In this document: positions 1-64,000 of the stretch, in pieces | Layout: each line of letters opens with the position of its first letter | Numbering within the stretch: the first letter of the stretch is position 1 | DNA from: Octopus vulgaris | Taxonomy: Eukaryota | DNA: 64,000 nt | Assembly (NCBI GenBank): GCA_951406725.2 | Contig: OX597815.1 | Location: 87,420,001 to 87,484,000, forward strand | Direction: 5' to 3' | Made by a program: the position numbers and the translations under genes | Notes under the pieces: generated by a model | What the model saw: only the letters and a program-made list of their open reading frames with translations | What the model was told of the DNA's origin: nothing | Databases searched by the model: none

Positions 1-247
1 AATTATCGCACATTACTACAGTCCTAGAGGAAGTTATGGTTCATATGGTTTTAAAAGTAATATAATATATAGAAAGAAATATATTATAGTTTTTGCAATG
101 CTTGATATTTCTTAAGGCGCTACATACCGTGGATCATAACTAAAGCGTCATGCTGACTCTAGGATATCACAGTCTGTCCAAAGAACCAGTCGACAAACAC
201 CTGTATTTCCTTGACCATAATGTGGTTTAATACTTCTACATTACAGT

Positions 248-295
248 ATGGAGCTTGAGCGTCTTGAAGAGAAATTTGAACTTTTGAGAAATGAA
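248..295 (+). CDS. CCDC149: CCDC149 coding exon 1 (MELERLEEKFELLRNE)
   Basis: ATG at 248, 16 open codons, GAA|gtaagt donor at 296; phase 0 joins exon 2 in frame. The position fits the N-terminus of long CCDC149 isoforms. The preceding ttacag could be an acceptor for an upstream UTR exon. Confidence 0.75.
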
Positions 296-3063
296 GTAAG
301 TTTAACGCAAAAAATATCTGTACAGAACTACAACACTCAATGGTTTTTCTTTATATCTTGAGATGACACTCACTCATTGTTTACTAAATTCCATTGTGGT
401 TTCTTCTCTGCGATCTCTCAAACAAACCACCCACCACCTTTTCTTCATATCTCAAAGTTATGTGGAACGGCATGAACATCTCAGTTTTCATGTTATCTTT
501 TATGTGTACGAGGTTCTCGTAAAGGAAGTCATTATGCATCACCTTTTACCTATGGCCATATTTTGATTCAACTCCTCGCATTTCCTACGTTTATTTAGAG
601 AATTATAGCATAGCTTAGGAAATATTTAATGAACACACCCGCCACCCATATATATATACATATATATTATCTATAAATATGTGTGATTGGGAATCATTCT
701 GTCATCTTAAACGATATTGAATCCTTGTCATTTAGAAAACATCTTCAGGAAATTCTTGATGAAAACAGATTTTTGTGAATACGTGTTTTTATAAGTGTAC
801 ATATTTTATACATGTATTTCACCTTCTCAACTAGATAGTGTGAAAATGCATGTGTGGGGGTATATATAGATATAAGAACAAGCACCTTAGACGAGTAATA
901 ACTTCTTTTTTTTTTTTGTACTTTAATTGAAACCATTTCACTTTTATAACGTGTCTGTTTGGTGATTGTCAGCGGTTCGGAAATATGGGTTCCATCAGAT
1001 TCGTGTCTGTTTTGATATTTCGCCAAGTTCGAAAGCTTCAATGATACTCCAACGATTCAATTTGCTCCAAAACATCAACATAAATATTTATGTAAAACAT
1101 AGATGTGTGTGCATGTACTCACTAAGTTTAAGAAATATTGAATACCTTCCAACGCTCTATGAATTGTTTTTTTTTTAACTATCTGAAGACAGGAGCCAGT
1201 ATTACAATTAATTAACGTACTCTTTTCTTCATTAGCTTCGTTGTCTTTGTTAAACCACGGCGTCTTTTTGCCTATTAATTGTACGGGTAACTGTGATTTA
1301 ATATCCGTGATCATTTGGCTCGGCGTGCAGCACATTAATCTTTAGGTTTCGATTAAAGCTGATAGTCAGTCAAATAACTAAGTAGAAACCAGAAGTCCGG
1401 TGTTTCAGACATGTGAAGACCACAGTATGCATACTCCGACAGCGTGTGCTTGTTGCATTCTCTCCGTTGTCCAGTTTGTTTTCGTTTACCTCTTGTAAAC
1501 CCCGATCGAGGAAACCTGCGATTAAAGGCATTCAAGCCATTACCATCACGTCTTTTTAGGGAGATCTAGTATTACATTATCAATGTATTCATCCCTTATT
1601 TATTGATAGTAGCAAGTGATATAAGGGAAACTTGGTCGCGATCACTTAGAGGCTCCTCTGTAAATTCTAGTGGTGACTACATTAGATGTGAGCAACATTA
1701 CAACGGTATTTATGTTGGTATGCATCTCATCACAATATTTGAAAGTAATGACGGTAATGCTACCAGTGATATTTTTGCGTTCCTCGAAAAAGGGTAGTAT
1801 TGATATTGCAGTAATTTGTAGCGTTTAGTAGATGTGTTTGGGGATGATTGAACACAGCATATACGGAATGTCAAGGACTCTGTATTTGTATGTAGGTAAT
1901 TCATAGCATTTGTTTTTTATGTGCATGTATATGTTTATATTGTTGTTGCTTCTGCTTTGATCCCTGACTCTTAAGGCTTTCATCACGTTAACTAGCGCTT
2001 AGTTTTAGCTTATGTGGAAACCAGTAGCTGAAAAACAAAACCCTTAGTAATCCTGGATCACAATTTATACTATCTTTTTTTCAGTTTTGTCTTTTATGTC
2101 ATTCCTAGCTTATAACATTACGATTATTTATCATCATCGTCATTATCATTCATTGTTAGCGCCCGTTTTTCATGCTATCATAGGTTGGATGGTTTGACAA
2201 AAACCAAGAAGCCAGAGGACTGCACCAAACTCCAATGTCTGCTTTGACATGATTTTTACAGCTGGATACCCTTCTTAACAACAACCACTTTACAAAGTGT
2301 AGTGGGTTCTTTTTATGTGGTGTTGATACTAGTGAGATCATGAACTAACTTGCAAGACAATACCCCTCAACTGAGGAGGTTGTGGTATTAAGGGAGATGG
2401 ATTTATGCTAGGTGATGAGTGGTTAAAGTATGGTAGAGGGATAGAAACAAGTGTTTTACAGTAGAAGAGGTACATGGCTACCCTAATTGGAAGAGGAGAG
2501 AAGATAGTGAAGAAGTGTTAGGGCATACTCTCAACTTACAGGAAGCTGAATGTAAGAAAAATGTTCCAGAAGATTGGATTGGTAAGTTCGCAAGAGTGGC
2601 AGATGAATAAAAATGGAGATAGCGCTGTACACTTGCAAGGTGAACACAATTGGGGTGGTTAGGAGGAAAAGGTAGAGGCATTAGGAGGCAGTACAGGTAA
2701 TGTAGAGTGTGTGTAGTGTGCAAGAGATGCACAGCACCAGGGATGAGGTCAGAGGTCCATAGGGGTGGAAATAGTGAGATAAATCTGGAATTTCTTTTCT
2801 AGCTCTGATATAGAATCTGCTTTGAGAACAAGATCATCAACATATAGTAGTTCCCAGGAGCTGCCAGTCTTGAATTCCTCTGTTATGGCTTCACGGACTC
2901 TGATGGAAAAGAGGGAACTGTGGACTGAGCCCTGATGAATGCCTGCCTGTACACCAAATTGTTTACTGTACTTGTAGTTAATACAGTTCTATATTTAAGA
3001 GATGAGGAATTACATACATTATTTATATTTGACGGATATTTGTCCTCATCTTGTTTGTTATTA

Positions 3064-3108
3064 ACACAACGTTTTGGCTGATATACTCTCCAGCCTTCAT
3101 CAGGTGTC
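3064..3108 (-). ncRNA. Minimal type I hammerhead ribozyme motif (one core substitution)
   Basis: ACAC CTGATGA A GGCTG-loop-CAGCC aAAAC GTT GTGT; helix II is perfect, and GAAAC has become AAAAC. Confidence 0.7.
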
Positions 3109-3395
3109 TTGGGGAAATTTCGAACCTGGGTTCTCATTCCTAAGGTATTTTTCAATGTTATTATTACTATTATTATTCAGGTCACTGCCTGGAATCGAAC
3201 TTGGAATCTTGGGGTTAGTAGCCCACACTCTTAACCACTATGCCATGAGCATATGGCATAGTGGATAGTGGTTAAGAGCGTGGGTTACTAACCCCAAGAT
3301 TCAGAGTTCAATTCCAGGCAGTGATCTGAATAATAATAATAATAAAACATCAAAAAATACCTTTGGAATGAGAACCCAGTTTTGAAATTTCCCAA

Positions 3396-3440
3396 GACAC
3401 CTGATGAAGACAAGAGGGTATATCAGCCGAAACGTTGTGT
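3396..3440 (+). ncRNA. Minimal type I hammerhead ribozyme motif (helix II damaged)
   Basis: ACAC CTGATGA AGACAA..CAGCC GAAAC GTT GTGT; the core boxes are intact, with a palindromic AACGTT. Confidence 0.7.
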
Positions 3441-5086
3441 TAACAACAAACAACATGTGGACAAATATCTGTCAAATATAAATAATGTACTTGTTATATT
3501 TCAACTTACTAACAGCATCTCTGTACATGGCCTGTACATCTTTCACAAGCCACTCATCTACCCCTTGCCTCCTCAGAGCCACCATATCACACAGTGGGGT
3601 ATTCTATCAAAGGATTTCTCTAGATCAACAAATGCCAAGTGTAACAGTTTGTTCTTAGCTAAATACTTCTCTTGCAGTTGTCTGACTATAAAAATAGCAG
3701 TAGTGCTTCTCCCCAGAGCAAAGCCAAATTGCATTTCATCTAGCCTAGTTCTGTTCCTAATTAGTTTATAACTCTCTCCATAATTTTCATCACCTGGTCC
3801 TATAATTTGATGCCTCTATAATTATTTCTGTCTAAGGAATATCCTTTACCTTTGTAGCAACTAATTTTAATGCTGCTACACTTGTCACTAAGGATTACAC
3901 CTTCCTCAGGTGCAGTCCCAGGAATTTTTTGAAGGGAAGACACAAGGTCAGAAGGGTATACAGTTCCAAAAGAAAAGGACATAATAACATTATTTAGAAG
4001 GGTGCACTTCCTTTTTTGAGGATGGCACATGCCCCTCAGGCTATCCCCTGTTCCTGAATAATCTGATTAACTGAGTGACTATCAAATATTTTGAGCATCT
4101 CAGCAGTGACTCCTGATGGCCCAGAGTTTTTTCCTGTTTTCATATCTTTAATTGCCTCAACTACCATACTGCTGTCCACTAGGATAGCTAGTTCCTCTTT
4201 TTGGTTTACTGGATGCAGGCTCCCTTTATCATATTCATTCTCCACATTTAATAGCTTTGCGTAGTAACTCTTCTATACCTCTTTCTTGTCAGAATCACTA
4301 AGTGCAAGCTCACCATTATCCATCTGTACAAACTTCTCTCTCACAACATCTTGATTTTCTCTCACACATGGCCTAGCAATCCAAAACACCTCAAGTCTCT
4401 GATCTTCATGTAAAACATTAGCTAGCCTCTCCCTTTCTGCTTCTGTCCTAGCTATATAAACCTGGCATCTAGCTTCCCTATCTAGCTATCTGGTATGATT
4501 CTTTGCTAATCCCAATTTTCCATTCTTTCCAGACTCATCTCTTCTCTTTTATAGCCCTCTCAACCTCACTGTTCCACCACCATGCCACTCTTGGTCTAGC
4601 AGTGGCTTTGCTGCAACCATAAATTTGGTCTGTCACCCTCCATAGATTGTAAGAACTTCAAGTTGTCCTCCACACCATATGTCTGTGTCTCTTCCTCCTC
4701 CTTGTCAAAAGCTTCATTAAGAACATCTCTAAATCTCTGCCCATTTGAAAGATCCTTGAGCTTCCACAATCTTCTTTTCTATATCAGCTTGCATCTCTTA
4801 ATCCTTCTGGTCCCAAGCTTGAAATCACTAACCACTAATCTATGTTGAGTTGTAGTTGTACATTCTTCACCTTGGAAAGATTTGCATTTACAAACATTCA
4901 CCACTCTATCTGTCTGATGAGGATGTAGTCAACCTGGCTAGTGTGCCCACCAGATTGATAAGTGATCAGATGTTGGCAGGTTTCCAGAAGTTAGTGTTGT
5001 AGACATGTCAGCCATGTGTATCATTATATATATATATAATATCCCTCCCTCCCTTCCTCCCTGCATCCATCCATCCATCTATCTAC

Positions 5087-5690
5087 AGGGTGTAGTGAAT
5101 AAACAATCTAAATTACATAAAAATGAAAATGAAACTGACATTTCATTTTAAGATATATTTACCAAAATTACACAAAAATATCTTGAAATACTAAAGAGTA
5201 AATCCATTCAATAAAATCGCCATTAGCTTCAACCACAGACGACTTCGGTATCTCCTGTAATTCTTTTGGATGGTCTCTGCCATAAACCTTGCCTTCAGTT
5301 CATCTTGGGTATTACAAGTTTTGTTGGTCTCTCACTCAACTGTATCCTACACAATAATCAAGGTGGTTGCAGTCTAGGGAGTTAGGTGGTCAGATGTTAG
5401 GGGTGATGTGGTTGCAAAAATTGTCTAACAGCCATGGCCAGGTTCTCCTGCTTTTGTGGCATGGTGCAGAGTCCTGTTGCCAGACATAGGGTCTTCCAGC
5501 AGCCACCCTCTTGGCCCAGGGCAGCTGTACCTCCTCCAGGCACTTGAGGCCTCCATGTTGAGTGTGAGGCTGTGTGGGAAGATGAATGGAGGCATAACAT
5601 CGCCATCACTAGTGGTCACTCCAAACACCATAATGTTGACTGGATGTTTCATTTTCATCATTCTTGGTATATCTCCTCAGATTGACACCC
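5087..5690 (-). mobile_element. Tc1/mariner-superfamily transposase remnant
   Basis: Frameshifted minus-strand KHPVNIMVFGV.TSDG.VMPPFIFP, QQDSAPCH-like and PPNS.DCN.LDY-like segments; TA-CAGGGTG terminus. Confidence 0.8.
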
Positions 5691-5745
5691 AAATACTCTG
5701 AAATGTTTGTATTAGAGCTTCCATCATGAATGCCAAATAAATTTC

Positions 5746-6064
5746 TAGTTGTGAAGTGTAAAGTCAGCCTTAGTAAGATTTGAACTCTGAATTTAATGAT
5801 GATAATGATTTCTAGTATTGGCCCAAGGCAACATACTTGGTTCCTGGAGAAGCATCACATATTCTGGTGCATATTTAGTTAAGTCTCATTACATTCTGAA
5901 TTTAAATCCATTGAAGACCTGCTTTGCCTTTTGTTTTTCAGTCCAGAGTATGTGATGCTTCTCCAGGAACCAAGTATGTTGCCTTGGCCCAATACTAGAA
6001 ATCATTATCATCATTAAATTCAAAGTTCAAATCTTACTAAGGCTGACTTTACACTTCACAACTA
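5746..6064. repeat. 122-bp inverted duplication with 75-bp spacer
   Basis: 5746-5867 is the reverse complement of 5943-6064, with 3 mismatches by eye. Confidence 0.95.
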
Positions 6065-6133
6065 TTGAATTGCTAAATTAAGTAAATGGAGTTGATTGAG
6101 TCTACTATATCCTTTCTTCAGATTTGTGACCTT

Positions 6134-6965
6134 TGTAATGGCATACTGTTATGATGCATCGTCAGGATCACCAATTTGTAACGATAGGGGATTATGAATT
6201 TGCAACAGCTGGAATTAATTTGTAAACAATAGTGTGGAACATCGGAGTCGTAAACAGTTTTTAAGGATTGGTTCTTTGTTGATTGCCATTATGTAAAGAT
6301 GAAAAAACAGTGATTGAAGTTGTGAAGAAAATGTTTATTACCATTACATTGTATATTACCTTGCCTCGACGCACAGGTGATAAAATTGTAAAGCATGTGA
6401 AGTAAGATTGATGTAGATTTTCCTTGTATAGTTTGTGTTTGTGTTCTGATCATTGTGTAGTATTAATTACAGATAGAGATGGAGTAAAGTTCTAAAAAGA
6501 AAATGAGCTGAGCTATGTCTCACATAGTTGCTGGTTGTAACTTTCTTCTTCCCTCTGGCCGTTTGTCATTAGCGGCTGCCTGTTTGTGGCCATGATTCTG
6601 GTGGTCCATTCACTAATTGATGGTTGCTCTCTCTAACTCGGATTCTCACTAACTGGAGTTGTCACTAACTGACTTTTGCTTGGGTCTTCTTGCTTTTATA
6701 ACTATCCAGAAGGATAGACATATCGTTGAGAACAATTGATTTTGTTAGTGGCACTTGTTATCTTAATTCTAGCTTTTGTTGACCGAGAAGAGGTCAGAAG
6801 GGTCAAGTGGTGAAGACATTATTTTGCTTAGCTAAGGCATCTGGCAAATGTAAACTGCTGTCACAGAAAAAACTATTGTTTTACTGTGAAAAGTGCTGTT
6901 GAAGTGTTAATTTAAATTTGGCTATCTAGGATCAAATCTACTTCATGTCTGCAAGATCAACTACA
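6134..6965 (-). mobile_element. Solo LTR (probably Gypsy-type)
   Basis: TGTA...TACA termini, CCTT target-site duplication (6130-6133 and 6966-6969), minus-strand TATAAAA (~6694-6700) followed by AATAAA (~6334-6339); 832 bp. Confidence 0.75.
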
Positions 6966-7406
6966 CCTTTTACCAATAATAGAAATCATTATTATTATTT
7001 GGATGGCAGAATTAAATGGCCTTGTATTTAATTATATCTCTTGACATTCTGCATTTACTTTCTGCCGAAGTCAATTTTCATTTCATCTTTCTGGAATTGA
7101 TGAAAAATATTGAGATTGATTTCATCATTTACATTCTCCCTTCCAAATTTGGATCTTGTACCTAAAGAAGAAATTATTTACATAATTGTCTGAAGGTAGT
7201 GAAGTTGGTACAGAGAAAAGGGAGTTAAACGAGATCAAATGCTTCAAGTTCAGGGTTTAATGTATCTGAGTTCAAATCCAGTTGTGACATCAATTTAATT
7301 TTCCCATCTGAGATGGTGCTGAGTGGTTTCGGTCAACCTACTTCACTCATTGCTAAGTCAAACTAAATATATTGTCTACTTTATTTTCCATCTTTTCTTA
7401 CTTTAG

Positions 7407-7565
7407 CATCAAGCATGTCGGAGAAAACTTGACAGTAAATGTGAGGCATTGTTGATTTTAAGTCGGGAGATGGATCAGTGTCGCAGTGAGCGAGATCAGT
7501 TCAAGCTAATGGCTGAGCAGTTGCAGGAACGCTACCAGACTCTGAAACGGCAGCTAGCTGGCAAG
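7407..7565 (+). CDS. CCDC149: CCDC149 exon 2 (HQACRRKLDSKCEALLILSREMDQCRSERDQFKLMAEQLQERYQTLKRQLAGK)
   Basis: Polypyrimidine tract + tttag acceptor, AAG|gtaagt donor. Resembles vertebrate CCDC149 as recalled (CKRKLESKKEALLILSKELD...ERDQYKLMANQLRERHQ). Confidence 0.95.
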
Positions 7566-9700
7566 GTAAGTTCTAGTCTTCTGTTTCACCACTATAGTCA
7601 AGTTTGCATTGATAGAAACATAATCTTTCCTTCCCTTTCATACAAACCCCAGTTTACTCAATTACTAATAATCAAAGATGCAAACACACACTCATTCATT
7701 TATTCATACACCCATACCACTTTTAGAGTAGGACATTCTCATATCAGACAGGAGTGAACAAGATGAGTATTGTTGGTATGGAATTGAAAAGTTAGATCTA
7801 TATATAATGTAGGAGACACGCATTGGGGGAATGTGAGTTCCAAGGAACAGGAGTACTCAAAATGAAGGATTGGCATGATGTAACATTTGCTGTGATTCTT
7901 GAAAAAACAAAAAAGCATGAGGGAAGGGTTCAGTAGGTAGCGAGATCGTGTCAACAGCTCACATCAAGAAGTAGGTTGAAACAGGTATGTTCTGATAAGT
8001 AACAGCAGCAAAAGAAGCAGAGAGAGAATACATAATAAAGAGTCAAAGATTGAAGATTGTTTCAGTAAGAGTGACTCTATTGATTTTTTTTTTCTTTTAA
8101 TGTGATTTAGGATGCCACTAATTTAAAGTTTTGAGCCATTCTAAAAATGAGGAAAATATTCTATATAGATGGCCAAATGGATATGATACTGGGCTACCAA
8201 CTACCATGGTTCATGAGTTCAGATTCACTGTAGATGTTGGGTCTTTGAGTAAGGGTGCTTTAATTTCATATACTTCAGTTTACCTTACCATCAAGAATAA
8301 ATACAAGAACTTTGGGAAAAGATACCTGCAATAGACAGTCATTCTATCCAGGCAAAGATATGTCTCTCATCCAAATAATAGTGGGGTTGAGTGCAGATTA
8401 AGCAATTGTACAGTGAGCTCTTGAGGTTTGTGAAAGGATTAACTAACTGTATCTATACCTTGTAGACAGTTATGTATTTACTGTGTTGAAATATTTTTTG
8501 CATTAATGAGAAAACTAAATCTCTTTTTGAGGAAGTTTTAACATGTTGAATATGTGGGGATTTCTCTGAGAGTTTTTCATAAGAAATGAGCATGTTATAT
8601 GATTTATCTGCCTAAAAATAAATAATGTTTGAATTTTTACATCATTAGATATGACCTGATTCCTGGATTCCTGTTCAAGGATCTTCTTTGGTAGAAGAAG
8701 TAGATGTTTAGATAAAGCTGCTGCTAATACCAGTAAACATGGCATAAAAGATTTTAAGGTCATAGATAAAAAGTTCATGTTCAATCCTTGGAGATACAAA
8801 TATTTATGGGGCAGAAGATTGAGTGAGTACCTCTGATATAACGAAATATTGTTCAGCCATTGATACAGCTTTGAATACTGGTGAATAGTTCTGAGTATAA
8901 CCTATGAAAAAAGGAGTTTGATCAAGAGGTTTGCATACCACGTTTATCAAAGGATGTTCTAATCAGTATAAAAATCTTGGTTTCTATTTTTTTTTTCTAA
9001 CCTAGCAGTACTGTCTCAGATGTAAGTTTGGAAGACCAGATGGTCTGTTTCTTTTAGCTGAAGGGTATATGGTTATTTGATTTTAACCTTCATGTAAGAA
9101 TATGAGCTTATTTTTGAGTAAGGGGTCAAGATAACACCACCTAGACATGTGAATTTGGCAATTTTATAAAGATGGATGATTTGTTGGACTGAAGCAGCAG
9201 AAGAATGGGAAGAGATTTGTGTTAAAAGTAAAGTGGGATTTTAAATGGAAAGCAAAGCTCTTGCTTTTGGCTACAAGGATACTGTTACTATAACAGTCCA
9301 GGAAATTACTTAGAATTAGTCAAGAAAAAGATTTGAGCAATCAGGGAGAGAAAACAGTTTTTTTTTTTTGGAAAGGGCTGGAGAAACAGTATACCATGTG
9401 AAATTTTTCTTTTCATATTTTTGCCATTAATGTTTGCACCATTTTCCTCACACATCTGTATAAATCCACCTAAAACATTACAATTTTAATGCAGATTTGT
9501 TTTATATATCACACATTCACTCATAATCACGAACTTTTGCACATCTTCATAGATGCAAATGACTGCACAGACACAAATACTTCCATGCTGTGACTGCACA
9601 TATGCCAACACACCCTTCTACACTCCTTTGCATTCATCCACACCCACAGTCACTAAACCTTTTTTATTTTCTCTCCCTGTTTACGCTTATTTCTGTGTTC

Positions 9701-9736
9701 CTTTCTGTTGAAGAGCTTAGGCTTGAAACATAAAAG
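9701..9736 (+). ncRNA. Degenerate minimal hammerhead-like motif in a repeat ending at (CT)n
   Basis: CTTT CTGTTGA A GAGC-TTAG-GCTT GAAAC ATA AAAG. Helix I (CTTT/AAAG) and helix II are present; the core has substitutions. Confidence 0.55.
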
Positions 9737-9829
9737 ACTTTCTCACTTCCCGAGCATTAAACTAATACATCTGTTTGTTGTTTACACACTCATCTTCATC
9801 TTTTGTTTTTTTGTAAATTCTGTCTGTCT

Positions 9830-9836
9830 GTCTGTC

Positions 9837-9921
<85 letters not shown>

Positions 9922-9930
9922 ATCTATCTT
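9830..9930. repeat. (CTGT)n/(CT)n microsatellite
   Basis: Direct reading. Other long tracts include (CA)n 18365-18422, (GT)n 35686-35760, (TA)n/(GA)n 40876-40968 and (TA)n 43200-43276. Confidence 0.97.
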
Positions 9931-10055
9931 TCCCTTTTACGATCCCTTTTGATCGAAAACCTACCCCACTTTTTTTTTTTCTTCCCAAAAAAGAAAAGCT
10001 CTACTTTGTAATCTGTCCCGTCTGTGTGCAGCCCTGTGTGGCTAATTAAGAAACA

Positions 10056-10125
<70 letters not shown>

Positions 10126-10217
10126 AATATGATTTCAGTCAATTAGACAGGTACATATACAATGTTATTCATAGTTGTTGTGTGAGAAATATTATAAGCA
10201 TATATCTATTATTTCAG

Positions 10218-10277
10218 GGTTTTGGTGGCACCTCTTTCTACAGTGGAGATAGGCCTGACTGTAGAGCAGAAGGACAG
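10218..10277 (+). CDS. CCDC149: CCDC149 exon 3 (GFGGTSFYSGDRPDCRAEGQ)
   Basis: tttcag acceptor, CAG|gttagt donor, 60 nt, phase 0/0, open; occupies the variable linker position. Confidence 0.8.
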
Positions 10278-10911
10278 GTTAGTAAATTAGAATGTGTACT
10301 TATTTATGCTAAATGTTGAGTGACAGTACAGGTGGCATATCAGAGTGAACATAATTAAGTTGCTGGTTTCATTTTTACTGTCTGAATAATACTCCTGATG
10401 CTCTATCATGGTTGATAGATTGCAGATCTGTGATTTTCAAGATTATTATTTGTGTTTTCTTTTTGTTGTTTTTATCTTAGCCTATAGTCTGCCGTGATGG
10501 GATATGTCATGTTCAGAAAGATGAAATAATTTTGTGAAAGAGATTAGCATTATAAAAATGGAGTAGGGGTCCTCATAATGAAGTGCTATGTGTAACTTGT
10601 GGCATAATTAGTGTTTTAAGGAGAGAAATGGTATGGTTGATAAGAATTGGAAATTTGATTGCAACATGCAGGAGTGCAGCCAGCAATTTTTCTAGGTAAA
10701 TACTTTATTGTATGCATGTATACAAATATATTAAACATATACACACATACAGAGTTACTATGTGAAAGAGTCATGATGGCTATTTAAAAAATATATATGC
10801 TTTTACAATTAATTCTGTTTTATTTCTTGATAGTATTGTATATTATAAAGTGCTAAGAAGTATATTACACTATCAAGAAATAAAATAAAAGTAATTTAAC
10901 TGTATATGGAT

Positions 10912-11288
10912 AGGCACAGGTGTGACTGTGTGGTAAGAAGCTTACTTCCCAACTACATGGTTCCAAGTTCAGTCCCACTGTGTGGCACCTTGGGAAAGTG
11001 TCTTCTACTATAGCCTCAGGCTGACCAAAGCCTTGTGAGTGGATCTGGTAGATAGAAACTGAAAGAAGCTTCTCGTATATATGTGTGTGTGTGTCTGTGT
11101 TTGTTCCCCACTACCGCTTGACAGCTGATGTTGGTCTGTTTACATCTCTGTAACTTCGTGGTTTGGCAAAAGAGAACGATAAAATAAATATCAGACACTG
11201 GGATTGATTCATTCAATGAAAAATTCTTCAAGGTGGTGCCCCAGCATGGCCATAGTCTAATGACTGAAACAAGTGGAAGATAAAAGAC
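10912..11288 (+). mobile_element. tRNA-derived SINE (major family in this window)
   Basis: A/B-box-like head and conserved body (caccttgggaaagtgtcttctactatagcc...gaaactgaaagaagc). Related copies at ~18430-18570(-), 32070-32230, 35530-36135, 37510-37660(-), 39070-39220(-) and 45483-45615. Confidence 0.85.
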
Positions 11289-12014
11289 GTGTGTGTTTGT
11301 ATGTGTGCATGCATATATAAATAGTTAGACTCACATAGAGGGGTTGGACAAAATAATGGAAACACCTTAAAATTTCAAACAAATTTATTTTAATATGGGG
11401 TAGGACCACCTTTGACAGTAATTACAGTGTGAATTCTATGAGGTATGGACTTGTACAAAGTTTGAATTGTTTCCAAAGAAATTTTTGTTCATTCTTCAAC
11501 TAAAATGGTTTACAAAATTCAGTTGTAAAATAAGCTGTGCCAACCACTATTCTCTCAACCATACTATCAAGAAAGAAATGAATTTAGAATGGCCATTATT
11601 AAATTCCATATTTCCTTTGATTTGAATATTCATTATTGCTGTATGTACTTCCTCTTGAGAATATGCTTCCCTAAAAATTCAACCAGTTAATGTTGCAAAA
11701 AAAAACCCCACTAGTTCTTGTCTAGTCATCAAATTTTAATGATGTTAAATCTAATTTGGTACTTAAATGAGTCTAATTTTGAGAAACTAAGGCATTATAA
11801 ACATATTTTAATATAAACTGTTATTCTTATATGTTGTAACCTTTTTGCTTACATCTACAATTTATGAGTACTGCTAAAATTTCAGATTAATAAATGAATA
11901 AATAATGTTTGGGGAAAGGGATAGTATACAGTTGATGAACGTCATTTGTGAATGCTTCTAGGTGTCTTTATGGCTCTATTGATATTTTAATTTAGCACTT
12001 TTTCCTACTTCTAG

Positions 12015-12119
12015 AATATTCACAAGTTGCTCTCTGATTCTCGGGATCATAGCAAATCATTACAATTTGAAGTGGATGATATGAAACAGAAACTTTCTGA
12101 TGCTCAGGGAGATATCAAG
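12015..12119 (+). CDS. CCDC149: CCDC149 exon 4 (NIHKLLSDSRDHSKSLQFEVDDMKQKLSDAQGDIK)
   Basis: ttctag acceptor, AAG|gtattt donor; resembles NLAQLLRDSQD...QRLGEVQGDNK. Confidence 0.92.
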
Positions 12120-12711
12120 GTATTTTTTCAGCTTTTTTTTATATTCATTTTTAAAAACTCTTTGAGAAATTATTGGGACACTATCTCAGTGTAAACAAAG
12201 TTAAAAAATTTATTGGTCATAAAAATAATCAATGTTGGTTTAACTTCGTATGAATCTCAATTTGTCAGAGAAACTTTCTTAAACATATTATGCACTTCTA
12301 ACTCAATTATCTGACACAATTATCTCAGTTATCTGACACATGCATACATAGATACATATACATCATCATCATCATCAAATGTCTGTTTTCCATGCTAGCA
12401 TGGGTTGTCAGTTTGGCAAACTGGAGAGCTGCACCAAGTTTTAATCTGATTTAGCTTAATTTCAATGGCTGGATGCCCTTCCTTACACCAACTACATTAC
12501 AGTGTTTGTGGGCTACTTTTAATGTGGCACCAGCACACAACTCTTACAGGCAAATCCTCTTCACCAGGAGGAGTGACCTTAACACTTCTACTGTGATCTC
12601 CTTGAGTACAGAATGAGTCTTCTTGAGTACAGGATGGGTTTTCTTGATATATATATATATCATTTAGCATCTATTGTCCATGCTGGCATGGATTGGACAG
12701 TTTGACTGGAA

Positions 12712-13058
12712 CTGGTAAGCTGATGGGGCTGCACCAGACTCCAGTCTGATTTGACATGGCATCTATGTCTGGATGCCCTTCCTAACACTTACCACTCCGA
12801 GATTGTAATGGGTGCTTTTATGTGCCACTGGCTTGACACCAATATCTGCCCCAACTATGATTTCACTTGATTTAATAGGTCTCCAGTCTGGTAAGCTGAT
12901 GGGGCTGCACCAGACTCCAGTCTGATTTGATATGGCATCTATGTCTGGATGCCCTTCCTAACACTTACCACTCCGAGATTGTAATGGGTGCTTTTATGTG
13001 CCACTGGCTTGACACCAATATCTGCCCCAACTATGATTTCACTTGATTTAATAGGTCT
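12712..13058 (+). repeat. 176-bp-period tandem duplication within a LINE 3' tail remnant
   Basis: 12712-12882 is repeated almost identically at 12888-13058. Confidence 0.92.
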
Positions 13059-13714
13059 ACCTTCTCAAGCACAGCATATTGCCAAAGGTTTCGGTTATTT
13101 GTCATTACCTCCATGAGACCCAGCACCTCAGAAGGTGTGTTTATGTGCCACTGGCACAAGTTTTAGTTACATGACACCAGCATTGGCCAAATTGCCTCCG
13201 TGAGGCCCAATGCTCGAAAGGTCTGTTTTATGTGCCACCAGCATGGGTGCCAGTTACATGACACAGACAACGGCCACAATTATGATTTCTCTTGGCTTCA
13301 CAGGTCTTCTCAAGCATGGCATATCGTCAAAGGTCTTGGTCACTAGTCATTGCCTCCATGAGGCAGTGTTTGAAGATCATACTTCACCATCTCGTCCCAT
13401 GCCTTCCTGGATCTCCCTCTTCCACAACTTCCTTCCACTGGTAGAGATTGGCACTTCTTCACACAGCTGTCCACATCTATATGCATCACATGACCATACC
13501 AATGCAGTCATTTCTCTTACACACCACATCTAATGCCTTTTATGCCCAACTTTTCTCTCAAGACATTTACACTCTGTCATACATGCTTTAAACAGTTTGT
13601 AACTTCACTAAGAATTGAAAACAGCAATGTATAACTTTTTTTCCTGACTGATTACTTATTGTGACAAAAAATTGCCATTAGTAATATTGTTACCTGATAT
13701 TTGTCTTCAAATAG

Positions 13715-13846
<132 letters not shown>

Positions 13847-14933
13847 TAATCTTTTTGTAGAAATGTTTCTGAGTATTTCTTTCATATCATGCCTTGTTCT
13901 ATGCCAGCATTACAAAAAATAGGCATCAAACCAATGAGAATGAAAATGATGGTAATAACATTTGATGTTAATAGTTGTTTGTGTATAACAAACATGAGAT
14001 ACAGCATAAAAACTACACAGGTTCGATCTCTGCCAGGAATTGTAAGTAGTTATAGTAAAAATATTGATTTTTAGGAGCATGAGATAAGCAGAACTGGTAA
14101 AGCACCAGATTAAATATTTCATCAATATTTAGATTTGTCCTTTTACTCTGATCACTACAAGCTTACAAGCATTATGGCTCTTGTAGATTACATTAAAAAT
14201 TCAGCAGTTCATTTCTAAAATCAATTAAGAGCTGCATCTGACTGAAGAAACAACCTTGACAGAAATGACTTTCACATAAACATTGTGTAAAGACTAGCTG
14301 TTTATATTGAATCAGTTGAAAATAGTGTCTGAAGCACAATGGTTAATGAGGTTACAGTCTTGAACACTTGCTCTAATTGTCATGAGTCTAAACATTATTA
14401 CCAATTGTTGTATTGTATTCTTTGAACAAAATAAAATGATTCAAATTCATTATCAGCTACATTAATATGGAAAATGTTTTAAAAATAGTTAAAGAAAACA
14501 TATGAATTCAGTCTCCATATATGTAGAAATGTATCTATTTGTGACAACTAATTGTCTATGACTGTGTAGATGTTTGTGTGGTTGATCAGGTAAACTATGA
14601 CACACAGAATAAAGTTCCTTGTCCAGAGATACAAGCAGTCATCAGTAATAATATCTAAGTAGTCATAAGGAAGTAATAACAACACTGAGGGATTAATAAA
14701 TGTGTTGTTGGCTTGCAATGCTGAGTTCAATTTACAGGAAGAACTACCTATCACAGACTATCATTCTGTTACCAAGGAGGTCTTTCTCTCTCATATCCAC
14801 TAAATGGTACAGTATCAGTTATTCAGTACCAGCTTAAATAACTCCTGTAATTCAGAAAGAATCAATCAGTTATAGTCGATTTATCTTCAATTTCTTTCTT
14901 GCTATTGTATCCCTTTACTTTATATGATTCTAG

Positions 14934-15106
14934 TATCTACAGCTGGAGCGAGACCTGCAACATGTACTGGATGAGAAAGAAGAACAAGAGACTGAAAGAG
15001 ATGCTTACAAAACGAAGTATGAACGCTTAAACCAGGAGCTGAACTATATACTGAAAGGAGATGAGAGACGAATTCTTGATATCGATGCCATGGTCATGGA
15101 GAATCG
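14934..15106 (+). CDS. CCDC149: CCDC149 exon 6 (YLQLERDLQHVLDEKEEQETERDAYKTKYERLNQELNYILKGDERRILDIDAMVMENR)
   Basis: ttctag acceptor, CG|gtatgt donor (phase 2); conserved ERLNQELN.IL...RI.D.DA..MENR. Confidence 0.95.
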
Positions 15107-15344
15107 GTATGTTCCTCTAAAACAGTTTATTGGTTCTTGGAATGCATTGTTTTTATTTATTTATTTATTTATTATATTATCAAATTTGGATATATATGTA
15201 TATAATTATATCAATTCATCATCATTATTGAACGTCTGTTGTCCATGCTGGCAAGCTGGGGGGCTGCACCAGTCTCTAGTTTGATTTGGCATGGTTTCTA
15301 TGACTAGATGCTCTTCCTAATGCCAACCACTTTACAGATCTTGC

Positions 15345-15668
15345 TGGATGCTTTTGCAAGACACTGTACAGGTGCTTTTACATGGTTCCATATGGGCACT
15401 TGTATGTGGCATTACACGGGCACTTTTTTTATGACACCACACACACTTTTACATGGCACCACATGGGTGCTTTTATGTAGCACTGTGTGGGCACTTTTAC
15501 ATGACACTGCACAAGCACTTTTACATGACTCTACACAGGTGCTTTTACATGCCACATAACACACACTTTTATGTGACACCACACAGGTGCATTTACATGT
15601 TGCCACATGTGTGCTTTACTGTAGCACCACACAGGTGCTTTTACTTGGCACTGTCATGAGTGCTTTAC
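15345..15668. repeat. Degenerate ~20-bp minisatellite (GGTGCTTTTACATGGCACCAC-like) within a LINE 3' tail remnant
   Basis: About 15 diverged units following the family motif ggatgcccttcctaatgccaaccact. Confidence 0.85.
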
Positions 15669-18362
15669 ACTATCAGAAGGGTTGGTCTTAACACTTCTGC
15701 TGTAGAGTACGAGTCTTCTTGAGTACAGCCTGGCATCAACTAGGTATTTCAGCCCTTTGTCATCTCACCTGAAAAAATGCATGCACACATTAGATCTCAC
15801 AGATAAGATGATGCAGAATCAAGATGTAGGGTTTCTTGGGTTATACTGCAGACCCAAGCCTGGAAATTAAATATTAAATTTATGTTGATGAGTATTTGTA
15901 TACACACTAGTGAGCTGGACCTTTTTTCATTGTTTTTTTTTTTTATAAGGGGCTGATTGTTAGCACCTTTTCTAAAATAAGAACCAGTTGTTAATTTTTT
16001 GGTACATGCTGGATAAAGATTTTCTTTGGAAAGTTAGAATGTCAATCATGCCACTGACTAATGATTCCACCCACCCACATAATGGAAATAGAGTTGGCTA
16101 TTTTGTGTTTTGAAGTGAAAGTTAATCATTGCATATAATTTTCCTTTGATCCAACATCTTTACACCAGTGTTAATGGTGGCAGCCCTGATGTTTTGTACC
16201 TGACAGGAAAAGGAGAATTTCTCATGATGGCATGGGTTGTAGCTGAGTGTCTATTTTCTGCATCAGTGAAGGGGTTCATGTGATTGTTTGATGGCTGTGG
16301 GATTCTCGCACAAGTCTAAATGGCTCCATCTGGCCTCTTCTATGCACATCACTGACATGGTAGCTTAGTCCTACATACACAATCAGTGCTTTTCATTATA
16401 TTTGTGACTGTCATAATTTTGATGTGGCTTTATTGGCTGAATGCTCTTCTTGTTAGCAATCACTCGACATTTTATTATGCTACAAGTACTAAAGAAGTTG
16501 TCTATCAGGACTAAAGTGTCTTTCTACTCTCTGTCCATTTTCATTTAGCTATTGCTTTTCTAGATGATGTGTGGTCCTCATCTGTGGAGACTTTCATTCA
16601 GAGTTAGATACTGCCAAAGTTGTTCACAGTGCATGCAAACAGTGTAGAAACTGGTAAAGAGATAGAAATATGGAGTGAAGGAGACAGAGAGATATAAGAA
16701 GAGCAAAATAGCGATAGAGATATACTGCTAACTAGACATGTTTGGCAAATAGGATGCTACAGTGAACAGGTATTGTTTCACCAATAGACCTCAGCAAGTG
16801 GGAAAATGGGACATGTGAGAGAGACAGGGAGAGAAAGAAAGAGAGAGAGAGAGAGAGAGACCAGCATATGAGGAGAGTGTTATGAGAAAAAAAAGGGATA
16901 TATCTATACTGAAAGAGGGAGAAAGAGATGAAGCAGGTAGAAAGAATCTTAAGGAGGTAGTCTTAAAATGAAACTGTTGCTGAGGCATTGGGTGAATTAT
17001 CAAGAGACTATATTCTGACATGGACACTGGTGATTGTTCATATCACTTAAAAGCTCTTGTGGTCTCTCTTCTAACTATTTTGCATGTAATCTGATTGATT
17101 AGTTAAAGTAATTCATAAATAAATCACAAAATGAATACTAATAATATAGTAGCTCCATCAAATCTAGCCGTCGTAAATGAAATATGGAAAGCCGTTGATT
17201 TATTGATAATCATACTAGTAAATAGCATTAAGAAAGAAAACATCTGTTCATGAACTCTCATCTTAACATCTTGTATATATTCTGAATGATCAGTTATAAT
17301 AATTTATTGATAAACAAATACTTAAACAGCAAAATGAATAATAATTAGTTTCATATAATCTGTATGTATAAAATTGTATAAAATATATACTAACTAGTAC
17401 CAAAACATTTAAAGTGATCATCTACAAACGTTTGTGTATAAGGCCAAATGTGGTAGACACAGCCACTTATAAATGGAAATCCAAAGATAATGCCTGGCTG
17501 CACACGCACACATAGCCCCCTCCCACACACACATTCCCTCCTTCCCCTCGCTTTCTCTCTCACTCATGCATGCAATCAAATTCATTGCTAATTTTTATTC
17601 ATTGCTTCAAATCTAATTTTAAATTTCAAATTTCTTTAGAGATTATTGTGGCATGAAATTCAGAATCATAACTAAAAACATTTATATAGGATAGGCTACA
17701 TATGGTTACCTACAAAATAGGCTAACAAACAACACATTAAAATTGTGCTTTTCCTTTGCACATTTAGTAATTACTGATTGTATTGGTGTATCAGTGGTTG
17801 GATATAGCACCGGCTTCACAACCTTAACCGATTGAGCAAGCAGCATAATTAGAAAGGAAATTTGCACCTAAAAAGTCATATGCATAGTGCTTGGACTCTA
17901 TTCTATAGGTGCCTCTACTTCATACTATTCTAATTAATCCTGTTATATGTGAACAATGTTCCCATTAGTTTTCAGAAGCCATTGTGCAAAACAAATTCTA
18001 TATTCTGCAGGGTTTTTTTCTTTTTTTTAAAGCAAAAGTAAGAGTACACTAAATACATATATAATCACCATTGTTTTAACGTACATATTTGCATGGGTCA
18101 AACGGAATTTATTGAGGTGAATATTCTCTGGTTGGATGCCCTTCCTGTTGCCAACCTTCACCTGTTTCTGAGTAAGATGATATTTCCCTGTAATCAGACA
18201 TGTTTTCACTGGATATTGGAAATGAATGACACACTGGTATGACAGCACTTGTTTGCAACTATCATGCAATGTCAAGACAAGGAGTCAGTAACATACATGC
18301 ACTCACACATGCATACATACATTCATATATACATACATACACGCATGAATACACACACGCAT

Positions 18363-18424
<62 letters not shown>

Positions 18425-18779
18425 CAACTAACTTCTTTCAGTTTCTGTCTACCAAATCTACTCACAAGACTTTGGTCAACCTGAGGTTATAGTAGAAGAC
18501 ACTTACCCAAGGTACTACTCAGAGAAAGTGAACCAGGAACCATGTGGCTGGAAGCCACACCTGCATCTAATATTTAATACATATATAATAAATATAATTA
18601 TGAATTTCTTCACTATTTCAAGTAACTAATCTTTTATGTAATGATTGCAAGATATGTATGCATGATCTCAAGCACAACTTAGAAGGAACAGTACTTTTGA
18701 AATCCTGGTTTTCAGTCACTTTACCAGAGATCCCACTGCATATTTTGTGTGCTCATTACTTGCACTGTGTACTCAAATT

Positions 18780-19960
18780 TCTACCAACTTCCTGCCTCTA
18801 TACTTCACCAAGACTTTCCAAATTATAACATGAAGCTATAGCTTGGAAAGTCTGTTACTAAGTTTCTATTACTACCTAACTGTTTAATATTTACCGTTGT
18901 AATTTTTAGGTCTTTGTACTCAAAATCATGCTTCTATGTTTTAAATAGGTTCTGCTATGGACCTATCATGAGTATATAAAAGACCCTAAGGATAACTAGT
19001 CCTGAACTCTTGTATTGTATACTTCAGAACTGTAATGCATAGAAGTAAAACTGAGGATAGGACCCTGGTGAACACCTCTCTGTATACTTAATTTCTCATT
19101 GAATTCACTGCTGATTGTTACCTGACATACATGGCTCTCACAAGTTGTTCATCTGTATTAGTTTCTTTAATACACACAAGACTACATTAAAGATTTTCTC
19201 CAAATCAAAAACTGCAAAATTGAGAGGTTTGTTCTTAGTCTAGATCTTCTCTTTGTAATTGACTCACAAAAATATAACTTTTCTTATTAACTCAAACTGA
19301 TTGTGGTACAAACTAATTGTTTGCATCAAGTGAGCCTCTTTGCATTTGCTTAACTCATTAGAAATGGCAGCCAGATCTAATTAAATCTAGTAACAAATGC
19401 TATCAACTACTTTTGGTGAGCCATCTAGGTATGTAAGAGAATCTAGTTCTAGTGTGTTCATAGTATACATTGCTCCAGTGCATTTGTCTCATATGAAGCT
19501 TACTTTCTCTGTTAGTCTGCCTACAATTCCATCTCTGTTAGTCTGCCTACAATTCCATAGCTTACATTGAGTACAGTTTATGGAGTTAATACCTACTCCT
19601 CTTTTTTTTTTAATCAAGCAAGGCCATGTCTTTGAAAGTACCTGAATCCTATCTTTCTTTCATACTAAAATCTTTGTCTTTACTAAGTTTACCTTGAGGC
19701 CTCTCAATTGTAGCTTTAGCTTCTATGTCTGGAATTACCACTCTAATTCCTTTATAGATTCAGCTATGAGAACTAAATTATTAGCATATAGGAATTCTCA
19801 TAGATAGCCAGCTTTAAAATTTATTGTGTAGGATTATGATGAATAAAAAACCAAGGACTGAGCCTTGATGAACTCCTACTTTCATGCTGAAATTGTCACT
19901 GAAATTGTTGACACTCACTTTACATACTACATCTTTGTACATAGCTTGTACTGGTCCCAT
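18780..19960 (-). pseudogene. Highly decayed RTE-LINE RT fragments
   Basis: Remnants of GVHQGS and YANNL(V) motifs on the minus strand, similar to the 30374-31195 copy. Confidence 0.6.
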
Positions 19961-20604
19961 GTATAATACTTTTAGATAGACAATATTAAATACTATATAT
20001 ATGCAATATATCCACCTTCCTACCTACCTATGTAAAAAGCATCCACTACCCTCTCGGAGTGATTGGCATTAGGAAGGGCATCCAGCTTTAGAAACCTTGC
20101 CAGATCAGATTGGAACCTGCTGCAGCCTTCTGGCTTGCCAGTCCTCAGTCAAACCGTCCAACCCATGGAAAGCGGACGTTAAACATTAATGATGATTCTT
20201 AACCTTATCCTCAGCACATATATTTGCAGTTGTTAAATCTTTACTATACTTCAATCAGTTTTCATCTCTAATCAATTATTTATTCCTGGAAGCATTTGCA
20301 ATTCAAGGATGAATTTTAATCCAGTTCAGCTCTAGTTAAAATCCTACCTTGGATAATGTAAACATCCAGGGGTAAGATATCTGATAATCAAAATGTTGTG
20401 AAGGTGTAATAAATACAAATATACATTCTGAGGATAAAGTTAATACTCTGAAAAATAATTTTGATTTAATATAAGTGCTTACATTGATTTTTACTCTACT
20501 AGCTCTTTACACATATCTAAATTATATAGTTGAATAATTACATTAGAAGTGCTTACAGGGAGTTCTAATGACATGGAATTTCATTTATCTGTTGTATGTT
20601 GTAG

Positions 20605-20677
20605 GTATTTACAAGAAAGACTCAAACAAATGGAGGAGGAAAAAACAATGGCAATGGCAACCGCTTCCAAGTATAAG
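20605..20677 (+). CDS. CCDC149: CCDC149 exon 7 (YLQERLKQMEEEKTMAMATASKYK)
   Basis: gtag acceptor phase 2, AAG|gtatta donor; conserved YLQERLKQ...KYK. Confidence 0.95.
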
Positions 20678-20893
20678 GTATTAATTCATCTGTTTATTTA
20701 TCTTTTTATTTTATCCATTTATTTCCTACCATCTTCAGCTCTGATGTTATCATGGTGTCCACATTGTTGCCTCTTTAAAATATATTACTGCAAAGTCTTT
20801 TGTATTCTCTGACTGTACATATCTGTTAATGTGGTACAATATTTAACTGACACTATTTAATCTACATGGTGTTTTTTTAATATATATTTTCAG

Positions 20894-20978
20894 AATATTC
20901 TAGAAAGAAAGAAAAGTAAAGGAGGTTTAAAGTTTGGTCAAAATCGAAATGACAGCTTGGTCATTAGCCAGAAGCAAG
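20894..20978 (+). CDS. CCDC149: CCDC149 exon 8 (NILERKKSKGGLKFGQNRNDSLVISQKQ)
   Basis: tttcag acceptor, G|gttggt donor phase 1; resembles NALERRKNSKG...VLSAKQ. Confidence 0.92.
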
Positions 20979-21652
20979 GTTGGTATGAAAATAAAATCTT
21001 TCTTGTTACCTCATTATTTTAATGAGTTAATACTTTTTTGCATTTCAAATTTGATGAAAACTCTCTTATATCTTCAAAATAAGATAGTTAAATTTCTTCT
21101 ATTCATCTTTTAAATTGCTATTTTTGCATGCTAGAAATTTTTATCCATTGTGTGTGTGTGTGTTTTCACATAATTTGTCAGTCATTTAGCACTGTTAAAC
21201 ATTACTAGAATTAGGCTATACTGTTTGTATCAAGTGTCTAACAAAATATCTCAGAAGCAAGTGAGAATAGACTGAATAGTACAATTAGATAACAGATTTA
21301 ATTTTAGAGAGTGAGAAACTACACAAGTACACTGTAGCATAATTGGAAATGCAATTGCCTATCAAGAACCTGGATTCAAGTCCTTTCAGTTTATTTTATT
21401 TTATTTTTTTAATACCAAATTAATATCCATAATATTTAACATGGTTTAATCTGTTTAACTTTCTCTTTCTTGCCTATATTTGGGCACACTTCCCACACAC
21501 AATATACACCAAAAATCAGTGTTTTTTCACAACTCAAATTTTGTGCCGTGTTTTTATTACTTTCTAATAAATGTGATATTTCATGCCATGTCTAAGAAAT
21601 TGCTAATTTCATGTAAAAAGAAATTTGACCATGAATTTGTCTTTCTACATAG

Positions 21653-21791
21653 TCCACCATTTGATTGAAGATAAGAAATATACAGTTCCAAGTGTCCAGG
21701 CAATGGCAGATCTTCGGGGCTTAGCTGTTGCTCTCTTAGAAACTATCAATGACAAAAATCTAGCTTTATCTCATCAGCGGAAAACAAACAA
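21653..21791 (+). CDS. CCDC149: CCDC149 exon 9 (VHHLIEDKKYTVPSVQAMADLRGLAVALLETINDKNLALSHQRKTNK)
   Basis: catag acceptor phase 1, AA|gtaaga donor phase 2; conserved DL..LA.ALLETI..KN....HQR.TNK. Confidence 0.95.
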
Positions 21792-23291
21792 GTAAGATTT
21801 AGTTTACATTTTCCTCTTCTTCAATAGACTTCATTCTTTGATACTGCAACTAATTCAACCTCCAAAAGATGACCCAGTGTATAATATATTGAGCTACCTA
21901 ATCATAGGCCAAAGATTTAAACATGTTAATAATGTTTTGTTTTGTTTATAGACAGAACATTTTTATTCTGCATATTTACTTACCATGTATATCATGGTTT
22001 TAGAATAGGTACATAGTCACCCTATGTTTTATAAGAGGTAACTAAAAGAGTTAGTGACAGGAAAGGTATCTGTCCATAAAACACTGCCTCAGAAAAACCA
22101 TCCAACTCACACTAATATGGAAAACCAGACATGTTGTTGAGGATGGTTGTCTCGATTCACTTGGTTATCACTAATAAGTACCAGTAATAAGAACCTGAGA
22201 ATATTTAACCTCTTATCAGATCCCATCAAACATCTAGGCTAACTTTGCAAATAGATCTAAACTCAGGTTATAATTATATATTGTATATACTAATTGGTAT
22301 GTAACCATCAATTTCATTGAAACTGATCTCTCACAAGTATCTGTCATTAAGTGGATAGTTTCTTTGGCTTATTAGGATGTCTCACTTATGAAACCTTATC
22401 CTTTCCAAATCACAAGGATCTCTTGAGTCTGTAGTTCAACTTCGGTTTCTCTAACATTAAGCAAATGAGAGAGAAATCAACCTCTAGATAGAATGTTATC
22501 ACAAGTACTTTTCTTGCTGAAATTGATATTTGATTATGATGAATTACTACCTCCTAGTAATATCTTCTTAGAGCTAAGTACTTTGACCATTGATATAAAG
22601 CAGTACTGAGGACAGGACGTGAAGTGAATCATTAACTTGGTGTCTGGTGTACTTTACATTGTTCTGCCATCATTCTTTAATAAGGAAAGTAAAAACATTT
22701 TTTCAATGTGAGTAGTATGGAAAAAAAAAAAAAAATCATGAAGCTTCAGATCTGGATAAATAGCTCCCAGGTTTATTTGTTAATCTGACCACTGTCTGTA
22801 TTAACTGAGTGTTGAACTGCCAACTAATGAGTCATTGGTTCATATCTCATGACTGATACTTTTCTCTGTTTGTGACAAGATCCTGACCTCTCACTTGGTA
22901 TAATCCACCAAATTATAAATTTATTCCACAAGCAGAACTATTAAGTCCTGTATACATCAGGAATACTGTATAACTGATAACTAACTTACTCTTGATACAC
23001 AACATAAAAACAAGGTCTCTAAGATATTTACTTATGATATGGTGTGTTATGGGACTTATGCATATATATATATATATATATATATATACAAATTAGTAAA
23101 TAAATGGCACAACTAAGTACCGATATTTACTGGAAATAGCGAACGTAAAAATACGACGCTAAAGTGTAGCTTCACCGCGTATGTATTAGTAAAAATGCGT
23201 GTGTGCAACAAAATAGAGAAAAAAAAAAAAAAAAAAAACGTCTTACCTCCAGGGAGAACATCTGAAAGATGAAACACCCGGAAAATGGATA

Positions 23292-23368
23292 ATGTGGTAC
23301 CTGCAGGTTTCAGGATTTGCAAGATATGTCTCTCACCCATATTTGCTTTACCTTCTTCAGCCAAACAT
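23292..23368 (-). ncRNA. Type I hammerhead ribozyme, intact core (copy 1)
   Basis: ATGtttGG CTGAAGA AGG..GCAA.ATATG-loop-CATAT.TTGC..CCT GAAAC CTGCAG GTA^CCACAT; helix III is the palindrome ACCTGCAGGT; predicted cut between 23298 and 23297. Confidence 0.85.
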
Positions 23369-23728
23369 ATACCAAGACGAAACTACGATGTTACCACATA
23401 AATACTAACACACTCGACTGAAATACTAACAGTACGAGAAACGGTAAAGAAGTTTCAAAATATCAGTAATGCAATACAAAGTATTGCCTTCCAGTAAAAA
23501 GTAGCCCGTGAGGGAAAAATACACAAATTAGTAAATAAATGGCACAACTAAGTACCGATATTTACTGGAAATTGCGAACGTAAAAATACGACACTAAAGT
23601 GTAGCTTCACCGCGTATGTATTAGTAAAAATGCGTGTGTGCAACAAAATAGAGAAAAAAAAAAAAAAAAAAAAACCGTCTTACCTCCAGGGAGAACATCT
23701 GAAAGATGAAACACCCGGAAAATGGATA

Positions 23729-23805
23729 ATGTGGTACCTGCAGGTTTCAGGTTTTGCAAGATATGTCTCTCACCCATATTTGCTTTACTTTCTTCAGCCA
23801 AACAT
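23729..23805 (-). ncRNA. Type I hammerhead ribozyme, intact core (copy 2)
   Basis: Same as copy 1 with one mismatch at the base of helix II; predicted cut between 23735 and 23734. Confidence 0.82.
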
Positions 23806-24920
23806 ATACCAAACATATATATATATATATATATATATCAAGCCAACTATTAACCAAACTTAATGTTACTTATACATCTTAAATGATAATCTGTGTTTAT
23901 AATATGATCTAATCATAAATATTATCACAACCCAAGATGATATGTTAGATAGTTTCAAGCTCATAACTCTCAAGTATGGTAATGCATTTGTCCTGAGTAG
24001 CATTATAAAACCTGCACAAATTTCTACTCTTCCCTAAGACTTCACCCTACTGAAGTCTAACACTGACTTCAGGGAAATGAAGGAAACTTAAGATAACCTT
24101 ATGAGCATTTTATCTTATAGTATTTCAATTGATATTACTGTTAAATACTAGTAATTACTGGTTTTATTTTAATCTTTATTATTCTGGGATCAAATTCTGT
24201 TGTAGTCAACTTTGCCTTTCACCTTTTAGGGTTAATAAAATAGCACTACTCAAGTATTAGTGTCAAAATTATCAGCTACAGCCTTTTCCTGTCTGCCCTT
24301 GTCTTTATGGTAAACATCATTATTATTAAAGTTAATGTTATAATAGAAATGGTAAAATACTAGATTAAATATCTAACAGCATTTTGCTTTGTCCTTCTAC
24401 ATTCTCAATTTAAATCAGACTGCAGTTGTTTTTGTTTTCACTGTTCCAACCCACTTCCCCAAATTTGTGAGAAATATTTATTATCAAGGTAGTAGATGGC
24501 AGAAATGGTAGGGCAGCAGATAAAATGATTTGCTGTATTTAGTTATATCCTGTTTATGGTCTGTGTTCAAATATAATTTTTCATTTCAACCCTCAATGAT
24601 TGATTAAAATAAAGTACCATTTAAATATTGGCATCAGTCTAATCAACTATATACCCCCCCCCAAAAAAAAAACAACAAAAAATATGTAGTATTAGAAAAT
24701 AATATTTTTAAGGGTGGTATGTCAACAAAAATGGACATTTGCTAAATTAAATAATGTACAGTATTAGTTTCATGTTTTTATATCTTGAGTTCAAATCCTT
24801 ATAAGATCCACTCTGATTTTTGTTCTTGCAAGACTATTAAATTAGTTCCACCTATATACTTGGATCAATTCATTTGATTATATCTGTCCACAAATTTATG
24901 TTACATTGTGTAAGAGATGA

Positions 24921-25202
<282 letters not shown>

Positions 25203-26875
25203 TAGGAAATAATTCAGATACTATAAAAAGGAAAATTGTTTTCTTTTTTATTGTTCTACTAGATTTGAGAAACAAAAAATCAGAATGTTTAATTAGCAAT
25301 AATGGCATACAATAACATACATATTATACGGTAATGAATATGGTGAAGCCAATGAAAGATCTTCTGTTTGGTCATTCAGTATGCTAGAAAAGTGGCCAAA
25401 TCTCCATCAAATCACACTTCACCATCTTGTAAAAAGGAAGGACACATTGGTTAATGTAATCCTCTGCCTGAAAATAAATGGTATGATCATGGCTGGAATG
25501 TCTCTAAACATAAGTCTGCTTAATAATGATTTACCTGAAGCTAGTTACAACAACAGAACAGATATTGAGAGACTACAATCATTATGATAACAAGATTATG
25601 TATGACAATATAAACAGAGACACATGTCCATATACATACATAGACAGTCTTGAATTTCATAGATGCTCGCTACATTATTCCTAAAATATTTTTGTTTATT
25701 AAAATTAGCATTACAATGTTTTCACATAACTGCTACCCAGCCTTCCTGATGTTCAATTGTAGTGCTCTACAAATGTTATTGTTTATTCAGCAATTGTAAT
25801 GATAGATAACAACTTGATCAAACTCTTCTCTGGCTATTGTTAATAGCATGTCATAGCACTTTTTTTTCTGACTCTTATCATCATTAAATTAGTCTGCCAT
25901 CTACTTTGATCACATGTCCAGACTAATATGACCAACTTACATGCTAGTTTACATCTTTTGTCTTCATATATTCAGACCATCATGACCTCTGCACTAACAA
26001 CTATCTGCTAACATCATGTGCTAGTACTGTTTTAACTTTGTACAAATCTCTTAGCTTCTTTCTTATCCTTGTTGTCATCAAAGTCAATGTTTTGGGGTTT
26101 AATATCAATTCTTTTCATATCAGCTTTTTTTGACTGATCTACAGTATATTATCTTTTGATGTATTTTAATGTATTCTGATTAGACAACTTACTAGGGTCA
26201 AATGTATTTACCCCCTGCCATGTATGATTACTTAGTATAACCAATAGCGTCATCCTGCAACTTTTTGCTCTTTGTATCATTGTTATGAGTCCTAAATCCA
26301 TATCAGTCCAGTTGCTTCCCTTGGGTATATGCTAACCAGCAGCAGACCACAGGCCCATAAGAACACTGGGATATCTTGATGACCATCATTTTTAAAATTC
26401 CAAACAAATAGTAATAAAAAAGCAAAAAACAATCCTCTAACCTAATGAAAAACTTTAAAAACTTCATTAAACATTTTCATCATAATTGTAGAAGCTCAAT
26501 ATCTTTGAAGTTAGCTTTTTCTTCTGATATATTTTGTTTGAGTTTATTATTGTTTGACACAATCTTGCATTTTCTCCTATGTCATCTGATATATTATTGT
26601 CTAATGTAGTTCTAGTATAGAGAGGACATCTCTACTTTGGGGGTTGTATCTATGATGAAGGCTATGAACAGCTTCTTCCTTCAGATCAACTAATGAATTT
26701 CAATTGGGCAAACATTTCATCTGATATTGTCTTATATTTTATTTAAAATAATGACCACCGTTTTGTTTGACCAGGTCTACCAAACTATTTGAATCATCAA
26801 TTTTTTTTTATCATCTTCTTTTTTATATTGTGGGCCATTTTGTTTAACTTACCGTTTTATTTACCTTACAATTAG

Positions 26876-26917
26876 TTATTGATTTGCTCAGCACTGACAC
26901 AGACACAAGTCCATCAG
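26876..26917 (+). CDS. CCDC149: Probable 42-nt CCDC149 exon (VIDLLSTDTDTSPS), possibly a cassette exon
   Basis: Branch-like tttaac and a pyrimidine tract before attag; consensus CAG|gtaagt donor; symmetric phase 1/1 and open in frame. No homology support. Confidence 0.6.
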
Positions 26918-27401
26918 GTAAGTCTTGGACTCAAGACTTGAAATGATAATGCTTCATGGTATTTCATATCCAATTTCTTCCCTTCTTAATTTATATCTCT
27001 CTTCCATATGCATTTTTTTTCCAATTTCAGAAAGGGAAACCTTTTTATGTGCCTTAAATATTTTCTTTTATATATCTCTTTGCTTTACTCTTTGCCTATT
27101 GATATGTTTTATGGGGAAATTTCTAAAGCACACTGCAGTTGTTTTTGACAAGAGAAAATTTGGCTGGTGATGGTTTTATTATAATTTTTATCGTTTTTAT
27201 GCATGGAAATGTTTTATTTGAATCTGTCATCAGATTTATCAAACTGTCTGAGAATATTTAATTAAGCCTTATTGATTATGAAAATTAATTATTTAGCCAA
27301 GATAAGACACTTGGAGCATTAGTAACTTGCCTGAAAGACACTTCAGTGACCTGGTATTAAAGTAATTTTCATTTCAGTTATGAATGTGAGTTATAGATTA
27401 A

Positions 27402-27443
<42 letters not shown>

Positions 27444-29398
27444 CACACACACACACACACACACATACATGCACACATACTTAAATCATCATCATTATTT
27501 AATGTCCGTCCTCCATGCTGGCATGAGTTGGATGGTTTGACAGAAGCTGACCGGCTAGAGAACAGCCTGGTTCCATTTGTCTGTTTTGACATGGTTTCTA
27601 TTGCTGGATGCCCTTCCTAATGCCAACTACTTTACAGAGTGTAATGAGCACTTTTGCATGGCACTAGCATGGTCGCTTTTATGTGGCACTGGCTTGGGTG
27701 CTTTTACATGGCACCAGTATGGACACTTTTATGTAGCGCCAGCACCCATAAGCCCACAAGACAATGATTTCTTGGCTGAGAGAGGGATGTAGAGGACATA
27801 CCTGTATGCATGAACAGCAATAAATATACTCAGCTTGACTTGTTTTCTCAAGCACAGCAAACTGCCAGAAGCATTGGTTCTTCGTCATCTCCTCTGTGAG
27901 GCCTTTTTCACTATTATAAATGCATTTATATATATATATATATATATATGATGGTCATCTACTCGTGACCGAGGAAGACCATTGCTGACCTTCAGGAACA
28001 TTGTGTGCTCTAGGACTAACTAATAATTTGCATTTGCAGTTCCATTGGTGGCTTATGAGCCCTGCACTTGACAAGCATACACGACTACAAACATTACAAA
28101 CCAATGCTTACCAAAGTTTTCCCCATTCACTACACCAGCAGTGCACTTTTGAGCAGCACACTTAAGTTCCTCATGCAGAATATGTGCTCTCTCAAAAGTG
28201 TTGACCACCCCTCCTTGACCTGCATCCTCCATCTGTGGCAATGACAAGCATTGCTCTCCTAGTCAGTCTCCTGCATATAATGAGGACTTGACACAGTCCT
28301 TAAATCACATCCTTGGTTTCTGCCGGGGTCTTTTTTCATTCACAAGTTCCCCATATAGCATCTGCTTAGGGATCCTACTATCCTTCATTCTAATAAAGGT
28401 CCAGTCCAATATAACTGGTGCTTGTGCACCATTGCCTCAATACTCAAGATATCAGCTGTCCTCAGGACTTATGTGTAAGGAAAAGTATGCAGTCATAGAA
28501 ACCATGCCAAAATAGACAATTGGAGCCTGATGCAGCTCTCCATTTGACCAGCCCCTTTCAAACCATCCAACCTATGCCAGCATGGAAAACACATTAAATG
28601 ATGATGATATTTAATGAACTTGATGATAAGTTTCTTAATAAACAGGTTTCACACTCTGTCTGAGATCTGTAATAGATCATTTGGTTTTTCTTTGTCTCTC
28701 TTTGGTTCAATAGTTTTGGTGTTTTGCATTTCCTTCAGTATCATTGTAGTATTTGCTTACAGGCTGAACATTGCAATACATATCGGTGCAAAATTGATTT
28801 CAGTTTATGCAACAGTCTGTTTGTAAAAGTATACATATGCATATATGTGTGTGTACACATATGTACACATGCATATTTTGCAACAATCAAACTTGAATCT
28901 ATAAATATACATTTTGTTTTGTAAGACACTCATGTACGTGTTTTTCCAAAGACATCTCTTTATAATGTTTGAATAGTTGTATACTACCCATGTTCATGTG
29001 TGTATAATGTATTAAGATCAATTATGATATTTCTTTACAGTTTTCTGTGTAAAATTTTCTTAGATTTTTTGAGTGCAAATATGTGTAAAATTTTTTCTTT
29101 TGAACATATAAAGCTGAATATTTACTGTTCCTTTGAGAACAATAAATTGCCTCAGTCTGATAGTATTTAAGAACCATATTTATTTTGTGTGTGTGTGCGC
29201 ATATGAGTGTGTGCGCATGCATGCATTTTACTTTGAGTTGCTCAAAGCAGCATTGACCTAAATTTTGTGTACAATTATATTTAACATATTCATATACACT
29301 CAGATATGGAAAAACCTTCACTGTGAAAATTCTCTATATGGCAGAACAATTTCCACATTTCCACAATACAAGTCTTTCCACATCTGAGTATACGCAAT

Positions 29399-31195
29399 CA
29401 TCATCATCATCATCATCATCATTTAGCGTCCGTTCTCCATGCTAGCATGGGTTGGACGGTTCAACTGGGGTCTGTGAAGCTGGAAGGCTTCATCAGGCCC
29501 AGTCAGATCTGGCAGTGTTTCTACGGCTGGATGCCCTTCCTAACGCCAACCACTCCGTGAGTGTAGTGGGTGATTTTTACGTGCCACCCGCACAGGTGCC
29601 AGACAGAGCTGGCAAACGGCCACGAACGGATGGTGCTTTTACGTGTCACTGGCACGGGGCCAGGCGAGGCTGGCAATGGACACAAACGGATGGTGCTTTT
29701 ACGTGCCACCAACACGGGGGCCAGACAGAGCTGGCAAACGGCCACGAAACGGATGGTGCTTTTACGTGTCACCGGCACGGGGGCCAGGCGAGGCTGGCAA
29801 CGGACATGAACGGATGGTGCTTTTACATGTCACCGACATGGGGGCCAGACAGGGCTGGCAAACGGCCACGAACGGATGGTGTTTTTACGTGTCACCGGCA
29901 CGGGGGCCAGACAGAGCTGGCAAACGGCCACAAACGGATGGTGCTTTTCCGTGTCACCGGCACGGGGGCCAGGCCAAGCTGGCAACGAACACAAATGGAT
30001 GGTGCTTTTACATGCCACCGACACGGGGGCCAGACAGGGCTGGCAGACGGCTACGAACGGATGGTGCTTTTACGTGTCACCTGCACGGGGGCCCTGATGT
30101 TGATCGACCTCAATTTGGTTTGATTTTGATTTTGACTGTTCTCACTGGTCTTGCCGGGTTTTCTCACGCACAGCATACTTCCAAAGGTCTCGGTCACTGG
30201 TCATTTCCTTGGTGAGACCTAAAGTTCACTCAACTATCTTCAGCCATTCTCATCACATGACCATACCAGCGCATACGTCTCTCTTGCACACAACAACTGA
30301 TGCTTCTTAGGTTCAACTTTTCTCTCAAGGTACTTACACTCTGTCGATTATGAACACTGACGTTACACATCCATCAGAGCATACTAGCTTCATTTCTTGC
30401 GAGCTTACGCAAATCCTCAGCAGTCACAGCCCAAGTTTCACTACCATGTAGCATGGCTGTACGTACACATGCATCATACAGTCTGCCTTTTACTTTGAGC
30501 GAGAGGCCTTTTGTCACCAGCAGGGGTAAGAGCTCTCTAAACTTTGCCCAGGCTATTCTTACTCTAGCAGTTATACTTTCAGCGCACCCGCCCCCGCTAC
30601 TGACTTGGTCACCTAGGTAACGGAAACTATCAACTACTTCTAGCTTTTCTCCCTGGAAAGTGACGGAAGTTGGTCTCAGAGCATTTTCAGTGTTAATTGT
30701 TCCTGAGCATCTGCCACATACAAAAACCATCTTCCTAGTTAGCCTTCCTTTGACATTGCTGCACCTCTTATGTGTCCATAGCTTACACTTGGTGCATCTT
30801 ATAGAGTTTCTACCTACACCTTTTCTACAGATCGAGCAGGGCCATCTACCTGAAGGCGTTTGTGATTGGTCTACCTTCCTACTTATTAGGACTTTGGTTT
30901 TGGCTAGGTTGATTCTAAGGCCCTTCGATTCTAAACCTTGTTTCCATACCTGAAACTTCTCCTCTAGTTCTGATAGAGACTCAGCAATTAGAGCAAGGTC
31001 ATCAGCATAGAGGAGCTCCCAGGGGCATCCTGTCTTGAATTCCTCCGTTATTGCCTGGAGGACTATGATAAATAGGAGGGGACTGAGGACTGAACCTTGG
31101 TGGACCCCAACCTCTACCCTGAATTCTTCACTGTACTCGGTGCCAACCCTCACCTTACTAGCAGCGTCTCTGTACATGGCTTGTACAGCTTTCAC
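29399..31195 (-). mobile_element. Relatively young 5'-truncated RTE-clade LINE: RT C-terminal half, 3' UTR with tandem array, (ATG)n tail
   Basis: 273-aa ORF with GVHQGSVLSPLLF, LLYADDL, a C/H-rich finger-like insert, FRYLG and GSETW; the frame continues past a TGA to RWYGHV; (CAT)n tail at 29399-29422. Confidence 0.95.
29569..30092. repeat. ~61-bp GC-rich tandem array, ~8.5 units, in the LINE 3' UTR
   Basis: Unit ggtgcttttacgtgtcaccggcacgggggccagacagagctggcaaacggccacgaacggat; two subtypes. Confidence 0.95.
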
Positions 31196-31211
31196 TCATT
31201 TTAAATATAAT

Positions 31212-31246
<35 letters not shown>

Positions 31247-31286
31247 TTGGCTGTTCCACAGCTCTCAAGCCAAACCCAATAAAAGA

Positions 31287-31323
<37 letters not shown>

Positions 31324-34300
31324 TGGTTGTGGTGGTTGCTATTGCACAGTTTTAATCTGGCGAAAATAATGAGAACACTGTTGTGTCTGTTTTTCATTCA
31401 TTATCAGCAGACTTTAAATCTTCAGCCTGTTGATATATTAAATTGCCCAATTCATGAAATAGTGTCCTGGGGCATCTAGAATTGGTTTGTTACAAGGATG
31501 TGCTATCTGTGTCACAAGTTTTGCTTTATATTTTGCTATTAATATAACTATTTTTGAATAATTGTCTAGGTTTTTTTTTGGTTTTTTTAAATAATTTTTT
31601 TCAGGAGTGGGGAGCATTTCTATAAAATGATTAAATTATCAACTAATGTTGTTGTTTTTTTATATATCCCACAAATAGCACTACTCCAATTTGACATATC
31701 ATTAATGCTCATAAAATATAGCAGATATTATAGCATTCGAGTAACAATTCATTTAAGAAGATTATTGCACATGTATTTGATTGCTATATGAAAGACTTCA
31801 ACTATTGCAAATAAATGTTTGTGTAAGAAAGATCAGGTAAAGCTTAGCTTTTGGATATAAACAAATGCATACAAATGTTGGGAAAGCTAAATTTACATAT
31901 GTGTACAAAAGATTATCAACTTAACTAATGAATAACTCTAGATTGAGCCTTGCTGCTGAATAAGTTCTTATCGTTTAGCTGTGTCTTATACTGTTTCAGA
32001 TGTAAAAATCCACCATCAGATGTACTGTTTGTATGTTTGTAATCACATTGATTGGTGAATAATCACTAAGACACGGGTGTAGCTATGTGTTTGAGAGGCT
32101 TGCTTCCCAGCCATTTGGTTTTGGTTCATTCTTACTATGTGGTTCTTTGAACAAGTGTCTTCTGCTATAGCCCAGGCCAACCCAGGCCTTGTGAGCGGAT
32201 TTGGTAATTGGAAACTGAAAGAAGCTTGTTGTGTGTGTGTGTCTTTATCTAGATATGTCGTCACACAAACAAGGTTGTTCATATCCAGTCTTCTGTGAAA
32301 AACATGTTTAGCAATGGGAAAAGGCTATCTTGCTTGGCGGCAAGTGAGGGTTGGTGACAACTGTAGAAAATCTACCTCAACAAACTCTATGTGACCCATG
32401 CAAGTATGAAAAATTTGGATGTTAAATGACGATTCAGCTACCTCAGCCCGACAGGCTAGGTTCCTGCGAAGAGCCTATGAAACTTTAAGTTGCTTGGGGC
32501 CAAATCAAACTATTTTAAGTAATAATAATAATAATTAATGTCTGTGTGTGTATGTATATATAGATTTGTATGTGTATGTGTGTGTGTGTGTTAACTGCAT
32601 TTGATAATTTGTGTTGCTTTGTTTATGCACTCATTATTTAGCATTTCAACACTTAGAGAGAGAAAAATAAATATTGGGATTGATTTCATTTACTGAAACT
32701 CCCCTCCAAGTCAGTACCTCAGCATGACCACAGTCTGTGACTAAAACCGAAAGTGAGAGAGGGAGAGAGAGTGTGTGTGTGGATAGAAAGACAAAGAGAC
32801 AGATTTATATATATATATATATATATATATGGGAATTAACTATTGTTTTCAATACGTTTCATTAAAGATACTATATTGTATCTCTTTCTTGAAACTAACT
32901 GTAAGAAACTGATGCAGAAGATGAAAAATCTGTTATAAAAAAAGCATAAAACTGGAACACAGTCACATCTCTTTTTATTTATTCTACATATAGTTTGAGT
33001 TAAAGATATTTTCTTCATCAGCTCTGTGCTCTAAGTCACAACTATTCTGGTTCCTTCAAACAACATCATTTTCTCTAATGGCGACCTGTAACTAAAATCC
33101 CATTGTCATTAGAAGTAATGTACACTACCATCCTTATGCCTCACCCACTCTGTAACTCCTTCATATTTCAGATGTTTCCTTTCACAGAACCACTCCACAT
33201 AGCCTTCAAGTAGCACAGTGAACTCAAAAACATAGACACTTTGTCAATCCAGACCATACCATCAAACTCGGCCATTGTTTCATGATTGCAGTATGACTTA
33301 GGAAAACAAGTGCTTCTACCAGACCTTGTTGAGAAGACTGCTCTTTACTTCCTTCTGCTTATTCTTTTGCATTTTTGCCTGCCATCTGCATTATTGAAAA
33401 CCATATAATGCATTATGTTAATTCTGCTCATACTGAGCATGATCTGTTACTGCTTTAATGCTCCAGCAATGCTCTCTCTCTTTCGCCGGTTATCCATATA
33501 CCTCCTGTACAGCTAGACACCTGTTTCTGTCTCTCTGTCACACTCTAACCTTTTATCATCTGACACAAGATCACCTCCTCCAATGCCCCTGCTTCTCTCA
33601 AAGGATCTTTGTCTTGCAAGTTACTTGGTAACCCTTCTAGTGCTAGTACCATGTAAAAAGCGTCCAGTCTACACTGTAAAGTGGTTAGCATCTGGAAGGG
33701 CATCCAGTTGTAAAAACCATACTAAACTGACCTCACCTGTGCTTGTGACACATAAAAGCTCTCAGTCCATTCTGCAGGGTGGTTGATGTTAGGAAGGGCA
33801 TCCAGCCATAAAAACTGTGCCAAAACATACAGAAATCTTGTGCAGTCTTCTGCTGTCAATTTGTCTAATCCATGCCAGCATGGAGAGTGGATATTCAACA
33901 ATAATGATGATAGCTTGCATGTGAATAGAACATCATGTAAACTTGTATGACTTTCTTGTCAATGACAGTCTACATAAAGAAATGCTATCTTTCCTCAACC
34001 AACAGCCATGTTGCCATGTATGTTGACTTCTTTGCTACACTGCTTATGTTAGTCACTTTTCTCTTTATGCTGATAAATCCATTTAATCTTGATATCCTAC
34101 CTGTCCTTGTACACACACACACACACTCACAAACTTGTGTATGTGCATCATTATCATTTCTATGTCCACTTTTTCAATGCTTACATGGATTGAATGAGGC
34201 TGTAGTTTGTAGATAGATGCTCTTCCTGTCACCAATGCTTGCCTTTCAAGTGAAATACATTTTACTCCCTAGTTTTGAAGTTAACTAAATCACTCAGTAA

Positions 34301-35171
34301 TGGGATATATCGTTTACAAGGGATGTATACAGGCACACGTATATAAAATGCCCCCTTCCTAATCTGATTAGACATGCAGTTTAACATACTATTACCTTTC
34401 CCCTATTTGACTATTTTCACTTGGCATAGATTTTTTTTAGATGTAATCATTCAACACTAATGATAATTTTAATTATCCCTCTTTTCTTTAATGTCTTTTT
34501 TTTCCCTCACATTTCCTCATGGAGAAGTCATGACATTTAATCCTGAACAGTTACCAGATTTTGCATAATATGTTATACAAGCCCATTCAGTTACATGATA
34601 CTTGAAGTAGCTTGTGTATAATTCCTGCATTCTTCAAATGATTTTGTGTGTGTATGTGTTATATATCTCTATATATTTACGCACACAGATATATGCATAC
34701 ACACACACACACACATACACATACACATACACTCTCTCTCTCTCTCTCAGTTTTAATCTGCTGAATTTCATTCACAAGGTATTGTTCAGCCTATAGCTGA
34801 AGAAACTTGCCTAACCCCCAAGTGCTGCTAACTGGGATGGAACCTAAAGCAATATGGCTGTGAAGCAAACTATGCAATTACATAGCCATGCCTGCATCTG
34901 ATCTATCATCATCTTTATATCCATGCCTACATAAGTTGGATGACTTGACAGTTTTTAGACTTCTGTTTTCAATGTTAGAAGAACAATCTTATAATGACAT
35001 GTTCATTGAAAACAAAATAAAAGCCAAAACAAAAGATTGTTTCTATACAATAATGACTATCAAATGTTGTTGTCATGGTAACTGTATGCCAAACACAAAG
35101 GTGTACATCACTCTGTGTGGGTGTGTATCTGTGTCCAGTTGAGCATGCACATTACAAAATGTACAGATATT

Positions 35172-35382
35172 CTTTTCTACTCTAGGTACAAGAACCGAAA
35201 TTTTGGGGGAAGGGTCCAGTCGATTAGATCGACCTCGTACACAACTTGTACTTAATTTATCGAACCCGAAAGGATGAAAGATAAAGTCAACCTTGGCAGA
35301 ATTTGAACTCGGAACATAAAGACAGATGAAATACCGCTAAGCATTTTGCTTGGCATGCTAACATTTCTGCCAGCTCACCGCC
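35172..35382 (-). mobile_element. Full-length tRNA-derived SINE (second family) with 20-bp TSD
   Basis: TTACAAAATGTACAGATATT at 35152-35171 and 35383-35402; minus-strand head with TGGCAGAAATG and GAGTTCAAATTC boxes. Confidence 0.9.
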
Positions 35383-35684
35383 TTACAAAATGTACAGATA
35401 TTGCCCCAGGGAAACCTTCGACTCCATTTTATTCCATCATTCATTATTCTGAAATTATTTTGACTGATAGAATTGTTAGCATGCCAGGCAAAATGCTTAG
35501 TGGCATTTCGTCTGTCTTTATGAAAGAACGGACATGGCTGTGTGGTAATAAGCTTACCTCCCAACCACTTAGTTCTAGGTCCAATCCTATTGTGTGACAC
35601 CTTAGGCAAGTGTCTTCTCCTATAGCCTCAGGCCAACCAAATCCTTATGAGTGGATTTCGTAGAAAGAAACTGAAAGAAGCCTG

Positions 35685-35723
<39 letters not shown>

Positions 35724-35884
35724 TGTGTGTGTGTGTGCGTGTGTGTGTGTGTGTGTGTGTTTGTCCACCACCACCACTTGGCAACTTTAACTTAGCAGTT
35801 TGGCAAAAAGAGGGTGATAGAATAAGTACCAAGCTTAAAAAAAGAAAATCCTGGAGTTGTTTCATTCAACTAAAAGTTCTTTAA

Positions 35885-36089
35885 CCCTTTAGTATTTAAA
35901 CTGGCCATATGTAACCAAAATATTCTACCAGTTTTACCTTTAAACCAGCCAGGTTTGGCCTCTCATGCATTCCCTATAATGTTATTCTAAAAATAAACAA
36001 TTACATCATCAAAATCTCTAATCTATGAGATTGTGCATGACCACTTCAAAAATCATTGCATTTAAAGGAGTAATCTGAATGCTAAAGGG
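35885..36089. mobile_element. piggyBac-type MITE nested in a SINE
   Basis: TTAA|CCCTTTAG...CTAAAGGG|TCAA; the SINE body resumes after it (gtggtgccccagcatggcc). A decayed copy lies at ~49705-49925. Confidence 0.85.
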
Positions 36090-36271
36090 TCAAAGTGGTG
36101 CCCCAGCATGGCCGCAACTAATGAATGAAACATTAAAAAAAAGACATATGCAAATTTTTGTGAAAACTCATTGAGAATTTGTACAGCTGTTTCCAGACAA
36201 ACAAGCAAACATCAGAACATTTACGTGTGTATGTATACATGTCTAAATGTGTATATGTATGTATATCTATA

Positions 36272-36483
36272 TATATGAATTTTTTGCATAATGAGATAAA
36301 ACACCAAAGCTGTATAGATATTAGAGCATTTATAGATAGAAGGTCTTACAGCTGTTTCTAGGATATTAATTAATAATATCCCTATAATAACCTAGAAACA
36401 GCTGTGAGACCTTCTATCTATAAATGTTCTAATATCTATACAGCCTTGTTTTTTTATCTCATTACACAAAAAATTTGTATATA
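36272..36483. repeat. ~90-bp inverted repeat carrying the 3' half of a hammerhead (GAAAC AGCT GTA)
   Basis: 36272-36362 pairs with 36391-36483. The minus strand reads GGATATT-loop-AATATCC TA GAAAC AGCT GTA AGACC; the CTGANGA box is missing. Confidence 0.8.
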
Positions 36484-37779
36484 CACACGCTGACATAGAA
36501 CCAACGTTGAACCCTTTATTCGCAATATTACCGAATCTGGAATTTAACTATGGTCTGTCTATAGCACTTATTCAGCATTACCTGACACGTTTGGGTCTCA
36601 ATGACACCATTATCTCTTATAACCTCAACTTCTCTGTATATCTATATATAAATATGGTATACACACATGTACGAGCATGCACACACACACAAACTATAGG
36701 CATTGGATCACTTAATAACAAGCCTTATTAGTTTGATGAATAAACTGTTTGTTGTTTCAGAATTATTTATGCTTGGTTGGACATCCAGCTCAACAACATT
36801 TCACTTGTCTGCATCATTTCTACTCAGTAGACCACACCTCTTGGTACTTCCTTTCTGAGCTTGCATTGCCTGCCTCTTCTGTCTATGAAGAGAAAGGAAC
36901 TTATGTTCCTTCTTGGAACCTTCCAACAATGTGATTTTAATACTAAACCTACCATTTTTTGAACACTTTTTTTCATATATACATGCACCATACTTAAGAA
37001 AACACACATGACCACACTAAGATATCACAATTTGACAAATGCACACACACACACATACACACACACACACACACCTACTATTGCCACATAAACAAACATG
37101 CAGATCTAATATTAACACAAGCATGTACATACACATACCTGTCTGCATGCACAAAAAAACATTACATGCATGCTTCTAAAAACTCATACTAATACATGAA
37201 CTCAACATTCTCACATTTACTAAAGATAGAAAGAAAATAAGCTTACCAAAAGCACATACACACCCTCATACATACCTGCCAAGAAAATAGCTGTATGGCT
37301 ATTGGGTCAGACAGAGTTTATAGAAGCAGATATTCTAAGGCCAAATGCTCTTCCTGTCATCAACTCTTACCTATTTCCAAGCAAGGTGATATTTCTCCAT
37401 GGCCAGACATTTTCACAGAAATTTGGAAAGGAATGATATTTATTTACAACAGCCATGCACTGTCAGGACAAAGAGATGCAAACATTCTCTCTCTCACATA
37501 TATATGGTGAGCTTCAGTTTCCATGTACCAAATCTATTCATGAGGCTTTGGTTGGCCCAGGGCTATAGTAGAAGACAGTTGTCCAAAGTGCCAAACAGTG
37601 GGACTGAACTGGAAACCATGTGGTTGGGAAGCTAACTTTTTAACTACACAACTACACCTGTATTTTGTATATATTTGTAGTGTTTAATTATGTTCTCCAG
37701 CATGCTGTTTTTGATCTAAGAGATATTACCATTTCTGTCAATGTTTCTTTAACTTACACCATTACATTTGTTCTTCCAG

Positions 37780-38109
37780 GTCCCCATCCAGTCCTTGCAA
37801 AGATCCGGTCAGAATATGAGGAAGTGAAATCCTTGTTACCGGATGTCTCTTCACCAGAAAACAAATCTGAGCCTGATGGCACTATATACGATAAAGACAC
37901 TGAAGAAGATACTGAAACACTGGAGACTTTGAGTACTCCTGCATCCACTGTAGATAACAGCCCTTCCCATAGCAATCAACAAACTCCATATAAAGTTGTC
38001 TCACTCACAGACCTAGATTTACTTCCAACTAAAGAAATTCTAAATCAGCAATCCTTAGAAAAAAGTGATGGAGAAATTTCAGCAAACAGTTTGGACCTAA
38101 AATTTTTCG
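37780..38109 (+). CDS. CCDC149: CCDC149 acidic S/T-rich exon (GPHPVLAKIRSEYEEVKSLL...ANSLDLKFF)
   Basis: ttcttccag acceptor phase 1, 330 nt open, G|gtaagc donor phase 1; compatible with the flanking exons. Confidence 0.85.
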
Positions 38110-39397
38110 GTAAGCTATGAGAAAGTTTTATTTCCCTCTTGTTTTATTTCTTGCAGAGTCTCTTTTATGAATAGAGATGTGATGAACTACAAGCTCATTA
38201 GTTACACTTCAAAATTTCTGTTCCTGGGTAAAACATTATATCCTGTATTTATCCTATATTGTTTGTAATAAATGCTAGATCATCTTCAAATAGCTTTCTG
38301 TGGTTGACTAACAACCTATCTAAAGATGAGGTGCTAGGGAACCCTGTAAGACAAGACCCCAGTAAACTCAATGAGGCACTGTTTTTCTGTGGAGTTGTGT
38401 CTCATTGACTTCACTAGCGTTTAGCCCCTACTCCTGAAATGTTTCTCTAATGTCTAGAAGATAGATAAATATCTTCTTTGCTTTTATAAAGTGTCTTGTT
38501 TTGGGTTTTCTTTTTATTATTTTTTTTACATATTTTACTCCATGTATTAGATCTTAAAGGCAGTTTTTTTGTCTTTTTTAGTGGACTGTATCATGCCTTA
38601 TGACATTGTTATAATTTATTGAATAAGAAAATAGCAAAATGTTTAAGGACATCATTCTGAATATTTATGGTTTAAATTCTTTCTGGATTTAAGATCAAAC
38701 TCTGCTACAGCTGACATAAACTCCCTTCTTTTTTTTTTACCTAATTGATGATGATAAATTAAGTATGTGTATAGAAAAAGAATCACACCCATTTTTAACT
38801 TTAGAAATACACTTTTAAAGCAAAAGCTTTTGATTTTCCTACTATCAAAACCTTCTGAGCAATATTTGATTTTATGCCTGAAGCATTGATACTAAGTATA
38901 AGCAAAATAGAGTCCAGTAGAAGTAGAAAATTAATTTAGTCACTATTTTGCTATTTTTAATTGAAAATATTGTATACATTTCTTTTCCATGACTTCCATG
39001 AAGTGTTAAAACAAAGAAACACAAATGCGCACACATTTATATCCATATACACATTTATTAGTACAACTAACTTTTTCAGTTTCCATCTACCAAATCTGCT
39101 TTGGTTGGCCCAGGGCTATAGGAGAAGGCACCTGTCTAAAGTGCCATGCAGTGGAACTGAACCCAAAACCAAGTGGTTAGGAAGCAAACTTCTTAATCAT
39201 AAGAGCTATGCCTGCACCTATATATATATAAATATATATATATATAATATAAATTAGAGATAAAACCACTATTATGCAACTCAAACAATGATAGACATAA
39301 ACCAAAACATAAATAACAAATAAAAAATATTTTTATGAAACAAATAACTAGATCACAAAAAATATAAAAATGAATAATCAATATATAATAAGTAAAA

Positions 39398-39490
39398 GAC
39401 TACGTATGTTTCATGGCTATAATGAAATTCGAATTACAATTAAATTTAATTGAAATGAATTCAATTTTAAATTATAGTCAATCTTCAGGT
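39398..39490 (-). ncRNA. Type I hammerhead-like motif with long AT-rich helix II
   Basis: AC CTGAAGA T TGACTATAAT...ATTATAGCCA T GAAAC ATAC GTA GTC; the element's 3' end runs into (TA)n at ~39250. Confidence 0.65.
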
Positions 39491-40349
39491 TAACAATAAT
39501 AGTTAAATAAATAAGCAAACAGAGTTAAACAATATTTATTAAAAAAATAAATAAAATAATGTTTTTTCTTATAGAAGAAATACCATTAACTAAATTTGAA
39601 ACTTAAAACATTAATATCAGTTCCCTACAATACATTTATTATGTTAAATATTTAAGGTAAAAAAATAGAGTAAATAGAGAGAAAAATGTATTTATCTGTG
39701 AAGATATAATTTAGCTTACAAAACATTAATAAACTATAGAATATCTTTAACCTGGTTATACTCTAATATTTAATTACTAAACTATTTAACAAAACAATCA
39801 CTATTAATATTTTTAGATTTTAGTTCGCATATAATAATTATAAAATAATAAATACATAAAAATAAGTATCTAAATTACAATCAACAAATATAGTAATTAA
39901 AAATCTATATTTTTTCTATCAATAAGCATATAAACATATACCAATAAATAAATTATTCCATTATTACTTACATAAATATAGATATCTTTAGAAAATATTT
40001 ATGAAATACAAATTAAGAATTGAAAAATTCCTGATTAAAAGGGGATCTGTAGGATGAAAATTTTGAAAAAGTTTGGGAACCAAGGATATAGAATAGCTTC
40101 ATGAAATCCAGGTGACTGTGTGAAGGCACCGAGAAGGCCACAGGTGAAGTGGAAGACCCATTTGTCACGGCTTCTTTTGACATTTGAACAGGCCGTATGC
40201 CCAAGGAGATTTGAAAGATTCAGTTTTGAATCTGAACCAGGGTGAGACTACAACTATAGATTTAGGTTTACTTGTCCTGTATGTGTGTATTATATAAGAG
40301 AAAAGCATGTAATAATTGAAAGAAAAATGAATTTCATATACGAATTTCT

Positions 40350-40624
40350 GTTTGTTCTTCAAGTTGCAAACCAGCAACTTTTAGTATTTGGCCCTGAGTT
40401 TTATTAATGCTCATGGCAAAAGAAAGTAGGATAAGAAACTGTAATGGCTTAACTTGGACTGAGACATTAGATGGTATAACTGGCATGTGATGAATGAAGA
40501 CAGTGTCACCTTTACCACAACCAGTGAGAATATTTACTTCAATGCAGTTCCTCATAAGTTTGTGCACAATTAATGTTGTACCATTGCATAATTTTTGTTG
40601 AGACAAATTAGACAATTGCATAAT
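40350..40624 (-). mobile_element. Helitron Pif1-like helicase fragment
   Basis: LCNGT.L.V.KL..N.IE..ILTG..KG..VFI...P.IPS......K.LQF...LSFAMSINKTQGQ.L. Confidence 0.9.
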
Positions 40625-40871
40625 AGATATGGAAAAAGCATAATAGCTTACCTTGAACAACTTACTTTCATTTTGGTTGACAAATGAATGAACAAACACA
40701 CAAATGGAAAGAATCTCTCTTTGAATCTCTCTTTTATATATATATAGATAATAATAATAGTAGATAAGATACATATACATAATAGCTTCCCTTGAACCAT
40801 TTACTTTCGTTTTGGTGGACAAACAAACGGACAAACAAACGAACAAACACACAAATGGACTGAATCTCTCC

Positions 40872-40969
<98 letters not shown>

Positions 40970-42485
40970 AGGGGAGAGATTAGACATAAAAAAACGTAAA
41001 TATATACACACATACACATAAAAATAATAATATGCATATAATATTAGGTATAAAAATGCCTATGTTAATCTCTTTTTCATTTATATAGTCATACTATATT
41101 TAAAGTGTTGATGCTTTTGTGTGGTGATAACAGTTACATTGTCAAATTTAGTCATTTAAGAAACACAGAAAGCATTCCGTTCACATTTGTTTTTTAATAA
41201 CATTGCTTCTTATGAAGTATCTAGCTTTAAGAAACTATACAATTAAGATATAAGTGAGAGTTACCATAACTATGTTTATGTGTTACTAATGAGCCCTTCA
41301 TGAGGTAATTATTTCAGCTTCAATACACAATCTCAGATGATATGAGTTGCCAAACAAGTACACTTCTCTAGCAGATGTAAATTCATTGAAACTCTGCAGA
41401 TTTTTTTTTTTTTTGTATATGTATTCAACCCATAGCTGTGAAGTACTTGTGTCTTTGATTTGAAAGAATATTGCTGTCTGATGTTGTGTGATATCTCATT
41501 CTACTTGACCAATATCTTTCAAAGACCATGCTTCAGACGATTGCTTTTATAATGATTTGGTTGTCACATTCTGTCTGGTGTTTGTTTATTGAGAACAGCA
41601 TTTGTTGTTTAATTAATATGGCTTCAACAATATTTGTGGGTTGTTTCTGCAATTCCATGTGTGTGTGTGTGTGTGTGTGTATGTGTGTGTGAACACGCAC
41701 ACATGTATACATGTACATACATAATTATATTAAAGTAAGACATAGTCTTGGTAAAGCACTGACCTGGATTGAATTCTTCATTGCAGCTATATCAGTTTAC
41801 TAAAGCTTCTAATTTTCTTTCTAAACTTATAATACTGGTCACATCTTTACCATTCCCTCTTTGATCATCCATTCATAGATACATTTGATCACAAGCATTA
41901 AACAGTTCATTGTATTTATCAGATTAGTGTATTGCTATATACAACCTGTTGATAAAAATATGTACTTATATCTGTTAGTAATTAATGTGAGTCTATTTGT
42001 ATATTAGCACATTACTATCCAATCTATGGCACATTAAACTATATGTAGCCTATATACAATTACTTCTACTACTATTTACGGTGTTCTCCATATTTTGATT
42101 TTTAGACATTAGTGAAGATGTTGACAGGTAAAATAATCTATTTATTCTCTGTATATAGCACTAATATTCTTTCTAACTTTCTCACTGCCTCTCTACAGTT
42201 TTCTAATATACTTCTTATCTAACATATATATGACTAATATTAGCCCTTTTTTTACTAAAAAAGTTTAGTCTTTAAATTACTAACTGCACTTGGTAACATA
42301 AATATCAAAAAAGTTTGCAGTGGTTGCAGTTCACTTTGAATCTCTGTGGTTTAGAGTTGGCACTGCTAGGTAGTGACATCTGCTACAGCTGCAAACTGGC
42401 TTTTATATATATATGTATACACGGTGAGTTTCTTATATATATATATATAACAAAGTGGAGTTGTGGGGTACCGCACGAGTGGAAT

Positions 42486-43198
42486 TATATACGAAAGAAG
42501 GTTTGAAAATGCAATTTAAAAGATGTTTATTTACTTTACCGGTTTCACTCTTTGGAAAAAGATTGTCAAAAGTAACATGTAGAAGTTTGGTTGCGTTAAT
42601 TATTGGTTGTTGCAAATTGCTACATTACATATATACAGTCTTTGGTAACAGGGGCATGTTAAAAATATAAAAAAGTTCAACAAGTTCCTTAAAATATTGG
42701 GCACAAAAGATTACTACATAAATAATCATTCTCAAGGACATGCTTAAGATAGTTTCCAGAAGGAATTGATATTGGTATTGTATCTGTATATTCAAACATG
42801 CACAGAATATTGGTTGACACAGAGTACTATAATCCATATAAATATACATTCTTTGGTGACAAGATTATATTGAGAATATAAAAAAGTTTAACAAGCTCAT
42901 TGAAATAATGGGCACAAAAGATTACAACAAATATATTATACATCTCAAGATAATTTCCAGGAGGAATTATTAAAAAAGTTCAGTATACACGTACAGAATA
43001 TTATGAGTTCAAAAAGATTTACATTATAATAGTGGTGAAGCTAAAACTGACCTGTCCGGACTATTATAATGTAAATCTTTAATGTAAATAATTAACGCAA
43101 CCAAACTTCTACATGTTACTTTTGACAATCTTTTTCCAAAGAGTGAAACCGGTAAAGTAAATAAACATCTTTTAAATTGCATTTTCAAACCTTCTTTC

Positions 43199-43205
<7 letters not shown>
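42486..43205. mobile_element. Element with 119-bp inverted ends containing GAAACCGGTA (Penelope pLTR-like), in (TA)n
   Basis: 42486-42604 is the reverse complement of 43087-43205; a second pair is 43013-43033/43060-43080; internal diverged ~210-bp direct repeat. Confidence 0.75.
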
Positions 43206-43279
<74 letters not shown>

Positions 43280-46200
43280 CATTATCATAATTTTAATGTT
43301 AGCTTTTCCATGTTTGCATGGGCCAAATGAAATTCGTGATGCAACTTTTCTACAACTGGGTACTCTTCATGTTGCCAACTGCCAACCCTCACCTGTATCC
43401 AAGCAAGATAATATTTCCTCTAGTTCTTCAAACATGACCACATATGTTATCACATGGCCACATGTGTTATCACAAAAGATTATAACAATTAGTGTATGAC
43501 ATCAAGACAAGGAGACATAAACATATACACACTCTCCCCACTCTCTTTCTCTCTCTCTCTCTATCTCTCTCTCAGGCACAGACACCCTAACGATACACAA
43601 ACACACATATAATATATGTATATGTCAGGAACATGCCGTCTAGGTAGGCAGTGCCTACTCTGAATAAAATAGATTGATATTAATATTTTCCTTTTATGAC
43701 AAAATATGCACTTAATTCAATAAAATTATGAAGGCTACTCTGATTATAATACATAAAATGCAAAATATTGTATTGTTTTGTAGATTAGGCAGGCATAAGT
43801 TGCCCCTGCCTTTCAATCTCAGTATTAAAGCTACACATAGAACTGCTGTAGTACACTTGCTGCATACACTCCTACAACAATGTTTTCTTTACGTGCTATA
43901 AAGGCAGAAGTAAATCTGTCTACGACACAGTTGTGCACCTGCGTTTTGCTTATTTGTTTTGCATATGTTTTACTACATAAACGTCACCAACTGCTTACCC
44001 TGATTAATTACTGATGGCACATGCCCGGTATATGTATATATGAAGGACTTCTTTAGTTTTTGTCTACAAAATTTACTCTCAAGGTTTGGATCATCTCAGA
44101 GCTATAGTAGAAGACAATTGTCTAAGGAAATTTATTTTGGGGCCAAGTCCACTTCTTAAATACACGGTTATGCCATATCATCCAGTCATGTTGCTTGTCC
44201 GGATTCATGTGACTCTCTGTCACCATCCAATTCTATTATTCATTGGAATTTTAATCTGGAGCTTGAGTTATAATGAATCTTTCATTTGCTGATTATACAA
44301 CCATGGATGTCACCCCTATAGATGTGTTGCAGTTACTCACTTGATAGAGCTTGGCAATCCTAACCATTGATCTTCTGGGATTTCTCCATTCAGCATTGAT
44401 GTAAGAAGCACTGTTGGCTTAGTTGGGCCTTTGGGTGTATAGAGAGAAAGATCTTGACATGTGTGCCAATTCAAAGACAGAGTTACCATTCATTCAAAAA
44501 GTGTCTTTTGTTTACTATCTTTCACAAAAACATGTCTGGCCACTGAGCTGTTTGTTGATTGAAGGACCAGGGGAAATATTTTTTGATGGGAAACAGGTGG
44601 GGCTTACTGGCAGAGAGAGCAGTTAGTAATAGAAAAACTACCTCAATAAGTCTCTGACCTATGTTAATATGGAGAAGTGGATGTCATAACAGTGATGACG
44701 ACATATATATGCGTGTGTGTGTGTGTCATACATTAAACAGCTGAACTGTATCTGATGAGTTGGATGTTTGCACCAAGCTCCATTGTTTCAATTTTGACAT
44801 GGTTTCTATGGTTGGATACATTTTCTGACACCAGTCACTTTACAGAGTGTATTGGGTGCATGTTTTGTGTCATGAGTCTTTTCCCTTGCAAAACTGAAGA
44901 GTTTTCATCTCAACCTTGCTTGTCTCTATTCAGTTTACCAACCATTTTACAAAGCATACTGGGTGCCTTTTTCATGGCACCAGCACTGGTGAGATCACCT
45001 TGTAACTTGCAAACTAAACAGCTCCCACAACTAAAAGAAAAATAGAAGAGAGTATGTGATGATTTCAGGTGAGTTGATGAGTGAGGGTGAAGTATGATGA
45101 GAGGAAAAGGTTTATTGTTGTGAGACGATAGTGGAGAGAGTAACAGAGTAGTAAGACTGGTGAAGTGGCTAATGTTTGAGGTGAATAAGGGTAGAAGGTG
45201 TAGAAGGAAGGGAACAAGAAAGAGAGAAAGAGATAAGGGTGATGAAGAGACAAAATGGCTCTGGGAGAAGGTCATTGAAGGAAAGAGATGTGTGGTAGGG
45301 TCATGGGGCTGGGCCATAGAGAGAATGATGAGAGGGCTTCAGGTCGAACAGAAGTTGTGAGGAAAGGACAGTGAAAGAGAAAGAGAGAGTTAGAAAGCAG
45401 TGGGTGAGTACAATGAGAGAAAGAGGGGCTAGCAGGTACCATAATGCTTGTGAGGAGACATATAAATAGATATGTGTGTAGATGCAGGCATGGCTGTGTG
45501 GTTAAAAGGTTTATTTCTTCCTAGTCACATGATTTCGAGTTAAGTCCCTCAGCATGGGACCTTGAGCAAGTAGCTTCTACTCTTCTAGACCAACTAAAGC
45601 TTTGTGAATGGATTGTGTGTATGAATGTGTGTGTGCATGTATGAATGTGTGTGTTTGTGTACATATGTGTGTTTGTATGAGTGAGCTTGTATTTTCCTTG
45701 CATTCACTGGCTTTTTAAAAAATAAAGGTAGCTTTCTGACAGTGACATTTGCTTGCAGTCCATGGTATTTTTTTTATTGAAGTAGCCTGGTGAAGACCCT
45801 CTGGTATAAAAGCCTGCAGCTGAAATAGTTATGATCAGTTTGCTCTCACTTGTCACAGGATATTTTACAATGGATACTTCTTGTATAAGCATGTAACTGT
45901 AATCCAAAAATGTAAAGACTTTATCGCTTTAATTTTTCATTTTGCTTCTTTCTTAGATGATAAGCTGGTCTTAAGAGCCAACTCGAAACACATGGGTGCA
46001 TGACAGTGAACAGTGATTGACTGAACTGTAACTAACAAGATGGCCATTATCTCACTAGGTGAATTAATTGTCATGTGTGTGAGTGCATTGGTATGCATGT
46101 TTGTGTTGTGTGTTTACACATACATGCATATATCTGTAGGCATGGTTCTGAATCCTGTTGTTTTAGGTTACTTCCAAAGTATGGAATTCATTGACTGGTG

Positions 46201-46517
46201 TCTTCCATTGGGTTGACCAGTACCTTATGAGTGAAATTTGGTTGATGGAACATGGAAGAAGCCTATTATAAATATATATTTTGAGGGCCCTTTAGTCTTG
46301 ATGAAGGTGTAAAAACCTCTCTAATGCTGATGCCACTAAAAATGCATCCAATACACTTTGTGTAAAGTGATTGGTGTTAGGAAGGACATCAAGCCAAAGA
46401 AACCAAATAAAAACTGAAACTTCCATGCAAGATGTAGTCTCCTGACCTGTCTAAGAAAGCAGAAATGATCCATCGAAATTATATCAGTATGGAAATCAGA
46501 TGTAAAATGACAACAAC

Positions 46518-46559
<42 letters not shown>

Positions 46560-47093
46560 ACATGTATGTGGTTTTTCTTTCCTTTTGTCTTTATGTGAGT
46601 GTGCTAATTGCAAACAAAAGTCTCCATCATACAACAGTGTAATTTGTTTCCAATCCTCTGCAAAGGCTTTTTCAGTTATAATAGAGCTGCTAATTGCTTG
46701 AAGAGAGTAACTATAGACAACTGCTTTTAAATCTTCAGTTTCTTTGCCCAGATTATATATTAACATTTATACCAATAATAATTGGTGCACTTGGTTTTGT
46801 TGTTAAATGCTTGAATAACAATCTAGAAAAGCTAGGGTTTTCAGAAAAAGAAGCCAACTAGCTAATATGCACATTACAAATTCAATCTGTAAGTGGAACA
46901 GTAAAAATATGCAAAACTTTTCTCAAAATTAAAATGCAACATAGCTTTTGTTATAACATTCCAATGATGGAGTTTTGTATCTTTGTTAGAAACCAGTTCC
47001 TTCTTTACAGGAAGATTCCAAATGATTAAAAATAGAAAACATATATACATACCTATCTATATAAATACATATATATATATCTAATCTTTTCAG

Positions 47094-47497
47094 ATTATGA
47101 CTGTTTTTTAAAGGATTCTAAAATTGATGAAGATCCAGAAATAAGGAATGAGAGTCTTTCGAATTATGAAGAAAGAGATGAACCTGAAAAAGTTCTAGAA
47201 GCAAATGTGTCTGATCCTACAGAGATGAAACTTTGGCAGTTGGTTGAGACAGCTACATCAAAAGTGTCACACAGGCAGAATACTCAAGTGAACAAATCTC
47301 AAGATGGTTGTGGCACTGAAGCCAGTCATCCATCTGCTGTTCATCAATCTGAATCACATGAATCTCAAGATAACACTGTCCAACCAGACTTGCTAGAGAG
47401 GCACAACTTGTCTTCACAACCTAAACATGCATTACCAACATCTTCGAGTTTATTTCAGGACGGAACCAATTCTCACAATATCAATGTTCAAGTCTAG
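47094..47497 (+). CDS. CCDC149: CCDC149 terminal coding exon (DYDCFLKDSKIDEDPE...HNINVQV*)
   Basis: ctaat branch + ttttcag acceptor, phase 1, 404 nt open to TAG at 47495-47497; followed by AT-rich UTR-like DNA with AATAAA at 47981 and 49371. Confidence 0.8.
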
Positions 47498-50400
47498 CTA
47501 GTCTTAGCACTTTGATAGTTTTCGGTTACTCTAAAGTTAATAACTTATTTTTTAAGCAAAAATAAGAAATTCTCCTTAAAACACTTTCGTAGAAAATTTT
47601 CAAGTTAAATTTTTATTTAATATTTTAAACCTATTTTTTTTTAACCATTATCCCATGCTAATATGGGTGAGGTAGGATATTGTTATGTATTGTTATTGAT
47701 ATTGTGGGGGATTTTAGTGGGGTGGAGATTGGCAAATTTACAATTTAATCACAAACTACTTAACCATGACATAAAAAGAGGTACCAATTTTCAAAGCCAC
47801 CTGAACAAATTATTAACATACAAATTGCTCAATATTTCAATAATAATATAGGAGGATTTTCATTAATTATTCCTTCATTATTTCTAATAATCAGTTTTAA
47901 TCTTCTAGGATTAGTTCCCTATGTATTTAGACATTTAGCTATACCATTCTTACCAAGATAGTGTGAGGTGCCACAAATACAATAAATTTGAACTTTTGAA
48001 CATGTGATTTATTGTATATAATACTTTAATATCACTGCTACTCTCTCTATGATAATGAGGAAAAACAAAATCTGCAACTTTTAGTATAGTTATTTCATCA
48101 AAATATTTGTTGGGGGAGTTGTAATTATAGTGCCTAACTTTTACTTCTTTTTGCTGTAATTTACCTTCCTTTCAACTTCAGATCATCGTAAATATTGAAT
48201 ATATTCCTATAAGCAGAATGCATTATTATTATGAAGGCTTAGCAGTATATCTTCCAGTTCTTTACTTTATTTCTTATCAGTATTTCTTCCAGCTCTTTAC
48301 AGTATTTCTTTCATCTCTGAGCTGAAATGCTGCCAAGGTCAACTTTGCTTTTCATCTTTTAGAGTTGAAAAATAAGTACCAATTGAGCACTGGGACTGAT
48401 GTAATCAACTTCCCCCACCCCTTAAAAATTACTGGCCTTGTGCTAAAATTAGAAAGAATCGTTAAGAAGGTAGAAACTGTTAAGTACCAGTATTTAGTTC
48501 TGAGTTCAAATCCCAGTAAGTGGACTTTGCATTTTATCCCTAACAAGCCATGAACTTGTATCAATTTAACTGGCTATACACTTTGACATATGACTTTGTG
48601 TCAGTGTAAGAAATTATGTGTGTTTGAAATGGAATCATGTGTATCTTATAAATTTCAGCTGGTAGAGTCTTTACTTCTCAGGACAGGCTTTACTTAAAAA
48701 CCTTACCACCTCTAAATTCAAGAATATTCTAACTATAAATAACACTTGAAACAAACTTCTATTGATGCTGTGTAACTAATGAGTACTTCATCAATTATGT
48801 TAGAAGTATTTTCAACATTAAGTTTGGGGTATACATTGAGTACTGAAGTAAGCAAGCCAGTTTTGATTCCTGAGCAAAGTCACTTCATTTCACTCGCATG
48901 ATTATTACTTTCGAAAAAGTCATTACCTCACAATAAATCCTTCTTGTTACAATCTTATCGCTTTGGGTCTCAGTAAAGAAATTTCTCTTATATTCATGAA
49001 GTGGCTGGTACTGTAAAACTGATTCCAACTTTGGTTCTGGATCTCTATGCAACTACTATTTCATTCAACTTATAATTACCAACAAGCTTGCATTTTTGTA
49101 TGCAATGTTCAGGTTTAATAAATGAATATATTGAGTTTGTGACATATGTATTATTGCCAAGGTTTAGAGTATTTTTACAAGGGGAGGGGGGAGATAAGAA
49201 TTGGTTGTTATTCTATTTTTTTCTTGTTTTAATATACATTTTTAGAAGAGGAAAAAAAGGACTTTATCAAAAGTAACGTTTTAACTTGAAACCTGTTGTA
49301 TTATTTTTCATTTTTTTTTTGTTACATACTATTCTTGTTACCTTTTTTATACAAATCTTGCTAAATAAGCAATAAAATGTGATTATATACTTCAATCTTA
49401 ACTTTTCTTGAAAACCTCTTGTTTATATCAAATATAGAAGTTCTATTTAGAATGGATAAACCTCACTTTACTCCCCATACTAGCAATTATCTAGGAGGAC
49501 AGATAGCTATCTAACTTAACAATTTGCAAAAATTGTCTTCATGCCAATTGAACCTATCAGAAGTAGCAGTCAGACCTCCCTTAAATCACACCCTATCTTC
49601 AAAAAAGGATACATTGAATAAGAGGGTTCTAAATATTAATTTCCAAGAGTCTCTGAATCATGAAGTTTACATTCTTTTGTCAAATTAGTGCCCCATAACT
49701 TTCATCTTTTAGCATTAAAACTAGCCATATCTGGTTCAAATATTCTATATGTTTTATGATCAAACTGACCAGATCTGCCTTCTCACATTGACCTAACAAT
49801 GTCATTCCAAAAATAAGCAATCACGTCATTGAAATCTCGAAGCTATGAAATAATGCATGATTAATTTAAAACAATGTGAATGAATGAGGATTATATTTGA
49901 CAGTGTAATCTGAATGCCAGAGTTAAATTACTTCTTAACAGTGCTTTTGCTCAGACATCTGTCAATTATTTAAAGCCCTCATTTGAATTTATATCTGTCT
50001 ATAATCTTGTTACACGCACAAAAAAAAATCCTTTCCTTTGGAACTTAAATATTGGAGAGGTCTGGAAGAGCTGAATCAGTAAAGAACTTGATTAAATGAC
50101 TTTGAGTTTTTTTTTTTCTGATCTTCTTTTCAGTTATCAGAGTCAACATTGTCAGTAGAATCTATCCAACACATCTCTAGACTTTGCCACAATTTGAGAA
50201 GTCAGTATTAGAGGTATCAATGAAAGATCTTGCAGAAGTACTAGTACATATGTGAAGTACATCAACATCATCATTTAATGCCTGTCTTCCATACTGGTAT
50301 AGCTCAACAGCAGTTGATGAGGTGGAGGATTATGTCATGCTCTAATGTCTGTTTTGACATGGTTTCTATGGCTGGAATCCCTTCTCATTGCCAACTACTT

Positions 50401-51598
50401 TGCAGAGTGAACTGCACGTTTTCTTTTATGGCACCAACACTAGTGAGGTTATCACATAACTTGCAAGACTAAGATCCACCTCAACTGAGTGGAACTAAAA
50501 GAGAAGGAGGGAACTTTATGCTAGAAGAAAAGTTAAACAATGAAGGCAGGAGCTCAGAAAGGTTTCATGCTCTAGAAGAGATGCATGGCTACCTTGCATT
50601 CAATTAAATTTTATTTTTATAGTATTATATGCATAAACTCCTTGGCATATAGGATGTTGAGTAAATTTAGATTTACTTGACATTCTATCCAGGAGCAAGA
50701 TTTGTTACTGTTGACATTTAGACCAGGTATGGGCTGGGTTTTTTTTTTTTGTTTTTCTTTTGAGAAGCAGGCTGCATCAGGTGGACTATGCTACTTAACA
50801 AATTAAAGGTAATTTTTTGTTTGGCATGGCATTCAGAAAGTACTATGGGCCACAGTTTGCCCACGACTGATTTAGACCCCGTCATCAAAAGTACTTATAA
50901 CTATCTACTGTGTTCTGTCTCTTCAAGAAAAAATGGCAGGCATGATAAGAGAAATTTCATTGTTATTTCTTGCAATTCAATTGATCACGTAGAGATTCTT
51001 CATTGGTTTGCTTCGCCACTTACAAAAATGGAAAACAGTTTTTACCCGAGGCTGTAAATATTTTTAGCCAGAGACATCAATAAATGTATTATTTATTACC
51101 ATATTTCCCACACACAAACACACACCTACATATGATAAAAGAAATGTAAGCTGTATTTGTTTGACATTTTTCTTCAGTAACAAAATTTACAATGAATAGA
51201 ATATGTTGAATATAATCTGTTGGATTTGTAATATAAATTTTTATGAAAGGCAAATACAAGAAAACTGAGAAACCAGCTGGACTTACAAAAAAAAAAAAAT
51301 TATGTGTGCAAGAGCAACAGCTGTATTTCATATGGATATGTAATATAAAGAGATGATAGGTGTTAGGTATAATATTACGAGTACTATCAGCAGCAGTAGA
51401 AATGATAGGATATTGTTTATAAGATGACATGAAAATAGTGCTATATTGTCTAATACACATCAGAATGAGAAGACATTAAAACTGATAAATTTAATCTTAA
51501 TAGTGTTAAGCTGTTGAGACATCTATCAAAAGGACGTCATCCTCTTTTTCAAAAGTGCAAGAGAATAATGAACTTACAAGTAAATAACTTGTGGAGAA

Positions 51599-52481
51599 TA
51601 TGAGGGTTTTATTGAAAGTAATGCAGAAGTGGGTATAACTTTATTGATACAGGTCATTAAAATTGTACATGATGGAATAATGCTTCCTCTAGTAACTCTT
51701 GTCCTTTATGACAAGCAAATAATAGCTAGTAGAAGCAACATGCCATCACTGAGTTATAGATGAAAGATACAGGCTGCATCCACAGGTTACAGGTTATTCA
51801 CAGAACTGACACTGTTTATGAGCAATGTTGCACAGATGGATGAAATTTAAAGGGAGAAGCCAGCATTGGTAACAAACCATTAACTGTGACCACTGACATA
51901 AATCACCAATGAGCAGATGAAATGAATTGCAGACAGACAAGTTACAATTCACAAGCTTGTTGCACAATTAGATTGTGGTCATAATGCATTACAGATAGTG
52001 GAAGACTTAAGGTATTGGAAAGTGAATTCCTCAGAAGCTGACATCCATTTTGAAGGAGAGCATCTAATTTATTGGAAGCATTTGAAACCAATACCTTTTT
52101 TCTCTAGTGATGATGATGGTGACAAGGGATGAAACATGGGTGTACCTTTGATCCAGAAATGAAGACTCAATCCATGGGGAATGACAAGTATATCTTCTGG
52201 CTTCCCCCTCTTCAGCCCAGTCTTCTGTGACAGTTTAGTCTCAGACAAGATGAAAGGAGCTGTGAAGAAGTGTATACAACACAACATGCTTGCATTTTTT
52301 TTCAAAGAGGATTCAAGAGTTGGACTCAAAAATAGTGCATCCCTTGCTATGGAAACTGTGTTGAGTAATACCTTTGCATAGAGGAAGTGTTACTCTACTA
52401 ACATGTGCAATTAGAAAGACTTATGTTGATTAATAAAACAGTTACGCTCATTTTTACAATACTTTTAGTTTAAACCTCATA
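51599..52481 (+). mobile_element. Decayed mariner element
   Basis: TA-TGAGG...CCTCA-TA ends; VTRDETWVY remnant of the mariner VTGDETW motif at ~52119-52145. Confidence 0.7.
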
Positions 52482-54599
52482 CCTTAACTGCTAAAAATCA
52501 CAGGTTGAGATGAATCCCAACACTCCTTGTGTACCAGGCACTTAGAATGTATTGAAAGAGCTTGCTTAAACAAGGTAAAGGAGACACATATTTCTATAAT
52601 TAGCCAATACATTCAGTAGTAAATTAAAAAAACTAAGCCATGCTGTATATACATACCTGTAGTATTATTCAACTATTTCTAGTAATGTAGTAGTGTCTAG
52701 AGAACTGTAAGCTGCCATAACTGCCTGTCTCTTCAAATAGCAGAAATCTAAGGAAGCTGTCATTACCTTGACTCACTTTAAAGTCACACTTGATAAAACA
52801 TACAAGGAGGCACTAGAATCAAAAACTGAAGAATTTGAAGACTTCCATAATGAAAATAAGCATGTTGCTGCCCAGGCAGCTTTTGAAGACAATTTCTCCA
52901 ATGATGAACAGAGCAAGGAAAACACTGATCAGCATTGAGAGGTCTGGTTGAGTATTTTCAGACTGCTTCTTGGTAAAACAGCTGCATAACTCCAATCTTG
53001 ATGACAACCCTTTCTTCACCTATAAAGTACCAGACTGCTTGCTTATTGAGCCTGGCCCATTTACCATAGAAGAGCTTTAAAAAATGCCTAGACAAGACAT
53101 CAATTCCAGATAATATCCTAGCCACCATCTGGAAGAGACAACTCTTCTACATCTGTTGGACTTGAGATGAGACCAATAAAGGAAACAAAACCTTTTCAAT
53201 CTTCAATTATTCCACTTCCAAAAAGTGATCTTCACTTGCCTCTACTGAGAAATTAAACTCTCACCTTTAACTTTATAAATCTTGAATGATAATTTAGTTC
53301 CTTTTCTTTTGTTATTGTAGTGGATTCCATCCTAAGGTAATATCTTGACCCCCATCTAGCAGAAGTGATCAAGACATCAGCAGAACCATATCTCAGTGAC
53401 TCTGACTATGCTGATGTAGCTCAAAGTGTGTGATGCATAAGACATCTCTTGAGAATGCTTCAGTCAGTCGGTTTCTCAATGTTGACTGAGTATATGATTG
53501 GAAATAAGGATAAGAACCACCTGCAAAATTTCATAACAACACATGACACAATGACTTGAAGTATCTTGGGTTGGTGACAGTAAGAAAGACTTCCTGATAT
53601 GCAATGAACAAGCCTAGAGTATCTGTAACAAGCCTGGCCTTCTCCATAGCATTCTTCTCTATGGAGACAAAACCTGGGCATCAAAAGAGTTTCAAGATCA
53701 CATAGATACCAGGCTTCTGATAAGGGTTCAATACATCGCATGGGATTTGCATAAGGCCAAAAAGGAAATTTATGGACACATTCTATACTGAACAACAGGC
53801 CATATTATATATCATTTTGGAGACTTCTCCACCCTAACAGAGGACAAAGACCACTCAGTTGCTTTAATGTTATTAGCAGAGACAAACATGGAATTGAAAC
53901 CTACCAAAGCTAATGGGGGACAAAGATTTCTGGCACAGTGTTGTTAAACATCTTAGTTGCAACCACTTGAAGTTGTTATCAATTACAATATAAAAATGTT
54001 TTAATGATACAAACATTTCAAAAGCATATTAATTTAATCAACTTCTCATTATCACTTAAAAGATAAATGCAAGCTGAGATAACTTTTGTTGGGTTGTTCC
54101 ACATACTAGAAATATATTCTATGGAGTGCATAAATTTAAAAAATGAAAGAATTCCATTGCTTCTTAATAGTTTTGACTGGAGGAAGGTGCTGCAGTTATG
54201 GTATTCAAAGGTAATCTGAAACTAGCAAGATCAACATTGCAACTGATATTCCTCCTAGATGCAAGACAAAATACCAGAGGGCTGATCAGTGTGGTTTATT
54301 ATGTACCTAGAGTGGAGACAATATGAGTGCTGAAAGGAAGAATAAAATGTGGGCCTAAGAAGTGGCACATGACCAGGTAGCTCTAAGGAGCAGAGACCTC
54401 ATTTGTAGCATTAGAAAAGGTAATAATGAGGAGATAGTACATTTGTGGACCAGAATATTGGAGACCAAAATTGTACCAGTCAGTTGAATGGTCTTTCTCT
54501 AGAGTGTATGCATGTACATGATAGCACCATTCCAGATGCCATATACTATATACACTGGTCTTAGATCACCTGTGAACTCCATACTTTCCTCCAGATTAA

Positions 54600-55651
54600 C
54601 CCTTTTGCTACTATATTTCTGACCAAAATACACCCCTTATGTGTTTCAATTAATTTCTAACATAATCATAAATTTAGCCTGGTTTCATTAAACAACTGTA
54701 ACTTTTTTATTTATCAATATATTAATATGATTTTTGGAAGATAATTTAATGAAATGTTCTCAACCAATTCTATACTATAATTGTTGTCACAAAGTGACTC
54801 TAATTGCAGGTAGATACAGGTAAATTCAACAAAATATAAAATTATTAAAATTTTTGTTCAAACATCGCTATAGAAAATGGGTTATTAGCTAATATTCAAT
54901 TGGGTATACAACAAAATTTTACGATAGAATTTGTTATTCTGGGTAACTTTCTGATATCCATATTTATGGCAAAATAGGCATTAATTTCATTTAAGGTTGT
55001 GGGAAACCACAAACTATCTTTTCTTTCACTTTGTTTACATTTAGCGTAACGGTTCATTTCCGCCGTAATGATTTCAAATAGGCTCATTCGAAAAAGTAAA
55101 TCGAAATAGTCTAAGGCTTTACTCTCCTGGGAAAGACTGTAGCTTGGTCCAGTTTCTTCAGAAAAATCACCGAAAGAAACAGTTTAAATTTTCACTCCAT
55201 TCAGGTGCCAATTCATTTTCTTCATCACTGTCGGATTCACTGTTTTCACTTTTGGAAAATGAAACATCGGATTCATTATCAAATACCTCGTGCTTTTTTT
55301 TTCAATCATAGAGTTAGATTTATCAAGCTCTTCAGTAGAAGAGCCTTCGAATTCCGACTCGCTGCTTGATATAATGAAATTTGTATCCATTTTTTGTCAG
55401 AATTACAAATTTTGAAAACACAATAGGAACAAATTTTGGAAAAAAATCTCCCAAAATTCACGGAATTAAAATTATACTTTGATCATTGTACAAAACTGTA
55501 GATGAACTGTTTACGAAGTATAATCACATGTTTTCACGAATGTACTAAAGAGATTTGCTCTGATATTCTCATTTAAATATGAATAAGTAAATACGGGCGG
55601 GTTTGGTCACATTAACCAAAATTTTTTTCAGGCGGTTTGGTAACGAAAGGG
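54600..55651 (-). mobile_element. Internally deleted piggyBac transposon
   Basis: TTAA on both sides; TIRs CCCTTTTGCTAC and CCCTTTCGTTAC; minus-strand acidic N-terminus plus ALDYFDLLF..EIITAEMNRYA..WFPTTLNEINAYF (PGBD-like). Confidence 0.92.
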
Positions 55652-57507
55652 TTAAAAAGAAGTGGAATTCTTTCTGTTGTAGATCTTACCGGAGCTATAG
55701 GGGAAGAGTGTTGTTTGTTATTTGGTGAAACTTGGAATCTAGGTTGGATTTTAAACTGCAGACATTGTCCAGCAGATTTTAGGGTTATTTTATGGCTAAC
55801 ACATTAAAAAAAGCGTTGTGTAGTTGTTGTTAGTATTCAGTGAGATCAAGATAATACATTGCCAGAGGTTTTGTCCAAATGCTTACAAGATTGAAACGCA
55901 AATTAATCCATGCTTCAAGTGGTGGAATTATATGTGTAAACTTGCAACCCAGTAAAAACTAATAAAAATGGCAGCTTTTATATAGATGCTTGACCCACCA
56001 GAGGCAGAACTATATCATCAATTATAACTTAATGCCTATTTTTCATGCTGGCAAGGGTTGGACGACTTCAGGCTTCATTGTCTGTTTTGGTATAGTTTCT
56101 ACAGTTGGATACTCACCAATCACTAGAGTGTACTGGGTGTTTTTTTACATGGCACCAGCATGACAAAGACCCCTCAACTGAGAGTGACTTTGTGCCAGTT
56201 CATGAGAGATTAAAGGTATACAGAGATGGGTATCTTACTGCAGAATAGATACATGGATACTCTGGTTGGAGAAGAAAGGATGGTGAGTTAGAGAGTAAGA
56301 TAAAGTGAACAGGTGAGCCAGAGAGTAAAATAAAGAGAGAGGGTGATGAAACACAGGTGACTGTGGAAAATGGAGTGAATATAGGAGAGGTTTGGGGGAA
56401 GGGGTTACAGTAGATATAGGATGAAAGCAAATAAGTAATGTGTTAACATAGAAGAAAGGTACAGAAAGGAGCTGAATGGTGGAGACAGTAAGCAGGGAAA
56501 GATAATGGAAAACAGAAGTTAACTGAATAAGCAGGAGGATGTAGTATATACCTATTCTAATCTTGGGGATGAAATGAAGGAAGAACTGGTTGACATAGAG
56601 AGGTATTATCAAGGTGGTATTAGGATATCAATTGTTGTGGTAGACAGGTACCTCGCTCTTTTGTCATTTCCTTTGTAGGTTTCATTGTTGAGATCAGTCT
56701 TGGAGCCTAACAAGAAGTATCAAAAGCAAATATAAGTGAACTGAAACTAGGAGAAAGACAAAACTAGAAACAGAGTGATAGTAGCAGTGTAAAACCAAGT
56801 CAAATGGACATTGTAAGAAACAGATTTTCTATGTTGATATTAACTGTCAGTGTGAGGGAAGTCATATACCCCAACTCTAAAGAAATCCAATATTAATATT
56901 CAAGCTTTCTCTACAATTAACTTGCTTTATCAGATCTTGACCTTTTACATAAAGAAACAAATGCATTGCAAAATGCTTTTGATGACAAGGTTTAAATAAT
57001 GTGTGCATATGTTCATGAGCCTCCCTCATCATTTCTTTCTTACAACTTCAAAATGGATAAAAAGAATGCAAGTAAAGACTTATAATACATTGCTTCAACT
57101 ATATAATGCAAAATGAATTCCATTTGAAGCTTTAAAAAGGTAAACATGAAATACAGATGGTTGATTAGAAAGAATACTCAACAAGATCAACTGCAGTTTG
57201 TCTAGCCTTACTGCACTTGTGCCCATGCCAATGCACTTAGCTATTAACAGAATTTATCCAGCTCTTATTATTAAAACAACATTAAAATCTGTTTATAAAC
57301 TTGCAGAGCAGAAAATGTCTACTTGTAAGTCAAGAGGCCATTTCAGCATATTCCTTCATGGATCTTCAGTAGTTCTTAAATGGGACTTTGGTCACTAAAT
57401 TTCACTTACAAACTCTGCCATATGGTAAGTTATAACTTACTTTTAAGAAAAGTATGCAAAATTCTGTTGCTTTTATTTGAAGCTTTATCCTTTGTAAAAG
57501 ATGACAA

Positions 57508-57539
<32 letters not shown>

Positions 57540-58042
57540 GAAAAGCTTCTAGTATGGCAGCTGGATAAAGACATACTTCATTTCCTAATCTTATCTGTTT
57601 TAGTTAGAATCTATATGTTTCTTCCAACTGAAATGTCCTATAATTGTAGTTTTGAAATCAGTGTATTACATTTTCACTGCAAAATTTGTTTTGTGGTAAT
57701 CTTTTAAGATTTTCTGATTCAGGCAGCTTAGTTTTAAAACTGCCTCTTATGGAAACCTGAGGCAATCTCCAACATTCTTTTCCCCATACAACTTCAAAAT
57801 CACCCTACTATTTTACTTAAATGTAATATTGCAATTTGTGAACAATAGTGTCGCTTGTTAGAGATCCAGTAAACTAATCCTTGGTTTACTGTATTTACAA
57901 AAGTAAGAGTGACAAAGGAGAGTCACCAGTTTCAGAGTTTCTTAGTGCTTATATCTTTCATTAATGTACATCAGTAAGATAAACACACACACACATATAC
58001 AACTGACTTGCAGTTTCTAAGGTATTGCTTGAAGTGAAACTA

Positions 58043-58183
58043 TAAGGTTGTCCCAAAAGTTCGTAGAAAGTCTTGGAAAATAATGGTCTTTATTTTGAGG
58101 AATAATTTTTGTTGTTTTTGTTAGTACTTGGCGAGTAAAAATTCAATTTTCGCAAGTGTTTACGAACTTTTGGGACAACCTAA
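58043..58183. mobile_element. Tc1/mariner-type MITE
   Basis: TIR AGGTTGTCCCAAAAGTTCGTA at both ends, TA flanks, ~140 bp. Confidence 0.9.
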
Positions 58184-61100
58184 TATATAAGACACTTGCC
58201 CAACATACTACAAAGCAGGATCAAATGAAGAAACCCCATAGCTGTGAAGCAAACAATAACTAAACAGCCATACCTGAACCCATGTAAACAAAATGGTTAT
58301 ATTTTGATTCTTCCCTTTAAGTGAAAACACAGAATCAATACATAAGTATAGCATCAAACATTTAACAGTGCACCCACAGGAAAACAACTAACATTTCTAT
58401 TTTCTGGCTTCAATCCATATATATCCTATACTAATCTCAAATCTTTCCAGATTAATCCTGTTAGCAATGAAACAAATTAAAGCTTAGGGAACAGTATCAA
58501 AGAAATCAAAAAGTGATACACATTAACCAGAGTAAAACGTAGGCAGGCAACTGGCTTGTTAAAATAAATGGCAAATGTAAGCCTGTAGTGTCATGAGAAT
58601 TAGTCAAATGGTGCTAAAAAGCAGAAGAGTGATTGAAGTTGACAAATTCATAAGAAAGATGAAGTAGAAATTACTTAAATAGGGAACTGAAACACTAAGA
58701 GCCACAATAACTGAGAAGACAGAGAATGAAATTATTGAATAGTCATAAATTCAATCTGGTTCCAGTTTGTATGACTGATGAAGACTCTACATAATATATA
58801 TAATCTCAAATGATAGTCACAGAAGAAAACCCCAAATCTATCAAGTAACAACAACCAGGTAACTAACAAGAGTACCACTTGATATATTTCTTTGAGAAAT
58901 GAGGGGGGTTTAAAAAAGAAACCCACAAGATCCACAAAAACTTATACATAATCTGTACAAGTCTAATTTAAACCTTTTTTTTTCACATCACATTCATCTC
59001 CTATACATCAAATACATGAAGCCAATCCAAAGATAATGACTATAGCAAAATCAAATTTCTATGGCAAAATTCTGGAGGGTGTCTGACACGAATGTGAAAA
59101 AATGTAAACATATGATGATTACAACATATTTGGAAAAATAAATCAAGTATTCTTTAAACAAAGAATTTGTAAGTTCTTTTTCATTAATCATATATTGGCA
59201 CACAACTGCTTCATTATCTTGTTACTTTGATGAAACTTTAAACGTGCTCAAGGTTACATAAATAATATCAACAAGAATATAGTCAACATTCTGAGATTAA
59301 AAACAATGTCTTTTATACTATCCTCTTTAGAAAGAATCCAGTTTCCTTTCAAACGAATAACAATCAATCCAGTTGCAAGATCCTATTGGAATACATTCAA
59401 ATCCACAACTATATCAATTCAGATTAAAGTCCATAAGTTTCCTATAACCCTTCTTAAAGGAAAAAGATGCTCACAGAACTAAACGATACAAACATGAAAA
59501 TTTTCAAACAGAAAATACATCACATAATTTATCAATGCTTTTTAATTCTTTTCACATCTCATCCACAATTCTCAACTCATAGCCCATCATTGAATACACA
59601 CTTCTTTTAAGATTACACTGGATTTGCATTTGAGTGTACTATTTTAAGACTTGAAACAAGCAATACAACCTCACTATTGATGTCTATAATTAATAATGTT
59701 TGCAATGTAGCAACAAATTCAATTATGAAGATTAATATCAATTTTAGAGAACAAACAACATACTTCTGTAAAATTAATTCAAAATCATAATTTGCTAACA
59801 ACAGTTCAGCTATATGAATTAACTCTTTCAAAACCACTTCTGGTTCCATGATAACAACTCTTCTGAAAACACCTGCATTATATATAAATTTAATCACATG
59901 TAATAGTATGAAAATAAATTGTCCTGAGTAAAAGTTTCATAATGACACATAAAACCCCACTTTTTAAATTGTGTTCAAAATACATTTAACATATCAATCC
60001 TCTCCATTCCTCATTCTCCTTTGCTAACAAATTTTCAAACTGCCAACTCACCTAACCACTTCATTTCAGTTTGTGTTTTGTGGGGACCCCCTGGGCACCT
60101 CATTGCCATTATCTATCTCTTGCAGCTCCTGATCTTTTTCTTTTCCCCTCTTATCTTTTTCTTTACAATATATAAGTAACTACATAGATACCTCTACAAG
60201 AACCTGCACTATCCTCACCCCACTTCTCATAGTAATACCCTCATATCCTAGCAGGAAGCTGTCCTATCCCAATTTCCCCTAGGGCTTGCAGTCCTGTGAA
60301 CTGCACAGCAACTCCAATAGTGCGGGTGGCACATAAAAAAGCACCCAGTCCAAACTGTAAAGTTGTTAGCATTAGGAATGGCATCCAACTGTAGAAACCA
60401 TGCCAAAACAGACATTGGAAGACAAAGGCATTCCTTGGAAACATCAGATCCTGTCAAACCATCCAACCGATGCCAGCATGGAACATGGACATTAAATGCT
60501 AATACCAATAAGACAGGAACTTTGTATTGTGAGAAATAAGGCTATGAGAACGGTTAGCTATTCCTTGAACTTCTATTAGAGGCTGAAAAAGATGTAAAAT
60601 ATGCACACAAAAAATATAAAGTGCATATGTGTGTGTGTATATAAATCACATACATACACACATATGTATACATATATATATACATACACACATATACACA
60701 CATACACAGGAAAAAAAATTGAAACACCAAACCATTTTATGCTTTTATTGGCCACATATCTTTTTCAACAGATTTCTAGATCTGCAAGACTGTCCATTAA
60801 AATTACTTGCCATAACCTTTAAAAATAAAGGTCACTGGTGAGTGAGATAAATACTCACAGCAAGCAAAATTTAAATACTGGAAATCACTGCTGTGCACCC
60901 ATAAGGTGAGAGAAAGTATAGGTGATTAACGTGGAACAACAAGGGAGTTAGCAACGGGGAAAGGGGTCTGAGAGAAGTAGGGCAAGGTAAATAGCAACAG
61001 GGGTAAAAAGTTTTCAAGGAACTGGAAAGTAAAGATTTTTTTTCTTTTTAAATAATAATAATAATAATGAAAAAAGGTGGATGGGGAGTAACTTTCTTTT

Positions 61101-62280
61101 GATCCCTTATACTTGTTGAAGCCAACTTGCCCTAAAACCAACCTACAGAGGCAATCTAAATGTATTGGCATGAAAAGTAAACCACACAACTGCTGCTACA
61201 TCTTGCCAATACCAACCAGCTGAGAGTTTAGATGTGGGAAGACAAAATTGAAATAAAGCAGCAAAGCATTCTCAGAAAAATTCAAAGACTTACAGAATTC
61301 TTCAGGATAGGTTTCTAAAATAAATTAAGATGAGGAAAAGTCACTAACAAACTGCAGAGGAATTTTCATATGGATTTTAGGATGGTAAATGGCTCTTGCT
61401 AGATGCCAATAACAATCTTGACACAAACAGGTCATAGTGGTACACTGCCTATTACACTTATAAGTCAGACACCCACTCAGAGTGAACATCATTTGATTCC
61501 TTTTCATAACAATCTTGCAGTCTTATGAACAACCCTAAAAAACATCTGCTATGATAAAAGATAAAATTAATCTTATATAAAATACATATATATATATGTA
61601 GGTCATATCATTTCAATTTTCCTAAGCTTTAAAAAGATTTAAATCTAACAAGAAATCAAGATGTCTATATATCAAGCTTCTTTATGATCAGAATGAATGA
61701 GTGAAAAGGTTTGGAAACAAGCAGTGACCACATGCATGCACACAAACAAAAACATATCAGAAGCATGTCATTTACAGAAATCAGACCAGTTTCTCATTTT
61801 TCTTCATTCTTGCCAAGAAATTTTTGTTATGTATGAAATAAAAAATTTCAAGCCAACATATTACTTGGCATCTCATAAGTGATAAAAGAAAAGAAAAAAA
61901 AAAATAAACACAATGTAATAACTGAAAATAAACTATATAAATTCATTATATAATAGAAATTTAGTCCAAATCAGTACTTAATTGTATTGAAAAGAATATA
62001 TTTCATTATGGGTGCTATCTTTTCAGTGACATGTATCATTAAAGCCAAAGCTTTTGTCCGGCCACTGCTGTGTTGAAAATAAGAGCGGTTAGAAAATGAA
62101 AAATGTTCCAGACAGAGATGATATCTAAACAGATTTGGAAAGGAGGAAGAAGAAATAGGGGCTGACAGTCGTATGTTTGAGATGTGCTGTGTAGTACTTC
62201 TCACAGCAACTGCGCAAACACATGTGGCCAAGCAGCAAGTGGACGTGACACCAGCACAACACATTGCTGAAACTAAATCT

Positions 62281-62366
62281 TCAGTAATCTTCAAGATCAA
62301 AATCTTCGTCATAACCATCTTCGTGTACCTCCAAAATATTGAAGTCTACTTGGTACCGCAAAATGG
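62281..62366 (-). CDS. ETF1: eRF1 terminal coding exon (AILRYQVDFNILEVHEDGYDEDFDLEDY*)
   Basis: Pyrimidine tract + tttcag acceptor phase 1; ILRY.VDF motif and acidic tail ending in DY; TGA at 62283-62281. Confidence 0.96.
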
Positions 62367-63224
62367 CTGAAAGAGAAAAAGAAAAGACAATTGTGTATGT
62401 GGAAAACATAGTACACTGCAGGTTAGTCAAATCTTGATAAATTTCAATTTCTCATACTATTTTTGCCTTTATATATTACTTATTCTACATACATTCCAGT
62501 TCAAATGAAAAATGCAATATGCACATTTCTTCAGTACAGCTATTGTTATTTATCCCAGGGGAATATTTATTTACAATTCATTTTATAAACAGATATTTAA
62601 ACAAAATTTAAATAATTGTACATTTCATTAAATTAACTTGTAATCAGAGTAGTTTAGGCAAATACATTCTTATAACGAATAACAAAACATAGCTGCTTTA
62701 TGTAACCAGTCAAAATTCACAATTATTTTAGAAATTAAAACAGAGGAGTGGTTCAGAAATATATTCACAATGTTAACCAATTTAAAAAAATGGAATTGAA
62801 ATAGGGTTATCAAATATTATTCCCTTTTATTCTTCAATCAAATTAACCATTTTGGAACTAATTTTTTTACAACTCGTGCATAATAGTGTAAAAATTACTA
62901 CTTTGGCAATTAAAACATGTCTGGAGCTGTCTTCCATACTATAATTAGTAAGATAATATTAGTCATTGAGTTCATTTCATCTTTTCTTCCCTCCCAAGTT
63001 AAGATTTTTGATGGCCACTATTAAATATGTTAGCACGAAAAACAAATTACTTAGTCAATGATGTTCAAGATATAATTTTGGTAGCAGAACCAAAATTATA
63101 TCTTAACCAAGTCTTGTATAAAGAAACTCTCTCACAATCTTCAACTAAGACAATGTCTGTAGTTCATTGTCTTGTAGGACTATCTACTCCACTCTAGATT
63201 TTAAATTCAAGGTTCTCAACTTAC

Positions 63225-63299
63225 CTCCAATACCACCAAAACCTTTCACAAATTGTGCACCTTCCTGGGACTTGTCTGTAATTATTTCCAATGTGGCAC
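63225..63299 (-). CDS. ETF1: eRF1 exon ([24 protein letters not shown])
   Basis: aatag acceptor, G|gtaagt donor, phase 1/1; conserved [17 protein letters not shown]. Confidence 0.97.
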
Positions 63300-63729
63300 C
63301 TATTAAATCATAAAAAAGGAAAAAATAAGATCATTTCCTTTGAGGCATTGAAATGAAAATAACATAACTATGCTCCTAGCATTACATATTTTCTTTATAT
63401 AACTTATTTCCTTATACCAAAGCCAGTTTCTCAACTAAAGAGATTTTGGAATGATTGGCAAGTTGTCCTCAGCTCCAGCACTATATAAACCGAATTATAT
63501 AAAAATCTTTCCCTACACAAATATACAACTTTTCAGATTTCATAACAATATATTGAACACAAATAATGCAGTAAATAATATCATCAGATTTTATTTCTTA
63601 AAGTAGAAACAAAACATTAATAAACTTATTTCTTAAAGCATCATCCAATAATTATGCTAACAAACAAAAATATTCTGTCTGAACCAAATCATAAAATTAG
63701 ATTTTAAAAAAAAGAAATAAAACTCTTAC

Positions 63730-63802
63730 CAAAGTTTTTGTAATTATTTGCAAACCATTCAAGAAGAGGCATTTGGTCCACTAATTCCAACTCAACTCCC
63801 GT
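63730..63802 (-). CDS. ETF1: eRF1 exon ([25 protein letters not shown])
   Basis: Minus-strand ctttcag acceptor and G|gtaaga donor; diagnostic eRF1 C-domain [14 protein letters not shown]. Upstream exons lie outside the window. Confidence 0.97.
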
Positions 63803-64000
63803 CTGAAAGGTAAAGTAAAATATTTAACAAAACTCTTTCATATATAATTAACAGAGAAAAAAATATCAAAAATACCTAATAAATACAGAAGTAATACCCA
63901 GAGAAGGAAGTTATGGAAAGTTAAAGAGCTTTCAGCCAGATGTAGGTTCACAGACGTATTAGTTAATATGTATGAGGAGGAGATAGAGACTTATGACAGA

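Follow-up and report, generated by a model that had tools for sequence, protein, structure and literature searches.

The window, a 64,000-nt stretch of the Octopus vulgaris genome, contains a head-to-head palindrome that was confirmed by sequence reading and by a repeat search. A first-pass annotation had placed it at 2976-3485; its existence stands, but its extent is really about 2979-3490. In the repeat search, 3015-3119 matched 3385-3489 (90%), 3161-3241 matched 3265-3345 (91%) and 3112-3159 matched 3346-3393 (90%), and the two arms aligned over 478 nt at 87.9%. They overlap by 4 nt (CCAT/ATGG) at 3243-3246. The palindrome centre coincides with the inferred RNA start of the Penelope element described below, and locus L163 has the same centre junction.

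The palindrome interrupts an old RTE LINE, as had been proposed, its flanks being colinear with 11 other RTE-type LINE copies. The 9-bp duplication noted earlier is exact (2967-2975 / 3486-3494), but five of its nine bases double as element sequence. As homology to RTE shows that GTTA is duplicated too (2977-2980 / 3493-3496), the target-site duplication is probably 13-14 bp long, the right copy having lost 3 nt.

Table 1. Features of the palindrome and its insertion site in the window.
Feature	Positions	Strand	Details	Basis
RTE-type LINE (old, target), RT region, 3' side of break	2785-2981	-	colinear with other copies (75-84% identical) as far as ...AGTTAA	RTE homology
Target-site duplication, left copy	2967-2980	+	exact 9 bp 2967-2975; probably 13-14 bp	
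Left arm, Penelope pseudo-LTR (pLTR)	2979-3246	-	model position +6 to long 3' end, tail present	alignment to element model
Optional Penelope tail	2979-3015	-	about 31-37 nt, left arm only	
Minimal type-I hammerhead, left	3063-3108	-	helix I 5 bp, helix II 6 bp, G12A at 3075	
Predicted ATG of Penelope ORF, left arm	3135-3137	-	model frame open through hammerhead and tail	homologous N-terminus in P0014
(AAT)n linker, left arm	3158-3177	-		sequence reading
tRNA-Arg-derived head, left	3179-3246	-	A box 3245-3235, B box 3200-3191	
Right arm, Penelope pLTR	3243-3490	+	model position -4 to short 3' end, no tail	alignment to element model
Palindrome centre	3243-3252	.	CCAT / 6-nt spacer / ATGG microhomology junction	
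tRNA-Arg-derived head, right	3247-3327	+	A box 3254-3264, then 7-nt duplication; B box 3306-3315, mutated	
(AAT)n linker, right arm	3329-3345	+		sequence reading
Predicted ATG of Penelope ORF, right arm	3368-3370	+		element model
Minimal type-I hammerhead, right	3396-3441	+	core 3401-3407 and 3429-3433 undamaged; GUU site after 3436; helix II damaged	
Target-site duplication, right copy	3486-3496	+	first 5 nt double as element sequence	
RTE-type LINE, 5' side of break	3493-4831	-	pieces 3486-3906 and about 4080-4831	RTE homology

All components previously described for the arms were recovered by sequence reading: A box, CT-ACT-AA loop, B box, (AAT)n, CTGATGA/GAAAC core, helix II and GUU triplet. 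Alignment to the element model also bore out that the arms carry different, mutually complementary lesions. In the left arm, the A and B boxes and helix II are undamaged and the hammerhead core has the G12A lesion (3075). In the right arm, the hammerhead core is undamaged, helix II is damaged, the A-box region contains a 7-nt duplication and the B box a C-to-A change (GTTCAA). The arms of a pair have only 12 of about 195 derived changes in common, a figure that does not separate twin priming from fold-back.

The tRNA-like and hammerhead segments were identified by reading their motifs and by comparing them with tRNAs of the same genome; Rfam searches of the window, the element and 12 loci called neither a tRNA nor a hammerhead, and their matches were hairpin or microsatellite artefacts. 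The hammerhead sequence is not a product of chance, given that a 37-nt hammerhead string occurs in 1,352 exact copies in the genome (G000) versus none for the reversed control. The claim of a hammerhead in the arms holds; its assignment to the SM-alpha/retrozyme type does not, the motif being of the ordinary minimal Penelope type without helix III. There is no helix III loop, only a palindromic AACGUU, and the stability of helix II by itself does not exceed that of shuffled sequences (z -1.2). The geometry matches that of the minimal hammerheads of metazoan Penelope-like elements (PLEs; Cervera and de la Pena 2014, PMC4209133), with which it shares the extra base between 9 and 10.1, G10.1-C11.1, a long helix II, a short helix I, a palindromic 15.2-16.2 and the lack of helix III, whereas the GUU triplet is a difference. 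Opposite-strand hammerhead pairs 100-700 bp apart are known from metazoan PLEs in the same study, whose text mentions neither tRNA nor polymerase III. A candidate 38-nt GT..AG intron in the tail was dropped, since the frame is open from the upstream ATG and P0014 encodes the same hammerhead-spanning peptide.

The head is tRNA-derived, as had been suggested, on the evidence of its homology to host tRNA-Arg and its A and B boxes. It matches the genome's own tRNA-Arg at 50 of 73 positions, and alignment scores were 65-69 with tRNA-Arg and at most 54.5 with the six other isotypes among the seven sampled. Both boxes are undamaged in the element model; the family A box is TGGCGTAGTGG, and CpG decay is seen in both window arms. 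ARAGORN made no tRNA call on the head, whose tRNA fold has been lost: its acceptor and anticodon stems are decayed, and the A and B boxes remain at tRNA spacing. A tRNA shape obtained with relaxed ARAGORN thresholds was rejected because the same relaxation gave many false calls in unrelated DNA.

An autonomous Penelope element sharing the 3' segment of the arms had been recommended as a search target and was found in the same genome. On sequence grounds each arm, head included, is a pLTR of this element. A column-majority model yielded a unit of 2,664 nt (2.66 kb) with an ORF of 835 aa that encodes a reverse transcriptase (RT) and a candidate GIY-YIG domain; no full-length copy running from head through ORF to 3' pLTR was present among 101 ORF-start segments. 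Within the unit, the ORF stop is followed after 30 nt by the head, then by (AAT)n, the hammerhead and the tail, which leads in frame into the next ORF. In long copies the head sits 30 nt after the ORF stop, and it lies downstream on the same strand in 18 of 30 RT-anchored loci; when loci were anchored 13-31 nt upstream of the head, 30/30 ran into it by reading and 27/30 by a strict pattern. The arm tail already belongs to the beginning of the next ORF and continues into a Penelope-type N-terminus, contrary to the option of a conventional LINE 3' end. Loci L066, L076, L079 and L058 have hammerhead, tail and ORF upstream, most with a pLTR downstream, as in a pLTR formed by partial tandem.

The RT segment gave 569 first-look candidates in the genome. 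The model ORF contains the motifs DKG, RPIVS, GSPLSP, RYVDD and FLDV, and Pfam RVT_1 matched the natural piece L081 with E=1.8e-8. The C-terminal motif order VY..C.C..YKG..R..EH..H..H..E was read by eye; Pfam GIY-YIG did not match L081 and reached E=0.23 with the homolog P0014. Domain order, with no Zn-finger linker seen between RT and EN, suggests placement among EN+ Penelope/Poseidon elements. The model protein is 57-75% identical to six database proteins. The 78 relative loci from metagenome and genome collections are 26-58% identical, none of them in viral contigs. Where the interval between ORF end and hammerhead was visible in relatives, it held no A/B-box pair; the closer 57-75% homologs are known as proteins only.

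Head and hammerhead are consistently linked, in agreement with the earlier view, as 48 of 49 head-anchored matches, when read, pass into a common B-box/(AAT)n linker. The body follows within 600 nt in 38 of the 49, and a different body in none. The arms had been interpreted as a separate non-autonomous SINE/retrozyme with a borrowed Penelope tail. This was not upheld, since the whole arm is the pLTR of the autonomous element and short copies form no distinct subfamily: 43 ORF-linked and 72 head-start pLTRs show no fixed difference. An independent Pol III SINE/retrozyme family with a hammerhead, comparable to Schistosoma SM-alpha and moved in trans by Penelope, would account for the sharp 5' end, the A/B boxes, the hammerhead and the excess of short over ORF-linked copies (about 7 to 1). 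We consider it very improbable: head and body lie inside an autonomous element, diagnostic differences between short and ORF-linked copies are lacking, solo copies are devoid of the ORF-start region that the anole protein needs on its template (PMC11167929), and SM-alpha-typical head-to-tail monomer arrays are not the rule among 90 hammerhead-anchored loci. Nor do the arms have other attributes of a SINE, having no master family of their own, no LINE-like 3' end and no A-rich or simple-repeat tail. The short copies are likely dead by-products of the element rather than a self-propagating SINE; SINE-like arms number about 20,000 in the genome.

The same 90 loci comprised 57 head-to-head pairs, 30 solo or same-strand copies (mostly single) and three others. 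The 3' ends are bimodal, at about -25 to -34 and 0 to +9. A 31-nt tail at one end only, i.e., one long and one short end, was found in 41 of 43 classifiable pairs, which predicts two nicks primed at different internal sites. Target-site duplications in the family measure 7-17 bp, and duplications of at least 9 bp flank 21/57 pairs versus 0.7% of mismatched pairs. Inverted pairs, one-end tail and duplications are standard Penelope features and support the earlier proposal that Penelope machinery is the mobiliser.

The family has a sharp 5' boundary at the head, where 19-mer counts fall from 5,629 inside to 894 just upstream. Among fragments reaching +5, 35/45 in one sample and 32/38 in another (about five loci in common) end within -10 to +5; the expected share for these 16 nt is about 3%, based on an upstream rate of 0.21% per nt (28 ends in 13,192 nt). 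Six of eight ORF-start-bearing segments that reach the head also start there, and L335 runs 900 nt into the ORF. Of 71 head fragments, 26 end inside the head (+6 to +33) and 10 extend upstream of it; read-through RNAs therefore also exist (L314, L382). The boundary might instead reflect RNase P cleavage at the tRNA-like segment or cDNA snap-back at a palindrome at -7 to +4, as a second peak lies exactly at tRNA +1 (9/35 and 6/32 ends) and 15 of the 16 ends at -7 are preceded by TA, a fold-back signature and not template. Either origin appears quite improbable, because 22/35 and 17/32 ends lie upstream of +1, which is impossible by RNase P cleavage, the head forms no cloverleaf, the hairpin has only -2.1 kcal/mol, and five equally stable ORF hairpins show no pile-up among the 28 ends.

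Taken as an RNA start, the boundary leads to our preferred reading, to which we assign a probability of roughly 0.6: the arms are pLTRs of an autonomous Penelope-like element, and the tRNA-Arg-derived A/B-box segment likely is its Pol III promoter. Alternatively, RNA from the same pair of pLTRs may come from an internal Pol II promoter over an old tRNA-derived insertion, the A and B boxes being passengers or serving to position the start. Known Penelope and Chlamys starts are Pol II-like and situated within the pLTR (excerpts of PMC2377424 and PMC8557442), and capped RNA would easily explain translation of the 835-aa ORF. According to the former excerpts, RNA of Drosophila virilis Penelope starts inside the pLTR from a TATA-less LINE-like promoter with a DPE. 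A sharp start alone names no polymerase, because a start in the pLTR is normal for Penelope and Pol II-like in D. virilis. The Pol II origin is nevertheless unlikely, if a serious contender: the start lies 10-15 nt upstream of an undamaged A box with the B box at tRNA spacing, and decayed stems with kept boxes are the expected outcome of selection on promoter boxes.

The 2,664-nt unit contains no TTTT, the test of which is weak and to that extent favours Pol II; GGGG is absent too. The probability of TTTT absence was 0.01 in mononucleotide shuffles, 0.03 in synonymous-codon shuffles, and 0.07 and 0.22 in Markov models of order 1 and 2, respectively. Among related ORF stretches without any tRNA head, 5/54 also lack TTTT. 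These shuffle controls and headless relatives weaken TTTT avoidance as proof of Pol III. Within 120 nt upstream of the hammerhead, TTTT is present at 6/9 related pLTR sites but not in the octopus element, which again speaks against Pol II. Three raw RNA runs with a related species label and one contig set on L062 showed no start pile-up at the head or cut site; these data are unstranded, their loose ends mirror genomic junctions, and they weigh neither for nor against Pol III. It can be advanced only tentatively that the coding element as a whole runs on Pol III, having captured a tRNA-Arg promoter in its pLTR and purged all Pol III terminators from its 2.66-kb unit, with uncapped mRNA and template from the same promoter and about 20,000 SINE look-alikes as run-off.

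Under the preferred Pol III-promoter reading, RNA would start in the 5' pLTR, 3-8 nt before its tRNA-like segment, and proceed into the ORF. On nicked target DNA, the element's RT would prime at two internal positions, roughly 123 and 154 nt beyond the predicted ATG; a two-site start of target-primed reverse transcription was shown in vitro for anole Poseidon (PMC11167929). Priming in the 5' pLTR would end by run-off at the RNA 5' end and give a SINE-like copy of 250-290 nt, and priming in the 3' pLTR would give the rarer ORF-bearing copies. If both staggered nicks were primed, one per site, the 3' ends of the two cDNAs could become joined, through microhomology or through fold-back at the small palindrome where the RNA starts, to form a head-to-head pair. 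The minimal GUU hammerhead is predicted to need a dimer or protein and would have been uncut in the RNAs behind these copies.

According to Frangieh et al. 2024 (PMC11167929), Anolis carolinensis Poseidon (PAc) shares with the octopus element a single ORF with RT and C-terminal GIY-YIG (a candidate in octopus), a hammerhead overlapping the ORF start, partial tandems, two RT start sites defining an optional 30-40-nt tail, and AT-rich targets. In contrast to the octopus element with its sharp 5' boundary at A/B boxes, no tRNA-derived segment is described for PAc in the abstract or main text, and the predicted ATG lies 26 nt before the cut site instead of 70. D. virilis Penelope, in excerpts of Schostak et al. 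2008 (PMC2377424), likewise has its transcript start inside the upstream pLTR and an internal promoter, as we infer for octopus, but combines a LINE-like DPE promoter with an intron, whereas the octopus element has A/B boxes and a frame open without intron. In Schistosoma SM-alpha/Sj-alpha (excerpts of PMC6765202), a Pol III-type promoter is followed by a hammerhead, an arrangement that the octopus element resembles if its head is a promoter; those elements are non-coding, often tandem and carry canonical hammerheads, while the octopus unit forms the terminal repeat of an autonomous element that encodes protein. tRNA-derived SINEs have the same A/B-box tRNA head, 5' ends that lie shortly before the A box and high copy number, but the octopus arms form no independent family, lack a LINE-derived 3' end or A-rich tail and are inserted as inverted pairs.

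The hammerhead, inverted pairs, one-end tail and duplications are thus standard for Penelope; the unusual part is the tRNA-Arg-derived A/B-box module at the RNA start. Outside Repbase, Dfam and subscription papers, the literature search turned up no Penelope element described as having a tRNA-derived head, and the family may already be deposited in such a library. Very few Penelope-like elements have a known promoter, those in excerpts of PMC2377424 and PMC8557442 being Pol II-like. A tRNA-derived start module in an autonomous element would, if true, be a new promoter design for the Penelope class, and mRNA made by Pol III would be a natural instance of protein coding by this polymerase. The Pol III reading would also show how SINE-like and SM-alpha-like elements can originate within an autonomous element. 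For the unsettled matter of second-strand synthesis, the long and short ends of the family's pairs offer a footprint that can be counted. Automated annotation would mislabel such arms as tRNA SINEs or hairpin elements.

The palindrome in the window comprises two arms that both run outward from ~3245 in the order tRNA-like head, (AAT)n linker, hammerhead and AT-rich tail. As the first-pass annotation had described, the arms carry complementary lesions when aligned to the family model, and the insertion splits an RTE-type LINE: the flanks derive from one RTE, and alignments to 11 other copies span the break. Of the reported 9-bp duplication, the exact 9 bp are present; however, GTTA is also duplicated by RTE homology, because the match to RTE reaches 2981 in the left flank and begins again at 3493 in the right one. 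A longer duplication is therefore likely. From the sequence, a target duplication of 13-14 bp with a 3-nt loss would be the simpler reading. The centre (CCAT, 6 nt, ATGG) recurs in locus L163 and is compatible with cDNAs joining at the head. As a whole, the original observation was confirmed.

Palindrome arms, further inverted repeats and a hammerhead-like string in the window
Feature	Window position	Model position (first G of tRNA-like segment = 0)	Description or basis
Right arm	3243-3490	-4 to +250	alignment to family model
Left arm	3246-2979	+6 to ~+286	alignment to family model
Inverted repeat	between 3015 and 3489		478 nt, 87.9% identity; repeat search
Second head-to-head palindrome	36270-36483		86%; arms with GAAAC, then palindromic AGCTGT
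Perfect inverted repeat	42486-42604 and 43087-43205		119 bp, 480-bp spacer, (TA)n flanks, GAAAC-CGGT motif in arm
Inverted repeat	5746-5867 and 5943-6064		122 bp, 75-bp spacer, arms 98% complementary; without a visible hammerhead core
CTGAAGA...GAAAC string	37900-37918		could be a further minimal hammerhead

The minimal-hammerhead pattern occurs four times in the window (1.0 expected). The second palindrome is probably a pLTR (pseudo-LTR) fragment pair of another Penelope family, with no tRNA-like head in view; the perfect inverted repeat is possibly a young Penelope-type insertion.

The arms are, with a probability of about 0.97, pLTRs of an autonomous Penelope-like element (PLE). Locus L027 extends beyond the tail into a peptide ending in NHLTFLCRCRD. 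A search with this peptide gave 304 first-look candidates translating as one N-terminus, and the RT segment behind it gave 569. The head sequence lay downstream on the same strand in 18 of 30 RT-anchored loci, the others breaking off inside the 1.5-kb flank, by interruption or truncation, or showing the body alone. Of the 30 loci with an anchor 13-31 nt upstream of the head, at least three of which look like segmental duplicates, every one runs into it by reading (27 by strict pattern). A column-majority model contains an open frame of 782 codons with its stop 30 nt before the head; in a tandem model the frame opens further upstream, with an ATG at +127, and takes in hammerhead and tail, totalling 835 aa. 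In Pfam, a natural piece matched RVT_1 (E=1.8e-8) and not GIY-YIG; endonuclease and CCHH residues were read by eye. The element has every structural property of EN+ PLEs that was examined, save an endonuclease recognised by HMM. Its protein shares 57-75% identity with six database proteins. The peptide that spans the hammerhead (TPDxG...PKRCVNN) is also encoded in the homologue P0014, implying that hammerhead core and GUU site are old. The 101 segments carrying the ORF start included no single copy of full length.

Junctions located exactly 115 nt into the ORF recurred in loci L031, L032 and L035 (1500-1880) and L033, L034, L037, L038, L043 and L044 (near the ORF start), rejoining the pLTR at +13 or ~+115. 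They could represent a third priming site or small non-autonomous subfamilies with internal deletions; part of the pattern may be a selection effect, as the query ended there.

The insertion had initially been interpreted as a Pol III SINE/retrozyme hybrid mobilised by Penelope machinery. This reading was partly supported: the Penelope-type layout stands, a separate SINE or retrozyme does not. None of 49 head-anchored copies runs into a different body, and 43 ORF-linked and 72 head-start pLTRs, the latter partly selected for similarity, belong to a single sequence pool in which no site is diagnostic. In SM-alpha, as described in PMC6765202, a promoter likewise precedes a hammerhead, the promoter role being putative here; the present family nonetheless does not qualify as a SINE or retrozyme.

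The hammerhead has an extra base after A9, G10.1-C11.1, a helix II of 6 bp and a helix I of 5 bp, and a palindromic AACGUU stands where helix III would be. Sections of PMC4209133 on minimal PLE hammerheads list the same marks and report opposite-strand pairs 100-700 bp apart. Measured from the tail end, the 93 3' ends were bimodal (~-25..-34 and 0..+9); this is the optional tail that has been traced to two internal reverse-transcription start sites (PMC11167929). Hammerhead-anchored loci on contig 1 were head-to-head in 57 of 90 cases, solo or same-strand in 30 and other in three. With 14 of the 57 pairs set aside for an end outside both length classes, 41 of 43 combined one long and one short end and two were long/long. 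Duplications of at least 9 bp flanked 21 of the 57 pairs versus 0.7% of mismatched pairs; the same layout is described in a portion of PMC8557442. As hammerhead, 3' ends, pairing and duplications are all ordinary Penelope features, the window insertion is a textbook Penelope product. Between the arms of 55 pairs, 12 of ~195 derived non-CpG changes were shared, a small excess over the mean of the shuffles (P=0.006); three of the 12 are possible alignment artefacts. Most divergence therefore arose after insertion; twin priming and fold-back are not separable by this comparison. At locus L121 (contig C1 of the searched genome, 79.96 Mb) the palindrome reaches into flanking DNA on both sides, and a third fragment with a long tail closes the insertion, which has a 10-bp duplication.

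The head agrees with tRNA-Arg of the same genome at 50 of 73 positions (score 65-69), compared with scores of at most 54.5 for the six other isotypes included (Val, Gly, Lys, Leu, Tyr, Ile). The model head retains intact A and B boxes, but not an intact cloverleaf. Counts of 19-mers drop 6.3-fold, from 5,629 inside the head to 894 just upstream. In hammerhead-anchored loci (71 head fragments), 26 fragments start inside the head, 35 at -10..+5, none at -20..-11 and 10 further upstream; in the head-anchored sample (n=49, ~5 loci in common with the former), 11 start inside, 32 at -10..+5 and six upstream. Among fragments that do not start inside the head, ends at the boundary thus amount to 78% and 84% versus ~3% expected per 16-nt window from the upstream loss rate of 0.21% per nt, which was calculated from 28 ends over 13,192 nt. 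Six of eight ORF-start-bearing segments reaching the head also begin there, and two run upstream. The boundary, which precedes the A box by 10-15 nt, therefore appears to mark where the element's RNA begins. Type 2 Pol III promoters typically show such spacing. TA precedes 15 of 16 ends called at -7, as expected of cDNA fold-back on the palindrome -7..+4 and unlike the template. Since this hairpin has a stability of only -2.1 kcal/mol and no ends pile up at five equally stable ones in the ORF, fold-back is more likely a consequence than a cause of the RNA end.

From the observed layout, boundaries, end asymmetry and duplications we infer the RNA start, priming and joining steps as follows. RNA would begin at the head of the 5' pLTR, probably by Pol III. 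With priming at the two tail sites in the 5' pLTR, reverse transcription would run off the RNA end and yield short copies, and priming in the 3' pLTR would give long ones; both nicks would be primed, and the cDNAs would join at the head. We regard this full scheme, Pol III included, as moderately probable. TTTT is absent from the 2,664-nt unit, so Pol III could read it entirely; the statistical support is modest (P 0.01-0.22 by null model), GGGG is likewise absent, and TTTT is also missing from 5 of 54 related ORF stretches without head. RNA-seq mapped on one element copy was unstranded. The D. virilis Penelope promoter is internal, TATA-less and LINE-like (passages of PMC2377424). No PLE with a tRNA-derived head was found in the literature searched, Repbase, Dfam and subscription papers being beyond reach, and the portion of PMC13282606 listing 190 octopus Penelope-like families gives no detail on such a head. 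A/B boxes were absent from related loci with a visible pLTR, which are distant relatives. Penelope-like ORFs with pLTR hammerheads also occur in assemblies titled bacterial MAGs (L306, L307, L308), most likely animal host DNA binned with bacteria.

In the searched genome (2.8 Gb), a 37-nt hammerhead string had 1,352 exact matches (reversed control, 0) and the head 19-mer 5,629. Repeat families in the flanks suggest that the host is an octopus. Scaled by the share of copies keeping each string (27/72, 13/31, 10/156), string counts give ~15,000 head-bearing pieces, ~2,100 pieces that include sequence upstream of the head, and ~21,000 arms with a hammerhead. At many loci (L087-L176, L449-L488) the (AAT)n linker has grown to hundreds of bases or turned into AAC/GAT repeats; the family therefore seeds microsatellites genome-wide. 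The genome further contains dense single-isotype tRNA gene arrays (C2, 211.89-211.91 Mb; C3, 160.09-160.12 Mb; C4, 51.9-52.1 Mb; C25, 30.58-30.62 Mb), including Arg-ACG repeats at ~206-bp and Val-type repeats at ~168-bp spacing.

Follow-up and report, generated by a model that had tools for sequence, protein, structure and literature searches.

Metazoan non-LTR retrozymes are described as tandem non-coding units of 150-450 bp with low GC content (<50%) and a type I hammerhead, whose monomer is predicted to be self-paired and which Penelope-like elements (PLEs) are proposed to mobilise (Cervera & de la Pena 2020, PMC7229834; Li, Clavereau & Pollet 2026, 10.64898/2026.07.22.740005). The Penelope element of Drosophila virilis encodes a reverse transcriptase (RT) plus GIY-YIG and harbors, in its terminal repeat (pLTR), a short intron near an internal TATA-less promoter with a DPE and next to a hammerhead; it occurs as partial tandems and the intron is kept in genomic copies (Schostak et al. 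2008, PMC2377424; Cervera & de la Pena 2014, PMC4209133). Located in the promoter region, this 75-bp intron begins 46 nt past the start site and extends to hammerhead helix I; both spliced and unspliced RNA were found (PMC2377424, PMC4209133). Intron plus hammerhead in a pLTR, with both RNA forms, is a combination already known for this element.

Other PLEs share part of these traits. According to Craig et al. 2021 (PMC8557442), Chlamys-3_cRei has a pLTR intron that overlaps an internal promoter, non-autonomous Chlamys such as MRC1 form head-to-tail pLTR insertions, and Naiad, with Octopus families included, prefers (TA)n; Naiad and most Chlamys are without canonical hammerheads, unlike the element described here. 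The Poseidon element of Anolis carolinensis, PAc, has an AT-rich target, and its reverse transcription begins shortly downstream of the hammerhead, a start that determines where genomic copies have their 3' end (Frangieh et al. 2024, PMC11167929). PAc is autonomous, with an ORF that starts in the hammerhead, and the cited part of that report describes no intron. According to Craig et al. 2021 (PMC8557442), it is unknown how and why introns of PLEs survive passage through an RNA intermediate, and the choice between an antisense and an unspliced sense template was left open by Arkhipova et al. 2013 (PMC3846280). In the literature searched, with most subscription papers and Repbase outside the search, neither an intron within an animal retrozyme nor structural masking was found described.

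Here we describe a 437-nt repeat unit in a 64,000-nt stretch of the Octopus vulgaris genome (GCA_951406725.2, contig OX597815.1, positions 87,420,001 to 87,484,000, forward strand), to which all coordinates refer and which we call the window. The following features are discussed:

21792-24994, plus strand: intron of the host gene CCDC149, which holds the element in antisense (Pfam CC149 on both exons; GT and AG read).
23062-23088, no strand: (TA)n tract at the 3' end of the element; the family 3' end lies beside (TA)n in 25 contigs of sequencing run X15.
23089-23814, minus strand: whole insertion, 1.66 head-to-tail copies of the 437-nt non-coding unit, 97-98% identical at a spacing of 437.
23815-23837, no strand: (TA)n tract at the 5' junction.
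23722-23812, minus strand: type I hammerhead motif of copy A, with the core CUGAAGA at 23797, GAAA at 23748, a palindromic helix III and a GUA cut predicted after 23735.
23285-23375, minus strand: type I hammerhead motif of copy B, with the core at 23360, GAAA at 23311 and a cut predicted after 23298.
23594-23683, minus strand: putative U2-type intron, copy A, 90 nt, between the two hammerheads; unspliced in X1 record 6 and X4 record 21.
23159-23246, minus strand: putative U2-type intron, copy B, 88 nt, from a motif scan (donor 23246, branch 23191-23185, acceptor 23159).
23089-23158, minus strand: 70-nt 3' segment past the acceptor, which ends at the common 3' end of the family; probable start of reverse transcription.
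23373-23449, minus strand: candidate masking arm, located upstream of hammerhead B, for which pairing with the donor, branch point and 3' part of the intron is predicted (pair probabilities 0.72-0.99).
23675-23709, minus strand: Inr/DPE-like promoter candidate, copy A (+1 = 23707).
23238-23272, minus strand: Inr/DPE-like promoter candidate, copy B (TCA, +1 = 23270; DPE-like AGACGT at +28 to +33, inside the intron).

The unit has a GC content of 36%, and both this and its size fall within the range of the non-LTR retrozymes. It differs from those described in having donor, branch and acceptor motifs and a TA-microsatellite target; the cited portions of the two retrozyme reports mention no intron in the unit. 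Its two copies are the only ones in the window (blastn, nhmmer), and together they form a partial tandem with a 5'-truncated upstream copy and a fixed 3' end, which is a Penelope-like trait. At the 5' junction an 11-nt duplication (23819-23809 and 23808-23798, minus strand) begins with letters that match the (TA)n target; it has the appearance of microhomology-primed slippage as reverse transcription came to its end. The longest open frames of the element encode 76-103 amino acids, with no Pfam match and no homologues, and since it contains no ORF, in particular none for RT plus GIY-YIG, the element is not an autonomous PLE; in this it differs from D. virilis Penelope (PMC2377424, PMC4209133). 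By its sequence the unit qualifies as a non-LTR retrozyme, with cleavage and circles as predicted properties.

Very probably the element is non-LTR retrozyme-like and likely a non-autonomous derivative of the terminal repeat of a PLE. The preliminary description had linked it to a Penelope pLTR, and the PLE-type hammerhead, the partial tandem in (TA)n and the common 3' end agree with this; the label 'pLTR' itself we infer, because no RT/GIY-YIG partner was found. Protein searches for such an autonomous partner or for a spliced product came back empty, a weak result because the queries are short. None of eight short motifs of the unit occurs in one supplementary file of Craig et al. 2021 (PMC8557442), which may not contain nucleotide consensus sequences. 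An RT does occur elsewhere in the window, at 30374-31195 (minus strand), where a LINE-type fragment with a PHD-like finger (RVT_1, E 5e-15) was read as not Penelope-like. In copy B an 89-codon open frame (23113-23382, minus strand) runs from the hammerhead, with its ATG in helix II, through the intron; it has no homologue, and the frame in copy A differs. Frames of 26 and 41 codons that splicing would create were rejected as lacking support. DNA pattern scans for the element gave no match in viral contigs, four in metagenomes and two in prokaryote genomes; all six extend over just 19-24 nt and are therefore regarded as chance matches.

The host gene was recognized from the Pfam CC149 profile: the left exon matches its positions 268-300 (E 2e-12), and the right exon matches positions 300-316 (E 0.007). 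CCDC149 extends across 7407-25070 of the window (plus strand), with CC149-matching exons near 7419, 14940, 20603, 21694 and 24995, and two open frames further on, 37644-38120 and 47036-47497, may represent additional exons.

In each hammerhead motif helix I comprises 3 bp, helix II is extended and helix III is formed by a 10-nt palindrome. A motif scan of the window found these two sites only, one per unit. By eye they fit the PLE-type consensus CUGANGAH with short helix I and palindromic helix III (PMC4209133 supplement). Rfam gave no hammerhead match at gathering level, and chance matches only at E<=10. Loose ends of contigs show that relatives carry hammerheads with a CUGAUGA core and with GUC at the cut site; both are valid hammerhead letters. 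The missing Rfam match, a cleavage predicted from the motif alone, and the lack of cleavage in 8 of the 9 Xenopus retrozymes assayed (10.64898/2026.07.22.740005) would suit a satellite-like repeat that spread at the DNA level and in which ribozyme and intron are dead relics. We regard this as highly improbable: the family has a common 3' end at (TA)n and a pattern of 5' truncation, and the hammerhead variants change a free core position or give another valid cut triplet. A faint match to the helix II-III region at 8323-8376 (minus strand; nhmmer E 6.6) may be due to chance.

The putative intron follows the hammerhead, an order that is the reverse of that in D. virilis Penelope (PMC4209133), and it is known here from motifs, not from spliced RNA as in Penelope. 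On the minus (ribozyme) strand, on which copy A is the upstream copy, copy B has the donor GAG/GTAAGA (intron +1 at 23246), the branch motif TACTAAT and an acceptor, ...CTACACTTTAG, that ends at 23159. A GT donor, branch point and AG acceptor in this order make up the layout of a U2-type intron. Position, motifs and the 88-nt length of this intron, and the presence of its 90-nt second copy with the same motifs, had been put forward in the preliminary description and were borne out by the scan, as was a donor about 50 nt downstream of the cut site (51 nt past the predicted GUA cut at 23298). The donor matches U1 at 7 of 9 positions and ranks within the top 119 of 7122 GT sites. The exact splice pattern, which was fitted post hoc, occurs in 0 of 3000 dinucleotide shuffles of the unit (one strand) and in the window at the two copies only. 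A family-level motif (RG/GTRAG..CTRAY..YAG) was found in 18 of 3000 shuffles and at nine sites in the window; for a loose motif the corresponding numbers were 542 of 3000 and 105.

That the family-level motif exceeds chance is an observation in favor of an intron. The context of the acceptor is weak. There is no pyrimidine tract between branch and AG, the last 20 nt before the AG being 50% pyrimidine; the U tract stands directly behind the donor and not ahead of the AG, and an AAG occurs about 16 nt past the branch A. The own acceptor of the host CCDC149 intron is pyrimidine-rich, unlike that of the element. A second TACTAAT is present at the 3' end of the element (23533-23527 and 23098-23092, minus strand) and varies in relatives.

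The weak acceptor and the frequency of the loose motif point to a possible, though less probable, alternative: an ordinary non-LTR retrozyme whose intron is never spliced. Its letters would then be set by the RNA rod fold and a promoter box (both described below), and the splice-like look would be partly chance, sharpened by a TACTAAT and a long U run that are private to this copy. The low number of shuffles with the family-level motif argues against this, and so do the length and position of the intron (+25 from an Inr-like site and about 70 nt from the 3' end), which resemble those of the Penelope pLTR intron (PMC2377424). Further evidence on both sides comes from other copies of the family.

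Parts of the element were present in 20 of 24 indexed sequencing runs; 14 of these 20 were guessed to be RNA and none is recorded as RNA. The unit was compared with the contigs of four of the 24 runs, namely X1, X2 and X4, which are guessed RNA runs (16, 5 and 1 contigs), and X15, which is probably DNA (617 contigs, of which about 76% was read). The head-to-tail joint is found in all four, at a spacing of 437 in X1, X4 and X15 and of 430 plus 8 inserted letters in X2. In 25 X15 contigs the element ends at a common 3' end at (TA)n, with the loose end at 23530; it thus belongs to a multi-copy family with a common 3' end. Summed contig depth in X15 peaks at 23541-23570, the equivalent of the 3' segment, and falls from 555,000 at 23556-70 to 9,000-37,000 over the hammerhead. 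These values are qualitative only, and such a gradient would be expected if copying proceeds from a fixed 3' end and the copies are truncated at their 5' side. One record of X2 (record 17) continues beyond 23522 for 75 letters that are unlike the spacer and are not (TA)n; they could represent flanking DNA, belong to another subfamily, or come from the body of an autonomous partner.

Within the family the branch reads TGCTAAT in 82,498 of 84,521 depth (25 X15 contigs) and also in the single covering contig of X1 and of X4, and position -5 of the acceptor is A in 116,342 of 116,568 depth. Intron-spanning contigs show 13 and 17 unexplained gap letters; the U tract of the family is probably 13-17 shorter than that of this copy. 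The canonical look of the intron claimed in the preliminary description is therefore in part private to this copy. These differences favor the never-spliced alternative, as does a related subfamily (14 contigs, agreement 0.89) that has the common 3' end but diverges at 23571: no AG was seen at the homologous acceptor place in 30 letters read by eye. Against it, CTAAT and AG have no listed variant at >=2%, while the neighboring positions 23625, 23598 and 23593 vary among family contigs; 12 of 437 sites vary at all, and donor positions +2 to +6 fall outside this comparison.

The preliminary description also predicted a spliced RNA of about 347 nt besides the unspliced one of 437 nt, and proposed a check for junction reads. 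The contigs support the unspliced form of about 430 nt: in the guessed-RNA runs X1 (record 6) and X4 (record 21) the intron is carried along, with more than 31 letters on either side of the acceptor and 22-23 exon letters at the donor. Splice joints were absent from the contigs of all four runs (three guessed RNA, one probably DNA), a comparison that excludes 23641-23682 and in which contigs drop rare forms, and no intronless joint occurs among the 617 X15 contigs. The spliced form of about 347 nt is thus unproven. This outcome agrees with an intron that is never spliced, although contigs cannot reveal rare forms. X4 record 21 is self-closing (457 letters, about 427 plus overlap) and fits a circle or a genomic tandem alike. 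A coverage hole in X2 at 23586-23675 was dropped as a sign of splicing; no contig joins across it, and contigs reach the first G of the intron.

Folding predictions suggest a second role for the intron, a point absent from the preliminary description: it would form one strand of the main RNA rod of the unit. The cut-to-cut monomer, folded as a circle, gave z -3.56 (0 of 80 shuffles), and five flank controls gave -0.7 to +0.6. In this fold about 80 nt ahead of the hammerhead are the predicted partner of the intron, a pairing that would bury donor and branch point and favor a hammerhead dimer. The donor helix (23682-75 with 23380-73), the branch-point helix (23626-17 with 23412-03) and the helix of the intron 3' part (23613-05 with 23449-41) are the three strongest of the rod (p 0.88-0.97; donor and branch-point helices 0.95-0.97). 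The arm:intron duplex reaches -38.5 kcal/mol (z -4.66, 0 of 1000 shuffles) with arm limits that were set after the fold was seen; the lowest duplex among 60 random same-distance pairs was -2.9. Seven other tiles of the window, several at CA/TG microsatellites, reach about -46 to -48 kcal/mol with the intron and thereby surpass the arm. With the arm, the predicted unpaired probability of the branch decreases from 0.88-0.92 to 0.01, and that of the donor, which is already partly paired, from 0.26-0.40 to 0.12-0.15.

Both family substitutions in high-probability rod helices keep the pair, through one-sided changes only, and no two-sided compensatory change was found among the family variants examined. 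All five variants in weak central helices (p<0.5) break pairs, and five more are unpaired. The variable U run is unpaired as well, and a 7-nt family insertion falls in a loop. In a free fold of the whole insertion the two palindromes (helices III) pair with p 0.85-0.90; intron A, the one inside the released monomer, is masked (0.9) and intron B is not (0.1). The dimer-constrained fold lies 11.8 kcal/mol below the monomer-constrained fold; the free minimum lies 7.2 kcal/mol below the catalytic dimer and 19.0 kcal/mol below the two-monomer form, and in the free ensemble p is <=0.02 for the pairs of helix I.

Whether such pairing bears on the survival of the intron is a separate matter, and that masking by the arm is the reason for retention is a tentative proposal. 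Masking may be a by-product of general folding, because a unit from which the intron is removed still folds well and because self-pairing is general among retrozyme circles (PMC7229834). Nor can arm masking explain retention in PLEs in general, because they also keep introns in captured host genes (PMC3846280). The same observation, for which no masking arm is expected, together with the antisense template proposed there and a z of -2.9 that remains for the unit without intron, supports the idea of a passenger intron. This intron would be real and spliced in an autonomous Penelope-like parent, it would be retained by a general Penelope mechanism via an unspliced nuclear or antisense template, and the pairing would serve dimer and circle folding only. 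We consider it rather improbable, as the strongest helices lie on donor and branch point, and as the common 3' end and the depth gradient fit copying of the hammerhead-sense strand.

A speculative element of the unit is an internal promoter. In the Inr-DPE rule RGWYV(T) stands at +28 to +32(33) from the A+1 of the Inr, with strict spacing (PMC5580651, PMC1538597). The candidate Inr TCATCT matches TCAKTY at 5 of 6 positions, and a DPE-like AGACGT or AGACGG lies at the required spacing. Both boxes accompany 2 of the 56 GGTRAG sites in the window, which are the two copies described here, a coincidence found post hoc. Two letters of the DPE come free with the donor, and the fact that the AGACG of the donor doubles as DPE match suits the view that the intron is never spliced. 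The candidate DPE corresponds to intron nt 4-8, a placement that differs from Penelope; as it lies inside the intron, splicing would delete it from any retrocopy, and an intronless retrocopy would hence lose its promoter.

Overall, a real inherited spliceosomal intron in a Penelope-derived repeat, mostly retained through the predicted pairing, explains the data best, and we give this reading about even chances; that the intron is spliced somewhere in the family or in the autonomous parent is somewhat more probable. Starting from the 1.66 tandem units in (TA)n and the multi-copy family with its common 3' end, the cycle could run as follows. Read-through or tandem transcripts would fold such that the palindromic helices III pair, giving a hammerhead dimer, and that the intervening intron closes up with the arm. 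The dimer would then cut both GUA sites and release a monomer or circle of about 430 nt, which would stay unspliced because donor and branch point are buried. An RT/GIY-YIG protein of a PLE, acting in trans, may nick (TA)n and start reverse transcription about 70 nt downstream of the acceptor, comparable to the start of PAc downstream of its hammerhead (PMC11167929), and copying of more than one unit would yield 5'-truncated partial tandems that keep the intron. More speculatively, in RNA started at the internal Inr (23707/23270) the branch point would stay free until synthesis reaches the arm, about 260 nt further on, and a minor spliced form might therefore arise. The most elaborate version, a retrozyme with a built-in splicing switch in which the rod masks the intron in the ribozyme-released template, promoter-started RNA can splice and a spliced retrocopy is promoter-dead, we regard as unlikely.

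With ribozyme, intron, candidate promoter and masking arm in 437 nt, the unit is a minimal substrate for testing a structural answer to the retention of PLE introns. If autonomous PLEs use the same arm, this would explain how pLTR introns survive reverse transcription; if splicing never occurs, the element is an ordinary retrozyme.

The window contains further repeats. A 62-bp tandem array of 8.4 copies (29575-30093) lies at the end of a SINE-like dispersed repeat. At 42486-42604 and 43087-43205 two perfect inverted repeats of 119 nt, 482 nt apart and beside (TA)n, have a MITE-like appearance, and further long inverted pairs are present at 5746-6064 and 3015-3489.
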